A stretch of 64,000 nucleotides of DNA, taken from positions 64,067 to 128,066 of the forward strand of contig JAZPZY010000065.1 in the NCBI GenBank assembly GCA_045544955.1, in the 5' to 3' direction. Made by a program: the position numbers and the translations under genes. Below the pieces are notes generated by a model that saw nothing but the letters and a program-made list of their open reading frames with translations, made no database searches and was not told the DNA's origin. Numbering within the stretch: position 1 is the stretch's first letter; the number at the start of each line of letters is the position of its first letter. The DNA comes from Eubacteriales bacterium (GTDB lineage Bacteria > Bacillota > Clostridia > Oscillospirales > CAG-272). This document shows, in pieces, positions 1 through 64,000 of this stretch.

Positions 1-96
1 GCCGATCGGCACATGTTTATGCCCACTGCCGCCGGCATGGCAGGCAAGCCGTTCGCAGGCAGATCACGAAACGCTACAAAAGAAAGGATACTTCGT

Positions 97-795
97 ATGA
101 TTCAACCGAAAAAGACCTCCCGCATTCTGCTGATCCTCGCCACGGTGCTGTGCCTGGCGATAACTGCCGTGTTGGCATCCGCCCCGATGGATTCCCACGG
201 CACAAGCAATCCATCTGATCTCCCGGCATCGGATGCTCCCATTCTCCTGCCGGACACAACCGATTCGCCCCTCCCCCCCGCCTCCCCCACAGAAGAAATG
301 CCGCAAACATCCACGCAGATCTCACTGATCTTCCCCTTGCCTGCAGACAGCACGTGGGAAATCACCAGACCTTTTGGTGACGCAGTGTACACGCCGGAAA
401 GGGTGAACGAAGAGCCGCCCTTCTACTATCTGGGCCGCATTCCGGAAAGCCAGCCAACGCCGCCAGACGTTTTCCTGATCGTATCCAATCATGACGGTGT
501 AGACATTGCGGCCGCCCAGGGTACGCCGGTGCTGGCAGTGGCAGACGGAACGGTACTGGAAGCCTCTTACGATTATATGAAAGGCAACTATATCGTACTG
601 GACTTAGGCGGCGTGATTGCAGAATACTGGCATTTGGAACGGTTTTACGCCTTTGCCGGTGACACGGTAAAGCAAGGTGACCGCATCGCCGATCTTGGCT
701 ATACCGGCAACGCCACCGGTCCGCATCTGCACTTTATGCTGACCGTGAACGGTGAAGCCATCGATCCCATGCAGTACTATACGCCGGCAGCGTAA
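97..795 (+). CDS. M23/LytM-family metallopeptidase, membrane-anchored or secreted
   Basis: ORF 13..795. The most plausible start is ATG 97, with AAAGGA 8 nt upstream. It has an N-terminal hydrophobic segment ILLILATVLCLAITAVLA, a Pro/Ser/Thr-rich linker, and C-terminal M23 motifs HDGVDIAA and GYTGNATGPHLHF. Confidence 0.8.
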   Translation: MIQPKKTSRILLILATVLCLAITAVLASAPMDSHGTSNPSDLPASDAPILLPDTTDSPLPPASPTEEMPQTSTQISLIFPLPADSTWEITRPFGDAVYTPERVNEEPPFYYLGRIPESQPTPPDVFLIVSNHDGVDIAAAQGTPVLAVADGTVLEASYDYMKGNYIVLDLGGVIAEYWHLERFYAFAGDTVKQGDRIADLGYTGNATGPHLHFMLTVNGEAIDPMQYYTPAA

Positions 796-805
796 GGAAA
801 CAAAT

Positions 806-850
806 AAAAAGAGTCGGTGCGGAGATTTCCGCATCGGCTCTTATTTTTAT
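806..850. terminator. Hairpin plus T-run between convergent genes
   Basis: AAGAGTCGGTGCGGA-gatt-TCCGCATCGGCTCTT (809..842, two G.U pairs). It is flanked by an A-run and a T-run, so it can act in both directions. Confidence 0.6.
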
Positions 851-854
851 ATTC

Positions 855-1646
855 TTACGCTTCCCCGTTTACGATATCGCCCACGTCATTCAGAATATAC
901 TTGGGACGGTAGGCGAACTTATCCAGATCCGCCCGGGTAGTCACGCCGGAGAGGACCAGCACCGTATCGATATCCGTTTCGATACCGGCGATGATATCCG
1001 TATCCATTCTGTCTCCGATCAGCACCGCATCCGCCCGGTGGCAGTTCAGCACCTTGAGGGCGTGCCGCATCATCAGCGGATTGGGTTTGCCTACGTAATA
1101 GGGCTTTTTGCCCGTAGTCAGCTCGATGGGGGCGATCAGTGCCCGGCAGGCCGGGATGATGCCGTCCTCGGAGGGATCCACCAGATCGCTGTTGGTGCCG
1201 ATCAGCTTGGCACCCTTCATCACCAGACGGGAAGCCTTTTCGATCTGCTCGTAATTGATGGATTTGGAGCCGCCGAACACCACGTAATCCGGATTCACGT
1301 CGTTCATGCTGAAGCCGGCCTCGTACAAAGCGTAGGTAAGACCGGGATCACCGATCACGTACGCCGAGCCGCCGGGACACTGGCTCTGCAGAAAAGCGGC
1401 GGTTGCCTGGGCACTGGTATAAAAGTGCTCCTGCCCTACCTCAAGGCCCATTCTCTCCAGCTTCTGGGCAAGTTCTCTGGGAGAGCGTCCCGAGCCGTTG
1501 GTGAGAAACAGATAATTCTTATGATTCTCGTTCAGCCAATCGATAAACTCCTTCACGTGCGGAATGAGCAGATTGCCGTGATAGATCACACCGTCCATAT
1601 CGCATATGAAATTCTCTTTACTCCGTATTGCGCTCAAGTCCTGCAT
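855..1646 (-). CDS. HAD-IIA family hydrolase (NagD-like sugar phosphatase)
   Basis: Motifs DMDGVIYHG (HAD motif I), LFLTNGS, YYVGKPNP and LIGDRMDTDIIAG (motif IV). Confidence 0.8.
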   Translation of the reverse strand: MQDLSAIRSKENFICDMDGVIYHGNLLIPHVKEFIDWLNENHKNYLFLTNGSGRSPRELAQKLERMGLEVGQEHFYTSAQATAAFLQSQCPGGSAYVIGDPGLTYALYEAGFSMNDVNPDYVVFGGSKSINYEQIEKASRLVMKGAKLIGTNSDLVDPSEDGIIPACRALIAPIELTTGKKPYYVGKPNPLMMRHALKVLNCHRADAVLIGDRMDTDIIAGIETDIDTVLVLSGVTTRADLDKFAYRPKYILNDVGDIVNGEA

Positions 1647-1656
1647 ACCGTTCTCC

Positions 1657-2361
1657 TTATTCTCTTTCCGTTTTCAGAAATTCGCATACCGCCTGTGCCG
1701 ATTTGGCAGCGGCTATTTTCACAAAGGTGGGATAATCCATGGCGGCGTCCTCGTTTCCGCCGTCGGAAATGGCACGGATCACCGCAAAGGGAATCCCGTT
1801 TGCCGTGCAGACCTGCCCGATGGCAGCCCCTTCCATTTCGCAGGCAATGGCACCGAAGGTGTCCCGGATGTACACCTTTTTAGCGGATTCAGCAACGAAC
1901 ACGTCGCCGGATGCGATGACGCCCCGCAGGCACCGGGTGCCCCCACCGCCGATCACTTCGGCGATCCGGGCAGAAAGGGATTCGTCTGCCTTCATATACA
2001 CTACGTTGAGTCCGGAAATCAGTCCAACGGGATCTCCGATGGCGGAAGTATCCATATCGTGCTGGACCACGCTTTCCGCCACAGCAACGTCCCCGATGGA
2101 AAGTTTGTCCGTCAGCGTACCGGCCACACCCGTATTGATGATAGCACGCACGCCGTAGTGCAGGATCATGGTCTGAGCCGCCATGGCGGCAAACACCTTG
2201 CCCACGCCGCAAACGGACAGCACCACCGGCACACCGGAAAGCACGCCGGAAATGAACGTAAGTCCGCCCAGCGTTTCCGTTTTCCCGTTTTTGAGAGCGG
2301 CGGCAAGGGTGTCAATCTCCACACGCATGGCACCGATAATACCGATAGGACGATCAGTCAT
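1657..2361 (-). CDS. mtnN: 5'-methylthioadenosine/S-adenosylhomocysteine nucleosidase
   Basis: IGIIGAMRVEIDTL at the N-terminus, INTGVAG, and CEMEGAAIGQVC. Its start overlaps the luxS end by 8 nt. Confidence 0.9.
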   Translation of the reverse strand: MTDRPIGIIGAMRVEIDTLAAALKNGKTETLGGLTFISGVLSGVPVVLSVCGVGKVFAAMAAQTMILHYGVRAIINTGVAGTLTDKLSIGDVAVAESVVQHDMDTSAIGDPVGLISGLNVVYMKADESLSARIAEVIGGGGTRCLRGVIASGDVFVAESAKKVYIRDTFGAIACEMEGAAIGQVCTANGIPFAVIRAISDGGNEDAAMDYPTFVKIAAAKSAQAVCEFLKTERE

Positions 2362-2818
2362 AGCAGAAACTCCAATCTTCTTTTTCGTTCAGGACGGCGA
2401 GATAGGCGGCACACTCCCGCTTGGCGTCGGCAAGGGAAAGATCCAGATAATTGCCGCACTCCTTCCGTGCCGCGCCGAACACTTCCCCCTCGTGGGCAAT
2501 AATTTTCTGAAGCGTTTCCTTCACCAGTGCCAGCACGGCAGCAGGCTTCACATCCCGCATAAGGAGATAAAATCCGGTGCGGCATCCCATAGGACCGAAG
2601 TAGATCACCTGATCGGAAAAATCGCTGTTGCGGACATAGGTGGCAAACATATGCTCCACGGAATGGGCAGTGCGGGTATCCATGTACGCACCGCCGTTAG
2701 GGGTACGGGTTCTGAGATCGTAGGTAGTTATGTCTCCGTCCACCCGGGAAATATAGATACCCGGCGTGAGCGTATCGTGATCGATGGTAAAGCTGGTAAT
2801 GCGCTGGATTTCGTTCAT
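2354..2818 (-). CDS. luxS: S-ribosylhomocysteine lyase
   Basis: SFTIDHDTLTPGIYISR, the metal-site motif HSVEHMFATY, and FGPMGCRTGFYLL. It sits next to mtnN, the partner gene of the activated methyl cycle. Confidence 0.92.
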   Translation of the reverse strand: MNEIQRITSFTIDHDTLTPGIYISRVDGDITTYDLRTRTPNGGAYMDTRTAHSVEHMFATYVRNSDFSDQVIYFGPMGCRTGFYLLMRDVKPAAVLALVKETLQKIIAHEGEVFGAARKECGNYLDLSLADAKRECAAYLAVLNEKEDWSFCYD

Positions 2819-3010
2819 AGACAGCTCCTTTGGGAGATGGTTTTTCTTATTATATCACAGATCGGATAAAAAAGAAAGAAGTTTACAAAAATATGTTCTC
2901 CGCCCTGACATCTAAAAGCGTATTAAACGGACATTTTGCAAAAAAACGTATCCGTCCGGCGTATTGCAAGCCGCATTCACTTATGCTATACTAAGTGAAG
3001 AAAGGAGCAG

Positions 3011-3877
3011 ATGCCAATGCAGACCAAAGAACTTCTGATACGGGGAATTGAGACACAATTTGAGGATACCGCCGTTACGCTTTACAAGATCACCGCACAA
3101 GCCGATGGCGGAAAAGCTGTAATTCCGGCGGATCTGTGGCACAGCCATTTTTATTATGAATGCCATCTGCTCATCCCTGCCGGAACTCCGCCAGAAACAG
3201 GCGGAGAAGCACACCGTCCTGAAGGAAAACTGATTATCATCCCACCCCATACAGAGCACTATCCGCTGCGTTTTGAAGATGCTGACGACATTGTGCTGGG
3301 CATAACCTTACAGCAGAATGGCACAGACGGCAGATACACGGCTTATTTTCTCACAACGCTTGCAAAAATAGCCCAAAGCCCCCTGTATCTCCCGCCTGTC
3401 CTGACAGAAACGCTCATTCTGTTTTACCGGCGGTTTGACAGCAACCGCTTCCGTGACCGCTGTTACTGTCGGGCGGCGGCACACGAAATCGTGTTTAGGC
3501 TGTTCGACTGTGCAAACGGCTTTTCCCTTCCCGAAGTGCGGAAAGAACAGAACCCTGCGCTTCTTCCCGTGGCGTTCAATTTGGAGCACCTCATCAACGA
3601 TACTTCCCGTTCCCTCTCCGAAATAGCCTCTATTCTCGGCTACTCACCGCGGCACACCGCCCGGCTGATCCGGGAGAAATACGGAAAGAATCTTGGCGAA
3701 ATCCGCAAAACGAGCCGCATAGCCACTGCAAAAAAACTGCTGGCAGGCAGCGAAAACATCTCTTTGGAAACAGCGGCGATCCGTGCCGGATTTCCCTCTG
3801 CAGATGCAATGGCGAGAGCCTTCCGCAAAGCCGGTGAAGCACCGCCGTCTCAATACAGAAAGAAGGAAAAAACGTGA
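3011..3877 (+). CDS. AraC-family transcriptional regulator
   Basis: C-terminal double HTH: SLSEIASILGYSPRHTARLIREKYGKNLGEIRKTSRIATAKKLL ... AAIRAGFPSADAMARAFRK. The start could instead be ATG 3017. Confidence 0.85.
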   Translation: MPMQTKELLIRGIETQFEDTAVTLYKITAQADGGKAVIPADLWHSHFYYECHLLIPAGTPPETGGEAHRPEGKLIIIPPHTEHYPLRFEDADDIVLGITLQQNGTDGRYTAYFLTTLAKIAQSPLYLPPVLTETLILFYRRFDSNRFRDRCYCRAAAHEIVFRLFDCANGFSLPEVRKEQNPALLPVAFNLEHLINDTSRSLSEIASILGYSPRHTARLIREKYGKNLGEIRKTSRIATAKKLLAGSENISLETAAIRAGFPSADAMARAFRKAGEAPPSQYRKKEKT

Positions 3878-4578
3878 AAGCACCCGCTTTTTTTCGAAAA
3901 AACACCGCACAACTGTGGCTAATATTCGTTTTTGCCATCCTGATTACCGTTTTCGGAATCTGTTATCGGCAAAGCTTTCTCCGGATTCTGCCCCTGTATA
4001 TATCGCTTATCATAGGAGCACTGCAGGCACACGTCAATCGATTTGCCAGTCTGCTCGGCGGATGCAACTCCGTTTTATATACCGCAGTGTATTTTTATCT
4101 GGGGCTGTACGCATCCGCAGCTTCTGCCTTTCTTTTTTTCGTTCCGCTGCAGTTTGCTGCCTTCTTCCAATGGAGCAAACACAAATACAAGCAAGCGACT
4201 GTTTTCCGCACTATGTCCCGGCGAATGCGTGCAGCCGTTCTCGTGGTCATGGCGGCAGCTTTCGGCATCGTTCTGTATCTGTTAAAACGGACCGGATCCG
4301 CCTTTCCGGCTCTCGACGCCCTTGCCTCACTGGTAGGAAGCACCGTACCCATACTGACCATGTTCGCCTATATCGAATACACATGGCTCATGCTGCCCAG
4401 CGGTATTCTGAATATCTGCCTGAACGCGGCCACTATGGCCGAGCATCCTGCACAGATCACGTATCTGATCTATTCTGTCTATTCGCTGATCTGCGTAACT
4501 ATGCAGTTCTTCCGTGCACAGAAGCTGTACGCCGAGCAAAAAGCGGAACAAATCCACAAAGAGGAGACAAAACCATGA
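3874..4578 (+). CDS. PnuC-like (nicotinamide-riboside-type) transporter
   Basis: About 234 aa and polytopic. GLYASAASAFLFFVPLQFAAFFQWSKH and the C-terminal WLMLPSGILNICLN resemble PnuC family blocks. The GTG start overlaps the AraC stop. Confidence 0.55.
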   Translation: MKAPAFFRKNTAQLWLIFVFAILITVFGICYRQSFLRILPLYISLIIGALQAHVNRFASLLGGCNSVLYTAVYFYLGLYASAASAFLFFVPLQFAAFFQWSKHKYKQATVFRTMSRRMRAAVLVVMAAAFGIVLYLLKRTGSAFPALDALASLVGSTVPILTMFAYIEYTWLMLPSGILNICLNAATMAEHPAQITYLIYSVYSLICVTMQFFRAQKLYAEQKAEQIHKEETKP

Positions 4579-5903
4579 TTACTTTCGGAAACAGAATAGA
4601 ACCCATAACGGACATGTACCTGATTGATGAAATGAAAAATCTCACTTTTAGGAAAGAACAGGCGACGTGCCACGGCAAAGTTATCGAATTCAATGCCCCC
4701 TGGGAAGGTCTGGGTTCCACCGGAACCAGCGTAGTACAAAACGGCAAAGAGATAAAGTGCTATTATCGCGGCTATCCCACGAAAGGCGGCGATCAGAACA
4801 CCAATCAGACCGCCTGTCTTGCGATCAGTGAAGACGGCATTCATTTTTCCCGCGTTCCCGTAAACCGCATCGATTACAACGGTATTGCGGAAAACAATAT
4901 CGTATATAAAGGAACGGAATGTCACAATTTCTGTCCCTTCTACGACACAAATCCCGACTGCCCCGAAGATCAGCGTTACAAAGCGGTAGGCGGCACCAAT
5001 CAGATCGGCGGTCTTTTTGGCTTCATCAGTGCAGACGGCATCCACTGGAAAAAGGTTTCTGACAAGCCTATCATTACCGCCGGCGATTTTGACACCATGA
5101 ACATGGCGTTCTGGAATCCGCACACCGGGCGCTACCACGCCTACTGCCGTTATCTGGATCATCGTCTGGGAGATCCCAGGATGCCCCACGGCTGCCGTGC
5201 CATCCACTCCTGTACCTCTCTCGATTTTCTAAACTGGACAGAGTTTACCGACAACGAATATGCAGAGGGCATGCCCACCGAACAGTTTTATACCAACGCC
5301 GCAAGACCGATCCCCGGGGCAGAGCATGTGCTTCTGTCCATGCCCATGCGATTTCAGGAAACACGAACAAAGCTGGACGATCACTCCCATCCGGGCTTAT
5401 CCGATGCGGTGCTTCTCACATCCCGGGACGGCGTATATTGGGATCGGATGCTGAAAGATGCATTTCTTGCCGGTGATCTGGAACCGCACGAATGGACACA
5501 GCGGAACTTCATCGTTTGCGGCGGACTTGCCGCCGTAGACGACCGCTTCTTCTTTTACGTACAAAAAAACTACATGTGGGAGGATTGCGGCATTTTCGCC
5601 TATTCCGTACCAAAGTACCGTTTTCTTTCTCTGTACGCCGATGCTTCCGGCGGTCAGTTCACCACGAAACCGCTGCAGTTTGTATCCGACGACGTATATC
5701 TGAATTACGCCACCTCCGCCTATGGAAATATAGAGATCACCGTCGCAGACGAAAAGGGGCAAACCGTTTTCTCCTCTGGGGAAATCTTCGGAAATGAACT
5801 CTCCCATCGGGTGCACATAGACGGACTTGCCGGGAAAAGCGGCACTATGACCGTCTCACTGAAGGAGGCACACCTGTACGCGCTCGGCAGTGCCATGATG
5901 TAA
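4575..5903 (+). CDS. Beta-propeller, glycoside-hydrolase-like protein of unknown specificity
   Basis: The real start is ATG 4575 (GAGGAGACAAAACC upstream) inside the 706-aa ORF. It overlaps the PnuC-like stop by 4 nt. Repeated blade-like motifs (ISEDGIHFSRV, ISADGIHWKKV, TSRDGVYWDRM) are followed by a beta-sandwich-like tail. Confidence 0.45.
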   Translation: MITFGNRIEPITDMYLIDEMKNLTFRKEQATCHGKVIEFNAPWEGLGSTGTSVVQNGKEIKCYYRGYPTKGGDQNTNQTACLAISEDGIHFSRVPVNRIDYNGIAENNIVYKGTECHNFCPFYDTNPDCPEDQRYKAVGGTNQIGGLFGFISADGIHWKKVSDKPIITAGDFDTMNMAFWNPHTGRYHAYCRYLDHRLGDPRMPHGCRAIHSCTSLDFLNWTEFTDNEYAEGMPTEQFYTNAARPIPGAEHVLLSMPMRFQETRTKLDDHSHPGLSDAVLLTSRDGVYWDRMLKDAFLAGDLEPHEWTQRNFIVCGGLAAVDDRFFFYVQKNYMWEDCGIFAYSVPKYRFLSLYADASGGQFTTKPLQFVSDDVYLNYATSAYGNIEITVADEKGQTVFSSGEIFGNELSHRVHIDGLAGKSGTMTVSLKEAHLYALGSAMM

Positions 5904-5937
5904 AAAAAAGAGATGCCGCACGGCATCTCTTTTTTTC
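5901..5937. terminator. Bidirectional intrinsic terminator
   Basis: A8-GAGATGCC-gcac-GGCATCTC-T7 between convergent genes. Confidence 0.8.
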
Positions 5938-5949
5938 TTTATCAGTGGC

Positions 5950-6210
5950 TCACTCCGCCCAGTCGAATTCGGCTGCCAGCATACGCACGGTGTCTTTTGT
6001 CACCGTGAGCATACCGCCGGAATAGTTGGCACGGCGGATCTGCTCTCCCACGTACACCCGGCATTCTCCCGCCTTCAGCGCGGTGACGAAGGGAATATGC
6101 CCGGCAAGGATCGCCAGATCCCCCTCCGTTCCCCGAACGGACAGCTGTATGGCTTCGCCGTCGTAGCGAAGTCCGTCCGGTGCGGCGATTTGCAGTTGAA
6201 ACGTTTTCAT
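5950..6210 (-). CDS. atpC: F1 ATP synthase epsilon subunit, short form (beta-sandwich only)
   Basis: It is the last gene of the atp operon. FQLQIAAPDG ... GDLAILAGHIPFVTALKAGECRV matches the epsilon N-terminal domain. It is only 86 aa. Confidence 0.8.
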   Translation of the reverse strand: MKTFQLQIAAPDGLRYDGEAIQLSVRGTEGDLAILAGHIPFVTALKAGECRVYVGEQIRRANYSGGMLTVTKDTVRMLAAEFDWAE

Positions 6211-6226
6211 ATCCGGTGTCTCCCCG

Positions 6227-7633
<1,407 letters not shown>

Positions 7634-7686
7634 TCAAATACTCCTTGCTTTGTGTGTTTTTCGCAAAGGATTTTTCCGCCGCCCGG

Positions 7687-10067
<2,381 letters not shown>

Positions 10068-10089
10068 TTATTTGAATTTGTGTAGTAAC

Positions 10090-10629
10090 TTAGATAGTAA
10101 GACTCTTGAGCGTGCACCGCAGCTCGTCCAGCTTGGCACGGACAGAGCCCTCAAACAGGGTATTCTGCACGCTGAGCCGCACACCGCCCATGAGGGCAGG
10201 ATCGATCTCACAGCGAAGAGAGACCATCCTTCCGGTGATACCGGAAACCTTATCCGCAAGACGGCGTTTCTGCTCCTCGGTCAGCGGCACGGCGGAAGTA
10301 ACCACCGCCGTTACGATGCCGTACTCTTCGCAGTACAGACGCTCGTACTCACGCATCAGTGCCGGGATGTGCCGGGCGTATCCCCGCTCGGTGATCATTT
10401 TCAGAAAATGCACCAGATACGGATGACACGAAGGGGAAAACGCTTTGCCAACCAGGTCAATCCGTTCCTCCTTCGGAATCTGCGGATCGGAGAGAAGCCG
10501 CCCGTATCCTGCGTTTTCCGCAAACGCACGTCCGACCATGCGCGTCTCGTAGAGCATGGCATCCGCCATGCCCTCTTCCACGGCCAGCTCCACAAGGGCA
10601 CGTCCGTATTCCTTGATAACGTCGCTCAT
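10090..10629 (-). CDS. atpH: F1 ATP synthase delta (OSCP) subunit
   Basis: Operon position between b and alpha, 179 aa, and a C-terminal block typical of OSCP (IDPALMGGVRLSV). Confidence 0.85.
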   Translation of the reverse strand: MSDVIKEYGRALVELAVEEGMADAMLYETRMVGRAFAENAGYGRLLSDPQIPKEERIDLVGKAFSPSCHPYLVHFLKMITERGYARHIPALMREYERLYCEEYGIVTAVVTSAVPLTEEQKRRLADKVSGITGRMVSLRCEIDPALMGGVRLSVQNTLFEGSVRAKLDELRCTLKSLTI

Positions 10630-10636
10630 GGCAGCC

Positions 10637-11134
10637 TCACAGACTGTCGATAAAGGTGTCGATCAGTTTTTTGTGATCGGACTCCTTGATCTCACGGCCG
10701 ACAACCGCCTCCGCAATATCCATGGACATGCCGGAGATTTCGTCTTTGATCTCGTTTATGGCTTTCTTCTTTTCCTGGGCGATATCGGCATCCGCCTTTT
10801 TCAGCTTTTCCGCCGCCTTTCTGTTGGCGTCTGCCAGGATCTCATCGCTGATCTGATCGGCACGCACGGCGGCACGGCGAAGCACCTCTTCGGCCTCCCG
10901 GTCGGCGTTTGCCATTTTCTCCTCGTAGACAGTCCGGTCCGCCTCTGCCTCGTCCTTTGCCTTTTCGGCGTCGGAATACAGCAGGTCCACCTGACTCTGC
11001 CTCTCGGCCAAAATCTTCTGCACCGGTGCAAAGAGGAATTTTTTCATAACCCACACCAGGATCAGAAGATTGAGAATGGCGGCGGCAACGTGCCAGATAT
11101 TCAGCGATATCAGTTCAAGATATTCTGTATTCAT
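10637..11134 (-). CDS. atpF: Fo ATP synthase b subunit
   Basis: A single N-terminal TM segment (IWHVAAAILNLLILVWVM) followed by a long charged helix, in the expected operon position. Confidence 0.85.
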   Translation of the reverse strand: MNTEYLELISLNIWHVAAAILNLLILVWVMKKFLFAPVQKILAERQSQVDLLYSDAEKAKDEAEADRTVYEEKMANADREAEEVLRRAAVRADQISDEILADANRKAAEKLKKADADIAQEKKKAINEIKDEISGMSMDIAEAVVGREIKESDHKKLIDTFIDSL

Positions 11135-11188
11135 TCCTATTCTCCTAATGCTCTTCCCTACCGGTTTTCCGGTGATTTCCGCAAAGAA

Positions 11189-11479
<291 letters not shown>

Positions 11480-11642
11480 TTACTCCTTTGTATGTTTGTT
11501 TTTTGTTTTTTGATTTATCGAAAATCCGTTTCACGGGATTATTCTTCGGTTGATTCAAGCTGAAATTCGGAAAAAGTTGGTCGGGAGTTCGCCCATGGCG
11601 AACTCGACGAGGAGGACAACTTCCCTACGACTTAATAAAGTA

Positions 11643-12386
11643 TTATTCCTCCTCGGGGGTGGCTGCCGATGCGATATACAGCATGGTCAGCATGGCGAAA
11701 ATGAACGCCTGGATGCAGGAGGAGAACACGTCAAAATAGACGGACAGCAAGGCAGGGATACCCACCTGCAAAAAGGGGATCTTGCCAAGAAGTCCCGGCA
11801 GCCAGCCGAACACCAGATTGGACAGAGCTGCCAGTGCAGCGTACACCAGAGCGGAGATGACCGATCCGGACACCACGTTTCCGAAATGACGGAACGCCAT
11901 GGATACGGGTGTGGCGATCTCCCCGAGAATATTGAACGGTGTAAACACAACCACCGGCGTGGTGAAACTTTTCAGATAGCCGCCAAATCCGTTGGTCTTG
12001 ATCTTATAATAGGTAATGAGGGCAAAAACGAGCAGTGCCCAACCGAGGACCGTATTCAGATCGGCCGTGGGTGCGTACATGCCCAGAAGTGCCAGAAGCG
12101 ACGAGCAGGCTGAAAGGGCAAGGATCGCCGCGATCATCGGCACGAACGCACGGAACTGCACGCCCATGTTGGCATCCACCAGCCCCGTGACCTTTTCCAC
12201 GATCCATTCCGCCACGACCTGCCGCCTCGACACGGCACGGACCTTCAAATCGTGGGTGAGCCACATGCAGAGTGCCGTAATGGCAAGAATAACCAGGATA
12301 GAATTGACCTGCGTGGCCGTAACGGGGATGCCGCCGAACAGCGGAATCTCAAAATACACCCGTGCACCGTTTATGCTGATATCCAC
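11643..12386 (-). CDS. atpB: Fo ATP synthase a subunit
   Basis: Polytopic, with a conserved Arg block SMAFRHFGNVVSG, in the expected operon position. Confidence 0.9.
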   Translation of the reverse strand: MDISINGARVYFEIPLFGGIPVTATQVNSILVILAITALCMWLTHDLKVRAVSRRQVVAEWIVEKVTGLVDANMGVQFRAFVPMIAAILALSACSSLLALLGMYAPTADLNTVLGWALLVFALITYYKIKTNGFGGYLKSFTTPVVVFTPFNILGEIATPVSMAFRHFGNVVSGSVISALVYAALAALSNLVFGWLPGLLGKIPFLQVGIPALLSVYFDVFSSCIQAFIFAMLTMLYIASAATPEEE

Positions 12387-12392
12387 GAACCG

Positions 12393-12959
12393 TCACTCCT
12401 TTTCTTCCGTTTTCGCCGGCGTCTGTTCTTTTTCCGCCGGTGCGTTTTTCTGATAGTCGGTGTCGATCCTGCCGGCAAACCGGCCGATCACCTTTTCAAA
12501 TTCGTCCTCTTCTTCCTCGCCGTCCTCATCCGGAACCGGTTCCGTGGAGACAGGTACGGGCTCGTCCTGTTTTTTGAGAACGTATTTCACAAAAAACTGG
12601 CGGGCAAATATCACGATGGGCGGATAAAAGGCAGCCGCCACCACCGGCACCCAGTGGATCCCGTCCACGATAAAGGAGATCACCATGACGGCAAGAAGCA
12701 AAAGGGAGCGGCGGGTATAGGAAGCCTTCATCACCAGCTGTGCGTGCTGGGAATCGGGATCCGCCACCGCACGCTGTACGCCCAGGCTCATGAGAAAGAA
12801 ATTCAGAACGGTCATGGCCCAGCCGATCACACCGCCCAGTGCCACCGACAAGTCCCAGCGGCGAAACAGGAGAAACCCGATCTGCACGAGGGCGGCACAT
12901 ACGAACGCCCCCACCGCCATAAAGCGGACTTCTTTTTTCACAACGGGATCCAGTTTCAT
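12393..12959 (-). CDS. atpI: AtpI-like ATP synthase protein I with an acidic C-terminal tail
   Basis: The start is taken at ATG 12959 (MKLDPVVKK), which forms an ATGA overlap with the upstream gene's stop. It has four hydrophobic segments, then a tail of about 55 aa rich in D/E/P (PDEDGEEEEDEFEK). Confidence 0.6.
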   Translation of the reverse strand: MKLDPVVKKEVRFMAVGAFVCAALVQIGFLLFRRWDLSVALGGVIGWAMTVLNFFLMSLGVQRAVADPDSQHAQLVMKASYTRRSLLLLAVMVISFIVDGIHWVPVVAAAFYPPIVIFARQFFVKYVLKKQDEPVPVSTEPVPDEDGEEEEDEFEKVIGRFAGRIDTDYQKNAPAEKEQTPAKTEEKE

Positions 12960-13258
12960 GGCTGATCCGTCTCCTTTCCGATCTCCGACGTATCGGAGGA
13001 TTTTTCCCGGGCAGATTGCCGCAGTTCGCGGGCATTTTCCCGGCGTACAAACGAAAACACGCTGACTGCCCCGGAAAACACACCCAAAAGTATCGCACAC
13101 AGAATGGCCCAGTCGCCCACGTCAAAACGCCGCTGCAGCCACAGGGCAAAAAGAAGCAAAAGAAGCGGCGGCGTTACCACGGACAGTCCCAGCTGCGTAA
13201 GGAGGGAAATACGTGTCCAGATGCGGAGCATCTGTGCCGTATCCGCCGTTTTTTTCAT
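12956..13258 (-). CDS. AtpZ/AtpR-like small membrane protein (ATPase_gene1 family)
   Basis: It is the first gene of the atp operon. It has two TM segments, LTQLGLSVVTPPLLLLLFALWLQRRFDVG and WAILCAILLGVFSGAVSVF. The start is ATG 13258 or 13273. Confidence 0.55.
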   Translation of the reverse strand: MKKTADTAQMLRIWTRISLLTQLGLSVVTPPLLLLLFALWLQRRFDVGDWAILCAILLGVFSGAVSVFSFVRRENARELRQSAREKSSDTSEIGKETDQP

Positions 13259-13456
13259 ACGTCTCGCCCCCACTTATGACTATACCCATTTATTTTACCA
13301 TATTTTCACTGTCAATGCAAGGGATGTGAAAAAATCCAAAAAATTTTTAACAATACGGCGTAAAGTGAAAAAACGCCGAAAACCCATTGTACTTTTTTCC
13401 CGGCTGTGGTATAATTGTTCCATACGGAACGCGGACAGTGAAAGGGGGAATCGGAT

Positions 13457-14098
13457 ATGCAGGACAAACAGGAAGACACACTCACACCGGCCGCTTCTCT
13501 TCCTTTTGAGACAGATATTTCCGCCCACACCGCCTGCCGGAATCTTCTGAAAAGCAGCCGTGCCGAGACCGTCTGCTTCACCGGGCACCGCCAGATGACG
13601 GACGAGGAGATCCGCACCGTACAGCCCCGTCTGGAAACCGCCATCCGGGCGTACATTGCGGCCGGATTTTCCCTGTTCATTACCGGCGGTGCACGCGGCT
13701 TTGACACGATGGCACAGAAAACCGTAACGGTACTCCGGGCAGAATTCCCCTTCGTACGTGCCATTCTTGCGGTTCCCTGCCGCGGCCAGGCGGACAAGTG
13801 GAATCACGAGGATCAGGAGGCCTACCGACGCATACTGGCCGAGGCTGACGGACATATTTGTTTACAGGAAGAATACACTCCCGACTGCATGATGCGGCGA
13901 AACCGGTTTATGATCGATCACAGCGTCCGCTGCATCGCCTATTACAATGGCAACGCCCGGGGAGGCACCGCCGCTACCGTCCGCTATGCGGAAAAGAAAG
14001 GTCTGCCCGTCTGCAATCTGTTTTTCCCCCTGGAGGAGCAGCTGCCTCTTCTGCCGGAAGAGGATGCGGTCCATTTTGAAATGTTCACGGAGGTATAA
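13457..14098 (+). CDS. DUF1273/YpsA-like SLOG-fold protein
   Basis: VCFTGHRQM, LFITGGARGFDTMA and CIAYYNGNARGGTAATVRYAEKKGLPV. Confidence 0.7.
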   Translation: MQDKQEDTLTPAASLPFETDISAHTACRNLLKSSRAETVCFTGHRQMTDEEIRTVQPRLETAIRAYIAAGFSLFITGGARGFDTMAQKTVTVLRAEFPFVRAILAVPCRGQADKWNHEDQEAYRRILAEADGHICLQEEYTPDCMMRRNRFMIDHSVRCIAYYNGNARGGTAATVRYAEKKGLPVCNLFFPLEEQLPLLPEEDAVHFEMFTEV

Positions 14099-14099
14099 T

Positions 14100-14735
14100 A
14101 TGAACGTTACCCTTCTTCGCACAAACGGCCAACAGCCTTGGGAATATTACACCCGTTTTCTGCCTCTGCTCACGCCCCAACGCCGTGCAAAAACGGAACG
14201 GTACCGCACGGAGCACGCACGAATCCAGTCTTTACTTACGGAGCTTCTGATCCGCCGGGAAGCGGCGGACGGCCACGAGATCTCTGTTATCTACAACGAT
14301 TACGGGAAGCCCCACCTTCTGCGTCCGGACGGTATGCATTTTTCCGTTTCCCACACCTCCCATTACATCGCCTACGCCGCCGGTGCGGCCCCCGTGGGTG
14401 TAGACATTGAATACCGGCGGTCGGTGAATCTGCATATCGCCAATCATTACTTTTCCACAGCGGAAAAAGAAGTCATAAAGGAAAGCCGGGATCCGGTTCT
14501 GGATTTCTACCGCATCTGGACCGCCAAGGAAGCCATTCTCAAACGGAACGGCACCGGCTTCTTCTCCGGCGTCAAGCTGCCGGACGTATGCGATCATGCA
14601 CTGCGTCCCTATCTGGCGGAACACGTGGGGGCGGATTACGTCCTGGCTGTATGCGGTGCCCGCCATCTCCGGCCGCTCCGGATCCGGATAATGGAGGAGG
14701 AGGATCTGCTCCGCTTCTTTGCCGACGCCGTATAA
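14100..14735 (+). CDS. 4'-phosphopantetheinyl transferase (Sfp type)
   Basis: Start at ATG 14100 (GAGGTATAAT upstream), directly after the DUF1273 stop. Motifs GKPHLLRPDGMHFSVSHTSHYIAYA, VGVDIEY and WTAKEAILKRNGTG. Confidence 0.85.
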   Translation: MNVTLLRTNGQQPWEYYTRFLPLLTPQRRAKTERYRTEHARIQSLLTELLIRREAADGHEISVIYNDYGKPHLLRPDGMHFSVSHTSHYIAYAAGAAPVGVDIEYRRSVNLHIANHYFSTAEKEVIKESRDPVLDFYRIWTAKEAILKRNGTGFFSGVKLPDVCDHALRPYLAEHVGADYVLAVCGARHLRPLRIRIMEEEDLLRFFADAV

Positions 14736-14846
14736 GCGGGAGCACCGGGTAAACCAATAACTTTTTGTGAATACTTTTTCTCCCCTCTTGCTATCGGAGA
14801 AAAAATCGGGTATAATAATAAAACCACTGACGAAGGAGGTGCGATC

Positions 14847-15323
14847 ATGGCAGAAAAAGAAGGACGGAAGATCATCGCCTTGAACCGAAAAGCACGGCAT
14901 GAGTATTTCGTAGACGAGACCTATGAGGCCGGCATCGCTCTCTTCGGCACGGAGGTGAAAAGCCTCAGGGCCGGTCAGGTGAACCTGAAGGATTCCTGGT
15001 GCGAGGTGCGGAACGGAGAGATCTATCTCACCGGAGCACACATCTCTCCCTATGAAAAGGGCAACCTTTTTAACCGGGAGCCGGAGCGTGACCGCAAACT
15101 CCTTATGCACAAGCGGGAGATCATGAAACTGCACGGACTGGTAGGGCGTGAGGGATATACCCTGGTGCCTCTGTCCCTGTATTTCAAGGGCTCCAACGTG
15201 AAGGTGGAAGTCGGTCTTTGCCGGGGCAAAAAGCTCTACGACAAGCGGGAATCCGACGCTAAACGGCAGGCAAACCGGGATATTGAGCGATATGCCAAAT
15301 CCCGCGGCCGGGACGATAATTAA
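14847..15323 (+). CDS. smpB: SsrA-binding protein
   Basis: [32 protein letters not shown] and a basic C-terminal tail. It lies directly upstream of the tmRNA. Confidence 0.95.
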
Positions 15324-15383
15324 TTTTTGCAATTGCAGAATTTGGGTTCAAATTATGCAGACACCTAAAATCTATATTATTAT

Positions 15384-15746
15384 GGGGGCGTAAAGGTTTC
15401 GACGGGGATTTTGAGACATGATAAGCGGGTAGAGGTTGGGGAACCTCTTTAATCATCCCCGACTTAAATTAAACGCTGACAATAGCGAACTCGTAGCTGC
15501 ATAAGCTACCGCGGCTTTAAGCCGCCTCGTCCGCGTAGGGAGTGCTGCGGCTCTGCCCGGGCGTCAAATCAGCAGCGAACGTGAACCGTGATTTTGCTTT
15601 TGTAACGGTCATGCATTAAAAAGCTACCGTTGAGCACAGCCTGCGTACCGGCGGTGCTCCCGGGAAATACAAAAGATACGCTGCACCCGGAGAAAGTTGC
15701 GTCAAGAGGTTTTCGGACAGGGGTTCGATTCCCCTCGCCTCCACCA
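15384..15746 (+). ncRNA. ssrA: tmRNA
   Basis: The 5' GGGGGCG pairs with the 3' CGCCTCC-ACCA, including a G3.U pair (alanine identity). It has GGTTTCGACGGGG near the 5' end and a GGGGTTCGATTCCCC T-arm. The predicted tag reading frame is GCT GAC AAT AGC GAA CTC GTA GCT GCA TAA (15475..15504), giving ADNSELVAA. Confidence 0.93.
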
Positions 15747-15749
15747 CAA

Positions 15750-15795
15750 AAGGTTGATAATTCGCCCGTTTGGGGTGGATTATCAACCTTTTCTA
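15750..15795 (+). terminator. Intrinsic terminator after ssrA
   Basis: AAGGTTGATAAT-N17-ATTATCAACCTT followed by TTTC. Confidence 0.75.
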
Positions 15796-15902
15796 TGTAA
15801 AAATGGGAGTCATCACCATCGGTGATGACTCCTTCCTTAATTTTTGCTTCATCCAAAGCAGCATCTTTACCCTTAATGCCTTTGGATATATACTTTGTAA
15901 TA

Positions 15903-16916
15903 TTACAAAGTGACCGGCTTGCCGGTTTTCATGGATTCGATCTCCGCGAAGGCAATGGCAACCGAATTACGAACCGTTTCACAGTCTGAAATCTCCTCAC
16001 GGGGAGCACCGTCCAGAATCACGCGCAAAAAGGTTTTCATAGCGTGATAATGGATATCGTCCGCCGGCAGAGGCGGCTCCACCACCTCGTCATCGGTATA
16101 CACCGTCAGTTTGCCGTTGGCAATTTCTGCGGTTGCACGCTCAAAATTGATCAGAAAACGCTTGGTGAATGGAAACTTCTGGGGTATAGACCAGTCTGCA
16201 CTGCCCGTTCCGAACAGCCCGTCATACATATAGCGTGCCTGCACGTTCTCCAGCGGATACTTATTCTCCGTTCCAAAGGCAGAGACCGCTTTCGGCATTC
16301 CGAACATCCAGTTGACCATATCCACGTCGTGGATGTGCATATCCAGCACACAGCCGCCGCTTTTTTCCGGATCCAGAATCCAGTTGTTCCACGTCCAAAG
16401 GGGTGTTTGCGACCAGCGGCAGAAATCAAACCGCAAAGCTTTTCCGAAGCTCTCCTCTTTCACGTACTCCTTTAATTTGGCATAGGCGTGAGAAAAGCGG
16501 GAGCTCTGCCCGATCATCAGAAACTTTCCCGTCCGCCTTGCCGCGTCGATCATGCGGTCACAGTCCGCAAGGGACAGAGCCATCGGTTTTTCGGAATACA
16601 GATGCACGCCATGAGACAGGGCGTACACCGCAATTTCCGCGTGCAGAAAGGTCGGTGTGGCAGAGACCGCAAAATCGGGGTGCTCCGTGTCGATCAGTTC
16701 TTTATAATCCTCATAAAACTGCACGTGGGAAAAATCCACTGCCGAAAGGTCTACCGAGCCGAAATTCAAGCGGACGCTTTCCCCCAGTGCCTCTCTCGTA
16801 GTGCCGCAAACGGCACACAGGCGGATGTCACCGCCCCTCTCCATGCCAAGACGCAGAAGATTGGCCAGATGAACCTTTCCAAGGCCACCCGCACCGATAA
16901 TTGCATAACGGTACAT
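15903..16916 (-). CDS. Gfo/Idh/MocA-family NAD(P)-dependent oxidoreductase
   Basis: N-terminal Rossmann motif YAIIGAGGLGKVHL, an EKP motif (LYSEKPMA), and a typical length of 337 aa. Confidence 0.85.
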   Translation of the reverse strand: MYRYAIIGAGGLGKVHLANLLRLGMERGGDIRLCAVCGTTREALGESVRLNFGSVDLSAVDFSHVQFYEDYKELIDTEHPDFAVSATPTFLHAEIAVYALSHGVHLYSEKPMALSLADCDRMIDAARRTGKFLMIGQSSRFSHAYAKLKEYVKEESFGKALRFDFCRWSQTPLWTWNNWILDPEKSGGCVLDMHIHDVDMVNWMFGMPKAVSAFGTENKYPLENVQARYMYDGLFGTGSADWSIPQKFPFTKRFLINFERATAEIANGKLTVYTDDEVVEPPLPADDIHYHAMKTFLRVILDGAPREEISDCETVRNSVAIAFAEIESMKTGKPVTL

Positions 16917-16932
16917 TTTCCTGACGTCCTCC

Positions 16933-17751
16933 TCACCCTAACCGTTCTTTCAGATAACGTACGGAGCCGTCCAGTTTTTCCGCAAGTCCCACCGGCGACA
17001 AAACTTCCACGGAAAGGACGTCGTTGTAGCCGCCCTGCTCCAGAATCTGCAGAATATCCGCAAGAGGCGTCTCCCCTGCCCCCAGTGTCACGCAATCGTA
17101 GCCGCGCCCCTCAATCATTTTGGGCGGATTGTCCGTCATTCCCTTTACATCCTTGATATGCACGTGACGGATTCTGGAAAAATACCGGCGGCATGCTTCC
17201 AGCACGTCCGATCCCGTAAACCAGAAATTGCCCGTATCCAAAACGTAGTCAAGCTGCGGGATCTGGCTGAGATACCATCCCACATCCGCGACCGACGCAC
17301 AGGTGCTGCCGGCGCGGGAGTAATTCTCCAAAACCGCCTTTATTCCATAGGGTGCGGCAAGTTCTGCCGCCATGGCGAAATATTCCGCCATCCGCTGCCG
17401 GCAATCATGAAACGGAACGTCCGGGCTGCATGTGGGAACCGGCATCAGCATTCCGGTTTCCATAAGAGCACAGCGCTCCAGCTGTACGTGCAGATCATCC
17501 GTCAGCCGGACTTTTCCCGCCCCGGTCATTTCGTCACAGAGGGCCAAATGATACACGCTGGACGTATACAGTCCGTGAAAGTCCAGGATCCGTTTGGTTT
17601 CAGCCAAATCCAGTCTATCGTACACCTTCGTATCCCCGTCCACGCAGCAAATACCCGCAATCGCCGGATGAATCAGTGCTTCGCTCAGCGACGGTAAGGC
17701 ACAAATCTCCTGCAGTTTGACGACTTGCAGAAGAAACGTTCCGATTTTCAT
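16933..17751 (-). CDS. Sugar phosphate isomerase/epimerase (xylose-isomerase-like TIM barrel)
   Basis: Start at ATG 17751 (GGAGG 7 nt upstream). Family-typical blocks LENYSRAG, HVHIKDV and LSVEV. Confidence 0.7.
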   Translation of the reverse strand: MKIGTFLLQVVKLQEICALPSLSEALIHPAIAGICCVDGDTKVYDRLDLAETKRILDFHGLYTSSVYHLALCDEMTGAGKVRLTDDLHVQLERCALMETGMLMPVPTCSPDVPFHDCRQRMAEYFAMAAELAAPYGIKAVLENYSRAGSTCASVADVGWYLSQIPQLDYVLDTGNFWFTGSDVLEACRRYFSRIRHVHIKDVKGMTDNPPKMIEGRGYDCVTLGAGETPLADILQILEQGGYNDVLSVEVLSPVGLAEKLDGSVRYLKERLG

Positions 17752-17794
17752 AAAATCCTCCTCTGTTTTGAACACGTTTTTTCGGTAGTTGCAA

Positions 17795-18658
17795 TCAGAA
17801 CGGAATCAGCTCGTCGGAATAGGGACTGCCATACTCGCAGATCTCGAACACCTCCGCAAAAAGCGTCTGATTGCCTTTTTCGCCGTATCGCTCCACCAGT
17901 TTATCCCGATGGAGAACCGCCGGCTTTGCCTCCCGGTATTCCGACTGGGCACCGATCAGATTCTTCGACAGCAGTGCCTCGTCAATGGGCGTACCGTCTC
18001 TGGGAACACGGGGCTCATGAAGCCACGAAAGTCTTGCTTCCGGTGTGGCGGGCACCTGCTCCAAAGTCCCCTTGGTATAGGGCAGCCATTCAAACATCTG
18101 TGACTCATGCAGGGACAGCATTTTGAATTTATCATCGATCACGTCGTCGATGCTGACTGCCACGTCGGCATGAAACGGGGGATTCTGAAAATGATCGTAA
18201 AAGTACAGGATCACCGGCATTTTCCGCATGGCAGAAACGTCCGGGCAGTAGTGCGGAACGGTCAGCAGATACGAAGCGTCCTGCACAAGAATGGACGCAT
18301 GGCGGTGATCTGCGTGATAGTCGTTGGGGCGGCTGCAGAAGATAATATCCGGTGCAAACCGGCGGATCTCCCGCACAAGACGCGCGCGGGTCGACAGATC
18401 GGAATAGAGTTCACAGTCAGGAGAATCCTCCCACACGTCGTACTCAATATGAGCAAATTCCGCCACCGCCAAAGATTCGCCCCGGCGGCGTCTGGCCGTC
18501 TCCTCCGGAGATAACACATGATGGCCGCCGCATCCGTTGCACATAGCAAGGAATTTCACTTTATGTCCCGCATTCGCATATTTCAGTGCCAAACCGCCGC
18601 AGCGGAAATCGCAATCATCCGGGTGGGCACCGATCATCATCGCTCTGATCTGTTTCAT
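17795..18658 (-). CDS. PIG-L/LmbE-family deacetylase
   Basis: MMIGAHPDDCDFRCGG zinc-site motif and HADHRHAS. Confidence 0.8.
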   Translation of the reverse strand: MKQIRAMMIGAHPDDCDFRCGGLALKYANAGHKVKFLAMCNGCGGHHVLSPEETARRRRGESLAVAEFAHIEYDVWEDSPDCELYSDLSTRARLVREIRRFAPDIIFCSRPNDYHADHRHASILVQDASYLLTVPHYCPDVSAMRKMPVILYFYDHFQNPPFHADVAVSIDDVIDDKFKMLSLHESQMFEWLPYTKGTLEQVPATPEARLSWLHEPRVPRDGTPIDEALLSKNLIGAQSEYREAKPAVLHRDKLVERYGEKGNQTLFAEVFEICEYGSPYSDELIPF

Positions 18659-18672
18659 TGTATTTTTCTCCT

Positions 18673-19497
18673 TTATCCTTCAATCAGTCGGCTCAGATAT
18701 TCTCTGGCCTCACGGATCTCCTGCTCCCGCGCGGGGTCCCCGTAATTTTCACGCTCGATGGTAATGCTGCCGTGATAACCGCCATCTTTCAGCATGGCGA
18801 TAAGTGTGGGGAAATCCACGTCTCCCCGGCCCACGGGCATCTCCTGCTTTTTACAGGCAGGTGCCACCAGTTTTTTGGCGTCCTTGGCATGAAAACCGCG
18901 CACGTAGGGCATCAGAAATTCGAGAGCCGCAGAAGGGCTGCTGCCTCTGCCGTTCATGATCAGATTGGCCGGATCAAAATTGACGCCCATATTGGGAAGT
19001 CCCACGTCATTCATCAGATGCACCAGAGAAAGCGGCAACTCCTCCCCTGTTTCAAACAGGAAATACTGTCCGTGCTTCTTCAGTTCCGTACATATGTGCC
19101 GAAGAGCCTCCGCCACCGCCGCCCGATCGGGATGGAAAGGATTGTCCGGCAGATATCCGATATGGGTAATCATATCCGTCACGCCAAGTGCCCGGGCAAA
19201 CGCCGCGCCCTGCAGCAGTTCTCCCACCCGTTTTTCACGGAATTCCCCGGGAACCAGCCCAAGCGTCCGATACATATTGGGGTAGGACCAGTCGATGGGT
19301 CCCGACCAGCCGCACCAGACAGCCGTCGGCGTAAAGGAGAAATCCCGGCACGCCCGCTGAACTTCCGAAACCGTACGGTCGTTGTACAGCGACATATCCC
19401 AAACGGCCAGCTGACCGTTGTCAAATCCCTGCTGCGCGGCCTTTGCAATGCACTCGTAAACGTTATCCTTGAGTTGTACTAAAAGTCCGATTTTCAT
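18673..19497 (-). CDS. Sugar phosphate isomerase/epimerase (xylose-isomerase-like TIM barrel)
   Basis: FLFETGEE, GVNFDPANL, RGFHAKD and ITIERE blocks typical of the AP-endonuclease-2/xylose-isomerase-like fold. Confidence 0.7.
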   Translation of the reverse strand: MKIGLLVQLKDNVYECIAKAAQQGFDNGQLAVWDMSLYNDRTVSEVQRACRDFSFTPTAVWCGWSGPIDWSYPNMYRTLGLVPGEFREKRVGELLQGAAFARALGVTDMITHIGYLPDNPFHPDRAAVAEALRHICTELKKHGQYFLFETGEELPLSLVHLMNDVGLPNMGVNFDPANLIMNGRGSSPSAALEFLMPYVRGFHAKDAKKLVAPACKKQEMPVGRGDVDFPTLIAMLKDGGYHGSITIERENYGDPAREQEIREAREYLSRLIEG

Positions 19498-19512
19498 ACT
19501 ATCACCTCTCCG

Positions 19513-20298
19513 TCAGCGAAGACCTTTCTCTGTCAGTTTTTCCGAGAGCCATAGGTAGGATCGCTCCGCCCGTTCAAAGGGAACGTAATCGCCCCTTTTT
19601 CCGAACTCGACGCTGAGGATTTCCGTATCCCCTTCCCGGATCAGCGTATCCAGCAGACTGTCTGTATCGATCTCCGCTTCCCATACCGGCGTCAGATACG
19701 TTTTCTCAGCCGAGTAGCCCTTAAAATGTGCGATCTGCGTCCGATGGGGGTACCGCTTTACGAGGTCGATGGGATCCGCACCGCCGCCCTGGGCGTTGCC
19801 GGTATCCATCATCATCATGAAATCCGCAGAGGTATTATCAAACAGATACTCGAAAAACGTGCGTCCGTCCGCCACACAGTTCAGATGGTCTTTATCGTGA
19901 TTATGGAAGCCGGTGCGAAATCCCGCCCCGCGGATTTTCTCCGCCACGTCCCGGGTGAAGTCCAAAAGGAATCCGTCATAGGTCGGATTCTCTGCCAGCG
20001 GCACCAGATCCAGAGAACCCAGAACGATACAGTTGCACGGCAGCTTTTTGCAGTATTCCAGAGCGCTTTCCAACGTGTCCGGCTGCAGATGCTTCCAGTC
20101 CAGCATGACGGAATAGCATTTCAATCCGGCGGCGTGCATGGCGTCAGCGTAAAATTCCGGCGTCTGCGTCAAGGTATTGTATACCAGTTCCACGCCCTGA
20201 TACCCGATTTCGGCAACACGCTGTAAGGTCTGTGCCGGCCTCTCCGCAAAATCTTCCCGGACAGAATGAAGCTGAAGTCCTACCTGCATTTGTTTCAT
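19513..20298 (-). CDS. Sugar phosphate isomerase/epimerase (xylose-isomerase-like TIM barrel)
   Basis: The start is set at ATG 20298 (MKQMQVGLQLHSV; AAAGAGGA upstream). The ORF-track start at 20370 would lie upstream of the predicted -10. Blocks FHNHD, IAHFKG and LSVEF. Confidence 0.7.
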   Translation of the reverse strand: MKQMQVGLQLHSVREDFAERPAQTLQRVAEIGYQGVELVYNTLTQTPEFYADAMHAAGLKCYSVMLDWKHLQPDTLESALEYCKKLPCNCIVLGSLDLVPLAENPTYDGFLLDFTRDVAEKIRGAGFRTGFHNHDKDHLNCVADGRTFFEYLFDNTSADFMMMMDTGNAQGGGADPIDLVKRYPHRTQIAHFKGYSAEKTYLTPVWEAEIDTDSLLDTLIREGDTEILSVEFGKRGDYVPFERAERSYLWLSEKLTEKGLR

Positions 20299-20369
20299 GG
20301 TCATTCCTCTTTCTGTTTTCTTGGTCACAACGGGGCAAATCACTTTGTTAGCCTGCCTAACTAAATACA

Positions 20370-20398
20370 ATTATAATCAACAGGCGGCTGTTTGTCAA
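20370..20398 (-). promoter_or_regulatory. Consensus sigma-70-type promoter for the sugar operon
   Basis: On the minus strand: TTGACA (20398..20393), 17 nt, TATAAT (20375..20370). Confidence 0.65.
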
Positions 20399-20471
20399 GA
20401 GGTTCCGCGCAAAAGAATTCCACGAAAATACCGCATTTTCCGTTTTTTTGCTGCGATGTGCAAAGAACCTC

Positions 20472-20500
20472 TTGACTGTGCGGCAATTTCGCTATAAAAT
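20472..20500 (+). promoter_or_regulatory. Promoter for the ROK regulator
   Basis: TTGACT (20472..20477), 17 nt, TAAAAT (20495..20500). Confidence 0.55.
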
Positions 20501-20589
20501 GAAATAACAGCAATACCACCGGCACAAAGTTACCGAACGACTCAGAGAGGATTGGGAAACTCCGGGAAAACCGGCTCCCCTTAAAAAAT

Positions 20590-21804
20590 ATGACGAACGA
20601 AAAGCAGGGTGCTCCTCTTTCCCGCGAAGATCTGAAAAGGAATCACCAGAAGCAGATTCTTCTGCTTGCCCGGGGCGGCACAAAGCCCTGCGCGGCGTTC
20701 GCCGGCATCTCGCGGGCGGAGATCACGACCCATCTGGGGCTGCGTTTTCCCTCTGTGACAGCCCTTGTAGACGAACTGCTTGATAAGGGCATTCTGGAAG
20801 AGACCGGCGAGTTGGAAGCCAACGACCGAGGCAGGCCCAGAAAACTGCTCCGTGCTTCGCCGCAACTGTTTTACGTTCCCGTATTTGAACTGCTCGGCGA
20901 GGGATTTCATTTTTGTGTGTACGACGTATACGGGACCGTTGTCCACCGGGCGTTTTTCCCCCTGCCCGGCATGAAACAGCGGGATCGGGCACCCTATACC
21001 CCCACGGTGGAAGAATTCTGCGCACCGGTCCTTCAGGGCATCGAGACGCTGGGCGGACAGTTTCCCCTTTCGGATATTCTCTTGTCCATCCCCGGCAACC
21101 TCAAAGAAGACGGCTCGTTTACCTCCTCCTCCGTCGGCATGATTTCTCCCCCGGGTTTTCTGCAGTATATCAAAGAGCATACCGCTCTCTCTGTCAGAAC
21201 CATCAACCGCGCCGACAGCTTCGCCTATGCCGAGCAGATCTATACCCCCTCTCTTTCCGACTACATCTACGTACATATTTCAGACGGTGTGGGTGCCGGT
21301 ATCATCCGGAAACGGCAGATCTTCTCCTGTGAGCCGTGGCGTGCCGGAGAAATTGGACACATGAGCATAAATTATAAGGGCCGTGCCTGCCGCTGCGGCA
21401 GCCGCGGCTGTCTTGAGCGATATCTGAGCAAAAGTGCCATCGTGGAGGACTGCGCCCGTTATTTTGACGGAGCCGCGGTGGATTTTGACACGGTGCGTCA
21501 GGCGTATCTCGACGGTGTGAAGCCGGTAGTGGCCTTCATGGAGGAACGTGCCGGACTCCTTGCCGTCGCTTTGAACAATATGTTCGGTATGCATCCCGTG
21601 ACCCACGTGATCATCGGCGGTGCCATTACCGGATTCGGCGACCGGTTTCTTGCCTGCCTGCAGCAGAAACTGCACGACAACATTTCCAGAATGTACAAGG
21701 GAAAGTCCCGCCTCACCTTCTCCGGGAGAGAGGGCGATGACAGCACCTTCGGTGCTTATCACAACTACGTGACCAATATTCTCAGAATCGAGGATATTTT
21801 ATGA
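20590..21804 (+). CDS. ROK-family transcriptional regulator (NagC/XylR type)
   Basis: N-terminal wHTH ISRAEITTHLGLRFPSVTALVDELLDKGILEE and the ROK zinc motif CRCGSRGCLERY. It is divergent from the sugar operon. Confidence 0.85.
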   Translation: MTNEKQGAPLSREDLKRNHQKQILLLARGGTKPCAAFAGISRAEITTHLGLRFPSVTALVDELLDKGILEETGELEANDRGRPRKLLRASPQLFYVPVFELLGEGFHFCVYDVYGTVVHRAFFPLPGMKQRDRAPYTPTVEEFCAPVLQGIETLGGQFPLSDILLSIPGNLKEDGSFTSSSVGMISPPGFLQYIKEHTALSVRTINRADSFAYAEQIYTPSLSDYIYVHISDGVGAGIIRKRQIFSCEPWRAGEIGHMSINYKGRACRCGSRGCLERYLSKSAIVEDCARYFDGAAVDFDTVRQAYLDGVKPVVAFMEERAGLLAVALNNMFGMHPVTHVIIGGAITGFGDRFLACLQQKLHDNISRMYKGKSRLTFSGREGDDSTFGAYHNYVTNILRIEDIL

Positions 21805-21867
21805 TCCGGCAATATAACGCATACTGCCTCCCCCAACAATTTCACATAATAACCTCACAGATACAAA

Positions 21868-21905
21868 GACAGGGGCTGTCGCACGAAAATGCAACAGCCC
21901 CTGTC
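21868..21905. terminator. Hairpin between convergent genes
   Basis: GACAGGGGCTGT-N14-ACAGCCCCTGTC. Confidence 0.65.
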
Positions 21906-21909
21906 GTTA

Positions 21910-22563
21910 TTATTTCTTTCTGCCGCGCTTCTGATAGTCGGCATTGATATCATCGCTCCAATCCTCCCCGAGAGATGCGCTTGCTCTGACGCTGCAAACG
22001 GCTTTCGCAACCGATTCATAGAGGATCTGTGTACCCTCTCCGTCGACATTATAGTTTACGGCTCTGTCACGGCTGATGCCGTAGCGTGCGGCAGTCTCAA
22101 CGGCGTCAATATTCGCTCCGATGAACAGGAACTCCCAACCGTATTTCTCCTTCTGACGCTCGATCATCTTCTTGACCTGCTCGCTTGTGTAACGGTGGCT
22201 TGCGTTCTCCTGTCCGTCCGTTGTGATAACGAACATCGTATGCTCTGGCACATCCTCGGGCCGAGCGTACTTGTGAATATTCCCGATGTGGTGAATGGCG
22301 CCGCCGATTGCATCAATCAACGCCGTGCAGCCGCGAACCGTATAGTCCTTGTCGGTCATCTTGGGGATGTCACCGAGCGTCACGCGATCATGCAAAACCT
22401 CACTCACGTCATCGAAAAGCACGGTAGAAACGTAACAGCCGCCGTCCTGCTTTTTCTGCTTTTCAATCATCGCGTTGAAGCCGCCGATGGTGTCGCTTTC
22501 AAGTCCCGCCATAGATCCGCTTCTGTCCAAAATAAATACGAGTTCGGTAACGTTGTTTTTCAT
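21910..22563 (-). CDS. Stand-alone von Willebrand factor A (vWA) domain protein
   Basis: Start at ATG 22563 (GAGAGG upstream). It has the MIDAS motif LVFILDRSGSMAG plus VITTDGQEN. Confidence 0.8.
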   Translation of the reverse strand: MKNNVTELVFILDRSGSMAGLESDTIGGFNAMIEKQKKQDGGCYVSTVLFDDVSEVLHDRVTLGDIPKMTDKDYTVRGCTALIDAIGGAIHHIGNIHKYARPEDVPEHTMFVITTDGQENASHRYTSEQVKKMIERQKEKYGWEFLFIGANIDAVETAARYGISRDRAVNYNVDGEGTQILYESVAKAVCSVRASASLGEDWSDDINADYQKRGRKK

Positions 22564-22597
22564 AATAGAAAACCTCTCTTTCCTTTGATGTCTATAT

Positions 22598-22650
22598 TGT
22601 ACATCAACGAAAGAGAGGTTTGGTCGCATGGCAGGCGACAAATTATATTA
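22598..22650 (-). repeat. Copy A of a conserved intergenic element of about 50 nt
   Basis: TGTACATCAACGAAAGAGAGGTTTGGTCGCATGGCAGGCGACAAATTATATTAT (plus strand). It matches copy B at about 45 of 52 positions. Confidence 0.8.
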
Positions 22651-23721
22651 TCCACAAATCGTAAACTGTCTGCACCACTCGTCTTCTATATATTCCGCCT
22701 GCTTTCGTGAAAGCTGCGGCATCTCTCCGGTGGAAAGTCCCAGGCTGAAATATCTGCGGATTTCATTCGTCGTCTTTTTCAAGGAATCTATTTGTGCGGA
22801 AACTTCTCCTGCAATATACTCCTCATAAGAAAACCAAAACTGCGGCAAGGATTTACGCAAGCAATAATGTTCTCCTGACAGGCTGATCTGATGCAAGACC
22901 TCTGCATCCTTGTCAAGATAATATTTGACAAATACATCCTTGTAAAGCGTATTAAATTCCCAGTAAAGGTCAGCACATCCCTTATGATGTTGCAATGTGG
23001 AGAGTGCATCGTCAATGCCGCCGTAATACCATGCCTGCTTTTTTGCGGGAGCATTGAAGCGTTCCCAAAGCTTGTCACCAAGATTTCGGAAATCGTAAGC
23101 GATGCTCCGTAGATTGGCGAGCTTATCGGCAAGGATCAACTGCTTGACTCGATGCGGAGCCGAAGAAAGCGTGTCGATCGTGTGCTGTTTGCGCTCTTCC
23201 CATGTCTTGCTTTTGTCCTCGCTGTTTGAGGCAACCAGATCGGCAACGTCATTGCCGAAACGCTCACGGATTTCCTCCAACGTGGTATCCGTATCTTCAA
23301 CCGTATCATGAAGCACACCCGCAATCAGTAATTCGGTGTCTGCTCTCATGGAATAGAGGATCTGCAAAACCTCCAGAGGATGCAAAACGTACGGAATGTT
23401 CGTCCCTTTTCTCGTCTGCCCGGCGTGACACTCGGTAGCAAAATGAATCGCATCGTCAAGTCTTTGGTTTGCCGTGCGTTGTAATTCCCGCCACTCCTCA
23501 TAGAGCGTTGCCGCCTCGTCTTTCGTAATCGGTGTGAAATAACTCATCATAGTCTCGGACTCAAAATAGTCCCAAAAGTTCGACTTGTGAAACCATTCGC
23601 TTCCAAAGCGGCAGAAGCCATATGCCTCATCATCGGCATCGACTATGTAGAGTGTTTCGCTATTATAGAGGTGCACCTCTTTTGCGGATCTGATCTCAGC
23701 GGCAGTAAATTGCTTGTTCAT
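22648..23721 (-). CDS. RelA/SpoT-type HD-domain protein (small alarmone hydrolase-like) with N- and C-terminal extensions
   Basis: HAGQTRKGTNIPYVLHPLEVLQIL and AGVLHDTVEDTD (the HD motif of (p)ppGpp hydrolases), with flanking regions of about 90 aa and 130 aa that I do not recognise. Confidence 0.75.
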   Translation of the reverse strand: MNKQFTAAEIRSAKEVHLYNSETLYIVDADDEAYGFCRFGSEWFHKSNFWDYFESETMMSYFTPITKDEAATLYEEWRELQRTANQRLDDAIHFATECHAGQTRKGTNIPYVLHPLEVLQILYSMRADTELLIAGVLHDTVEDTDTTLEEIRERFGNDVADLVASNSEDKSKTWEERKQHTIDTLSSAPHRVKQLILADKLANLRSIAYDFRNLGDKLWERFNAPAKKQAWYYGGIDDALSTLQHHKGCADLYWEFNTLYKDVFVKYYLDKDAEVLHQISLSGEHYCLRKSLPQFWFSYEEYIAGEVSAQIDSLKKTTNEIRRYFSLGLSTGEMPQLSRKQAEYIEDEWCRQFTICG

Positions 23722-23754
23722 ATCTGCTCTCCTTTGCGTTTTTTACATATGCAT

Positions 23755-23805
23755 TATACATCAATAAAAGAGAGGTTTGGTCGCATAGGAAGCGACAAAT
23801 ATTAT
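23755..23805 (-). repeat. Copy B of the conserved intergenic element
   Basis: TATACATCAATAAAAGAGAGGTTTGGTCGCATAGGAAGCGACAAATATTAT (plus strand). Confidence 0.8.
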
Positions 23806-24821
23806 GCCCCCAACAAACTCTGATCAAACGCAAACAGAGCCTCGTTTATCTCAAAAACATTGTAATTGCCTTTACTTATAAAGTATTCGATGATAATATC
23901 GAACTTATTGCTATGAGATAGCGCGAACCCAGCCTTGCGAAGCATATCTTCAGTTTCAGCCAAAGAAAGTTCCAGGGAAATTGCAAACGCAATCGCGGTG
24001 GATTTGCTGGGCTTATAATGAACGTCACCGCGGATTTTGGAGAACAGCTTTCTGTCAATGTTTGCCTTCTTATAGCATTCGGCATCGGTCATGCCTTTTT
24101 CATCGATCTTGCGAAGAAGCATCTGAGAAAAGCTCTCGTCCATCTGCCGCAGTTTCTCATCCAGATCGTCCCCTGCCAGCATGGCTTTGCATTCGCATAT
24201 TTCCGAGAGAACAACATCGGCCTTTTTCCGCTTTGCAAGAGAAGCCACGGAGGCGTTCATCCGCATACTCTCACGACGATAATCCGTATGCTCGTCCACG
24301 TAAATTTCGTCGATGTATTCGGCAATATCCGAGAACAGCTTCTCGCTGATCTTGTACGCAGCCTTATCAAAAATTACGATATAAACCGACATTTCGTTTT
24401 CAAGCAGAAAGTCGCTGATAACATCGATAGCAACCTTTAAGGCTTGATCTTTAGGGTATCTGTACGCCCCCGAAGAGATAAGAGGAAAAGCCACAGTTTC
24501 GCAGTTATGCTCCTTTGCAAGAGCCAATGACTCCCGGTAGCAGGATTCCAGCAGTGCCTTTTCACCGTGCTTGCCGTCATTGTAGATGGGGCCGACGGTA
24601 TGTATTACATACTTCGCAGGCAGATTATATCCGCCCGTGATCTTCGCCTTACCCGTCCTACAGCCGCCAAGCGTTCTGCACTCGGCGAGAAGTCCGGCAC
24701 CTGCGGCACGGTGAATCGCACCGTCAACACCCCCGCCGCCGAGCAGCGACTCGTTGGCAGCATTTACGATGGCATCCACCGTCATTTTTGTTATATCGTT
24801 TCTTACTATTTCAAGCGGCAT
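23802..24821 (-). CDS. Macro-domain (ADP-ribose-binding/hydrolysing) protein with a C-terminal HTH-like extension
   Basis: [25 protein letters not shown] and [10 protein letters not shown] (macro domain, about residues 1-170). The C-terminal 170 aa contain [21 protein letters not shown] ... [13 protein letters not shown], which looks XRE-like. Confidence 0.8.
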
Positions 24822-24887
24822 AGGTGCACCCCTTTAATTCAAGTTATTTTCGTTATCGTAATATCGTGACATCTAAATCATACTTTG

Positions 24888-24916
24888 ATTATATGTTAAG
24901 TATTTAGACTTGTCAG
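24888..24916 (-). promoter_or_regulatory. Promoter for the macro-domain gene
   Basis: On the minus strand: CTGACA (24916..24911), 17 nt, TATAAT (24893..24888). Confidence 0.5.
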
Positions 24917-24936
24917 TGAACGATTTTGTGGTTTCC

Positions 24937-24974
24937 AAAGAAAGCCAAGCACTTGGAAGTACCTGGCTTTCTTT
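24937..24974. terminator. Hairpin terminator downstream of vanZ
   Basis: AAAGAAAGCCA-N16-TGGCTTTCTTT. Confidence 0.65.
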
Positions 24975-25041
24975 TCGAATAACGCCGCCAATTCAAAGCC
25001 AACGCAATGGCAGGGAAGTTTTGTTCTTAAAGTCCAACATA

Positions 25042-25485
25042 TCAGGATAGCCTTTGGCTCAGCCGGTACACACCGTATCCAATCGCCGCACCTGCCAGAT
25101 TCAAAAGCAGATCGTCAATATCCATACTGCCCAGCAGTGTGATGAGCTGAAGCACCTCGATACAGATCACCGCAGCAGCCGACCACAGCATGGTACGGCA
25201 AAACGCACCCGTTTTTTTGAACACCGCCGGCACGAAAAATCCCAAAGGTATGAACATGATCACATTGCCAAGGAGATTGATAATGGCGTGGCTTCGCCCG
25301 CCGCCGTGCAGATCGGCAAGAAATCCGCCGATCGTGCGAAACGGAACCAGATTGACGTTCTCCGCCAGCCGGGCAAGGCTGTATCCGCCGCTCCATCCGG
25401 CCGTCCGCTGACCGAACAGCAGCCAAAGCATGAGAAGGACGTACGCCGCGAAAGCCACGGAGGAAATGAGCCTTTTTTTATTCAT
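25042..25485 (-). CDS. VanZ-family membrane protein
   Basis: NLVPFRTI, NLLGNVIMFIPLGFF and four TM segments. Confidence 0.75.
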   Translation of the reverse strand: MNKKRLISSVAFAAYVLLMLWLLFGQRTAGWSGGYSLARLAENVNLVPFRTIGGFLADLHGGGRSHAIINLLGNVIMFIPLGFFVPAVFKKTGAFCRTMLWSAAAVICIEVLQLITLLGSMDIDDLLLNLAGAAIGYGVYRLSQRLS

Positions 25486-26067
25486 TTACTGTTCTCTGAA
25501 CGTGATCGTTCCGGTTTCCGCATCCATGGCATCAATGATGGCCAGAGACTCCAGTTGATATCCCAAATTGCGGATCACCTTGCCGCCGATCTGGAAGCCC
25601 TTTTCAATCACGATACCCAGTCCTTCCACCGACGCACCGGCGGATTCGGTAATGGAGATAAGCCCCTGCAAGGCACAGCCGTTGGCCAGAAAATCGTCAA
25701 TGATCAGCACGTGATCCTCTGCACACAGAAATTTCTTGGAGACGATCACCTGATTCTTGTTTTTATGGGTGAAGGATTCCACGTCCGCCACGTACATATC
25801 ACCGTCGATGTTGATGGACTTGGATTTTTTGGCAAAGACCATAGGCACGCCGAACTCCCGGGCAACGAATGCGGCAATACCGATGCCGGAGGCTTCGATG
25901 GTCAGCACCTTGGTAACGGTCTTACCGGCAAACCGCCGCTTGAACTCCCGGCCGATCTCTTCGATCAGCGAAATGTCCATCTGATGGTTCAGAAAGCTGT
26001 CCACCTTCAGAACGTTGCCGGATTTTACGATGCCGTCTTTTACGATTCTTTCTTCCAGAAAATTCAT
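25486..26067 (-). CDS. xpt: Xanthine phosphoribosyltransferase
   Basis: [12 protein letters not shown] ... [12 protein letters not shown] and the PRPP motif [13 protein letters not shown]. Confidence 0.9.
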
Positions 26068-26082
26068 ATGTGTATCTCCTTT

Positions 26083-27450
26083 TTATTCTTGTACGATATT
26101 TCTTGCAACGTGTACGCCGCTGGCCGATGCGTGGGAGAGAGAATGGGTAATGCCGCTGCCGTCCCCGATAATATACAGCCCGGGATAACAGGTCTCAAGG
26201 TGGCTGTTGACCTCCACTTCCATATTGTAGAATTTGACCTCCACGCCGTACAGCAGAGTATCCTCGTTGGCAGTACCGGGAGCAACTTTATCAAGGGCGT
26301 AGATCATTTCCATAATGCCGTCCAGGATCCGCTTGGGAAGAACCAGGCTCAGATCGCCCGGTGTTGCACTCAGCGTAGGCGTTATAAACGCCTCGTTCAG
26401 CCGGCCGGGCGTCGTCCGCCGTCCCCGTATCAGATCGCCGAACCGCTGGACGATAACACCGCCGCCCAGCATATTACTGAGCCGGGCAATAGATTCGCCG
26501 TAGTCGTTGGAATCCTTGAAGGGTTCGGAGAAATGCTGTGCAACCAGAAGGGCGAAGTTGGTGTTTTCCGTCTGTTTTGCGGGATCCTCGTAGCTGTGTC
26601 CGTTTACGGTAATGATGCCGTTGGTATTTTCGTTTACCACCGCCCCCTTGGGGTTCATGCAGAAGGTTCGCACCTTATCGCCGTATTTTTCAGTACGGTA
26701 GACGATTTTGCTCTCGTACAGTTCGTCCGTCAGATGGGCAAACACGGCGGCGGGAAGCTCCACACGCACGCCCAGATCCACCCGGTTGGATTTGGTGGGA
26801 ATATCCAACTCCCGACACACCTTTTCCATCCACTTGCTTCCGCTTCGTCCCACGGACACGATACACGTATCGCAGGTATACATGGCATCCGCACATTTCA
26901 CCGCATAGCCGCCGGGAATGATCTTGATGCTCTGCACGGGGGTATCAAAGAAGAAATTCACCTTATCCTTCAGATACGCATACAGATTTTCCAGAACGAT
27001 ATAGTTTATATCAGTTCCCAGATGACGCACGGATGCGTCCAGCAGATGCAGATCGTTCTGAATGCAGAGCGTTTTGAACCGTGTACCGGCGGTGGAATAC
27101 AGCTTCGTCCCTTCCCCGCCGAACCGCAGATTGATGTCATCCACATAACGCATCAGATCCAGTGCCTGCGATTTTCCGATGTACTCATACAGCGTACCGC
27201 CGAAATCGTTGGTAATATTATATTTTCCGTCCGAAAATGCACCGGCACCGCCGAAACCGCTCATGATGGAGCAGCTTTTGCATCCGATACAGCTTTTCAC
27301 CTTGTCTCCGTCAATGGGACAGCGGCGTTTCTCCAACGCATGACCGGCCTCAAAAACGGCCACCTTCATATCCGGTTTATGCTGCATCAGCTCGTATGCG
27401 GCAAAAATACCGCCGGGTCCGGCCCCGATAATGATTATATCGTAATTCAT
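26083..27450 (-). CDS. FAD-dependent oxidoreductase (COG2509-like)
   Basis: Start at ATG 27450 (GGAGGTTTTT upstream). It has the dinucleotide fold YDIIIIGAGPGGIFAAYEL and a C-terminal GLYIIGDGSG. Confidence 0.75.
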   Translation of the reverse strand: MNYDIIIIGAGPGGIFAAYELMQHKPDMKVAVFEAGHALEKRRCPIDGDKVKSCIGCKSCSIMSGFGGAGAFSDGKYNITNDFGGTLYEYIGKSQALDLMRYVDDINLRFGGEGTKLYSTAGTRFKTLCIQNDLHLLDASVRHLGTDINYIVLENLYAYLKDKVNFFFDTPVQSIKIIPGGYAVKCADAMYTCDTCIVSVGRSGSKWMEKVCRELDIPTKSNRVDLGVRVELPAAVFAHLTDELYESKIVYRTEKYGDKVRTFCMNPKGAVVNENTNGIITVNGHSYEDPAKQTENTNFALLVAQHFSEPFKDSNDYGESIARLSNMLGGGVIVQRFGDLIRGRRTTPGRLNEAFITPTLSATPGDLSLVLPKRILDGIMEMIYALDKVAPGTANEDTLLYGVEVKFYNMEVEVNSHLETCYPGLYIIGDGSGITHSLSHASASGVHVARNIVQE

Positions 27451-27839
27451 AAAAACCTCCAAGCAGTAAAAAACAACGCAGGCAAAAAACGCCCTTGTGT
27501 TCTTCCCATTATACCATACATTCGACAAAGAATCAATCCGTACGCCAATATCCGTGCCGCAAAATCTTTTTTTCCTGTTACGGTGAAAGATTTATTTCGA
27601 TATAGGGATGATGCAGTAAAACCGACACGACAATTGCGAAAAAAGCAAAAAACACCTCTCTTCCCCGCCCGGCAACACCGGTGCCGCCCCGGACGAAATA
27701 CACTTGCAAGGCAGTGAGAGACAAGGAATCTCTCACTGTCTTTTCATAAAACGACCCCGCCGCAGCGGCACAAAAAGCCACTTTTTTTCTGTGCAGAAGC
27801 CGGCAAAAACCACCCTCTGAAAAAAGCAAAAATCTGCAT

Positions 27840-27869
27840 ACCGTTCGTTCCCTTCAGGATACCATTCGT
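27840..27869 (+). promoter_or_regulatory. LytTR/AgrA-type direct-repeat pair (9-12-9)
   Basis: ACCGTTCGT (27840..27848), a 12-nt spacer, ACCATTCGT (27861..27869). The pair sits inside a tandem 21/23-nt duplication at 27838..27881. Confidence 0.4.
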
Positions 27870-27897
27870 TCCCTCTTCAGGTAAACAGAAAAATATG

Positions 27898-27906
27898 TGA
27901 TATAAT
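27898..27906 (+). promoter_or_regulatory. Extended -10 element upstream of the giant surface-protein gene
   Basis: TGaTATAAT. The -35 position reads CAGGTA, which is a poor match. Confidence 0.4.
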
Positions 27907-27998
27907 TATGATGTAATTTTTTAGGTGCACCGTTTTATTACCGTTCGCTAACGTAAAGAAAAGGTGTGCCAAAGTACTTTTTCAGGAGGAACTATGCA

Positions 27999-30900
27999 AT
28001 GAAAAAGAGGCTTCTCAGCTGGCTGCTTCTCTTCTGTATGCTGTTCTCACTGCTCCCCGCTTCGGTGATGTCAGTGGTTGCGACAGAAGTAAAGAATGCA
28101 GTCGAAATGAACGTCAATCCTTTTCAGGATGTGAAAAAGGATGACTGGTATTACGATGCGGTACAGTATGCCCGCATCAACGGATTCTTTACCGGAATCA
28201 CAGAAAACACCTTCTCCCCCGCCGGCACCATGACCCGTGGTATGTTCGTCACGGTTCTTGGCCGCATGGCAGGAGTGGATGTGAATACATATTCGGGCGT
28301 GTCCGCCTTCTCGGACGTTCCGCTTTCGGCATATTACGCCCCCTACGTTCAGTGGGCAGCCAAATACGGAATTACCAATGGCACCGGCGGCGACACATTC
28401 TCGCCCGATATGATGATCACCCGCCAGCAGATGGCAGTGTTCTTCGTTCGGTATTTTGAAGAGTTCGGCGTCAACTATCAGACGGGAGCCGGCGTTACCT
28501 CCGTGCCCATGGATTTCTCCTCCGTGGCAGATTACGCCCAGCCTGCCGTTCTGAAGCTGTGGTCCAACGGTTTGATGAACGGCGACGGCGTGAATTTCAA
28601 TCCCGGAAATAACGCCAGCCGTGCGGAAGCCGCCACGCTGTGCATGCGTACGGACCGGGCGATTCCCGCATGGAACAAGGAACCAGGCGTTCTCAGCGAT
28701 CGGGTAAGCATTGCGTATCCGCCCGTGGAGGATTCCTCTTCTGAGACGCCTCCCGTGCCCAGTGATACGCCCACCGGCACGACTCCCGTGCAGCCTAACG
28801 GATGGACTTCCAGCCTCTGGCCCGGCTACATACCTTCCTGGAGCCAGACGGACTGCCAGGTTACCTTCATCACCAACGGCGGACAGGCGCTGAATCCGAA
28901 AGTGGTGCAGAAAGGAACACTGGTTTCCGCCCTGCCCACGCCGTACCGCGAGGACTTTATCTTTACCGGCTGGTATTACGATAACGCTTTGACGAAGCTG
29001 GCGGCGGAAAACGATGTCATCTCCTCGGACGTAGTTCTTTACGCAGGCTATTTGCAGACGGAAAAGCTGACGCCGGTGGAATCTCCCACCTTCGCTTCGG
29101 CTACGGACGTTGCCTCTGACTTTACTGTTGTTTTGTATTCCACGGATCCCACCCTCACCGCACAGCAGGTGCAGAGCGCCATTGAGGTGGAAGTGGTTGC
29201 CGACAGCAGCCAGACCGATCTGTTCGTGGTCATGGGCGGCGGCGGCGTTTACACCGTATCCGGCAACGGCGGTTTTGACGCCGGTAAGACCTTCCGGGTC
29301 ACCCTGCACGACACGCGGCTGACCTTCAAGGATCAGCTTGCAACGGTCCGCGAGTTCAACTTCACCACGAAAAAAGAGCAGGTCATGAACCTGACCGTGG
29401 CCAAGGGCATGCTGTATATCCATATGGATGAGATCAGCAATATCGTAAACGACGGTAAGGCAGTTCAGTCTCTGAGCATCGCCCTGTACGAGGCAGAGGT
29501 TGACGGCACCGTAGGCCCGGCCGATCTGACCGTGGGCAGCTTTACGTATAACGGTCCCCTTACCTTGCAGGTAGGTGACGTGGCGGCCGTTTACGCCGGA
29601 CTGCGTCCCGATCTGCGTACGCTGGAAAGCACCAGTGAGGAAAACGGCGACCTTGCGTACGTAGAGATCATCGACGTTACCGGAAACCGTATCAGCTATA
29701 AGAACGCCACGGCAGAGCAGGTTATCTTTACGCCGGACGTTTTGCCGATCCCCGTGGAAAACGATCTGGATACGGCTATGGATACGGTCACGCTCCAGAA
29801 CAAATATCTTGATTTCTCCGCAGACGTGTATGCCAACATGGATCTGGATTCCCAGACCACGGTGGACGTGGGCGACTATCTGCTCCTCTACACGGGTGTG
29901 ATCGGCGAGAACGAAATGCTGGTCGGCTACGGTGAGATCCTGGGCGTTTCCACTATCGATGAAGTAACCGTTATCACTTATATCCCCGTTACCTGGGAAG
30001 ACGTACAGAGTGCCATGGACGTGTACGTGCAGAATCAGGTGCAGGGCTCCGAAGTGCTGGAAGGCGTGGATGTTGCACACCTGGAATCAGCCGTGGAGCA
30101 GCAGGCCATCGACAGCGGATTTGCCGAAGAGGCCGCTCTGTATCTGGCGTCTCTGGCATTGGCAACCGACAGCTTCACCCAGTGGAAGGATGACGTCAAC
30201 CTGAACGACGTCCGCTTCACACTGGATGACGGCTCGCCGCTTTCTCCCGAAGAGATCCGTCTGATGGCCGGGGGCAACAAGGTAAAGGTGGAGAGAGAAA
30301 AACTGAAGGCCTCCATCTCCACGCACCTGCAGCATTTTGAAGGATACTCGGGCCTTCGTCTTACTTTGGACGTGGGCATCAAGATCACGATCACTCCCAG
30401 TGAAAACATCGACGGTGCTCTGGTGATCACCGTAACCGGCTCCTTCGAGCAGGAGATGCGTATTGCCATCGGTGCCTCCAGTGAAGCCGTGTGGAAGGTA
30501 TGGGGCATTTTCCCCTATATCGCCGAATATCGTGTAACCGCCAACGTTGACCTCTTTGACTACACCGGTATCGAGATCGAAGCACAGATGATCACCGCGG
30601 AAAAAGAGGACGACGAGGACGAAGACGATAAAAAGGACGACGATAAAAAGGAATCCAGCGGCAACGCAAAGGTAGACGCCATCACCGAGAAGATCAACAA
30701 AGGCATCGACATTGCCAAGCAGATCAAGGAGATCCTCGATACCAAGGAAGAGGAAGACGGTGAAGGCAAGGACGACGGCGCCGAGACCATCAATAACGCT
30801 CTCCAGAAAAAGTATAAGGAAATGCTGGAAAGCGAAGCCGAATGGGTCAACCTGATCGAAAAAGAGCTGGTGAAAAAGGAACTCCACACGCCGCCCATGC

Positions 30901-33900
30901 TGCCGATCATTGCCATCAAGTTTGCGGCAACGTTCGTCGTGCAGGTGAAGGCAAGCGTTTCCGTGGGCTTTGACTTTGAGTACGTAAACGGAAAACGGTA
31001 TGTGTATCACGTCAACGTATTTGCCGGCAACATCAGCAATGACGTTATCGATATTCAGGAAGAAACGTACGAATTTACCTTCTACGCCATGGGCCATCTG
31101 GGCATCAAGGCTGGTGTTGAGGTGGAGTTCGCCATCGGACTTCTGTCCACGGAGATCGCCTCGGTCGGCTTTACGGCAGAGGCCGGTGTGTACGCCAAGC
31201 TGTGGGGTTACTTCTACTACGAGCTGAAGTACACAGCCTCCAAGGGACGGTCACAAAGTTACAGCGGTGCACTTCTCATTGAGGTGGGCGCCTATCTGGA
31301 ACTCAACTTCAAAGCCAGTGCCGCCGGCGGTCTTGCCACAAAGGAGATCAAACTCCTTGATAAGGAATGGCCGTTCTGGAGCATAGGTAAGGAGGACTGC
31401 GTTCAGGACTTCGTAACGCCCAAGGAAGAAATACAGGAGATAAAACTGAAGCAGTACATCAGATCCACGGTTCTTTCCAACGATCTGTTCAAGATGTCCT
31501 ATCTGGATATGAAGGACGGCGACATGAAGTCGGCCGTTTACAGCGACGAGACCCGCTTTGTCATCTCCATTGATAACGACGCATTCGCGTACGATCCCAA
31601 GACCAATACCCTCAGCGTAACGCCGCCTGCCGGCTCCGTAAAGGAAGAGGGTACCATGACCGTTACGTGGATCGCTTATCCGCTGGCGTTCACCTCCAAG
31701 CCGATCCAGCGTGAGTTCCCTCTCTATTGGGATAACCTGCGTGACGGTTACGTCATCGTGCCCTATACCAACGGCGGTTCCTATATCCCGATCATCAACC
31801 AGCGGTACGACACCCTTGTAAACGTACCGGCCGATCCGAAAAAGGACGGCTACGTATTCAGCGGCTGGTTCGCTGACAGCGATCTTACCACCTCGTACGT
31901 ATGGCCCGTGATGATGCCTAACACAGATGCCAACGTGTACGCCGGATGGCTCCCCTCCACGAATACGCCCTATACGGTAGAGCACTATCAGCAGATCCTC
32001 GGCACGCCCGATTACGAGCTTGTGCGGGCACTGGATCTGACCGGTACCACGGATGAAACGGTCATCCCCGGCACGGAATCCTACGTGGGCTATATCACCC
32101 CTGCCGCAGAAGAGCTGGTGATCCTGCCTGACGGCAGCGCCGTACAGCGTTACTACTACGATCTGCAGACACATACCGTCACCTTCGATCCCGGTATCGT
32201 AGGCGGCGATACGGTCAGCTACGAGTTGGACTTCGGCGGCCGTATTACGGTTCCCCAGTTTGCCGCCAAGGGATATGTCTTCCTCGGCTGGGATAAGGAG
32301 ATCCAGCCTACCATGGGCGAGTCCGACGTGGTCTACACTGCCCAGTGGATGGAAGATCCCGCTACCACTTACCGTGTTGAGTATTACGTACAGCAGCCGG
32401 ACGGCCGCTACGTAATGCAGGAATTCACCGCCTATAACGGCACAACCGGCGACGTTCTTACGGAAGCGATGCTCCGCTTCGGTGCCGTTTTGCCCAACGG
32501 CAACGGTGAACTGATAAATGCAGAGGCACGCTTCGCAGTGCCCGGCGGCGTTTCCTTCAAAAATATTACCGTATCCGGCGAGGATCTCACCGCCAAGGGC
32601 GAGAACCCCACCGTGCAGGCAAACGGTAAAACGGTTATCAAGGTCAACTATCAAAGAGCCACTTACGATCTGATCTTTGATACGGCAAACGGCGACGCAC
32701 CGCTGATATACGACGTGTATTACGGTGCCTCCGTCAGTCTCCCCGAAAACGTACGCCGTCAGGGCTACGCCTTCGCAGGCTGGACGCCGGCCTTTGCCGA
32801 TATCATGCCCGCACAGGATATGTGCTACACCGCCCAGTGGCAGGCGAACGATTATACCGTTTCCTTTGACGCAAACGGCGGTATCGGTGTCATGGACGCA
32901 CAGCCCATGGTATACGACGTTCCCACCATGCTGTATCCCAGCACGTTCGTCCGCACCGGCTATGACTTTACCGGCTGGTCCGTCCTCAAAAACGGCAGCA
33001 TCCGCTACGGAAACGGCGAAGCCGTCACCAACCTTGGTTCGGAAAAGGGCGAAAACGTAGTGCTGTACGCAGCCTGGACGCCTACCCAGTACAGCATAAC
33101 CTACAACAACTCCCTGGCACACGAAAATCCGCTGACGTATACTATCGAATCCTCTGCCATCAGCCTGATGGATCCGGACGATAAGGAAGGCTATACCTTC
33201 ACCGGCTGGTTTACCACGCCCGATCTGTCCGGCACGCCTGTGGAAATGATCGAGGAAGGCAGCCACGGCGATATCGTTCTGTACGCCGGATACGTTGCCA
33301 ATCCGTATGAGATCCGCTTCCACGCAAACGGCGGCGTGGGCGATATGCAGAATCTGCCCATGGTCTATGACCGGCAGCAGAACCTGACACCCAACGGCTT
33401 TATCCGCCTCGGCTACACCTTCATGGGCTGGGCAAGATCCGCTGAAGGCTCCGTGATCTATACTGACGGCGATCCGGTGCTCAATCTGGAAAGCACGCCC
33501 GGCAAAACGGTGAATATGTACGCCGTATGGAAACTGAACACCTACTCCCTCCAGTACGTGACGGGCGGCGGTGTGAACGCATCCGGCAACCCCGGAGAGT
33601 ATACGGTTCTTGATACGGTTATTCTCTCCGAGCCCACCAGAACCGGTTATACCTTTGCCGGCTGGTTCACCGAAACGGGTACGCCCGTCGCACAGATCCC
33701 GGCAGGCACTACGGGCAATCTGGTGCTGTATGCACAGTGGAACGCCAATACCAATACGCCTTACGCCGTGGAGCATTATCTGCAGGATCTCCACAAGGGT
33801 ACGTATACGCTTGACAAGCGGGAGATCTTCACCGGCACCACCGATACGGTGATCACACCCGCAGTCAATACCTACGAGGGATTCCGCGCCCCCGTACAGC

Positions 33901-36900
33901 AGACCGTCACCGTATCGCCCGACGGCTCGCTGGTGGTACAGTACATGTATACCAGACTGTCCTTCGCACTGACCCTGCACTTCGAGGATGGCGTGACGCC
34001 GTCTCAGACTATCGCTGACGAGTACGGTGCACCCATTACTCTGCCCGTTCCCGTAAGAGACGGCTACGGCTTTGCCGGCTGGTATCTGGCAAACGGCACG
34101 TCCGTGACCGCCAACACCATGCCCGCCATGACGGAAACGCTCTTCGCACGCTGGAACGCCGGCGAGTACGGCTATACCGTCTACCACTACCGGCAGGAGC
34201 TGGACGGCAGCTACAAGCTGTTTGATACCGTAACCGGCACGGCCATGATGGACAGCGTCCTTACGCTGGACGTAAAGACGTACGAGGGATTCACCTCGCC
34301 CGTGCCCGAGAGCATCACCGTCACCAGCAGTGCGGATAAGAACGTAGTGGAGTACCGCTACACCAGAAATCAGTATACGCTGCTTTGGGACTTCGCCGGC
34401 GGTACGCCGAACGGTACGTATACCTACGGCACGGTCAGCTACGGTGCTCCCATTACGGCACCCACCGTTCTGAAGCCCGGTTATACCGGACAGTGGAACG
34501 AACAGCCCGTGCAGACTATGCCTGCGGCAGATCAGGTGTACGTGATGAACTGGACGGCCAACAAGTATACCGCAAACTTTGATCTGGGCAACGGAACGGT
34601 TCTGGAGAGCAGACCGGTCACCTTCGGTCAGCCCTACGGCACGCTTCCCGCACCGGAAAAGGCAGGATATACCTTTACCGGCTGGTATGCGGATCCCGTG
34701 ACGGGCACGGAAGTGACGGCTGCGACGGCAGTGAACACGCCGGCAGATCATACGCTGTACGCCCGTTGGGAGCTGATCTCCTATCCCATCAGCTACAACG
34801 TAAACGGCGGCACCAACGCATCGCAGAACCCGTTCGTCTACAACGTGGAACAGCTGATCGTCATCAAGGCACCCATCCGTGAAGGACACACCTTCCTCGG
34901 CTGGACCTGGGACGGCCAGACGGAACCCATGGAGGACGTGATTCTTGACCGTGCAACCGGCGCCCGTACCTATACGGCTCACTGGCAGATCAACACCTAC
35001 CGGGTGACCTTCTACCGTGAAAACGGTACGCTGATTCTGGGACAGCAGCTGGATTACGGTGCAGCCATCCCCGTACCGGATCCCGGCTTCCGTGACGGCT
35101 ACACCTTCGGCGGCTGGGGCGCCACCGTTCCCGCCACCATGCCCGCACAGAATCTGAACTTCATCACCCAGTGGAATCTGAACACCTATCCCATCCGCTA
35201 TATGCTGAACGGCGGTGAAAACCATCCCGACAACGCAGCCTTCTACACGTCGGAAAGCCCGGATATCGAGTTTGCAGATCCCACACGCAAGGGCTATACC
35301 TTCGACGGCTGGTACTCGGATGCGGCGTTCACCACGCCTGCACAGCCCATTGCGGCCGGCAGCGTCGGTGAGGTCATCCTCTTTGCCAAGTGGATCCCCA
35401 ACACCTACACCGTCAAGATGCACCTGAACAACAATACGGCGGACGTTCTGACGCAGACGTTCACCTTCGGCGTCCGTGACGCACTGACCAGACACACGGC
35501 AACGCTGGAAGGATACAGCTTCGTAGGCTGGGCAACGGAAGCAAACGGCGAAGCCATCTACACCAACGGCGCAAGACTGCAGGATCTGACCGACGAACAG
35601 AACGGTACGGTTCACCTGTACGGCATCTGGGAACCCGTAGTCTATACCGTTTCCTACCATAACCTGTTTGAAGCACAGAACAACCCGCTGAACCCCGCCG
35701 CCTTCACCGTGCAGAACAATACGCTGGTGATCCTGGATCCGATCGGTCAGCGTGTGGGCTATAACTTCGCAGGCTGGTACGCCGACGAAATGCTGACCAA
35801 TCCCATTACCGGCAGCTATACCGTAAACGGCGCGTACAACGTCAACATCTACGCCAAGTGGAACGCCAATCCCTACTCCGTCACCTTCAACAATAACCTC
35901 CGTGACGGCAGTGCACTGGGTACTTCCACGCAGCTGATGGTTTACGGCTCCAACACCAACCTGAAGCCGTTTGAGGAAATGAACTTCTACTATAAGGGAC
36001 ATACGTTCCTCGGCTGGCATACCGATCCCAACGCCACCGCTCCGCTGTATACAAACGGTCAGCTGGTGAGCAGCCTGACGCCCAGCGGCAACATCACCCT
36101 GTACGCCATCTGGAGCGTGAACGAGTACGCCATCAACTACAATATCGGCACCGGTGCAACGGTACACCTGAATCCCGGCAGCTACAACGTATGGACCGAT
36201 GATATTCTGCTGCAAAATCCCGTGGATATCAAGGCCGGCTATCAGTTCCTCGGCTGGTTCGACGATAACGGCAACCGGGTAACGGAAATCGTGAAGTCCA
36301 GCATCGGCGACAGAAGCTATACCGCCAAGTGGGCACACGCCGGTATCTTCACGCTGAGCAGTACGGTCAGCAAGGCAAACGATACCACCGGTATCAAGGT
36401 GATCTATACCATCGAGCGCACGCTGCCCGCCGGTACGGAGGCAATCGCCGACCCGCAGCACGTCTACTACCGCACCGTGAACGGTACGGCTTACGGCGGC
36501 ACCGCCGCACGTATCCACTTCCTCCACGTGGGCGGCCCGGACGTATACGCAACGTTCGATAAGAACACCTTCACGAAGACCTTTGAGGTTCGCCAGGTTG
36601 GCTACTGGACGGGCGATAAGAAGGTGGAAAGCTACACCAACGGTACGGACCGTTACTTCCACGTGGAATTGTACGACGTGGTTGACACGGTAAATCGCGA
36701 TATGGCAGGACAGCTGGGAAGCAGCATCAAGAACAAGTACACCATCGCCCAGGGAGATAACTACGAGATCACGTCTTCTATCTATAACTGGGCGGAGTAC
36801 GACATCATTCCCGACGGAACCAGTTATACCATTACCGATGCGGGCTATGATAAGAATACTTCCAAAACCTTCAACCCGATGTCCGGCTATACGGAAGGGC

Positions 36901-37577
36901 AGAAGCAGTATGCTAACGCCGTCGGTTTGAATCTCGCCCTGCACCTGGATGTCTGGGCTGCGGAGAAGAACGACGGTTACCAGTGGCTCAGACTGACGGG
37001 CAACGGTTCTACATTGGAAGAAGTGCACGTGGAGTTGAAGAGTGGCAAGAAATGCACAGATTGGCTCTATTTCCAGCTGCCGATTACATCCACACAGTAT
37101 TATAACGGTACGGATATATCTGTTGATTCCCGTCCTACCAGCGGCAGTACTGTAACAAGGGACAACGTAACGTGTCTCCGGATTCCGCTTCTTTCCTCTG
37201 TAACCCTGGGCCTCGATGCATCGGGCGATAACGAAGATCACTGGTACATCGGACACACCTCCTTCAGACGGTACCTGATCGATACCGCCGAACCCAAGCA
37301 GACCGGTATGGCACCCATGGCATTCGGTACGTACAAGGCAGGCGATACGGTAACGGTTACCGTACTGTATAACGAGATCGTTGCCTCCGGTTCAAACCTC
37401 GGCATCGGCAGTATCTCCGGCATGCCTGTAAGCAACTGGCAGTTTGTATCCGGCTACGGCACGAACGCTTTGACCTTCACCGGTACGGCTACCGCAGAGT
37501 TCAACGTGCTTCCGGAAAGCAACGACAAATGGATGCCCCTGAAACCTGTTACCGGTTCTGTCTACGACATGAACTGA
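27999..37577 (+). CDS. Giant SLH-anchored cell-surface protein (about 3,190 aa) with Listeria-Bacteroides-type and MucBP-like repeats
   Basis: - **Start and signal:** ATG 27999 (AGGAGGAACT upstream), signal peptide MKKRLLSWLLLFCMLFSLLPASVMSVVA.
- **SLH domains:** three modules at about 28.1-28.7 kb (FQDVKKDDWYYDAV, FSDVPLSAYYAPYV, FSSVADYAQPAV).
- **Listeria-Bacteroides-type repeats:** at least 18 units with the G(Y/H)xFxGW core (GYVFSGWF, GYTFTGWF, GYNFAGWY ...).
- **MucBP-like units:** four (YTVEHYQQ, YAVEHYLQ, YTVYHYRQ, YRVEYYVQ).
- **Low-complexity stretch:** D/E/K-rich, at about 30.60-30.79 kb.
- **C-terminus:** a distinct region of about 420 aa with a Calx-beta-like block (VYYRTVNGTAYGG). 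Confidence 0.85.
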   Translation: MKKRLLSWLLLFCMLFSLLPASVMSVVATEVKNAVEMNVNPFQDVKKDDWYYDAVQYARINGFFTGITENTFSPAGTMTRGMFVTVLGRMAGVDVNTYSGVSAFSDVPLSAYYAPYVQWAAKYGITNGTGGDTFSPDMMITRQQMAVFFVRYFEEFGVNYQTGAGVTSVPMDFSSVADYAQPAVLKLWSNGLMNGDGVNFNPGNNASRAEAATLCMRTDRAIPAWNKEPGVLSDRVSIAYPPVEDSSSETPPVPSDTPTGTTPVQPNGWTSSLWPGYIPSWSQTDCQVTFITNGGQALNPKVVQKGTLVSALPTPYREDFIFTGWYYDNALTKLAAENDVISSDVVLYAGYLQTEKLTPVESPTFASATDVASDFTVVLYSTDPTLTAQQVQSAIEVEVVADSSQTDLFVVMGGGGVYTVSGNGGFDAGKTFRVTLHDTRLTFKDQLATVREFNFTTKKEQVMNLTVAKGMLYIHMDEISNIVNDGKAVQSLSIALYEAEVDGTVGPADLTVGSFTYNGPLTLQVGDVAAVYAGLRPDLRTLESTSEENGDLAYVEIIDVTGNRISYKNATAEQVIFTPDVLPIPVENDLDTAMDTVTLQNKYLDFSADVYANMDLDSQTTVDVGDYLLLYTGVIGENEMLVGYGEILGVSTIDEVTVITYIPVTWEDVQSAMDVYVQNQVQGSEVLEGVDVAHLESAVEQQAIDSGFAEEAALYLASLALATDSFTQWKDDVNLNDVRFTLDDGSPLSPEEIRLMAGGNKVKVEREKLKASISTHLQHFEGYSGLRLTLDVGIKITITPSENIDGALVITVTGSFEQEMRIAIGASSEAVWKVWGIFPYIAEYRVTANVDLFDYTGIEIEAQMITAEKEDDEDEDDKKDDDKKESSGNAKVDAITEKINKGIDIAKQIKEILDTKEEEDGEGKDDGAETINNALQKKYKEMLESEAEWVNLIEKELVKKELHTPPMLPIIAIKFAATFVVQVKASVSVGFDFEYVNGKRYVYHVNVFAGNISNDVIDIQEETYEFTFYAMGHLGIKAGVEVEFAIGLLSTEIASVGFTAEAGVYAKLWGYFYYELKYTASKGRSQSYSGALLIEVGAYLELNFKASAAGGLATKEIKLLDKEWPFWSIGKEDCVQDFVTPKEEIQEIKLKQYIRSTVLSNDLFKMSYLDMKDGDMKSAVYSDETRFVISIDNDAFAYDPKTNTLSVTPPAGSVKEEGTMTVTWIAYPLAFTSKPIQREFPLYWDNLRDGYVIVPYTNGGSYIPIINQRYDTLVNVPADPKKDGYVFSGWFADSDLTTSYVWPVMMPNTDANVYAGWLPSTNTPYTVEHYQQILGTPDYELVRALDLTGTTDETVIPGTESYVGYITPAAEELVILPDGSAVQRYYYDLQTHTVTFDPGIVGGDTVSYELDFGGRITVPQFAAKGYVFLGWDKEIQPTMGESDVVYTAQWMEDPATTYRVEYYVQQPDGRYVMQEFTAYNGTTGDVLTEAMLRFGAVLPNGNGELINAEARFAVPGGVSFKNITVSGEDLTAKGENPTVQANGKTVIKVNYQRATYDLIFDTANGDAPLIYDVYYGASVSLPENVRRQGYAFAGWTPAFADIMPAQDMCYTAQWQANDYTVSFDANGGIGVMDAQPMVYDVPTMLYPSTFVRTGYDFTGWSVLKNGSIRYGNGEAVTNLGSEKGENVVLYAAWTPTQYSITYNNSLAHENPLTYTIESSAISLMDPDDKEGYTFTGWFTTPDLSGTPVEMIEEGSHGDIVLYAGYVANPYEIRFHANGGVGDMQNLPMVYDRQQNLTPNGFIRLGYTFMGWARSAEGSVIYTDGDPVLNLESTPGKTVNMYAVWKLNTYSLQYVTGGGVNASGNPGEYTVLDTVILSEPTRTGYTFAGWFTETGTPVAQIPAGTTGNLVLYAQWNANTNTPYAVEHYLQDLHKGTYTLDKREIFTGTTDTVITPAVNTYEGFRAPVQQTVTVSPDGSLVVQYMYTRLSFALTLHFEDGVTPSQTIADEYGAPITLPVPVRDGYGFAGWYLANGTSVTANTMPAMTETLFARWNAGEYGYTVYHYRQELDGSYKLFDTVTGTAMMDSVLTLDVKTYEGFTSPVPESITVTSSADKNVVEYRYTRNQYTLLWDFAGGTPNGTYTYGTVSYGAPITAPTVLKPGYTGQWNEQPVQTMPAADQVYVMNWTANKYTANFDLGNGTVLESRPVTFGQPYGTLPAPEKAGYTFTGWYADPVTGTEVTAATAVNTPADHTLYARWELISYPISYNVNGGTNASQNPFVYNVEQLIVIKAPIREGHTFLGWTWDGQTEPMEDVILDRATGARTYTAHWQINTYRVTFYRENGTLILGQQLDYGAAIPVPDPGFRDGYTFGGWGATVPATMPAQNLNFITQWNLNTYPIRYMLNGGENHPDNAAFYTSESPDIEFADPTRKGYTFDGWYSDAAFTTPAQPIAAGSVGEVILFAKWIPNTYTVKMHLNNNTADVLTQTFTFGVRDALTRHTATLEGYSFVGWATEANGEAIYTNGARLQDLTDEQNGTVHLYGIWEPVVYTVSYHNLFEAQNNPLNPAAFTVQNNTLVILDPIGQRVGYNFAGWYADEMLTNPITGSYTVNGAYNVNIYAKWNANPYSVTFNNNLRDGSALGTSTQLMVYGSNTNLKPFEEMNFYYKGHTFLGWHTDPNATAPLYTNGQLVSSLTPSGNITLYAIWSVNEYAINYNIGTGATVHLNPGSYNVWTDDILLQNPVDIKAGYQFLGWFDDNGNRVTEIVKSSIGDRSYTAKWAHAGIFTLSSTVSKANDTTGIKVIYTIERTLPAGTEAIADPQHVYYRTVNGTAYGGTAARIHFLHVGGPDVYATFDKNTFTKTFEVRQVGYWTGDKKVESYTNGTDRYFHVELYDVVDTVNRDMAGQLGSSIKNKYTIAQGDNYEITSSIYNWAEYDIIPDGTSYTITDAGYDKNTSKTFNPMSGYTEGQKQYANAVGLNLALHLDVWAAEKNDGYQWLRLTGNGSTLEEVHVELKSGKKCTDWLYFQLPITSTQYYNGTDISVDSRPTSGSTVTRDNVTCLRIPLLSSVTLGLDASGDNEDHWYIGHTSFRRYLIDTAEPKQTGMAPMAFGTYKAGDTVTVTVLYNEIVASGSNLGIGSISGMPVSNWQFVSGYGTNALTFTGTATAEFNVLPESNDKWMPLKPVTGSVYDMN

Positions 37578-37590
37578 TTCCATGAAAAAA

Positions 37591-37616
37591 GAGATGCCGG
37601 AGAGATCCGGCATCTC
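37591..37616 (+). other. Stable hairpin without a U-tract between the giant gene and the S8 protease gene
   Basis: GAGATGCCGG-agagat-CCGGCATCTC, 14 nt after the stop codon. Confidence 0.6.
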
Positions 37617-37638
37617 GCGTCTCTGGAAGGAGAATTCT

Positions 37639-38466
37639 ATGAAACGATACGTGGCTGTTCTGCTTTTGGCGGTACTGCTGCTTTGCTCCTGTACCCCCGG
37701 TAAAACGAGCCTTCCGGCTGAAACCGGCACCGAAACCACCCCGGCACAAACGACCGCCGCCCCGTTAAGGACGGTACGCGTGGCGGTGATCGATACGGGC
37801 TTTTCGCCCCACGCCATCCCGGCGGAAAACGTAGGCGAGGGAAAAAACTACCTCTTGCCCGATGAAACTACGGCGGATACCTACGGGCACGGCACGGCGG
37901 TAGCCTCCGTGATACTTGACAATGCGGAAAGCGTCCTTCTGATCCCCCTGGTCAGCAACGTATATAATAAAGGAAAGGTTTCCTTTGTGGACAACGACAC
38001 CTTTGGACAGATGATCCGGGACGCAGTGGACGTGTACGAATGTGAGATCGTCAATATCAGTGCCGGCCTCGTGCTGGATAAGCCTGCGGTGCGTGAAGCC
38101 GTGGCCTATGCGGAAGAAAAGGGCGTCCTGATCGTGGCCTCTGCCGGCAATGATTACCGGGAAAATCCGGGGCAGATCTACTATCCCGCCGCCTATGAAA
38201 CGGTACTTGCCGTAGGATCCCTTACGGCAGACGGCACGGCGGTATCGGATTTTTCCCAAAGAGGCGATTGGGTGGACGTGTTCGCCCCCGGTGAGGACGT
38301 TCCCATCCGTACGCTGAGCGGCGGCCAGCGTACCGATAAAGGCTCCTCCTATGCCGCGGCCCGGATCACGGCGGCGGCGGTAACGCTTCTGCAAAAAGAG
38401 GAGAATCTGACTCCCGCCGAGCTGCGTGAGCGGTTGTGCGAAAAAGGCAACCCGGAAACGGAATAA
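37639..38466 (+). CDS. S8 (subtilisin-family) serine peptidase, probable lipoprotein
   Basis: Start at ATG 37639 (GGAAGGAG upstream). It has a lipobox-like LLLCSC. The catalytic residues are D in VAVIDTGFS, H in YGHGTAVASV, N in VNISAGL and S in KGSSYAAARI. Confidence 0.8.
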   Translation: MKRYVAVLLLAVLLLCSCTPGKTSLPAETGTETTPAQTTAAPLRTVRVAVIDTGFSPHAIPAENVGEGKNYLLPDETTADTYGHGTAVASVILDNAESVLLIPLVSNVYNKGKVSFVDNDTFGQMIRDAVDVYECEIVNISAGLVLDKPAVREAVAYAEEKGVLIVASAGNDYRENPGQIYYPAAYETVLAVGSLTADGTAVSDFSQRGDWVDVFAPGEDVPIRTLSGGQRTDKGSSYAAARITAAAVTLLQKEENLTPAELRERLCEKGNPETE

Positions 38467-38473
38467 AAAAAGA

Positions 38474-38505
38474 ACAGACGCCCCATGGGCGTCTGTCCTT
38501 TTTTT
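38474..38505. terminator. Bidirectional terminator between convergent genes
   Basis: ACAGACGCCC-cat-GGGCGTCTGT, flanked by A7 and T7. Confidence 0.8.
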
Positions 38506-39769
38506 ACAGAATCACTCTCGTGATGAAAACGGAATCCTTCACGGTGAACTGGCAGTTGCCTCCCAGCTTCTCCGTCATATAGCGGATGCTCCGGGTGCCG
38601 TATCCGTGCCCTTTTCGCGTGGTGACGGGCATGCCGTCCACAAACGCCGGCTCCTTCTCCACGGGATTTTTCACTGAGAACAGCAGTTTTCCTTCCGCAT
38701 CCCGAAGCATAAGCGATACCTCCCGCTTTTCCTTGGGAAGCTCGGCCACAGCGTGCAGCGCGTTATCCAGGGCATTGGACAGAATGGAGGAGAACAGAAT
38801 CTCGTTGGTGCGAATTTCCCCAACCTCCACCTTATGTATGAATTTCACTTCGTTTGCCTTGCATTTGGCATCAAAATCGGACAAAACGTAGTTTACCGTA
38901 TCGTTTGTGCAGAAACGCAGGATCTTCGTACCGTCCACGTGCTCGGAGTACGACTTTATCATTCCCTGCACCACGGATTTTTCATCTGTTTCGATACAGA
39001 CGGCCAGCGTACTCAGAAACAGCCGCAGATCGTGGCGGAGAACCCGGATCTCATGCTCACTCCGTTTCATCGCATCCAATTCCTTGGCCTGCTGCTCCAC
39101 CGTCAAGCGGATGATTTCTTCTTTCCGTTCTGCTTCGAACTTTTCTTCATACTGTCTGTAATACACAAAGCAGAACACAATGAATATGACACTGATGAAG
39201 AACGGCAGAAATTCAACAGCGATCTGGTTCTTCGTAAGCCACACGTCCGTATACACCACCGTGGCATAATCAAACACGTAATAAATGAAAGGAACAACGG
39301 CAAACACGTATACGCTCCCCGCATCGCCGGAAAAGAATTTGGAAAGTGTACGCATAAAGAACATGCTCGTTATAATATAAACAAGAATCAAAACGGAAAT
39401 CCGCACGGCATATTCAAGAACAGCATCGGAAAGTATCGTATTGACCAGCACACCAAACCACTTGGCAGGCTGACAGCAAAGATAGGCAGTAAAAACGGAA
39501 ACCAGTGCGGTAGGAAAAGATTTCCTGAAAAAGAACACAAACAAAAGCAGCAGCGGCAGATGCGTGATTATCGGATACATCTTCCACACAAAGGGCTCAT
39601 CAAACACCGCCAGCAGAATTCCCTGGGCAGCCATGCTGCAGCCGCTGAAAACCAGCAGGAAAAGTATGTTCTTCCGCGTGAAAGGGATACCGGCAAAGCC
39701 GGCAGAAACAAAGATGCCGAACATAAGAACGATAAAGGCATGACACAGCATCAAAATAAACGCAGCCAC
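38504..39769 (-). CDS. AgrC-like (HPK10, GHKL) sensor histidine kinase
   Basis: A polytopic N-terminal half of about 200 aa with 5-6 TM segments. N-box SILSNALDNALHAV and G-box TTRKGHGYGTRSI. The GTG start overlaps the regulator's stop by 1 nt. Confidence 0.8.
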   Translation of the reverse strand: MAAFILMLCHAFIVLMFGIFVSAGFAGIPFTRKNILFLLVFSGCSMAAQGILLAVFDEPFVWKMYPIITHLPLLLLFVFFFRKSFPTALVSVFTAYLCCQPAKWFGVLVNTILSDAVLEYAVRISVLILVYIITSMFFMRTLSKFFSGDAGSVYVFAVVPFIYYVFDYATVVYTDVWLTKNQIAVEFLPFFISVIFIVFCFVYYRQYEEKFEAERKEEIIRLTVEQQAKELDAMKRSEHEIRVLRHDLRLFLSTLAVCIETDEKSVVQGMIKSYSEHVDGTKILRFCTNDTVNYVLSDFDAKCKANEVKFIHKVEVGEIRTNEILFSSILSNALDNALHAVAELPKEKREVSLMLRDAEGKLLFSVKNPVEKEPAFVDGMPVTTRKGHGYGTRSIRYMTEKLGGNCQFTVKDSVFITRVIL

Positions 39770-40491
39770 TACGCATCACCAAACTTTCCAAAGGTCAACT
39801 CAAAAAACGCCGTCTCAAAATCCTTCTGGCAATTTCTCGAAATGGGTATACGGCATCCGGATTTCATCGTGATTTCCCTGGCTGTATACCGGCTGATCTG
39901 AAACACGTTTACAATATAGCTTCGGTGGCACTTCAGAAAACCGCTTTGTGCCGTGAATACATTTTCATACGAGTAAAACGGTTTCAGAGAAGAAAGGGTC
40001 GTACCGTCCGTCAGAACGAAATTTACGTGTTTTCCCTGCGCCTCCACGTATTCCACCTTCCGAAGCTCCACACGGCGGACGGACACAGCGTCCCTGATAA
40101 GAATGTATTCCGCCCGATCCGCCATATCTTCGTACAGTTCATCGAGGCACTGACACATTTTCTTTTCATCGACGGGCTTCAAAAGATAACCGTCCGCGTG
40201 TACCGCATAGGAATCCACCGCAAACTCGGCGGAGGACGTAAGAAACACGATCTTCACCGTCTTATCCGTCCGGCGTATTTCTGCTGCGGCATCCAACCCG
40301 CTCACAAGCGGCATTACCACATCAAGGAAAATGATATCAAACGGATTTTCTCCGTGTGCTTCTATCAGAGAATCCGCATCGCTGAAAAGCTCCACCGTCA
40401 CGTTGTCCGATGCGGCGTGCCACCGGGAAATCATCTCGCTTGCCGTTCTCTGAAAGGCATACATATCATCGCAAACAGCAATTCTTACCAA
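39769..40491 (-). CDS. LytTR-family response regulator (AgrA-like)
   Basis: Receiver domain (IAVCDD ... IIFLDVVMPLVSGLD) plus a LytTR domain (VEYVEAQGKHVNFVL ... FLKCHRSYIVNVFQI). TTG start. Confidence 0.85.
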   Translation of the reverse strand: MVRIAVCDDMYAFQRTASEMISRWHAASDNVTVELFSDADSLIEAHGENPFDIIFLDVVMPLVSGLDAAAEIRRTDKTVKIVFLTSSAEFAVDSYAVHADGYLLKPVDEKKMCQCLDELYEDMADRAEYILIRDAVSVRRVELRKVEYVEAQGKHVNFVLTDGTTLSSLKPFYSYENVFTAQSGFLKCHRSYIVNVFQISRYTAREITMKSGCRIPISRNCQKDFETAFFELTFGKFGDA

Positions 40492-40520
40492 GGCTTTTCC
40501 CCTTTCCCATATTCACTATA

Positions 40521-40550
40521 ATTATACCGCAAGCCGGCACTTTTTGTCAA
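40521..40550 (-). promoter_or_regulatory. Promoter of the two-component operon
   Basis: On the minus strand: TTGACA (40550..40545), 18 nt, TATAAT (40526..40521). Confidence 0.6.
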
Positions 40551-40581
40551 CAAGGCTTTGGGCAATCGGCAAGAGTTTTGC

Positions 40582-41379
40582 CTACTTCTTCCAACTTGGT
40601 TTCCGCGTAATGCTGTAACCGTAATACTTCTTGAACAGCCGGCTTACGTAATTGGGATCTCTGTAACCGAAAAGCACAGCCGCCTCGTACAAGCGGAAAT
40701 CTTCCTTTTCCACAAGGGTTCGGATGGCCGCCAGTTTCTCGGTGTTCACGTACTTTATAAAAGAAACGCCTTCGTTTTTCTTAAAAATAGAGCACAGGTA
40801 TTCCGGCGATATCCCCAGATGCTCCGCCACGCTCTTCTCGGTAATAGGCAATTGAAGATTGCTTTGCACGTACTCCTTGGCACGGCGGGTATACAGCACT
40901 TCACTTGGCAGATTGAGTTTTTTATCCCTTCGGTTGCAGTAATCGATCTCACAGAGCAGTTCCAGAAAAGCAGACGCACCCCGGGTAGGCGAATCCTTAA
41001 AAAGAAGTTGATTGCGTATCAGCTGCTCAATGATGTTTTCGGCTTTTTTCGTGCCGAGTTCAGCTGCGGTTATAATGGGAAGATACAGTCCGTTTGCGTT
41101 GTCCTGCACCCTCCATTTGAACTGAGCCATCACGGTGCGATGCTCGTGATAGGCATCCGCACGGACCTTAATCTCATGGGGACAGCGGGGCACACACATA
41201 AGATCGCCTTTATTTGCCACGTATACTTTTCCGTCATATTCGATGGTGGTTCCCCCCTCCGTTAGGATCGCAATCTCCATGCTGTCTGCCCTGATGTTAA
41301 GAGTTCGGCTATACGCATCCGCGTGATATACATGGGCAAATATCACCTGCGGCATCGTTTCCACCTCAACGGTCTGCAA
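40582..41379 (-). CDS. AraC-family regulator (cupin plus HTH)
   Basis: PITEKSVAEHLGISPEYLCSIFKKNEGVSFIKYVNTEKLAAIRTL and FGYRDPNYVSRLFKKYYG. An alternative start is ATG 41355. Confidence 0.85.
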   Translation of the reverse strand: MQTVEVETMPQVIFAHVYHADAYSRTLNIRADSMEIAILTEGGTTIEYDGKVYVANKGDLMCVPRCPHEIKVRADAYHEHRTVMAQFKWRVQDNANGLYLPIITAAELGTKKAENIIEQLIRNQLLFKDSPTRGASAFLELLCEIDYCNRRDKKLNLPSEVLYTRRAKEYVQSNLQLPITEKSVAEHLGISPEYLCSIFKKNEGVSFIKYVNTEKLAAIRTLVEKEDFRLYEAAVLFGYRDPNYVSRLFKKYYGYSITRKPSWKK

Positions 41380-41506
41380 AATGTACGCACCTCCTCCGTG
41401 GGGATATATCTGATTTTATTGTAGCAGATCATATTAGTTTTGTCAAGATTCTTAAATCCGTTTATTGACACCCGCTCACGGCATTGTAAAATAAAACCAT
41501 AATAAC

Positions 41507-42570
41507 TTGGAAAGAAGTTCACCGATGAAATTGTTTGAAAGTCTGGATAAAGAGTGGAACGAACCGGGAAAAGGCACCTACGCCCCCTATTATTTCCGCT
41601 ATCTGGGATACAAAAAAGATCTGGCTGCATCTCCTGCCGTTCTGCGGGCAAACGGCATCTGTGCCCTGTTCACGGAGACAACGCCCGTCATACTGAAAAG
41701 TGAATGGATTGCCGGGAACAAAAAATCGTTATTTTGTGAAGAAAATGAAATCGTTCTACGTTACGCAAAAGAGCTGACGGACACGCTTCTGCACCGGGTA
41801 TTCCGCACGAATGCCGATCACTTCGCGCCCCATTACGAGCATGTTTTAGCCGTTGGCATCGGCGGATTGAAGCAGGAAATCGACGTCTCTTTGAAAAAAT
41901 ACGTCGGCGACGCGGACAAAACGGAAACGCTCTGCGCCATGAAGCAGACCCTGTGTGCGTTCAGCACTATGATTGAAAATTATGCGTCCGCCGCCGAGGC
42001 GGCCATGGGAAAGGAAGGCTTTGACGACCGGCGTCTTCGGTTTATGGCGGACAACTGCCATGCCATAGCTGACGGCGCGCCCCAAAACTTTGCCCAGGCA
42101 CTGCAGCTCGTATGGTTCTGCCATTTGGCATTCCGCATGGAAGGAAGAGCCGCCATGGCGCTCGGTCGGCTGGATCAGTATCTGTATCCTTTTTACAAAG
42201 CCGATACGGAGGCGGGAAGAATTGGCGACGAAGAAGTGATTGAGCTTCTGAAAAACGTGTTCGTCCGCCTGCGGGACGGGGTCTCCAACGACATCGTCAA
42301 TATCTGTCTTGGCGGGCAGAACGCCAAAGGTGAATGTCAGATCAATCCGCTCAGTTACTGTATCGTACGCGCGGTGCGGAACTGCAACTTCCCCGGCCCC
42401 AATCTGTCTCTCCGGTATACTGAGAACACCCCCGACGATTTTCTGGACGAATGTCTCAAAACCATCGGAACGGGACTTGGCTATCTCCGGCACTCATGAA
42501 CGATGACGTAAACATCGCCGCATTGAAGCAATACGGCTATGCGGAAGAGGACGTGTACAACTACTGCAAG
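41507..42570 (+). pseudogene. Glycyl-radical enzyme (PFL-like) N-terminal fragment, frameshifted and truncated
   Basis: It has the PFL-like block FAQALQLVWFCHLAFRMEGRAAMALGRLDQYLYPFY. The frame breaks after codon Y at 42482..42484 (GTGLGY | PALMNDDVNIAALKQYGYAEEDVYNY continues in the next frame). The similarity ends at about 42567. The C-terminal roughly 450 aa, including the glycyl-radical loop, are absent. Confidence 0.7.
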
Positions 42571-42939
42571 GCTCTGCAGGCGAAAAATGACGGTCTCGGC
42601 GTGGATCTGTGCGTGGAATGTTCCGGTGCTCCCGCCGCCGTGGTACAGGGCATGGATATCCTCCGCAATCGCGGTGTGTACCTCGTTCCCGGTCAGTACA
42701 GCGCGTCGGGCGGTATTGAAATTCAGCCGCAGATGATTACGTTCAAGGCACTGCACATCATCGGCTCTTCCCAGTATTCCATGTGCGACGTGCGCACGTA
42801 TCTTGACTTTTTGGCATCCCACACCGAGCTGCACAAAAAAATCGAAAAACTGGGCACGAAATTCAAAGTTTCCGAAATCAATGATGCCATCGCCTTTGCC
42901 AAATCCGGCAAAAACGTGAAAACGCTGCTGGTGAAATAA
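42571..42939 (+). pseudogene. C-terminal fragment of a zinc-type (MDR) alcohol/polyol dehydrogenase, fused in frame to the GRE remnant
   Basis: GVDLCVECSGAPAAVVQGMDILRNRGVYLVPGQ ... ALHIIGSS ... INDAIAFAKSGKNVKTLLV is the Rossmann-end and C-terminus of an MDR enzyme. The catalytic N-terminal domain is missing. Confidence 0.65.
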
Positions 42940-42940
42940 C

Positions 42941-44266
42941 ATGGCTCTTATCATTTTTTCCGGTCAGAGCAATATGCAGGGGCAAAGCGACCGGCTTTCC
43001 GAAAATGCCGTGGTGGAGGATGCGTACGAATACAAATTTCTCACCGACGAGATAGTGCCTCTCCAAAATCCCGTGAAAGCCGACGTGGGCATTGAAAAAT
43101 TCGGCATCATCCGGGTAGGACGCTTTGTCGGTGACGGCACGGCAGACGCCGCCCGCCGCACGGAGCTTTCGAACAATATTCTTGCCGGCGAACGGGTAGA
43201 TCTGGTAAACCACGTTTCCACCTATCTCACCGCCATGATCCCCGCCGGCTGCTTTGTGGATATTGCCAACGTCAACAGCGATATCATCGATTACAGCAAA
43301 CCCTGGTATCACAGTTACGTGAACGAAAACCTGAAGATCGACGGCCGTCTGTACGGTGTTTCCAACTGGTTTGAGTTCTCTACCATCACCCGCGGCACCG
43401 TTATCTTCTTCAATATGGAAATGTCGGAAGCGCACGGCGTGGGCGATCTGTACCAGATCGCCCGGGACGGCGACTGGACCTATGAAAAAATGATGGAGAT
43501 CGCAGAATCGGTAGGTGCCGATCTGAACAACGACGCCGTATACGACGATAACGACCGCTACGGGCTGGCAAGCCAGCAGGACTGCTGGTTCCAGCAGGTA
43601 TACACCACCGGCTATCAGTTCGTAAAGGCCACCGAGGACGGCTCTCTTGCGGTATCTGACATCGACGACCGCTTGATTCATGCCTTTGACACCGTACAGA
43701 AGATCTACAAATCCAACTGGTACCAGAGCTTCAAGAACTACGGAGAAACGGCACGCGACATAACCATCATGTACGAAGGATTCAACAGCGATCGGATCCT
43801 GTTCTTGCTCCGCTTCATCAGCGATACCAGCGCACAGGCACTCCGGGACGGCGGTAAGTTCGGCATTCTGCCCACGCCCAAGTTCACAAAGGATCAAGAG
43901 TACGGCACCGCTACCCTGCCCACCATTTCCTGCGTACCGGTAACTGCCGGCAGTGTACGTACTTCTGCCATTATTTTGGATGCTCTTGCCTCGAGTACGT
44001 ACAAGTACACGCGTCCCGCTTACTTTGACGTGGCACTCTCCTATAAGTACGTAAACGATGCGGAATCCCGGGAAATGCTGGATATCGCTTTCGCCAATAT
44101 GCACTGCGATTTCGGCTATATGTACATGTACAGCGGATTCGGCAGCGAGATCCCCATGACGCTGAGCCGTGCCGCCAATCTGGCATCCTGGATCGCCACC
44201 TACAAGCCCAGAACCGATGCGGGACTTATGACGCTGGTAGAGCAGGTGAAAAATCTGCCGCAATAA
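42941..44266 (+). pseudogene. Chimeric ORF: SGNH/SASA-type esterase N-terminus fused to the C-terminal ~370 aa of a family-1 solute-binding protein
   Basis: It begins ALIIFSGQSNMQGQS (the GQSNM nucleophile block of sialate-O-acetylesterase-like enzymes). It then switches to SBP-like sequence (KIDGRLYGVSNWFE, GKFGILPTPKF). It has no signal peptide or lipobox, and no permease genes are nearby. Confidence 0.55.
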
Positions 44267-44271
44267 ACATC

Positions 44272-44300
44272 AAGGGCCTCCGACATTGCCGGAGGCCCTT
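44272..44300. terminator. Hairpin between convergent genes
   Basis: AAGGGCCTCCG-N7-CGGAGGCCCTT. Confidence 0.7.
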
Positions 44301-44320
44301 GGTTATGCTGCACGCTTGCT

Positions 44321-45562
44321 TTACCGGAAGGATGCCCGGTATTCCTTGGGCGATTTGCCCACCAGTTTTTTGAACATTTTTGAAAAATACTGCACGTCCA
44401 TTACGCCGCAGTGAGAGGCTACGGTCTGAATCTGGAGATCGGTATTCTTCAGCAGATAATCCGCATGGTGAATCCGCTTTTCCCACACGTATTCGGATAC
44501 CGTTTTCCCCGTCTCTTTTTTGAACAGAGTGGAAAGATAGCCGGGGCTTATATCCTGACGGGCGGCAAGAGTATGCAGCGTCAGATCGGCGGAAAGATCC
44601 GCATCCACCGTGAGTATGGTTTTCTGCACGAGAGGAGAATACCTCCGTATGGAATGATTGTAAACCAGCCGGCAGTAGGCGGAAAACATTTCCTTCATAA
44701 GATCCGTGGATTCACGGAGAGAGGTGCTGTTTTCGATCCTTTCCGCAAATTTTGAGGAAATCCGGTCAATATAGAAGGGGTGGACGCCGCCCGTCTCGGC
44801 CGCTTTCCGCAGAAGCGTATTCATGATGATGCTGTAATTTTTTGCGTTGCGAAGCGGATCCGCCGTTCGCATCTCAAAGGGATGCTCCTCCAAAGCCGCC
44901 ATGAGAATCTCCGTTTTGTGCTGCTGTCCCCGTGCCACTGCCTGAATGAGATCGTTTTCAAAGGCGTACCGTGTCTCCATAAGGGCCACCTTAGCCGCTA
45001 TATCGCCGGCCGCATCTCCCTTGGCAAGGGGATGAATAGGGGAAAAAGGCAGTACTGTCTGCTGATTCACGTCTACAACGGCAAAGGCAGGGCTGTGCCA
45101 CAGGCGTTCACAGAACGTATCCAGCACGGCAAAAAAGCAATCGTTTCCGGAGATCACGGACAACGAGGCGTAATATTCTTCAAAATACGACTGACTCGCC
45201 GGGGCGATCCCCATGGATTCTCCCAGTTCCAGAAGTTCCTTTGCCGACAGCGGTGCCTCCAGATACGGCCCGATCAGAAGAAGCGTTTCCTCCTCCCCGT
45301 CCAACAGCAGCATACAGATATGCCGGCACCGGAATACGTCTGCAAAAGTATACCGGGTAACAGGCTCGATTTTCCCCAGATACTCCCGGACGGTTGTCTG
45401 CGGTGCGGGCACCATCCCCGTCAGCTCCCGAAGGCACGGGGCAATCAGTATTTCAGCCGGCTCCGACGGAGAGATCACCCTCACGGGTACGCGGCATTTC
45501 GTCAGAATATCCTGCAGAAAGGAAAATTCCGTTTCGTTGTTCATATTCATCCCTTCTTTCAT
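44321..45562 (-). CDS. AraC-family regulator with a large N-terminal sensor domain
   Basis: C-terminal HTH pair LTLHTLAARQDISPGYLSTLFKKETGKTVSEYVWEKRIHHADYLLKNT ... VASHCGVMDVQYFSKMFKK. Confidence 0.85.
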   Translation of the reverse strand: MKEGMNMNNETEFSFLQDILTKCRVPVRVISPSEPAEILIAPCLRELTGMVPAPQTTVREYLGKIEPVTRYTFADVFRCRHICMLLLDGEEETLLLIGPYLEAPLSAKELLELGESMGIAPASQSYFEEYYASLSVISGNDCFFAVLDTFCERLWHSPAFAVVDVNQQTVLPFSPIHPLAKGDAAGDIAAKVALMETRYAFENDLIQAVARGQQHKTEILMAALEEHPFEMRTADPLRNAKNYSIIMNTLLRKAAETGGVHPFYIDRISSKFAERIENSTSLRESTDLMKEMFSAYCRLVYNHSIRRYSPLVQKTILTVDADLSADLTLHTLAARQDISPGYLSTLFKKETGKTVSEYVWEKRIHHADYLLKNTDLQIQTVASHCGVMDVQYFSKMFKKLVGKSPKEYRASFR

Positions 45563-45760
45563 GCAAATTTTCCAAACACTGTTGTCATTATAGCACGATT
45601 GCTTTACAGAATCAATAAATTATTCGCACAAAAATAAAAATAATACAAAAATACATGAAAATAATACTCACCTATATAATATGGGTATGGTATAATAATA
45701 AAAATACTCCCCATATTTCAATTTTTTATCTCAAAAAACAGCAAAGAGAGGTCTTGACTA

Positions 45761-47220
45761 ATGAAAAAAGAACAAGCAACCACCGCAAACGGCAAGCGGC
45801 CGTTCGGCATACGCGACTCTCTCGCATATGCAGCGGGCGACCTTGGATGCAACATGAGTTTTGCGCTCAAGGGCACCATGGCACTGTTCTGGACACAGGT
45901 TATGGGCATGAGTGCCTGGTATTCTCTGCTTCTTGTTATCGTGCAGTTCTGGGATGCCATCAATGATCCGCTGATCGGATCCATGATTGATGCAGATCAG
46001 CACCGGTACAAAAGAAACAAATTCCTGCAGTACATCTGGATCGGCTCTCTTGGGCTGATCGTAGGCGGTGCATGCTGCTTCCTTCCGTTTCCCGGTGCCC
46101 CCGTTTGGGCGAAATTCATTATCTTCATTGCGGGATATGTAGTCTGGGATGCTTTCTACACCATAGCAAACGTTCCCTACGGCTCTCTGCTTTCTCTCAT
46201 CTCCAATGAACCGGCAGACAGAGCCCCTCCCTTTCCGCATGGCGTTCCATTGGCTCTATGGTGGGCAATATGCTTCCTATGGTCATCCTTCCCTTCCTCA
46301 TCTACAACGAGGATGAATCTCTTAACGGAAACATGGTGTTCGTGGCTGCCCTCGTTATGGGTGTTCTCGGCTTCATTTGCTTCCAGTTTATGATCAAGAA
46401 CACGGAGATCCGCGTAGAAACGCAGGCGCAGTTAAACGAAAATCAGCCCAAATTCAACGTATGGAAAGCACTTGTCAACTTCGCAAAGAACCGCCCCGCT
46501 GTCGGTGCGACGCTTGCAGCTATGGGTATGTTCATCGGTATGCAGGGCGCTGCCACTGCCGTTTCCGTTACGTTCCAGATCTACTTCAAAAACACGGAGA
46601 TCTCCGGTATCGTTCAGCTCTTTGCGATGATCCCGATTCTCGTCTTTACTCCTCTTGCCCGTAAGAGGGTCGTTAAATTCGGCAAGAAAGAGCTGGCGGT
46701 CGTAGGCTCCATTGCTTCCATCATCGGCGGCCTCGGCCTGTTCATTATCACCCCCGATAACACAGGACTTGACCTTATCATCTATATCCTCTGCCAGCTG
46801 GTTTACAGCCTGGGCCTTGGCATCTACTCCACCGTATCCTGGGCTATGATGGGCGACGCCATCGACTACAACGAATGGAAGACCGGCAGACGTGAGGAAG
46901 GCGTTGTATATTCTCTCCACTCCTTCTTCCGTAAACTGGCTCAGGGTATCGGTCCCGCCGTTGCCCTCCTTATCATGCAGAGTATGGGCTATGTGAACAA
47001 CGCTGTGGACCCCGAAACCGGTGCTGCTTTTATCGACGTTACCCTGCTCCCCTGGGAATTCGCAGTGGAACTGCGTACTCTTGTCGCTGTTCTGTTCCTG
47101 GCTTCTGCAATCATGCAGTTCATTGGTCTCGGTCTTATCTATAACCTGGACAAGAAAACCCTTGCCCAGATGAACAAAGATCTTGGCCGCGATGTGGAAG
47201 GCGACGCACAGGCTCAGTAA
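45761..47220 (+). pseudogene. GPH-family (glycoside-pentoside-hexuronide:cation) symporter, split by a 1-nt frameshift
   Basis: ORFs 45761..46393 and 46258..47220 are two halves of one transporter (AYAAGDLGCNMSF, FWDAINDPLIGSMID ... then LSAWRSIGSMVGNMLP). The frame change maps to the C-rich run at 46224..46231. Confidence 0.75.
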
Positions 47221-47312
47221 TTTTTGCGAGGTGTCCGGTGGTTGCCGCCGGACACCTCCCTTGGATTTTCTGCATTACCATCTGAACATTTGCAACAAAA
47301 AGGAGAACTTCT

Positions 47313-49601
47313 GTGAGAAACATAGTTAGTCTGAACGAAAACTGGCTGTTTGCCAAAGACACAACCGATATTCAGTGCCGTGAGGGAGAAACCGTAAATC
47401 TTCCCCATTCCTTCAACGCCATCGACGGACAGGACGGCGGAAACGACTATTTCCGCGGCACCTGCCTGTACGCAAAAACACTGAAAAAAGCAGAGCTGCC
47501 CCAGGCGGATCAGTATTATCTGGAGATCCGCGGTGCCAACTCCTCCGCCGACGTATACGTGGCCGGCGAAAAGCTCGCCCATCACGACGGCGGTTATTCC
47601 ACCTGGCGTGTCAACATCACCGAAAAGCTCACCGAGGAAACGGAGATCGCCATTCTGGTGGACAACGCCCCCAGCGATACGGTATACCCCCAGATGGCCG
47701 ACTTTACCTTCTACGGCGGTCTGTACAGAAACGTAAACCTGATCTGCGTGAGCAACGCGCACTTCGATCTGGATTACTGCGGCGGCCCCGGTCTGAAGAT
47801 CACCCCGTCGGTTAACGGAAAAGACGCTTCTGTAGAAGTGGAAGTATTCACAACGGCACTTGCCGAAAATCAGAAGCTGATCTATAGCCTCTACGACAAG
47901 GACGAAAATGAACTTGAGAAAATCGAATCGGCCGACAAGAAAGTCACCTTTGCAATCAAGGACGTACATCTGTGGCACGGCCGCCGCGATCCGTACCTCT
48001 ACTGCTGTGAGGTGGAAATCGCAGAAAACGGCGAAGTGCTGGATAACGTATGCAGCCGCTTCGGCGTCCGCACGTTCAAGATCGATCCCGATAACGGCTT
48101 CATCCTGAACGGAGAGGAATACCCGCTCCGGGGCGTGTCCCGCCATCAGGACAGATGGGGCGTGGGCAACGCCCTTCTGCCGGAGCATCACGCCGAGGAT
48201 ATTGATCTGATCATGGAGGTAGGTGCTACCACCATCCGTCTGGCACACTACCAGCACGATCAGTATTTCTACGATCTGTGCGACGAAAAGGGCCTCGTCA
48301 TCTGGGCGGAGATTCCCTATATTTCAAAGCACATGCCCGGCGGCCGGGAAAACACCATCTCCCAGATGAAAGAGCTGATCACCCAGAATTACAACCACGC
48401 CTCCATCGTTGTATGGGGCCTGTCCAACGAGATCTCCATCGGCGGCTCGGATGAGGATCTTCTGGAGAATCACCGCATCCTGAACGATCTGGTGCACGAA
48501 ATGGATAAAACCCGCCTGACCACCATCGCGGCGGTGTCCATGTGCAAAATGGACGATCCCTATCTGCAGATTCCCGACGTCGTATCCTACAATCACTATT
48601 TCGGCTGGTACGGCGGCGACACCACCATGAACGGCCCCTGGTTTGATAAATTCCACCAGACCCATCCCACCATCCCAATCGGCTGTTCTGAGTACGGCTG
48701 TGAAGCATTGAACTGGCACACCAGCGATCCGAAGCAGGGCGACTACACGGAGGAGTATCAGGCATACTACCATGAGGAGCTTATAAAGCAGTTCTTTACC
48801 CGGAAATATATCTGGGCAACCCACGTTTGGAATATGTTCGATTTCGGTGCAGATGCCAGATCCGAGGGCGGCGAAAACGGACAGAACCACAAGGGACTTG
48901 TGACCATCGACAGAAAGTACAAGAAGGATGCCTTCTACGCGTACAAGGCGTGGCTCGTCTCCCCCGAGGAGGATCCCTTCGTCCACCTCTGCGGCAAGCG
49001 GTACGTGGATCGGGTAGAGGACGTAACCAAGGTAACGGTCTACTCCAACCTGCCGGAGGTAGAGCTGTTTGTCAACGGCGAGAGCATCGGCAAAAAGACG
49101 GCAGAGGATCACTTCTTCTATTTCGACGTGAAGAACGTGGGCGAAAGCACCCTCGTTGCCAAGGCCGGCGATCTCTCCGACGAGGGCAAGATCCGCAAGG
49201 TAGCCGAGAGAAACATGGACTACGTTCTGGTGGAAAAGGGGGCCGTTCTCAACTGGTTTGATATCGACGCTCCGGAAGGACGCTTCTCTCTGAACGATAA
49301 GATCTCCGATATTATGTCCTGTCTCCGGGGTAAGCTGTGGTTTGCCTCCTTCGGTCTTATGCTCAAAAAGAAGATGGATGCGGGCAAGAAAGACAGTGCG
49401 GAAGGCAAGAAGAAGGCAGGCGGATTTGAGGTGAATCTCAAGGATGCCGCCGGCAGCGGCCTTATGGAAATGATGGGCGGCTTCAGCGTGCTCCGTCTTT
49501 CCTCCATGATGGGCATGATGAACATCTCCCTCACCAAGGAAGAGCTGCTGAAGCTGAACAGACAGCTGAACCGGATCAAAAAGCCGAAAAAGAAAAACTG
49601 A
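47313..49601 (+). CDS. GH2 glycoside hydrolase, beta-glucuronidase-like
   Basis: GTG start with AAGGAG upstream. It has the acid/base WGLSNEI, the nucleophile GCSEYGCEA, YNHYFGWYGG, and an N-x-K motif (GQNHKGLVT). Confidence 0.8.
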   Translation: MRNIVSLNENWLFAKDTTDIQCREGETVNLPHSFNAIDGQDGGNDYFRGTCLYAKTLKKAELPQADQYYLEIRGANSSADVYVAGEKLAHHDGGYSTWRVNITEKLTEETEIAILVDNAPSDTVYPQMADFTFYGGLYRNVNLICVSNAHFDLDYCGGPGLKITPSVNGKDASVEVEVFTTALAENQKLIYSLYDKDENELEKIESADKKVTFAIKDVHLWHGRRDPYLYCCEVEIAENGEVLDNVCSRFGVRTFKIDPDNGFILNGEEYPLRGVSRHQDRWGVGNALLPEHHAEDIDLIMEVGATTIRLAHYQHDQYFYDLCDEKGLVIWAEIPYISKHMPGGRENTISQMKELITQNYNHASIVVWGLSNEISIGGSDEDLLENHRILNDLVHEMDKTRLTTIAAVSMCKMDDPYLQIPDVVSYNHYFGWYGGDTTMNGPWFDKFHQTHPTIPIGCSEYGCEALNWHTSDPKQGDYTEEYQAYYHEELIKQFFTRKYIWATHVWNMFDFGADARSEGGENGQNHKGLVTIDRKYKKDAFYAYKAWLVSPEEDPFVHLCGKRYVDRVEDVTKVTVYSNLPEVELFVNGESIGKKTAEDHFFYFDVKNVGESTLVAKAGDLSDEGKIRKVAERNMDYVLVEKGAVLNWFDIDAPEGRFSLNDKISDIMSCLRGKLWFASFGLMLKKKMDAGKKDSAEGKKKAGGFEVNLKDAAGSGLMEMMGGFSVLRLSSMMGMMNISLTKEELLKLNRQLNRIKKPKKKN

Positions 49602-49627
49602 CCGGTCTCCCCAAAATGCAAACGGAA

Positions 49628-49660
49628 TCTCCCAAAAGTATTCACTTTTGGGAGATTTTC
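49628..49660 (+). terminator. Intrinsic terminator after the GH2 gene
   Basis: TCTCCCAAAAGT-attc-ACTTTTGGGAGA followed by TTTT. Confidence 0.8.
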
Positions 49661-49678
49661 ATTTTCTTACAAGAACCC

Positions 49679-49707
49679 TTGACACTAAAATCACACTGCG
49701 GTATAAT
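49679..49707 (+). promoter_or_regulatory. Consensus promoter of the hydrolase-TetR operon
   Basis: TTGACA (49679..49684), 17 nt, TATAAT (49702..49707). Confidence 0.7.
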
Positions 49708-49709
49708 GG

Positions 49710-49729
49710 TATATGAACAAGTTCATATA
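49710..49729. promoter_or_regulatory. Perfect 9-2-9 palindrome, candidate TetR operator
   Basis: TATATGAAC-AA-GTTCATATA, starting 3 nt after the -10. Confidence 0.55.
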
Positions 49730-49745
49730 AGGAAAGGAGCCGATT

Positions 49746-50510
49746 TTGAAAAGCAAGACAAACAAAAAAATCCGGATCTGGCTTCTCCTTGCCGCCATCC
49801 TTGTGCTTCTGACAGGTGCCTGTGCCCTGTATGCAGCGGATTATTACCGGGCGGATACAGCGGCCATTGCGGCGTTTACAGCCACCCTGCCTGCGGAGAA
49901 AACGGTGCTGTCCGACAGTGCCATTGCCTACGGTCCGGCGGATGCTCAGATCGGATTTATCTTCTATCCCGGCGGCAAAGTGGAATATACCGCATACGAG
50001 CCGCTGCTTCGCCGTCTTGCCTCGGACGGAATCCTGTGCATCCTTCTTCGGATGCCACTGAATCTGGCCGTACTGGACAGCGATGCGGCAGACGACGTTC
50101 TGCCGCTGTACCCGAACGTGCAGGAGTGGTACGTGGGCGGTCACTCTCTGGGCGGTGCCATAGCGGCCGGTTACGCCGCATCCCACGGAGACGTGCTCGC
50201 CGGAGTGGTTCTGCTGGGAGCCTATTCCACGAAAGATCTGACGGGCACCACGCTCCGCGTCCTCTCCGTTTACGGAAGCGAGGACGGCGTGATGAACCGG
50301 GAAAAGTACGACGACTGCAAGGGAAATCTCCCCACCGATTTTTCGGAAGTGATCCTTGACGGCGGCTGTCACGCCTATTTCGGTATGTACGGATCGCAGG
50401 ACGGAGACGGGATTCCCTCTCTCTCCGCCGACCGGCAGATCACCGAAACGGCGGACTGCATAAAGGCATTTTTCCAAAAGGGGGGGCGAATGAATGCCGA
50501 AAATCATTGA
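49746..50510 (+). CDS. Alpha/beta-fold hydrolase with an N-terminal membrane anchor
   Basis: TTG start (AGGAG upstream), TM segment IWLLLAAILVLLTGACALY, and nucleophile elbow VGGHSLGGAIA. Confidence 0.7.
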   Translation: MKSKTNKKIRIWLLLAAILVLLTGACALYAADYYRADTAAIAAFTATLPAEKTVLSDSAIAYGPADAQIGFIFYPGGKVEYTAYEPLLRRLASDGILCILLRMPLNLAVLDSDAADDVLPLYPNVQEWYVGGHSLGGAIAAGYAASHGDVLAGVVLLGAYSTKDLTGTTLRVLSVYGSEDGVMNREKYDDCKGNLPTDFSEVILDGGCHAYFGMYGSQDGDGIPSLSADRQITETADCIKAFFQKGGRMNAENH

Positions 50511-51015
50511 AAATGCCAAAGAACGGCTGATGGATGAGGCCAAACGGCAGATTGCCGTGCACGGATACGGTGCGGTTACGGTGCGGTCCGTGGCCGCCGC
50601 CTGCGGCGTGGGCGTGGGCACGGTATACAATTACTTTCCTTCAAAAGAAATGCTCGTTGCCGCCGTCGTCCTCGCCGATTGGAAGCGGTATTTAAACGAA
50701 ATGGCCGCCCTACCTATTGAGGATCCCCGGATCCTTTTTGGTGGGATCTACGCCCTGCTGCGACGGTTCGCCGATGAAAACCGGGCGCTGTTCTCCGATG
50801 CGGATGCGGCAAAGCTGGCCGCCATCGGTTTTTCCTCACGGCATAAACTGCTCCGAGGACAGATCGCCGCCTACATTCTGCCCTTCTGCACTGCCCGCAT
50901 GCTGGATAACTGCGATTTTACGGCTTCGTTTTTGGCCGAGGCTTTGATCCGCTGGTCTGCGGAAGAGACGGATTTTGACACCGTTTACCCATTGATCGAA
51001 AAAATAATTCAATAA
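50494..51015 (+). CDS. TetR/AcrR-family transcriptional regulator
   Basis: HTH AVTVRSVAAACGVGVGTVYNYFPSKEML. It overlaps the upstream gene by 17 nt. Confidence 0.85.
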   Translation: MPKIIENAKERLMDEAKRQIAVHGYGAVTVRSVAAACGVGVGTVYNYFPSKEMLVAAVVLADWKRYLNEMAALPIEDPRILFGGIYALLRRFADENRALFSDADAAKLAAIGFSSRHKLLRGQIAAYILPFCTARMLDNCDFTASFLAEALIRWSAEETDFDTVYPLIEKIIQ

Positions 51016-51037
51016 AAAACAAAAGGAGATTTGCATC

Positions 51038-51964
51038 ATGAGCAGCTTTGAAAATCTGCGTATCGTGGACAACTTCTACCAGACGTCGCTGTTTTTCCCC
51101 ATGCCTACCGTCATCATCTCCACGCTGTGTGAGGATGGCAGTACCAATCTTGGTCCCTATTCCCTGGTGCAGCCCTATTACGTGGCCGGCAAGGACTACT
51201 ACGCCATGCTTCTGTGCTGCCGCAATTCTTCCAACACCGCACAGAATATTCTGCGGAACGGAAAGTGCACGCTGAACTTCATCGACGACAAGCCGGCTAC
51301 CTTCAAAGAGGCAGTCAAGCTCTCCTGGCCCGGTGACAAGCCGGAGGAAAAGATGCCCAAGTGCAATTTCAAGTTGGAGAAGAGTCTTCTTGAGGAAGAA
51401 ACCGGCGAGACGCGTCCCATGGTGTTGACCGACGCCATTGAAGCCATTGAATGCACCTGGATGCGGGAGCTGGACGGAGCGGATAAAGATCTGCCCGGCG
51501 AGCTGAACGGCTATGAGGGCCCCTACCACGATTTCAATGGCATCACGTCCAAATTCGGTGCCCACTTCATTCTGCGTATCGATAAGATCCTGATGAAGAA
51601 AAAATACAGCGACGCCATCATAAACGGCGTGCGGGCAAAGGATTTTCCGGCTCTGCCCGTGGACTACGGCTACCGGGACTCCAAAAACTTCTGGTTCCAC
51701 AGGAAAACGAGAATGCGTGCCGAGCTTCTGCAGATGCGTAAGGCATCCCTGGAATCGGTACGTTACGCCGCTGACCGGGCGGACGACACGGTGAAATTCA
51801 CCGACGAGGCTTTGATGACCATCCTGGGCGTGCCGAGAGTATTCCTCTCCGTAGTGCTGAAGGGATGCGTACAGTGGGCGAAGGAAAACAACGTCACCCT
51901 GATCACGGAAGAGCATATGAAGATCATCAACGACAAGCGTGCCAAAGAGAAAAACAAAAAATAA
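51038..51964 (+). CDS. Flavin-reductase-like (FMN-binding split-barrel) protein with a C-terminal extension
   Basis: FPMPTVIISTLCEDGSTNLGPYSL resembles the flavin reductase-like domain. The rest is unassigned. Confidence 0.4.
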   Translation: MSSFENLRIVDNFYQTSLFFPMPTVIISTLCEDGSTNLGPYSLVQPYYVAGKDYYAMLLCCRNSSNTAQNILRNGKCTLNFIDDKPATFKEAVKLSWPGDKPEEKMPKCNFKLEKSLLEEETGETRPMVLTDAIEAIECTWMRELDGADKDLPGELNGYEGPYHDFNGITSKFGAHFILRIDKILMKKKYSDAIINGVRAKDFPALPVDYGYRDSKNFWFHRKTRMRAELLQMRKASLESVRYAADRADDTVKFTDEALMTILGVPRVFLSVVLKGCVQWAKENNVTLITEEHMKIINDKRAKEKNKK

Positions 51965-51986
51965 TTTGTAAGGGAGATATTACACC

Positions 51987-52853
51987 ATGAAAGTAGTACT
52001 GGCAGGTGCCTTCGGCAATCTGGGCGCCGAAATTCTCAAGTGTCTGTGTGAAGACGGACACGAAGTGATTGCCGCCGATCTGAAAGAAACGGCCGTGGAA
52101 GGCTGTGAGGGCAAATACACCTTTGCCCCCATCGACGCTACCGATCCCGAAACGATGAAGGGGCTGTGTGCCGGCGCGGACGTGGTCATCACCACCGTAG
52201 GACTTACCGGCGCCTCCACGAAAGTGACCTCTTACGACATCGATCATAAGGGCAACATGAACCTGTACGCCGAGGCAAAAGCCGCCGGCGTGAAGAAATT
52301 CAACTATGTATCGGTCATTTCCTGCGACGAGCCGGGTGCGGAACAGGTGCCTATGCTCCACGCCAAGTATCTGGTAGAGGAAGAAATCAAAAAGCAGGAT
52401 ATGGACTGGGTGATCTACCGTCCCACCGGCTATTTCTACGACATTGCCAAGGTGTTCAAGCCCTACGTGGATAAAGGCGAGATGCAGCTGCTGAAGGGAT
52501 TCGGCGGCGTGAAGGCAAACGTGGTGGACTGCCCCGATTTTGCCCGGTTTATCGTGGATCACATGAACGACACCAACGTAACCTACAACGTAGGCGGCAA
52601 GGAAACCTACACCTACGAGGAAATGGCAAAGCTGTGTTTTGACGCGGCGGAAAAGCCCCTGAAGATCAAGTGGGCACCCATTTGGCTCTTCGGCATTCTC
52701 GCCAACCTGCCCAAGATCAAAAAAGCAGGCAAGCACGATATTATTCTCTTTTCCAAATGGACGCTCAGCCACGATCTGGTGGGCGATACCGTAGTGGGCG
52801 ACAAGAGCTTCGCCGCCTACATAAAGAAGTATTTTGCAAAGGAGGCCAAATAA
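51987..52853 (+). CDS. NAD(P)-binding NmrA/atypical-SDR-family protein
   Basis: N-terminal MKVVLAGAFGNLGAEILKCL Rossmann motif. Confidence 0.7.
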   Translation: MKVVLAGAFGNLGAEILKCLCEDGHEVIAADLKETAVEGCEGKYTFAPIDATDPETMKGLCAGADVVITTVGLTGASTKVTSYDIDHKGNMNLYAEAKAAGVKKFNYVSVISCDEPGAEQVPMLHAKYLVEEEIKKQDMDWVIYRPTGYFYDIAKVFKPYVDKGEMQLLKGFGGVKANVVDCPDFARFIVDHMNDTNVTYNVGGKETYTYEEMAKLCFDAAEKPLKIKWAPIWLFGILANLPKIKKAGKHDIILFSKWTLSHDLVGDTVVGDKSFAAYIKKYFAKEAK

Positions 52854-52854
52854 A

Positions 52855-53664
52855 ATGCCGTGGTCACTGCTTTCCATTCTGCTTATCGTGTGTGCCGCTG
52901 CGTGTGCGGTTGGCTTTTATAAGTTCGTATACTTTCTTTCCATCGGTTACGGCTTCGCCGTGGCCTTCGGCGGCGTAGCCGTTCTTATCATGTATCTGCT
53001 CAATCCTACCGCCACGCCGCTTTGGATCGTGCTGGTGCAGACGGCTCTCTTTATCGCCTACGGCGTGCGTCTGTCCGGCTTCCTTCTTGTGCGTGAGTTC
53101 AAAAACGCCACCTTCAAAAAGACGGACGTCGCCAAGGATACCCTTGCGAAAAACGGCGAAAAGAAAATGCCCGTATTCGTTCTTGCCGCCATCTGGATCA
53201 CCGTTTCCGTTCTGTACGTGGCACAGGTCAGCCCCATGCTGTTCCGTTACGATAACGCCATGACCGACACGGTCGTTCCTCTCGTTGGCTTTGCCGTCTC
53301 CGTATTCGGTCTGATTCTGGAATCCATCGCAGACAGACAGAAATCCGCACAGAAAAAGGAACGCCCCGACATGGTGGCGATGAAAGGGCTTTACAGAATA
53401 TGCCGCTGCCCCAACTATCTGGGTGAAATCCTCTTCTGGACAGGCGTGTTCGTAAGCGGTATTACCGCCTATCTCACCGTCGGTCAGTGGATCACCGCCG
53501 TTCTTGCCTATATCTGCATCGTATACATCATGTTCAACGGGGCACAGCGGCTGGAAAAGCGGCAGATGGCACGCTACGGCGACAACGAGGAATACAACGC
53601 CTACGCCGATAAGACGCCCATCATCATTCCCCTTCTGCCCATCTACCACCTGAACAAAAAATAA
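52855..53664 (+). CDS. DUF1295 / steroid-5-alpha-reductase-like membrane protein
   Basis: Start at ATG 52855 (GGAGG upstream). Polytopic, with GLYRICRCPNYLGEILFWTG. Confidence 0.65.
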   Translation: MPWSLLSILLIVCAAACAVGFYKFVYFLSIGYGFAVAFGGVAVLIMYLLNPTATPLWIVLVQTALFIAYGVRLSGFLLVREFKNATFKKTDVAKDTLAKNGEKKMPVFVLAAIWITVSVLYVAQVSPMLFRYDNAMTDTVVPLVGFAVSVFGLILESIADRQKSAQKKERPDMVAMKGLYRICRCPNYLGEILFWTGVFVSGITAYLTVGQWITAVLAYICIVYIMFNGAQRLEKRQMARYGDNEEYNAYADKTPIIIPLLPIYHLNKK

Positions 53665-53684
53665 TCGACAAAGGAGCTTCGGAT

Positions 53685-54320
53685 ATGCATGACTTTTCCA
53701 TCTCTATGGCTCTGATAGACTATATTCCCGTCATCTTCTTTGCTGCTGCATCCGTACTTCTCCTGCGGGATCTGTACAATAAAATGAGCAAAGGAGCCTT
53801 TGCCCTTTTCTCCGCCGGCGTGATCGATATTACCCTGGCCGGTGCACTGAAGGCCACCTGGAAGCTGCTGTATGCTGCCGGTACGTGCGACTTTGCCGCG
53901 CTCAACGCCATGTTCTTTCCCGTGCAGTCCATCGGTTTTCTGCTGGCAGGGCTGGGTATTCTTTCCATGCTCATTCATAAGCAGACAAAATCCACGCTGA
54001 TGGCAGCGGTACCGCCCGTGTTTACCGGCACGTTCGTGTTTGTGGGACTGATGGTAGCAGGACTCGGTATTATGGACGCCGTGCTGTGCATTTTGTCCGT
54101 AAAGCTGAAAAAGCCCGCACTGATTGCCGTCTTCGTATTTTCTTTTCTCTGCTCTCTCTGCATGGGCTATCTGTCCAGCCAGGATTTCGCCGAGGCGTCC
54201 ATGAACTGGATCGCCGAGGGTGTCAACGTGCTGGGACAGGGATCTCTCCTCGTCGGTACGCTCCTGCTTCATAAGAACGGGCTTTCTTCGCTGAAACTCC
54301 ACGGAGGCGAAACCGCATGA
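53685..54320 (+). CDS. Polytopic membrane protein, function unknown
   Basis: About six hydrophobic segments and no motif I recognise. It is coding-like and lies in an operon. Confidence 0.5.
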   Translation: MHDFSISMALIDYIPVIFFAAASVLLLRDLYNKMSKGAFALFSAGVIDITLAGALKATWKLLYAAGTCDFAALNAMFFPVQSIGFLLAGLGILSMLIHKQTKSTLMAAVPPVFTGTFVFVGLMVAGLGIMDAVLCILSVKLKKPALIAVFVFSFLCSLCMGYLSSQDFAEASMNWIAEGVNVLGQGSLLVGTLLLHKNGLSSLKLHGGETA

Positions 54321-54964
54321 CGGACGCACTGCTTTCCCTTCTCAAAGAAAAATATCCCCTTTGCCGGCTGGATATAGGCGATTTCTCTCACCTAAAGGCA
54401 AACGGCATGAAATTTGACGTGGAAGCGTACCACGCCGAGGGGCTGGGACACGTATCCGTCATGCGTGCCAAGGGATTTTTCGGTCTGATGAAAATGGATA
54501 CGCTGATGATCGTCCCCCGGGAAAAGGATCTGCCGCTGTATTCCTACGACCGGATCCACGCCATGGGGAACGACACGCTGATCGTGGAACTGTACGATAC
54601 GCTGACGGCTCCCCTTGATCTGTCCGGTCTTGCGGAGGTAAAAGCACGCTTTGCCCATCTTTCGGAAAGAGATCCGGGAGTGCACTGGTACGATGATATA
54701 AAACTGCCGGTGAGCATCTCCAAAAAGGGAAAAAAAGCAGAAACGAAAGAATTGGATGTGCTGGCACTTTCTCATTTTACAGCGTATCTGAACGCACCGG
54801 CAGACAAGCCTGCGGATGCGGCAAAAAAAGCTGTACTGTCCGCCGCCTACGTAAACGGATTGCTCACGCACGGCGGTCCCTCTACGGACGTATTCAAGAA
54901 ATCGCTGGGCGAAGCCAGAACCGGAGAACTGTTCCAAAAGGTACTGTTCGGCACGGAACGGTAA
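54317..54964 (+). CDS. Hypothetical cytoplasmic protein
   Basis: It overlaps the upstream stop by 4 nt, and its composition is typical of the host. I cannot assign a family. Confidence 0.5.
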   Translation: MTDALLSLLKEKYPLCRLDIGDFSHLKANGMKFDVEAYHAEGLGHVSVMRAKGFFGLMKMDTLMIVPREKDLPLYSYDRIHAMGNDTLIVELYDTLTAPLDLSGLAEVKARFAHLSERDPGVHWYDDIKLPVSISKKGKKAETKELDVLALSHFTAYLNAPADKPADAAKKAVLSAAYVNGLLTHGGPSTDVFKKSLGEARTGELFQKVLFGTER

Positions 54965-54982
54965 ATCCCCCCTCAATAAAGC

Positions 54983-55014
54983 AAAACTGCCGCACGCAAC
55001 GTGCGGCAGTTTTT
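54983..55014 (+). terminator. Intrinsic terminator
   Basis: AAAACTGCCGCAC-N5-GTGCGGCAGTTTT followed by T. Confidence 0.8.
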
Positions 55015-55185
55015 GCGTTGCCCGTGGCTCCGCCCCTATGCTAAGACATGGGTATCAACGGTTGTTTTACAACCGCCTCCCGAACTCTCCGCCCCGGAGA
55101 ATCCATACACTTTCGCTCTATTGATTCCACCGGTGGTTTCGTGTATAATAAAATCACAAGATCCGGAGCTTGAATTTTTTGTGAG

Positions 55186-56058
55186 GTGAAAACCGTGTAC
55201 GAATGTAAAATTGCAGAGAAGCTGTCCGCACTCCGTGCGGCAAAAGGCGTAACCCAGGATGAGGCAGGCCAGAGCCTGAACGTTTCGGGAAAGACCGTGT
55301 CAAAATGGGAGAACGGTTCCTCCACGCCGGATATCCCCATGCTGGTAAAACTGGCAGAATACTATGGCGTCACCACCGATGCCATTCTGGGACTGTCCCA
55401 AGAGAAAAAGGCCGACACACGGGAAGAAATCCGTGCCGCCTTCCGGGGACTTACCCGCAAGGAATCGGTGCTCAAAGCCTTTGAGACCGTAAAATCCATT
55501 ATTCCGGCACTGTACAGAACCGTTTCCAATGAGGAAGACGACGTAAATGACAACGCCGACGTCTTCCCCCCGGAAAACACCCGGTGCCATCGCTCGGAGG
55601 TTTCGATCCATGAATTTTTCGAGTTTGTGGCAAACTCCGAAGACGTAAACGTGGCGGTAATGATGCTGCGGAACAAAGCGAATTTTGCCTGGATGAAGGA
55701 TCCGGCAAAACAAAAAGAGATTGCCCGTCTCTTTACGTTTCTCTCCCGGGAGGATGTGCTTTCCGTTCTGTATTTCATTCACTCCACCGCCTGCTCAGAA
55801 AACTTTACGGCGGATTATATCGCCCAAAACACAGGTGTCCGGGAAGACCGTGTCCGCGAGATCCTCACCGATTTCTGTGCCTTCGGTGCGTGCCGTTCTC
55901 TGACGGCCTATCTTACCGAGGGTGAGGTAACTATGTACGAATGCTTTGGTGACGGTCTCCTTCTCGCCCTGATCACCTTAGCCTTTGAGAAAATGTTCGG
56001 CAAAAGGGCCTACGAATACTGTTTCAACGGCAGATGCAAAATGATTGGAGGAAAATAA
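55186..56058 (+). CDS. XRE-family HTH regulator with a ~220-aa C-terminal domain
   Basis: VTQDEAGQSLNVSGKTVSKWENGSSTPDIPMLVKLAEYYGVTTD. Confidence 0.8.
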   Translation: MKTVYECKIAEKLSALRAAKGVTQDEAGQSLNVSGKTVSKWENGSSTPDIPMLVKLAEYYGVTTDAILGLSQEKKADTREEIRAAFRGLTRKESVLKAFETVKSIIPALYRTVSNEEDDVNDNADVFPPENTRCHRSEVSIHEFFEFVANSEDVNVAVMMLRNKANFAWMKDPAKQKEIARLFTFLSREDVLSVLYFIHSTACSENFTADYIAQNTGVREDRVREILTDFCAFGACRSLTAYLTEGEVTMYECFGDGLLLALITLAFEKMFGKRAYEYCFNGRCKMIGGK

Positions 56059-56059
56059 G

Positions 56060-56887
56060 ATGCGTTTATCGGAAAACATCAAACGGCTGCGTCTTGAAAA
56101 GAATCTGACGCAGGAACAGCTGGCCGAAAAGCTTGGCGTATCTGCCCAGGCCGTTTCCAAATGGGAAACCAGCGACACCTATCCCGACGGCACGCTTCTC
56201 GTTCCCCTTGCCCGGGAACTGGACGTTTCTCTGGACACCCTGTTTGGCAACGATTCTGTTTCCATGGCAGACGTATCGAGGCGAATCCTTTCTCTGATTC
56301 ATGATACCGACGCCAAAGAACGCTTTCACACAGCCCGTGATATTGGCTGGCAGATCGAGCGTGGCTTGTTCAACTGCGGGATGGAGATAGATAAGCAGTA
56401 TGATCCGGAGGAGATCAAAAAGCGGCACGACGCTTCCTACATCCTGGACGACACCGGCTTTACCGTGATCTCAAACGGGAAAGAACCGTTCTTCTCCGTA
56501 TTTCCGGAACCGGAAGAGGGATTCGGTCATTTTCTGAAGGACAAGGAGGATCTGCAAAAGATCTTCGCGGCACTGTCGCATCCGGATACCATGAACGCAC
56601 TGATCTGTCTGTATAAAAAAACGGAGAATTACGTTTTTGAAAGTGCCGTTCTGGCAGCGGAGTGCGGCATTGAAAAGGAGAAGATGGATCCGGTACTGGA
56701 CGATCTGATCCTGCTGAAGATTTTGTGGAAGCAGGAGCTGACTGTCAACGGGGAGAGCCGTACTCTGTACGTCTCACAGCCGAGCCACAAGCTCATCGCA
56801 CTGTTTCTGATGGCCGGAGAGATCCTTTATAAAGGCGGTTACTGCCTGCAGTCTCACCATAGGAATACACCGTTTATTAAGAAATAA
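56060..56887 (+). CDS. XRE-family HTH regulator, with the same architecture as the preceding gene
   Basis: Start at ATG 56060 (GGAGGAAAATAAG upstream). LTQEQLAEKLGVSAQAVSKWETSDTYPD. Confidence 0.8.
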   Translation: MRLSENIKRLRLEKNLTQEQLAEKLGVSAQAVSKWETSDTYPDGTLLVPLARELDVSLDTLFGNDSVSMADVSRRILSLIHDTDAKERFHTARDIGWQIERGLFNCGMEIDKQYDPEEIKKRHDASYILDDTGFTVISNGKEPFFSVFPEPEEGFGHFLKDKEDLQKIFAALSHPDTMNALICLYKKTENYVFESAVLAAECGIEKEKMDPVLDDLILLKILWKQELTVNGESRTLYVSQPSHKLIALFLMAGEILYKGGYCLQSHHRNTPFIKK

Positions 56888-56896
56888 TCACAGACC

Positions 56897-56931
56897 GCCG
56901 AGAGGAACCGTGATGGTATCTCTCGGCGGTT
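56897..56931 (+). repeat. 35-nt hairpin repeat, left copy
   Basis: GCCGAGAGGAACCGTGATGGTATCTCTCGGCGGTT. It is identical to the right copy at 28 of 35 positions and doubles as a terminator-like hairpin. Confidence 0.8.
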
Positions 56932-57058
56932 TCTTTATAGACTGTTTCATATTTTTATGATATAATTATAAAAAATTAGAATCAAGTTCGAACCAAAATT
57001 CAAAAGTGACGACTATACGGGTGAACGTTCAAAAGCATTCCGGAAAGCAGGTAATTTA

Positions 57059-58687
57059 ATGACAAACGATGAAATCATTCAATATTATGATTATCTGATA
57101 AGACTTGCAACATCAAAATGCAACTCGCAAAGTGATGCCGAAGATCTTGTGGGTGATACAATGCTTGCGGCTTTTGCCTATATGCATCGCGGAGGAGTAA
57201 TAGAGCATCCCAAAACTTGGCTCACCAATACGCTTTACCACAAACATAATGATAACCTAAGAAAAAAGTATCGAGCTCCCGTTACAATATGTTTGGACGA
57301 GAGTGTAGAGATTGCGGAGGATGAAGACGAAGAATACTTCGCCTCCGAAGAAGCATCTAAGGTACGTAAGGAGTTAAATCATCTAAGCTTTATTACACGC
57401 GAGGTTCTGATACGCTTTTATTTTGGGAATCAAAGTGTTTCGGATATTGCCGAGGGACTTGGTATTCCCGAAGGTACGGTAAAAAGCCGATTGTCAGCAG
57501 GTCGTAATCAGATGAAGAAAGGACTTGAAACTATGGAAACACGAGAAAACTATTTACCCGGTGAGATGTGTCTGTCTTTCGGCGGATCGGAAGGCTTAAA
57601 AGGAGAGCCTATGTCGCTTGTTGAGGGTGATCTGATTGCAACGAATCTTTTGATTCTTGCATATGACAAGCCTATTACTATCAGTGATCTTTCCAAGGCA
57701 ATCGGTATTCCCGCCGCTTATATTGAGCCAATCATCAAAAAGCTTGTAGATGGCGAACTTATGGTGCAGATGGATAGCGGCAAAGTATATACGGATTTTA
57801 TCATTACAAGACCGCAAAATTCACTCAACAACTTCAAACCGCAGCTTGAGTTTACTCATAAACACTTCGAGACAGTATGGAATATTATCGAAAGAATGTC
57901 CGATAAGATTTTAAAAATGTCTTTTGTAAAAGAAATGAGCACCGAGGAAAGATCAAAGCTTGATAGATATGCCGTTTTGAAAGCGTTACAAGACTTTCAG
58001 CATTTTGGAACAGGAAGGATTGAAGAGCCCAAGTTTCCGAAGCGTAAGGACGGCGGTTGGTGGTTTGCTCAAGCCACTGTATTTGATGCAGGATACAATA
58101 TGAAGGAGTATAACGAAGCATCTGAATATTGCATTCACGGTGGTCACCGCACCTCAGAAGCAGTGGCAGTAGGACGAACCAAGCGTATCCGTTTCTATGA
58201 ATTTGACACTACGTTGTGGGATAGCCCCCACCGTTACGGTGGCGCGTATGAGCTGTACTTCAAGCATATCATTCCATTGCTGTGGAGCATTTACGACAGT
58301 ATTTCACTTGAAGCATCAGATATCCCCAATGAGTTTATCTCCTATATACCCACTCTTGAACGATTGGGTGTAATTGGATACGCAGAGGATAGATTGTGTG
58401 TTAAGATCCCCGTGTTAAAGAAAACGGAATACGATGAAATATGTGCGGTGATTAAAAATGCAACCGAAGAAATTACAACAGCGATTGGAGAAGAATTCAC
58501 AGCTTTTACTGCATCTATGAAAACGCCTATCCCCAAGCACCTTACATCCGTTCCCGAACTTTTCAGATACCACGTAGCGTCGAAGTATTTTGTTATGTCT
58601 ATCGTCAGAGAAGCATACGGCAAAGGATTGCATCTGAAAGATGTTGATTATTGTTGCCCTCCGGCGGTATTGGTGTACGAAGAATAA
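57059..58687 (+). CDS. ECF-type sigma-70-family factor with a ~370-aa C-terminal extension
   Basis: Region 2 is DAEDLVGDTMLAAF ... WLTNTLYHKHNDNLRK. Region 4 is SVSDIAEGLGIPEGTVKSRLSAGRNQMKKGL. About 370 further residues follow with no obvious TM segment. Confidence 0.75.
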   Translation: MTNDEIIQYYDYLIRLATSKCNSQSDAEDLVGDTMLAAFAYMHRGGVIEHPKTWLTNTLYHKHNDNLRKKYRAPVTICLDESVEIAEDEDEEYFASEEASKVRKELNHLSFITREVLIRFYFGNQSVSDIAEGLGIPEGTVKSRLSAGRNQMKKGLETMETRENYLPGEMCLSFGGSEGLKGEPMSLVEGDLIATNLLILAYDKPITISDLSKAIGIPAAYIEPIIKKLVDGELMVQMDSGKVYTDFIITRPQNSLNNFKPQLEFTHKHFETVWNIIERMSDKILKMSFVKEMSTEERSKLDRYAVLKALQDFQHFGTGRIEEPKFPKRKDGGWWFAQATVFDAGYNMKEYNEASEYCIHGGHRTSEAVAVGRTKRIRFYEFDTTLWDSPHRYGGAYELYFKHIIPLLWSIYDSISLEASDIPNEFISYIPTLERLGVIGYAEDRLCVKIPVLKKTEYDEICAVIKNATEEITTAIGEEFTAFTASMKTPIPKHLTSVPELFRYHVASKYFVMSIVREAYGKGLHLKDVDYCCPPAVLVYEE

Positions 58688-58702
58688 AATATAACGATAA
58701 TT

Positions 58703-58737
58703 GCCGAGAGCGACCGTTTTAGTTACTCTCGGCGGTT
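58703..58737 (+). repeat. 35-nt hairpin repeat, right copy
   Basis: GCCGAGAGCGACCGTTTTAGTTACTCTCGGCGGTT. Confidence 0.8.
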
Positions 58738-58820
58738 ATTATATTAACATTGCGATTTCACAAAAACAAAAAAAATCCAAAACGATCGCCGATTGGCAAT
58801 AATTTCGGATTTCTCTTATT

Positions 58821-58846
58821 TGGCTCCCACGGCACGGGCTCGAACC
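58821..58846 (-). other. Fragment resembling a tRNA 3' end (T-loop, acceptor strand and CCA); not a complete tRNA
   Basis: The minus strand reads GGTTCGAGCCCGTGCCGTGGGAGCCA. No complementary 5' acceptor strand (TCCCACG) or cloverleaf could be built from the upstream sequence. Confidence 0.35.
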
Positions 58847-59050
58847 AGCGACAACCTGATTGAGAAATTCAGACTTCATTTGTCCAGCAAAATATGCACG
58901 TCATCGTGGCCGACTTCCGAAAACACAGTCGTGCAGCACGGCTCGGCGCTTCGCTTACACTTGCCGCGCTGCTCTCCTTGTTTTCGTTATCTCCCGTCGA
59001 AAAACGGTTCACCGGACCGTTTTTCTCGGTCGCCTACCGACTTCGCCCGC

Positions 59051-60610
59051 TCAGTCGGTAAGCATCGGCTGCGGATCGGGTGTCACTGGTGGGAAATCAA
59101 CAAGTGGCAAACAAAAACAGACTACCAAATGGTAGTCTGTTTTGTTTGGCTCCCCCGTGTAGTTCATATCCGAAATTATGTCTGACTCTTCAAGCTCGGC
59201 AAAGGTAACTGTTTTTGTCCCATTTTTGTAATTGAATGTAATCACCAATTTGTCATCATAGAGGAAAATCGCATTGACAAAGGCATCTATAAATTTTCTT
59301 CTGTGCTCAAATATGTTTGTATCAAAGGTTCGGAACTTGTGGAACCAAAACACAATAATTTCTCTTGAAACCATCGGCTTACCAATCTCCTCTTTGGCGA
59401 TTTGGATCTGCAGCTCGCTTTTTCGTGACTCAAGCTCCGCCATCTTATTCCTGGTGGACTCGCCGCAGATACCCATCATAATCGCATTAAGAAGATTCTC
59501 GATTCCCTTTTCAACCTCGGCAAGCTGGTTTTGGAGAACAGGAACAACTGTGTTTTCCGCTTCCTGCAATTTCATCACATCGTCGGCAAGCTGCTCAATC
59601 AGCGCGTCATCGTATACGATTTTCTTGATTTCAGCTATTACCAAATCCTCGATCCACGTTTTTCTCACCGTTTTCTTATCGCAGCCGAGCTTACGTTTTA
59701 CACCCGAGCATTTGTAATAGCGATAGACTGTATCATCACGGCGTTTTCCACTTTCACCTGCCATCATTCGTTGACATTTACCGCAGAACAACTTTGTAGA
59801 AAGCAGATATTCTTCCTCCGCTTTGTGCCGTGCCGGAGCCTTCTTGTTGGATTCCATTCGTCTCTGCACAGCATCAAACAGTTCTTCCGGAACGATGGCT
59901 GGAATCCCGTTTGGAATTACCGTATCACGGAAACGGTACTCGCCAAGATATCTCCTGTTTCGCAGAATGTTTGACACAACATTTTCTGAGATCACCGCAC
60001 CTTTGCGGTTACGAATCCCTCTCGCTTGCAGATCATCCACGATCTCTTTCATCGTGTATCCGTCGATATACTTTTGGAAGATTTCGACTATGATCGGTGC
60101 ATACAACGGATCTATTTGAAAATGTTTGTCTTGATCGGTTACATATCCAAGAGGAATACTGCCGTTTGATTTACAGGCAAGCGCATTATCGGTCATGCCG
60201 CGGATTGTCTTTTCTGCAAGTTCTGCGGAATAATATTCGGCAACACCTTCAAGCAGAGATTCAAGGAGTATGCCGTCAGGTCCATCAGAAATCGCTTCGG
60301 TTGCGGATACGACTTTCACGCCGTTCTTACGCAAGGCCCGTTTATAAAAGGCGGAGTCATAGCGGTCACGGGCGAATCTGTCAAGCTTCCACACAATGAC
60401 CACATCAAAGGATTTACCGGCGCTGTCCTTGATCATTTTCTGAAAGTCGGGACGGTTATCCGTCTTCGCCGAAAATGCACGGTCTATGTATGTGCCCACG
60501 ATCTCAATGCCGTTTTTATCGGCAAACGCTGTGTTTTCACGAATTTGTCCTTCGATTGACTCCTCGCGCTGGTTGTCCGAGGAATATCGCGCGTAGATTA
60601 CGCCTTTCAT
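59051..60610 (-). CDS. Large serine recombinase (integrase)
   Basis: A resolvase catalytic domain (GVIYARYSSDNQREESIEGQ, VIVWKLDRFARD), a recombinase domain and a zinc ribbon (FCGKCQRMMAGESGKRRDDTVYRYYKCSG), and a coiled-coil. The last ~30 codons run through the hairpin into G+C-rich DNA. Confidence 0.9.
   Translation of the reverse strand: MKGVIYARYSSDNQREESIEGQIRENTAFADKNGIEIVGTYIDRAFSAKTDNRPDFQKMIKDSAGKSFDVVIVWKLDRFARDRYDSAFYKRALRKNGVKVVSATEAISDGPDGILLESLLEGVAEYYSAELAEKTIRGMTDNALACKSNGSIPLGYVTDQDKHFQIDPLYAPIIVEIFQKYIDGYTMKEIVDDLQARGIRNRKGAVISENVVSNILRNRRYLGEYRFRDTVIPNGIPAIVPEELFDAVQRRMESNKKAPARHKAEEEYLLSTKLFCGKCQRMMAGESGKRRDDTVYRYYKCSGVKRKLGCDKKTVRKTWIEDLVIAEIKKIVYDDALIEQLADDVMKLQEAENTVVPVLQNQLAEVEKGIENLLNAIMMGICGESTRNKMAELESRKSELQIQIAKEEIGKPMVSREIIVFWFHKFRTFDTNIFEHRRKFIDAFVNAIFLYDDKLVITFNYKNGTKTVTFAELEESDIISDMNYTGEPNKTDYHLVVCFCLPLVDFPPVTPDPQPMLTD
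59115..59142. terminator. Palindromic hairpin inside the 3' end of the recombinase ORF
   Basis: AAACAGACTACC-aaat-GGTAGTCTGTTT, with T-runs on both strands. Confidence 0.55.
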
Positions 60611-60631
60611 CTGCTCCCTCCTCTTCAGTTA

Positions 60632-62089
60632 TTAGTCAAACATTGTTTGCTGATTGAACAGAGTCCCGTTCATTTTAATAATCTTTGCATTTGGCAGAGC
60701 ATCTTCATACTTGTATATTGATGCAACAATCAATTGATGATCTAAAAAATCCCGTTGTAGGATTCTTAGCATAATGTCAATCGTATCTTTCTCTACTTCA
60801 CGTCCACTCGGTGAATCGCAAAAAATTGGCAATGCATACCCAATTTTATCACTTAGCAATTTAATAAAAGCCAATTTGTAAGCGAAAACCATCTTATGCA
60901 ACACGGCACCCGATTTCCCCTTTAAATTATGAGTGAAAATATCTATTTTGTAATCAAACGGAAGATTCAATTCTTGAGTGTATTTACAAATAATTTCATA
61001 GGCTTGAAGAATCCACGGATTATCGTTTTTTGTTCTCGTTTTCAATATTTTAGTCAAATCAGATTTCTCTTTTTTTAATTGCTTTAATATTGACTCGACC
61101 TCAACAGCACTAATCCCTTGAATATTTGCTAATCTTTTAGTTAATTCTTCATCAAGCGTTGGCAAACTAAAAAGTGTCATCTGCTTTTGTTGTTGAGAAG
61201 TAAGATCTGCGAGTTGTTTCTTTATCGAATTACGTTGAGCAACAAGCATGCTTCTACGAGCATGATTTATTTCTGTTACATCTTGATAATCCAACAGGGT
61301 TTCACTATTGACTGGTATCGGACTATCATCTATAGGATTTCTTACAAATATTTTTCTGCATTCTATGTAATCGGAAAAACTCTTATTTGACTTGATAATA
61401 TCATTGACACGAGCTAATTCGGCTTCTACCTCTTTCAAAAGAAATTCCTTTTCGCCAATTTTAGCGGCCAGCTCTTGATCAAACGTCTGATAATCAATGA
61501 CCACATCGTCCGATTGATTAATAGCTGCTTGATATTCAGCGATATTAGACATCAAGTTGTACTGCGCAATTTTTTTATCTAAAGCAGCTATTTTAGCGAC
61601 GATTTCATAACTTTCATCACTCTCGTCGTTTTTTAAGCCTCTAAAAAAGCTCTCAATGGAAAAACGATTAGTACCAATGATCGTTCCTCGATTGAGCAAC
61701 GTCCATCCTTTCTCTTGGTCAAAATAAATCGTTCCAAGCAGATTGTATAAAACTTCGGCATTAGTTATTCCAAACAAAAACGTATGTGCTGCTGATTGCT
61801 CAATAGGCAGATCAAATTCTGTTTCGTTAATTTTTAGCAATTGGTCTTTACGCATCAAAACATATTTTTTATCTTGATGCATTAATTCAAGGACGAACTC
61901 ATAATTCTCAAATTTCACCAATTCAGTGTTGGGAATTGAAAACCCAAGCGTGTATAAAACAGCTCGCATGAGAGTGGTTTTACCGGTTGAGTTTTCTTTG
62001 CTGTAAAAAACACAGACATCGCTATTAAGGTCAACAGTTTTCCAGATGTGACTACGATATTCTCTGATCTTAAATTCTAACAAATTCAC
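60632..62089 (-). CDS. Coiled-coil SMC/ABC-type ATPase (LmuB/DUF3732-like), 485 aa
   Basis: Walker A VCVFYSKENSTGKTTLMRAVLYTLG, a heptad-rich charged insertion of about 170 aa, then LPIFCDSPSGREVE (Walker B/D-loop-like). Very AT-rich. Confidence 0.6.
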   Translation of the reverse strand: MNLLEFKIREYRSHIWKTVDLNSDVCVFYSKENSTGKTTLMRAVLYTLGFSIPNTELVKFENYEFVLELMHQDKKYVLMRKDQLLKINETEFDLPIEQSAAHTFLFGITNAEVLYNLLGTIYFDQEKGWTLLNRGTIIGTNRFSIESFFRGLKNDESDESYEIVAKIAALDKKIAQYNLMSNIAEYQAAINQSDDVVIDYQTFDQELAAKIGEKEFLLKEVEAELARVNDIIKSNKSFSDYIECRKIFVRNPIDDSPIPVNSETLLDYQDVTEINHARRSMLVAQRNSIKKQLADLTSQQQKQMTLFSLPTLDEELTKRLANIQGISAVEVESILKQLKKEKSDLTKILKTRTKNDNPWILQAYEIICKYTQELNLPFDYKIDIFTHNLKGKSGAVLHKMVFAYKLAFIKLLSDKIGYALPIFCDSPSGREVEKDTIDIMLRILQRDFLDHQLIVASIYKYEDALPNAKIIKMNGTLFNQQTMFD

Positions 62090-63096
62090 AGTTTCGCAGC
62101 CTCCTTAATTTGTTTGATTTTTATACGTCGTGTAATTACAGTCAATAGAAGCAACTTTATCACGGCCTCTCGTTTACACAGATCGGTTATCGTTTCAAAG
62201 TCCTGCTCATATTGCTTCCATTCAGATTTTACATATTCATATTTATAGTTGTTTTGATCTGAAACAAAATTGCGCTTCTGCAAAAAATCCCCTGTTATTT
62301 TTGATGAATATGGATAATCACAAACACGCCTGTCAATGATATTTCGATATTCTTGAACCAATCCCTCGTAATCATCATAGTCACACACTTTATTGAATTC
62401 GTTTTCATCTAAAGGTGGATCAATGACAAGAATAATTACGGGAAGTATGATCTCATTTTTGCTCAGAGTTAATTCTTTTTGCTCTTTGGGTTTGTCAGAA
62501 CAGTTAACCATAAAAGTCTCAAACCAACTATCCAACAGCCGTTTGCTGTATGAAGGATCACCTATAGCATCACGTAAGAATTCTGCTATTTTTGCTTTTA
62601 CATTAGCGAATTTATTATCTCCTTCTCCGAAAAAGTTCAGTATATGTATCTGAAGCTTTTCAGTTGGGAAGTCTGGAGATACTTTGGATTTTATTTTCTC
62701 TTGGTCTTCAATTGAAAGTGTTGAAAAATCATATACATGTTCGTATTGAAAAGCCGAAGCTATTTTACTTGAAAGTGGATTTGCAATGTTTGTAATATAA
62801 ATCAGTTTTATTGCATCGCCATTTTTATTATCAGAATCTAACAATGTTAGGGCGGCATTTAAATTCGTAGAGGCGGTGCTTTGATTTCCAATCTGCGTTA
62901 CGGATTTGGCTTGAGCATAAATTTTTCCAGTAGGGAGCGTAAACTCAATGTCATCGCTTTTGCCCTCCATTTTCATAGATGTGAATTCTTTCACATTATC
63001 AAGCATTAACGTAATTCCTGCACCGACCTGGAACACCCAACCATATGCGGATGCGGATGCATTTGTATCTACTTCTTTTCCATCGATGATAGACAT
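62086..63096 (-). CDS. Putative PD-(D/E)xK nuclease-domain effector (Cap4/DUF4297-like N-terminus), 336 aa
   Basis: SAYGWVFQVGAGITLML ... MKMEGKSDDIEFTLPTGKIYAQAKSV fits an E..D(D/E)...QxK nuclease core. The C-terminal ~230 aa are unassigned. It overlaps the ATPase gene by 4 nt. Confidence 0.5.
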   Translation of the reverse strand: MSIIDGKEVDTNASASAYGWVFQVGAGITLMLDNVKEFTSMKMEGKSDDIEFTLPTGKIYAQAKSVTQIGNQSTASTNLNAALTLLDSDNKNGDAIKLIYITNIANPLSSKIASAFQYEHVYDFSTLSIEDQEKIKSKVSPDFPTEKLQIHILNFFGEGDNKFANVKAKIAEFLRDAIGDPSYSKRLLDSWFETFMVNCSDKPKEQKELTLSKNEIILPVIILVIDPPLDENEFNKVCDYDDYEGLVQEYRNIIDRRVCDYPYSSKITGDFLQKRNFVSDQNNYKYEYVKSEWKQYEQDFETITDLCKREAVIKLLLLTVITRRIKIKQIKEAAKL

Positions 63097-63119
63097 AGTG
63101 CCTCCTAAAATAGTATTAC

Positions 63120-63833
63120 TTATTCTTCCACAACACCAATCACTCTACCGCAACAGTAAACGCTGTCGTTCTCATCAAGTCGGATCGGCTTATACTTCTC
63201 ATTATGTGAAATCAAACACTTGTCGCCAAGCTCCTTGATATAAGCATCACCGTTGACAACGAAGATGCCAACCTCACCGACATCGATGGAGTCGCACTTT
63301 TCCACAAACACTCTGTCGCCGCCGTGATAGGTAGGCTCCATACTGTCGCCCGCAATCGGTATAACATAATCGGCAGCTTCTGCCGCAGCGGATTCCTCCA
63401 CCAATATCTGTTCCGGTGTTTCCGTTTCAAGAAAGTTGCCCGTTCCTGCGGATGCCGGATAATTGAAGAAATCAATCTTCAGCATACGAGCCTTGGGCTT
63501 TCGAGAAGCAGCAGTCACACGCTTGTATTCGCTGTTAATAAGATAATCCACAACCTCTTTACCGTGTTCATCAAGAGCACGGTATTTTTGTATCGTGCTC
63601 CATTCTGCGGCGGTGGGATGCTGTGTCATAGATTTGCATCCGATCAACTCATCGGCAGATACACCGAGCAGATCGCAAAGACGAGCGAGCTTGTCACAAT
63701 CAGGGCGACCGATGCCTTTCTCCCAGTTATATATAACTCTGCCCGAACTCTCACCGAGCGCGTCGGCAATGTCCTGCTGTGTCATTCCTTTTTGTAAGCG
63801 ATACTCTTTGATTCGCGCACCGATCGTACTCAT
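63120..63833 (-). CDS. cI/LexA-type repressor (XRE HTH plus S24 peptidase domain)
   Basis: HTH MTQQDIADALGESSGRVIYNWEKGIGRPD. S24 Ser/Lys dyad in IPIAGDSMEPTYHGGDRVFV and GDAYIKEL. Confidence 0.9.
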   Translation of the reverse strand: MSTIGARIKEYRLQKGMTQQDIADALGESSGRVIYNWEKGIGRPDCDKLARLCDLLGVSADELIGCKSMTQHPTAAEWSTIQKYRALDEHGKEVVDYLINSEYKRVTAASRKPKARMLKIDFFNYPASAGTGNFLETETPEQILVEESAAAEAADYVIPIAGDSMEPTYHGGDRVFVEKCDSIDVGEVGIFVVNGDAYIKELGDKCLISHNEKYKPIRLDENDSVYCCGRVIGVVEE

Positions 63834-63866
63834 GCGGATATACCTCCGATTTTGTATTGCACGTCT

Positions 63867-63895
63867 ATTTTATCATATAAAGTTGTATTTGTCAA
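63867..63895 (-). promoter_or_regulatory. Repressor-side promoter
   Basis: On the minus strand: TTGACA (63895..63890), 17 nt, TAAAAT (63872..63867). Confidence 0.6.
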
Positions 63896-63926
63896 GCGAA
63901 TACTCCAAAATGATTATAGAAAACTA

Positions 63927-63955
63927 TTGACATTCCAAGAATATTATAGTATAAT
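63927..63955 (+). promoter_or_regulatory. Rightward (early/lytic-side) consensus promoter
   Basis: TTGACA (63927..63932), 17 nt, TATAAT (63950..63955). The palindrome ATATTATA-G-TATAATAT (63941..63957) overlaps it. Confidence 0.65.
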
Positions 63956-64000
63956 ATCAAATACACAACGAAATACGAGTGCCCCGTATCAAACATCAAA

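Follow-up and report, generated by a model that had tools for sequence, protein, structure and literature searches.

Sites for LytTR regulators generally consist of two imperfect direct repeats of 9-11 nt with a spacer of 11-13 nt (PMC4847170). For AgrA of Staphylococcus aureus the consensus is a pair of [TA][AC][CA]GTTN[AG][TG] direct repeats, 12-13 bp apart and upstream of the -35 element (PMC5600425), and the agr promoters are suboptimal without their activator (PMC4227749). Promoters of the ComE system of Streptococcus pneumoniae follow the arrangement [box]-N11-[box]-N42-TSS, with the first base of the site at -77 to -73 (PMC6560143). AlgR of Pseudomonas aeruginosa binds the core CCGTTCGTC (PMC4064291), and the E. 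coli regulator YpdB, also of LytTR type, binds the direct repeat GGCATTTCAT in the yhjX promoter (PMC4847170). Repression from start-proximal or downstream sites has been reported for both AlgR (PMC4064291) and AgrA (PMC4227749). Among the papers that our literature search returned, none describes LytTR control of SLH surface proteins.

Here we describe a pair of 9-mer boxes in front of a giant surface-protein gene in a 64,000-nt stretch of DNA, which we refer to as the window (Table 1). We give a probability of roughly 0.78 to the reading, drawn from comparative sequence data, that the 9-mers are the operator for the phosphorylated form of the LytTR regulator encoded in the window, which would activate the extended -10 promoter of the giant gene, a promoter without a -35 element. 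As in ComE and BlpR promoters, the boxes are imperfect direct repeats with a spacer of 11-13 nt; in those promoters they stand at a fixed distance from the start. If transcription starts 7 nt past the -10 element, the first base of the distal box is at -73, and the geometry of the window promoter would be that of ComE-activated promoters. The ComE system also resembles the window in that a LytTR regulator is paired with a polytopic kinase of the HATPase_c_5 type. The box sequences differ (ACCRTTCGT in the window, ACADTTGAGR in ComE promoters), as do the targets, a giant SLH surface protein as opposed to competence or bacteriocin genes. Unlike the ComE system, that of the window has no adjoining peptide pheromone gene or exporter and its two-component operon is not autoinduced; its regulator is not detectably near ComE in sequence.

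Other described systems share parts of this design. The AgrA-dependent P2 and P3 promoters likewise carry consensus repeats 12-13 bp apart upstream of the -35 position (PMC5600425), but their core defect is an over-long spacer between -35 and -10, whereas the window promoter combines an absent -35 with an extended -10. The sequence CCGTTCGT within the distal box matches the AlgR core at 8 of 9 positions; many AlgR sites are single, lie far from the promoter on either side and can face either way, in contrast to the strict tandem pair at a fixed -10 distance in the window. In the orthologous locus of a congeneric genome (G006, described below), the distal box with its 5' flanking base, TGCATTTCAT, matches the YpdB motif at 9 of 10 positions, although YpdB belongs to a LytS-type pyruvate-sensing system, unlike that of the window.

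Boxes and promoter of the giant gene

Table 1. Features in and around the giant-gene promoter and the neighbouring two-component operon, numbered from the first base of the window.
Feature	Position	Strand	Basis or remark
Tandem 21-nt unit, two copies, holding both boxes	27833-27853 / 27854-27874	+	Repeat search; 18/21 identical
Duplication halves ATACCGTTCGTTCCCTTCAGG and ATACCATTCGTTCCCTCTTCAGG	27838-27858 and 27859-27881	+	Sequence
Distal 9-mer box ACCGTTCGT	27840-27848	+	About -73 to -65 from predicted start
Proximal 9-mer box ACCATTCGT	27861-27869	+	About -52 to -44 from predicted start
-35 slot CAGGTA	27878-27883	+	17 nt ahead of TATAAT; 2/6 against TTGACA
Extended -10 TGaTATAAT (TGATATAAT)	27898-27906	+	Sequence
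Predicted transcription start	27913-27914	+	Inferred, 7-8 nt past the -10
Third box TACCGTTCGC, 5' leader	27939-27948	+	Repeat search; about +27 to +35
Target gene, 3192-aa surface protein	27999-37577	+	Pfam; ATG and RBS read from sequence
GC-rich hairpin without U-tract, between giant and protease genes	37591-37616	+	Sequence
S8 subtilase lipoprotein gene	37639-38466	+	Pfam Peptidase_S8, 111 bits
Bidirectional terminator between convergent operons	38465-38505	.	Sequence
Histidine kinase, about 6 transmembrane helices	38504-39769	-	RHDLR H-box and GHKL HATPase_c_5 (PF14501)
Response regulator, REC and LytTR domains	39769-40491	-	Pfam, 68 and 53.6 bits
Two-component operon promoter TTGACA-18-TATAAT, boxless	40521-40550	-	Sequence

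An earlier sequence-only reading had placed a LytTR-type pair of 9-mers within a tandem duplication upstream of an extended -10 element, and its coordinates for all of these proved correct when the sequence was re-read. The two 9-mers are separated by exactly 12 nt and are identical at 8 of 9 positions; the consensus that it had used agrees with the published one (PMC5600425), and we confirmed the fit at 9/9 positions for the distal box and 8/9 for the proximal box. The 9-12-9 arrangement falls within the general repeat and spacer lengths of LytTR operators given above. The inter-box spacers of the two units are also similar (TCCCTTCAGG / TCCCTCTTCAGG).

The pair ends 31 nt ahead of TATAAT, and the -35 slot between them matches TTGACA at two of six positions; the start of transcription that serves as our reference point is a prediction. 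A consensus scan of 27300-28100 returned no other sigma-70-like promoter on the plus strand, which bears out the previous description of this extended -10 as the sole promoter element, with a poor -35. An Rfam scan of 27400-28100 returned nothing real; its one match, to an IRES model, scored 10.6 bits where the threshold is 40 bits. Since an extended -10 is present but no usable -35, efficient initiation by RNA polymerase would depend on the bound regulator. As extended -10 promoters can function without a -35 element, a basal level of transcription that does not need the regulator may also occur. The gene-less gap of about 300 nt upstream of the boxes contains a 14-bp hairpin on the plus strand (AAGGCAGTGAGAGA / TCTCTCACTGTCTT, then TTTTC; 27708-27742), which is terminator-like with nothing obvious to terminate and may insulate the regulated promoter.

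The repeat search also located a third box in the 5' leader, absent from the sequence-only reading, in which the exact 9-mer TACCGTTCG occupies 27939-27947; ACCGTTTTA lies just ahead of it at 27929-27937. As TACCGTTCG occurs just 38 times genome-wide on both strands, a third copy so near the pair is improbable by chance. This box, on the same strand as the pair, and an extended -10 that is good enough to be strong by itself together make a repressive or modulating role possible, in which the site would be a true LytTR site and the regulator would mainly repress or fine-tune a self-firing promoter, with the third box serving to block or loop. The reports on AlgR and AgrA cited above offer a parallel. 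We judge this unlikely: the pair occupies -73 to -44, ahead of the stretch that polymerase covers, and sites so placed activate in ComE, BlpR and AgrA promoters; hardly any homologous promoter has a good -35 slot; and the third box has no counterpart in G006 or any other homologous promoter examined. Activation from the upstream pair is the reading that we carry forward.

The start of the giant gene was placed at ATG 27999, which follows the ribosome-binding site AGGAGG (27984-27989) and replaces the GTG at 27966 given by the ORF finder. By Pfam, the protein has a signal peptide, three SLH domains and at least 15 Listeria-Bacteroides (Flg_new) repeats. The S8 protease gene that follows is probably co-transcribed with it; its lipoprotein product has a mycosin-like NCBIfam match that scores under the cut-off of that model. 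An orthologue of the protease was found in G006 (48% identity; L055 2581-3390), and the 85 other related loci yielded none. Since it occurs in the window and G006 alone, the protease gene lies outside the conserved cassette described below.

The kinase and its LytTR regulator

The kinase is of the polytopic AgrC/ComD-like type. Pfam confirmed that the regulator, encoded close to the boxes, is the single LytTR protein of the window, as had been claimed, and it is one of two in the genome. The claim that it lies about 2 kb past the giant gene was right as to proximity, and the distance is corrected here to 2.2 kb from stop to stop. In an alignment of seven regulators (A1), D8, D9, D57, T85 and K105 are invariant, and the phospho-acceptor residues of the regulator are conserved. 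The best NCBIfam match of the regulator is BtsR, at 82 bits against a cut-off of 246 bits, and the protein is far under the LytR cut-off too; it has no named equivalog. A search of solved structures with the regulator retrieved receiver domains and one LytTR domain (3d6w, E = 7.7e-5); neither AgrA nor ComE was among the matches.

The sequence-only reading had called the system AgrCA-like, which holds for the types of protein but not for the circuit. A search of the 96%-complete genome for the AgrB family (PF04647) gave no match, and beside the two-component operon, where AgrD was sought, there is neither room nor an ORF for AgrB or AgrD. The operon runs from its own consensus promoter, which carries no boxes; the composite scan described below gives no second match in the window, and autoinduction of the agr kind is absent. 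Regulator homologues elsewhere also have -35/-10 promoters of their own. We therefore rejected an agr quorum-sensing unit on the absence of a detectable AgrB and on the boxless promoter of the two-component operon.

Two other proteins of the genome could in principle recognise the repeat. The first is a second LytTR regulator on contig C29, 31% identical to that of the window; its system (C29:106459-111651) comprises a kinase of 218 aa that lacks a membrane domain (SPOB_a and HATPase_c_5), followed by two ABC-transporter-like genes of about 630 aa. The presence of two REC-LytTR proteins, and the documented cross-recognition between ComE and BlpR (PMC6560143), would be in keeping with binding by the C29 regulator, or by both through cross-talk. 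We regard this as quite improbable, as in more than 70 loci the element accompanies homologues of the window regulator and its kinase, and the C29 system adjoins its two transporter-like genes, with the sole nearby box-pair match inside one such long ORF.

The second is the product of an AraC-family gene (40582-41379) that adjoins the two-component operon. Activators of this family recognise direct repeats of about 21-bp periodicity that abut the -35 element, and the 21-bp period of the window repeat could on that basis be an AraC/XylS-type site. A homologue of this protein occurs in 0 of 86 homologous loci, which include the best 80 of 583 relatives, as against a kinase homologue adjoining the regulator in 83 of the 86; in G006, a lipoprotein-like gene, and not one of the AraC family, occupies the position upstream of the regulator. 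On this lack of co-occurrence we rejected the AraC neighbour as the regulator, a reading that we find scarcely credible. The kinase-linked LytTR regulator remains the preferred binder.

The element in related loci

A DNA search in 60 relatives found an orthologue of the giant gene in G006, within the genus; the remaining matches were SLH coding sequence, and copies of CCTTACCGTTCGTACC in L015 were set aside as irrelevant, being apparent coding sequence. G006 carries the giant gene, S8 protease, kinase and regulator on one contig in the same order as the window, with 79% nucleotide identity for the giant gene and 77% and 72% amino acid identity for regulator and kinase. The sequence-only reading had proposed to look for the boxes in relatives that keep both the gene and the two-component system, and G006 does retain the 9-12-9 pair, 31 nt from TGTTATAAT (GCATTTCAT-12-TCCTTTCAT-31-TATAAT). 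The two promoters differ in box sequence, and their flanks cannot be aligned, but the 21-nt period and the 31-nt distance are identical.

Other regulator homologues from the whole-genome search (G007, G095, G097 and G118) are 33-43% identical and show comparable arrangements, such as ACCGTTCAG-13-ACAGTTCAC-32-TATAAT and CCAATTCGC-12-ACATTTCGC-31-TAAAAT, intergenic and beside the regulator gene. A composite pattern, NC[AC]NTTC[AG]N-12/13-same-27..34-TAnnnT, had exactly one match per locus in six of seven regulator-homologue loci, again intergenic beside the regulator. This pattern was written after several of the sites had been seen, so cleaner tests were needed. With alignment A1 we drew another 80 loci from public genomes, the best 80 among 583 relatives. 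Applied unchanged to this independent set, the composite pattern gave five matches in 0.89 Mb. Four of these are on the strand opposite to the regulator gene, 65-115 nt upstream of it, and the fifth immediately follows the kinase gene. We also scanned the whole 12.7-kb loci, on both strands and with no positional prior, with a 9-mer matrix from the first six loci. Its best pair fell inside the 120-nt stretch upstream of the regulator in 11 of 16 non-Collinsella loci among the best 80 of 583 relatives, where the chance of this is about 0.5% per locus. The elements of L136 and L138 were added by manual reading.

The element that emerges is [9-mer NCMNTTCRN]-12/13-[9-mer]-31 nt-[TGnTAnnnT] with no usable -35, found once each in 19 Clostridia-type loci. 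The distance from proximal box to -10 is 31 or 32 nt in 17 of these promoters (29 and 33 nt otherwise). In about 14 the -10 carries a TGn extension, and in 17 the -35 slot shares 0-2 of six positions with TTGACA. The boxes are thus kept in G006, in 17 further Clostridia-type loci with regulators 33-60% identical and in 53 Collinsella loci, counts to be read in the knowledge that the loci are phylogenetically non-independent. At 33-60% regulator identity, neutral intergenic DNA would be expected to lose such spacing. Conservation of the element in G006 and the 17 further loci supports the original proposal of a LytTR operator before a promoter of the activator-dependent style.

In the 53 Collinsella loci (among the best 80 of 583 relatives), where the 9-12-9 pair alone was checked, the arrangement is NCCRTTYGY-12-GCAACTCGC, about 66 nt from the regulator start. 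As these loci carry the box pair beside the regulator, the same cassette appears to be present in Actinomycetota. The Collinsella pairs (L066-L133) point away from a regulator that is about 41% identical to that of the window; each of three promoters that were read faces a gene, and two of the three genes encode signal-peptide proteins. Two Clostridia-type loci show variations on the arrangement. In L062 (Oscillospiraceae, ~1900-2125, minus strand), a 9-12-9 pair lacks a recognisable -10 at 31 nt and is followed by a gene whose product begins MCTAVCF and is N-terminal-cysteine-hydrolase-like, not a surface protein. In L060 (~5800-5840, minus strand), the closest relative outside the genus, a tandem of two GTATAATTTACTTGG copies leads to two -10 hexamers 15 nt apart, downstream of the boxes.

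The genes downstream of the element encode secreted proteins, many of them very large, including six SLH homologues of the window giant. L060, from Candidatus Flemingiibacterium, has a regulator 60% identical to that of the window and, directly divergent from its gene, a giant with three SLH domains and Flg_new repeats that shares 61% identity with the N-terminus of the window protein. SLH homologues also occur in L134, L136, L138 and G007, and three of them sit behind a small membrane-protein ORF. This ORF of about 100 aa, with one N-terminal hydrophobic helix and then a charged region, precedes the SLH giant in L047 (G007:C246; ~190-510), L136 (~5330-5800) and L138 (~5450-5800), all on the minus strand, and is missing in the window and G006. 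Elsewhere the element faces a Flg_new protein (L061) or CBM_X2 giants (L063 and L065). The target in the window is 9.6 kb away and tail to tail with the two-component operon, and most homologous loci are divergent. From this comparison, the target in the window and G006 appears to have been turned tail to tail, the boxes having moved with the target promoter and not with the regulator gene.

Genome-wide uniqueness and proposed function

Loose-consensus pairs with up to one mismatch occur three times in the window against 0.73 expected, so a consensus match is weak evidence by itself, and we rejected it as proof of a site. The exact pair ACCRTTCG-N10-15-ACCRTTCG has no second occurrence in the 2.69-Mb genome, and tandem 21-nt units at 18/21 identity or better occur in seven places, four of which are heptamer arrays. 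These arrays (TTCACTC / TTCACTA / TTCACTT; C1:8163, C20:1978, C26:21880 and C67:11586) also score as box pairs. The anatomy of the window site is unusual, and the consensus match alone is insufficient for its interpretation.

The promoter geometry proved to be part of the signal. The composite pattern has one match in the 5.4 Mb of strand of the genome, the window site. A genome-wide motif scan, suggested with the original proposal, did not single out the site by its boxes: with a cross-family matrix the window pair ranked 25th, which is why we count the geometry as part of the signal. The box-only matrix was rejected as a genome-wide detector for lack of specificity, its top match, on contig C29, having no -10 at the required distance. 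The scan succeeded once the extended -10 geometry was added. With a matrix of 34 boxes from 17 loci, the window and G006 excluded, and TGnTAnnnT required at 30-32 nt, the window site headed the ranking for the whole genome at 16.4 bits, the runner-up scoring 11.5. Further regulon members in the genome were limited to four weak candidates of 10-11.5 bits, none convincing; one of the four has a TTGACA box of its own and two are inside long open frames.

These results also bear on whether the repeat could be a functionless 21-nt slippage duplication with a chance likeness to a loose consensus. The abundance of loose-consensus pairs would fit such an origin, as would the alike spacers of the two units, which are what a recent duplication leaves behind. 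We nonetheless find it very improbable, since period, orientation and -10 distance are kept in G006 and in distant loci despite differing box and spacer sequences, and since a model trained elsewhere ranks the site first in the genome.

Taken together, the data suggest the following model for the LytTR operator reading, in which binding by the regulator, the point where transcription starts, a positive and not a repressive effect, and the joint transcription of giant and protease genes are inferred. The six-helix kinase would sense a cue and phosphorylate the regulator, a dimer of which would bind both 9-mers at about -73 to -44 and recruit RNA polymerase in the style of ComE, BlpR and AgrA. 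This would switch on the SLH/Flg_new giant gene and probably also the S8 lipoprotein protease gene, while the two-component operon itself would run from its constitutive-looking consensus promoter with no autoinduction.

A further idea, which we consider rather unlikely, is that the locus represents an undescribed, pheromone-less "orphan" cassette of kinase, LytTR regulator, rigid 9-12-9-31-TGnTAnnnT promoter and giant secreted protein, in which the surface protein cues its own kinase. From the loci surveyed, its range would be gut Clostridia (Oscillospiraceae, Tissierellia and Lachnospiraceae) and Collinsella. If this were true, the kinase could be responding to envelope state or to a fragment that the co-transcribed S8 lipoprotein protease frees, and the adhesin would be under envelope-feedback control, not cell-density control.

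The current view of how LytTR regulators act is unchanged by these findings, and the recurring cassette is the more interesting by-product. For an uncultured gut or rumen Oscillospiraceae lineage, the site is a concrete candidate switch for a 3,192-residue SLH-anchored protein. The spacing rule of 9-12-9, then 31 nt to an extended -10, offers a search key for targets of this regulator subfamily. As the promoter design recurs beside related two-component systems in more than 70 genomes, a switch confirmed for the window would serve to annotate an entire class of regulated giant surface-protein genes across gut anaerobes.

Follow-up and report, generated by a model that had tools for sequence, protein, structure and literature searches.

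Two adjacent genes, here called A and B, lie on the minus strand of the window, the 64-kb stretch of DNA that was analyzed. Gene A (62086..63096; 336 aa, ATG start) encodes an LmuA-like effector of the PDC-M46A family, and gene B (60632..62089; 485 aa, GTG start) encodes an LmuB-like SMC/Rad50-type ABC ATPase of the PDC-M46B family; the two open reading frames (ORFs) overlap by 4 nt (GTGA at 62086-62089). They are flanked on one side by a gene for a large serine recombinase (int; 59051..60610, minus strand; Pfam Resolvase, Recombinase, and Zn_ribbon_recom) and on the other by a gene for a cI/LexA-type repressor (63120..63833, minus strand; Pfam HTH_3 and Peptidase_S24). The GC content is 35.7% in A and 34.5% in B, compared to 45.4% in int, 48.6% in cI, and 52% in the whole window, and the A-B block is the GC minimum of the window, with the lowest four 1-kb windows of the 64 kb scanned beginning at 60501-62001. 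This gap of 10 to 14 points relative to cI and int marks the pair as exchangeable cargo. The length of the ORFs in 35% GC DNA, together with the hundreds of full-length homologues known for their products, indicates real genes rather than chance ORFs, and A and B are a genuine, intact pair of nuclease and SMC-like ATPase genes. A sequence-only reading of this DNA had given the ORF positions, strand, and 4-nt overlap exactly and had named the pair as the lowest-GC coding DNA of the window, where the GC minima do fall; its placement of the pair between a serine recombinase and a cI/LexA repressor is borne out by the Pfam assignments of both flanks, its count of 35% G+C for the line at 61081-61140 is exact, and every peptide string that it quoted is present in the two translations.

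The stop codon of cI and the start codon of A are separated by 23 nt that contain a strong AGGAGG ribosome-binding site, and B is separated from the downstream int by 21 nt with an equally strong-looking GAGGAGG site; no terminator was found in either gap. Judging from this spacing and from consensus scans, cI, A, B, and int make up an apparent single transcription unit, with cI first and int last. Two promoter-like sites, assigned this function from the consensus scan only, stand back to back at 63867..63955: TTGACA-17-(TG)TAAAAT on the minus strand (63895-63867; 11/12), reading into cI, and TTGACA-17-TATAAT on the plus strand (63927-63955; 12/12). At the other end, homology to contig L001 (95.6% identity) ends at 59147, within the 3′ end of the int ORF, where a perfect 18-bp hairpin (59107..59147, minus strand; RNA fold −30.3 kcal/mol, z −4.65) is probably a terminator and/or the boundary of the element. 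A DNA search of phage records matched the integrase only, and the window stops 167 nt past cI.

Gut Clostridia and plasmids of lactic acid bacteria commonly carry homologues of the two genes. The order A then B was kept in 13 of 13 intact genome loci, at identities down to 32%, and the pair was also found on small, mobilizable Leuconostoc/Lactobacillaceae plasmids and, as a distant version in a true phage genome, in Ruminococcus phage NatCom_2329. Genetic linkage of homologues, proposed earlier as a check, thus holds at every intact locus as well as in phage and on plasmids. No conserved third gene was found beside the pair, and the flanking genes varied between all contexts examined. The usual surroundings are defense genes: LlaJI R-M, GmrSD, Vsr, and a Schlafen-like gene; ThsB_TIR, caspase, TIR_2, and AbiH; a type I R-M; and AbiH in L034, where the pair lies in a conjugative element. 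A cI-A-B trio recurs in L001, L003, and L027-30. The related cassette of L003 adjoins relaxase, NikA, and AAA_25 genes, and the neighbors in L027-30 are RT plus STM3845, sigma-like, and HTH-TPR genes, with no phage genes within 8 kb. The carrier, earlier described as a prophage, is at most a putative one; a close relative of the cassette, in L003, sits on a relaxase-bearing element.

The A protein matches the PADLOC model PDC-M46A (PDLC04661) with an E value of 2e-69, residues 10-335 aligning to profile positions 4-334 of 335. Window A gave no direct match to any Pfam or PADLOC LmuA model, and the direct Pfam DUF4297 match that had been expected was not obtained; it is assigned as an LmuA by its fold, its motif, and transitive homology. 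The best Foldseek match of its AF2 model (pLDDT 85, pTM 0.79) is the LmuA chain 9ux7_C of the Bacillus cellulasensis complex BcLmuAB (E 3.4e-5, TM 0.48/0.52, 341 columns), with a moderate superposition (TM ~0.5, rmsd 7.7 Å, 15% identity), and further matches include S. enterica LmuA, other LmuAs, HamA, Cap4, and a HerA-DUF (DUF4297) assembly. The domain boundary and the order of secondary structures were taken from the AF2 model. The N-terminal domain (~aa 1-180; 62557..63096, minus strand) is a predicted Cap4/DUF4297-type PD-(D/E)xK nuclease. Within the A family, which comprises about 630 clusters at 50% identity, Pfam Cap4_nuclease is matched weakly by 13 of 116 members and no other family recurs; WP_011091109.1 of pLC22R reaches 31.8 bits against a gathering score of 26.2. 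The predicted catalytic core, E44-G-K-S-D48-D49-I-E51...Q62-A-K64 (62905..62967, minus strand), was located by conservation and by alignment to BcLmuA. Across 116 sequences, down to 23% identity, the only invariant columns are E44, D49, Q62, K64, and N103, and the A profile places the core against the ...EDFEI...IQVK stretch of BcLmuA, within which lies the lysine of the nuclease-dead mutant K59A (bioRxiv 10.1101/2025.06.23.660979). The LmuA, Cap4, and HamA folds and the invariant E44, D49, Q62, and K64 support the Cap4/DUF4297-type effector proposed from the sequence. Between MEGKSDDIEF and IYAQAKS lie 6 residues, not the 8 given in that proposal.

The C-terminal part of A (aa 185-336; 62089..62544, minus strand) is mainly helical in the AF2 model. 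The Foldseek alignment to BcLmuA spans the full length of the protein, and the PADLOC LmuA model PDLC03848 covers residues 2-299 of the pLC22R family member (2.6e-12). This region had been called unusual and unassigned, but its position and fold agree with the C-terminal domain of LmuA. In BcLmuAB, the coiled coil of LmuB is the docking site of that domain (bioRxiv 10.1101/2025.06.23.660979), and by analogy to this structure, the domain of A is predicted to serve in LmuB docking and tetramerization.

The B protein matches PDC-M46B (PDLC04663) at an E value of 8.6e-129, residues 1-481 aligning to profile positions 1-479 of 483. PADLOC LmuB models match B at ~1e-14, only over its two head halves; the best of them, PDLC00252, is also the best model for BcLmuB, and BcLmuB reciprocally matches PDC-M46B (E 1.3e-17). 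Searched against the PDB, the B family profile matched the LmuB chain 9ux7_A (E 9.8e-13, residues 1-478 against 1-546), and hhalign of the B family with BcLmuB gave 98.3% probability over 438 columns at 24% identity. Furthermore, the best Foldseek match of the B model was 9ux7_A (E 2.2e-17), above type II LmuBs, Rad50, and SMC. On these alignments, B is homologous to LmuB over its entire length, coiled coil and both halves of the head included, and the earlier description of a split-ABC/SMC, LmuB-like protein is upheld by hhalign, profile search, and Foldseek alike. The Pfam DUF3732 match that had been anticipated for B was not obtained at E ≤ 1; as validated BcLmuB (residues 1-546) gave no DUF3732 match either, this domain does not discriminate.

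The Walker A motif (P-loop) of B, SKENSTGKTT, was placed by conservation at 61973..62002 (minus strand), and T35, G36, K37, T38, and T39 are invariant in the B family, as is the Q-loop residue Q125. K37 occupies the position of K37A, the ATPase-dead mutation of BcLmuB (bioRxiv 10.1101/2025.06.23.660979). A deviant Walker B, PIFCDSP (60809..60829, minus strand; hhhhD-S, without the catalytic Glu), was identified by conservation and alignment; D425, S426, and P427 do not vary in the family, virtually every member has hhhhDSP, and IFCDS aligns in hhalign with FCMDS of BcLmuB and fits the short-Lamassu consensus hhhhD[Q/S/T/E] (PMC12663957). Conservation also delimits the C-terminal head motifs (60734..60916, minus strand), a signature-like K-S393-G394-A and an H-loop D447...H451-Q452, in which S393, G394, D447, H451, and Q452 are invariant. 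The antiparallel coiled-coil insertion spans aa 158-354 in the AF2 model (61028..61618, minus strand), which makes it ~200 aa long instead of the ~170 residues estimated earlier. Both arms are kinked, with breaks at ~193-202 and ~307-327, and the BcLmuB coiled coil is kinked mid-arm as well (bioRxiv 10.1101/2025.06.23.660979). The apex (aa 245-267; 61289..61357, minus strand) is modeled as a small β-hairpin with strands at 248-250 and 257-259. BcLmuB carries CQYC at the position aligned to this apex; none of 120 full-length B-family members has a CxxC zinc hook in residues 180-330. The family is uniform in length, at about 485 aa. This shortness had been regarded as unusual, but short LmuBs of varying length with 0 to 2 zinc hooks are already known (PMC12663957).

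The best solved-structure matches of A and B are the two subunits of one type I Lamassu complex, 9ux7, and we consider it likely that the two genes constitute a divergent type I (LmuC-less) "short" Lamassu, with a predicted role in immunity. Lamassu in its original form is a two-gene LmuA-LmuB operon that lacks LmuC; this arrangement is now termed type I and has been validated against phages (bioRxiv 10.1101/2025.06.23.660979; PMC12663957). Absence of LmuC, previously listed as an unusual feature, is what defines type I. By its full-length profile matches, moreover, the pair belongs to the PADLOC candidate family PDC-M46. The sequence-only reading had offered either a minimal Lamassu subtype or an undescribed system; its Lamassu-like part stands, while the novelty falls away because the pair is already PDC-M46 in PADLOC. 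PDC systems are "guilt-by-embedding" candidates explicitly labeled as "untested," and PDC-M46 has no stated mechanism in its source (Payne et al., bioRxiv 10.1101/2024.01.29.577857). No functional study of PDC-M46 emerged from a full-text search of the literature. The connection of PDC-M46 to type I Lamassu is drawn in the present analysis, and PMC11811056 hints at it through duplicate PDC-M46/Lamassu calls.

A mechanism can be proposed by homology to BcLmuAB and VcLmuACB, whose workings and mutants are described in bioRxiv 10.1101/2025.06.23.660979 and PMC12663957. B would dimerize via its kinked coiled coil, and the helical C-terminal domain of one A monomer would anchor that monomer to the distal coiled coil, a tethering that would keep the Cap4-type nuclease domain monomeric and inactive. 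When a phage or plasmid invades, the B heads would encounter its DNA ends or replication intermediates; K37 would be required to bind ATP, and the deviant Walker B (IFCDS) would make hydrolysis slow. A would be released and self-assemble through its C-terminal domain, and the paired nuclease domains (E44, D49, Q62, and K64) would degrade DNA indiscriminately, thereby aborting the infection or clearing the invader. As the pair lies inside the apparent cI-A-B-int unit, their expression from the repressor promoter is probably constitutive for as long as the element stays integrated. As cargo, the pair would shield the host, and hence the element, from other mobile DNA.

The diversity of carriers, namely the serine-recombinase integrative element of the window, the relaxase-bearing L003, the conjugative L034, small mobilizable plasmids, and a phage, would also suit the same machinery turned on another target, mainly competition between mobile elements, in which plasmids or rival integrative elements are eliminated as by V. 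cholerae DdmABC, with phage defense secondary. We regard this as possible without being probable: it is compatible with phage defense rather than exclusive of it, type I Lamassu is validated against phages, and carriage of the pair by small plasmids speaks against plasmids being killed indiscriminately. That A and B form a distinct ABC-ATPase and nuclease system, which only resembles Lamassu and has a logic nearer that of Septu, Gabija, PARIS, or OLD with other sensing or activation, is improbable. PADLOC does list PDC-M46 separately, in a collection from which its curators sought to keep out known systems (bioRxiv 10.1101/2024.01.29.577857); LmuA models fail to detect window A, and B has no zinc hook, a shorter coiled coil, a uniform length of ~485 aa, and weak matches to PtuA (1e-4) as well as matches to PDC-M22B/PDC-M68B. 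The PtuA matches, however, span just the first ~50 residues, the P-loop region, whereas the homology of B to BcLmuB takes in the coiled coil as well as the two head halves. Moreover, A and B have as their best structural matches both chains of one Lamassu complex, A-family members match LmuA models over residues 2-299, and hook-less short LmuBs, such as that of V. cholerae, function as Lamassu (PMC12663957).

A non-immune role, in which the pair would serve the element in DNA repair, recombination, or maintenance (addiction), as an SbcCD/Rad50-Mre11- or toxin-antitoxin-like module, appears very improbable, even though LmuB derives from SbcC-like repair ATPases (PMC12663957), the heads of Rad50 and SbcC match B well in structure, and the pair is co-oriented and apparently cotranscribed with the repressor and recombinase of the element. 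The partner of B is a Cap4-type nuclease whose C-terminal domain resembles that of LmuA, rather than a phosphoesterase such as Mre11/SbcD; the pair is also found without mobile-element core genes, in defense islands and beside R-M systems; and its GC deficit relative to cI/int is that of exchangeable cargo.

If the pair is a type I Lamassu, its dimerization and A-docking geometry may differ from those of BcLmuAB, since B has no CxxC hook, which closes the BcLmuB dimer, and ~75 fewer coiled-coil residues. A further, rather doubtful proposal is that the hook-less B clade of ~485 aa, together with the A clade specific to it (PDC-M46), is an independently minimized Lamassu lineage, in which the β-hairpin apex takes the place of a zinc hook or hinge in closing the dimer and LmuA docking and release are unlike those of BcLmuAB; its cI-A-B-int sublineage would be wired to the repressor promoter, with immunity on during integration and off upon cleavage of the S24 repressor, sparing the element's own replicating DNA. 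The link made here ties a catalogue candidate to the mechanistically understood type I Lamassu, so that PDC-M46 matches in gut Clostridia and lactic-acid-bacteria plasmids need no longer count as unknowns but can be interpreted as Lamassu. The B clade is a natural minimal variant, with the shortest coiled coil in this comparison and without a zinc hook, and it offers a way to ask which parts LmuB requires to sense DNA ends and to sequester its effector. Otherwise, the pair is the expected sort of defense cargo for a mobile element.

Among known systems, Rad50/SbcC share with B an ABC head split by an antiparallel coiled coil (structural E values of 1e-9 to 1e-5; sequence-profile match marginal, E 0.28) but have far longer coiled coils, a zinc hook, a canonical Walker B, and an Mre11/SbcD phosphoesterase partner unlike the A nuclease. 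The Cap4 (CBASS), HamA (Hachiman), and DUF4297-HerA nucleases share with A the DUF4297/Cap4_nuclease fold and the E...D...QxK core, whereas their partners and regulatory domains are different ones (SAVED, HamB helicase, or HerA ATPase), and they have neither an LmuA-type C-domain nor LmuB. Type II (short) Lamassu, represented by V. cholerae DdmABC/VcLmuACB and S. enterica LmuACB (PDB 9uxh, 9hqx, 9hqu, and 9hr5), combines a Cap4-nuclease LmuA with an SMC-like LmuB and provides the second-tier structural matches of A and B; VcLmuB, like B, has no zinc hook (PMC12663957), and DNA-end sensing and LmuA tetramerization have been proposed to be common to Lamassu types (bioRxiv 10.1101/2025.06.23.660979). 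Type II differs in requiring LmuC, encoded between lmuA and lmuB, where A and B here overlap by 4 nt, and in an LmuB of about 630-650 aa. The type I Lamassu of B. cellulasensis NIO-1130 (PDB 9ux7/9ux8; the Doron 2018 system) has the same two-gene operon, effector first and without LmuC; BcLmuA and A both join a Cap4-type nuclease N-domain to a helical C-domain, and BcLmuB and B share the split ABC head, Walker A K37, an hhhhDS Walker B, and a kinked antiparallel coiled coil. Identity is low (~15% for A by Foldseek; 18-24% for B by Foldseek and hhalign), A has 336 aa versus 315 for BcLmuA, and B has 485 aa versus 562 for BcLmuB, with a coiled coil ~75 aa shorter and a β-hairpin in place of the CQYC zinc hook at the apex. 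PDC-M46 itself agrees with the window pair in full-length model matches, in adjacent and co-oriented genes, and in an identical architecture.

The pair under study consists of two minus-strand genes in the ORF list, the lmuA-like gene (A; 62086-63096, ATG start, 336 aa) and the lmuB-like gene (B; 60632-62089, GTG start, 485 aa), which overlap by the 4 nt GTGA. The flanking genes were assigned by Pfam to a large serine recombinase (int; 59051-60610; Resolvase, Recombinase, and Zn_ribbon_recom) and to a cI repressor with HTH_3 and Peptidase_S24 domains (63120-63833). The ORF list and Pfam thus agree with the sequence-only reading, which had placed two overlapping same-strand genes between a serine recombinase and a cI/LexA-type repressor. 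GC content is 35.7% in A and 34.5% in B, compared to 45.4% in int, 48.6% in cI, and 52% in the whole window, and the four 1-kb windows with the lowest GC in the 64 kb all begin within 60501-62001. That reading had also called the pair the most AT-rich coding DNA, and the lowest-GC windows indeed fall on A-B; the line at 61081-61140 that it had counted is exactly 35% GC.

Direct searches of A and B against Pfam, NCBIfam, and PHROGs yielded nothing usable, the best match being AAA_23 (E 0.48). In PADLOC, B matched the B model of candidate system PDC-M46 (PDC-M46B; E 8.6e-129) along its entire length and several LmuB models at ~1e-14 on the N- and C-terminal head halves. Among PDB sequences, a 36-sequence B-family profile matched BcLmuB, the validated LmuB of the Bacillus cellulasensis type I Lamassu (9ux7_A), end to end at 9.8e-13, with Rad50 next at E 0.28, and hhalign of the profile against BcLmuB gave 98.3% probability over 438 columns. 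The best PADLOC model of BcLmuB, PDLC00252 (3e-191), was also the best LmuB model of B, and BcLmuB reciprocally matched PDC-M46B (1.3e-17). The AF2 model of B (pLDDT 80.6) proceeds from an N-terminal head half along an outbound helix, broken at ~193-202, to a beta-hairpin apex at 248-259, and returns along a helix broken at ~307-327 to the C-terminal head half; the coiled coil measures ~200 aa rather than the ~170 residues estimated earlier. Foldseek with this model retrieved BcLmuB first (2.2e-17), followed by type II LmuBs and then by Rad50 and SMC heads. Invariant residues in the family, whose members span 459 to 504 aa (median, 487), are Walker A K37, Q125, S393-G394, D425-S426, and H451, and the Walker B of B, IFCD-S, agrees with the short-Lamassu consensus hhhhD[Q/S/T/E] (PMC12663957).

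A likewise has a full-length match to its PADLOC model, PDC-M46A (E 2e-69). It has 148 close homologues, and an exhaustive profile search returned 628 family clusters (50% identity); in the 150 clusters listed, full-length proteins measure ~312 to 385 aa, and 91% of the 269 fetched sequences fall within 315 to 365 aa. One 576-aa representative (P0374) matches the A profile (positions 11-257) only at residues 4-255, a pattern that suggests fusion of the nuclease part to a different C-terminal region. Among 116 diverse members with identities as low as 23%, the only invariant columns are E44, D49, Q62, K64, and N103. When compared to the PDB, the AF2 model of A (pLDDT 85, pTM 0.79) first matched BcLmuA, the LmuA of the BcLmuAB complex (9ux7_C; E 3.4e-5, TM 0.48/0.52), in a full-length alignment, followed by S. 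enterica LmuA, Hachiman HamA, Cap4, and a HerA-DUF (DUF4297) assembly; among viral structures (BFVD, Foldseek), it had no match at E≤0.001. In searches of PDB sequences, a shallow A profile (37 sequences, at least 50% identity) returned only ribosomal L23 noise, and the deeper 116-sequence profile put BcLmuA first, albeit weakly (E 0.031), aligning G-x-x-F/Y-Q ... E-D-x-E-I ... Q-x-K with a stretch of BcLmuA that carries its nuclease-dead lysine. The sole recurrent Pfam family was Cap4_nuclease, weakly matched by 13/116 members. A member encoded by the Leuconostoc plasmid pLC22R shares 25% full-length identity with A and is labelled "dsDNA nuclease domain-containing protein" in RefSeq; it matches PDC-M46A at 1e-194, exceeds the Cap4_nuclease gathering score (31.8 versus 26.2 bits), and matches PADLOC LmuA at 2.6e-12 over residues 2-299. 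At the sequence level, this predicted protein is a clean transitive link from A to LmuA and Cap4_nuclease. Since the fold, the invariant core, the profile, Cap4_nuclease, and the pLC22R member all agree, A is assigned as a nuclease, as the sequence-only reading had guessed for its N terminus. All motif strings quoted in that reading were found, with a nuclease-motif spacer of 6 residues instead of 8. Its view that the C-terminal part resembles nothing recognisable gives way to a probable correspondence of the C-terminal half with the C-terminal domain of LmuA; in the BcLmuAB complex, this domain tethers LmuA to the distal coiled coil of the dimeric LmuB (bioRxiv 10.1101/2025.06.23.660979).

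In the genome collection, B directly follows A in 13/13 loci where A is intact and downstream sequence is available, usually with the 4-nt overlap kept, and the linked pairs include some from Spirochaetaceae and rumen MAGs that are only 32 to 39% identical. Ruminococcus phage NatCom_2329 carries the pair at its left end (32% identity for each protein), and eight plasmids of Lactobacillaceae and Leuconostoc carry it as well. In a complete Clostridiales chromosome (CP091734.1; locus L013, 9947-10977), A is frameshifted into 203-aa and 145-aa ORFs beside an intact B, possibly a decaying copy. Neighbours differ between places and are typically defence or mobile-element genes: DNA methylase, McrB-like AAA_5, LlaJI, GmrSD, Vsr, and Schlafen-like genes at L019 to L021; ThsB_TIR, caspase, TIR_2, and AbiH at L022 to L025; type I R-M (hsdMSR) directly upstream at L033; and AbiH at L034, which lies inside a conjugative element. 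At L032, the locus is a small insertion among housekeeping genes. Because neighbours vary in this way, there is no conserved third gene.

Other readings of the pair were weighed and rejected. An LmuC hidden at the locus would need space that the 4-nt overlap and the 23- and 21-nt flanking gaps do not leave, and no neighbour is conserved. B does match PtuA, as a Septu affiliation would predict, over its first ~50 residues only. The missing DUF3732 match could be held against an LmuB assignment; it does not speak against it, because BcLmuB lacks that match as well.

The 23-nt gap between cI and A contains AGGAGG, the 21-nt gap between B and int contains GAGGAGG, and neither has space for a terminator. 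Upstream of cI, within 63867-63955, a minus-strand promoter-like site (11/12 match with an extended -10) is accompanied by a plus-strand site (12/12 consensus) that points out of the window. Given the short gaps without terminator room and the promoter upstream of cI, a single cI-A-B-int transcript is likely from the sequence. The back-to-back sites have a layout like that of a genetic switch, and the next gene past the window end, seen in L001, encodes a co-oriented 386-aa HTH_3 and TPR regulator (RRNPP-like). L001, a Ca. Flemingiibacterium MAG contig with 95.6% identity, stays collinear with the window over 64000-59147, beyond which homology stops; the int ORF is 519 aa in the window, running 31 codons beyond 59147, versus 488 aa in L001. 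The break coincides with a perfect 18-bp hairpin at 59107-59147, inside the 3' end of the window int ORF (-30.3 kcal/mol, z -4.65). This hairpin is probably a terminator and/or att junction, and the element probably ends there, near 59147.

The carrier had been called a prophage. A phage-record DNA search with 56.5-64 kb matched the integrase segment only, in unannotated faecal phage contigs (66 to 73% identity), and is therefore uninformative on the A-B module. The cI-A-B trio recurs with 81% DNA identity in an Eubacteriales MAG (L003; features at 5411-9072 and 13198-17044). There, AAA_25, NikA/MobC, and MobA/VirD2 relaxase genes come before the trio, and an R-M system (methyltransferase, RE_BsaWI-like, and MvaI/BcnI) is inserted between B and its serine recombinase, which differs from that of the window (51% identity). 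The L003 element is an integrative mobilisable element and not a prophage; the window's carrier may be either. At L027 to L030, the trio, in an 81% identical cassette, diverges from a reverse transcriptase and STM3845 pair, sigma-like genes, and an HTH-TPR regulator. The RVT_1 and STM3845-family genes diverging from cI (~4692-6541 in L027) resemble a second, retron- or DRT-like defence system carried by the same small element. Because A-B has lower GC than cI and int, and different integrases are attached to the same trio, we mark the pair as exchangeable cargo.

Just outside the apparent end of the element lies a second low-GC block (56500-59050; 0.40 to 0.45 versus 0.53), with a plus-strand sigma-like gene (57059-58687, 542 aa) encoding sigma-70 regions 2 and 4 and a long C-terminal extension. 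Sigma-like genes of 524 to 552 aa recur next to related cI-A-B-int cassettes (L003, 18897-20555; L027, 1645-3219), which could reflect islands that are related or arranged in tandem, or else a favoured neighbourhood for integration. Elsewhere, the sole RNA-family or tRNA-type match in the whole window is a plus-strand tmRNA gene (15384-15746; Rfam RF00023, 167.7 bits; ARAGORN tag peptide ADNSELVAA).

By homology to Lamassu systems (BcLmuAB; PMC12663957), a B dimer would keep one A monomer inactive via the A C-terminal domain. The heads would detect DNA ends or replication intermediates, modulated by ATP binding and slow hydrolysis; A would then be freed and oligomerise, and its paired Cap4-type nuclease domains would degrade DNA, leading to abortive infection or invader loss.

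Altogether, the A-B pair has a type I Lamassu architecture and is a member of PDC-M46. The PDC systems comprise 145 phage defence candidates, all untested, which were nominated by guilt-by-embedding in loci of BREX, DISARM, and type I R-M systems (10.1101/2024.01.29.577857). Duplicate PDC-M46/Lamassu calls have already been seen in the B. cereus group (PMC11811056), the supplement of which holds no mapping of PDC-M46 onto a DefenseFinder name. The main value of our analysis is the relabelling of PDC-M46 as a Lamassu, together with a natural minimal LmuB. Compared to BcLmuAB, the coiled coil of B is ~75 aa shorter, none of 120 B-family members carries a CxxC hook, and A is too divergent for current LmuA models. 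Short Lamassus carry 0 to 2 hooks, and one clade has lost LmuC (PMC12663957); the differences from BcLmuAB all lie within the variation already described for short Lamassus.
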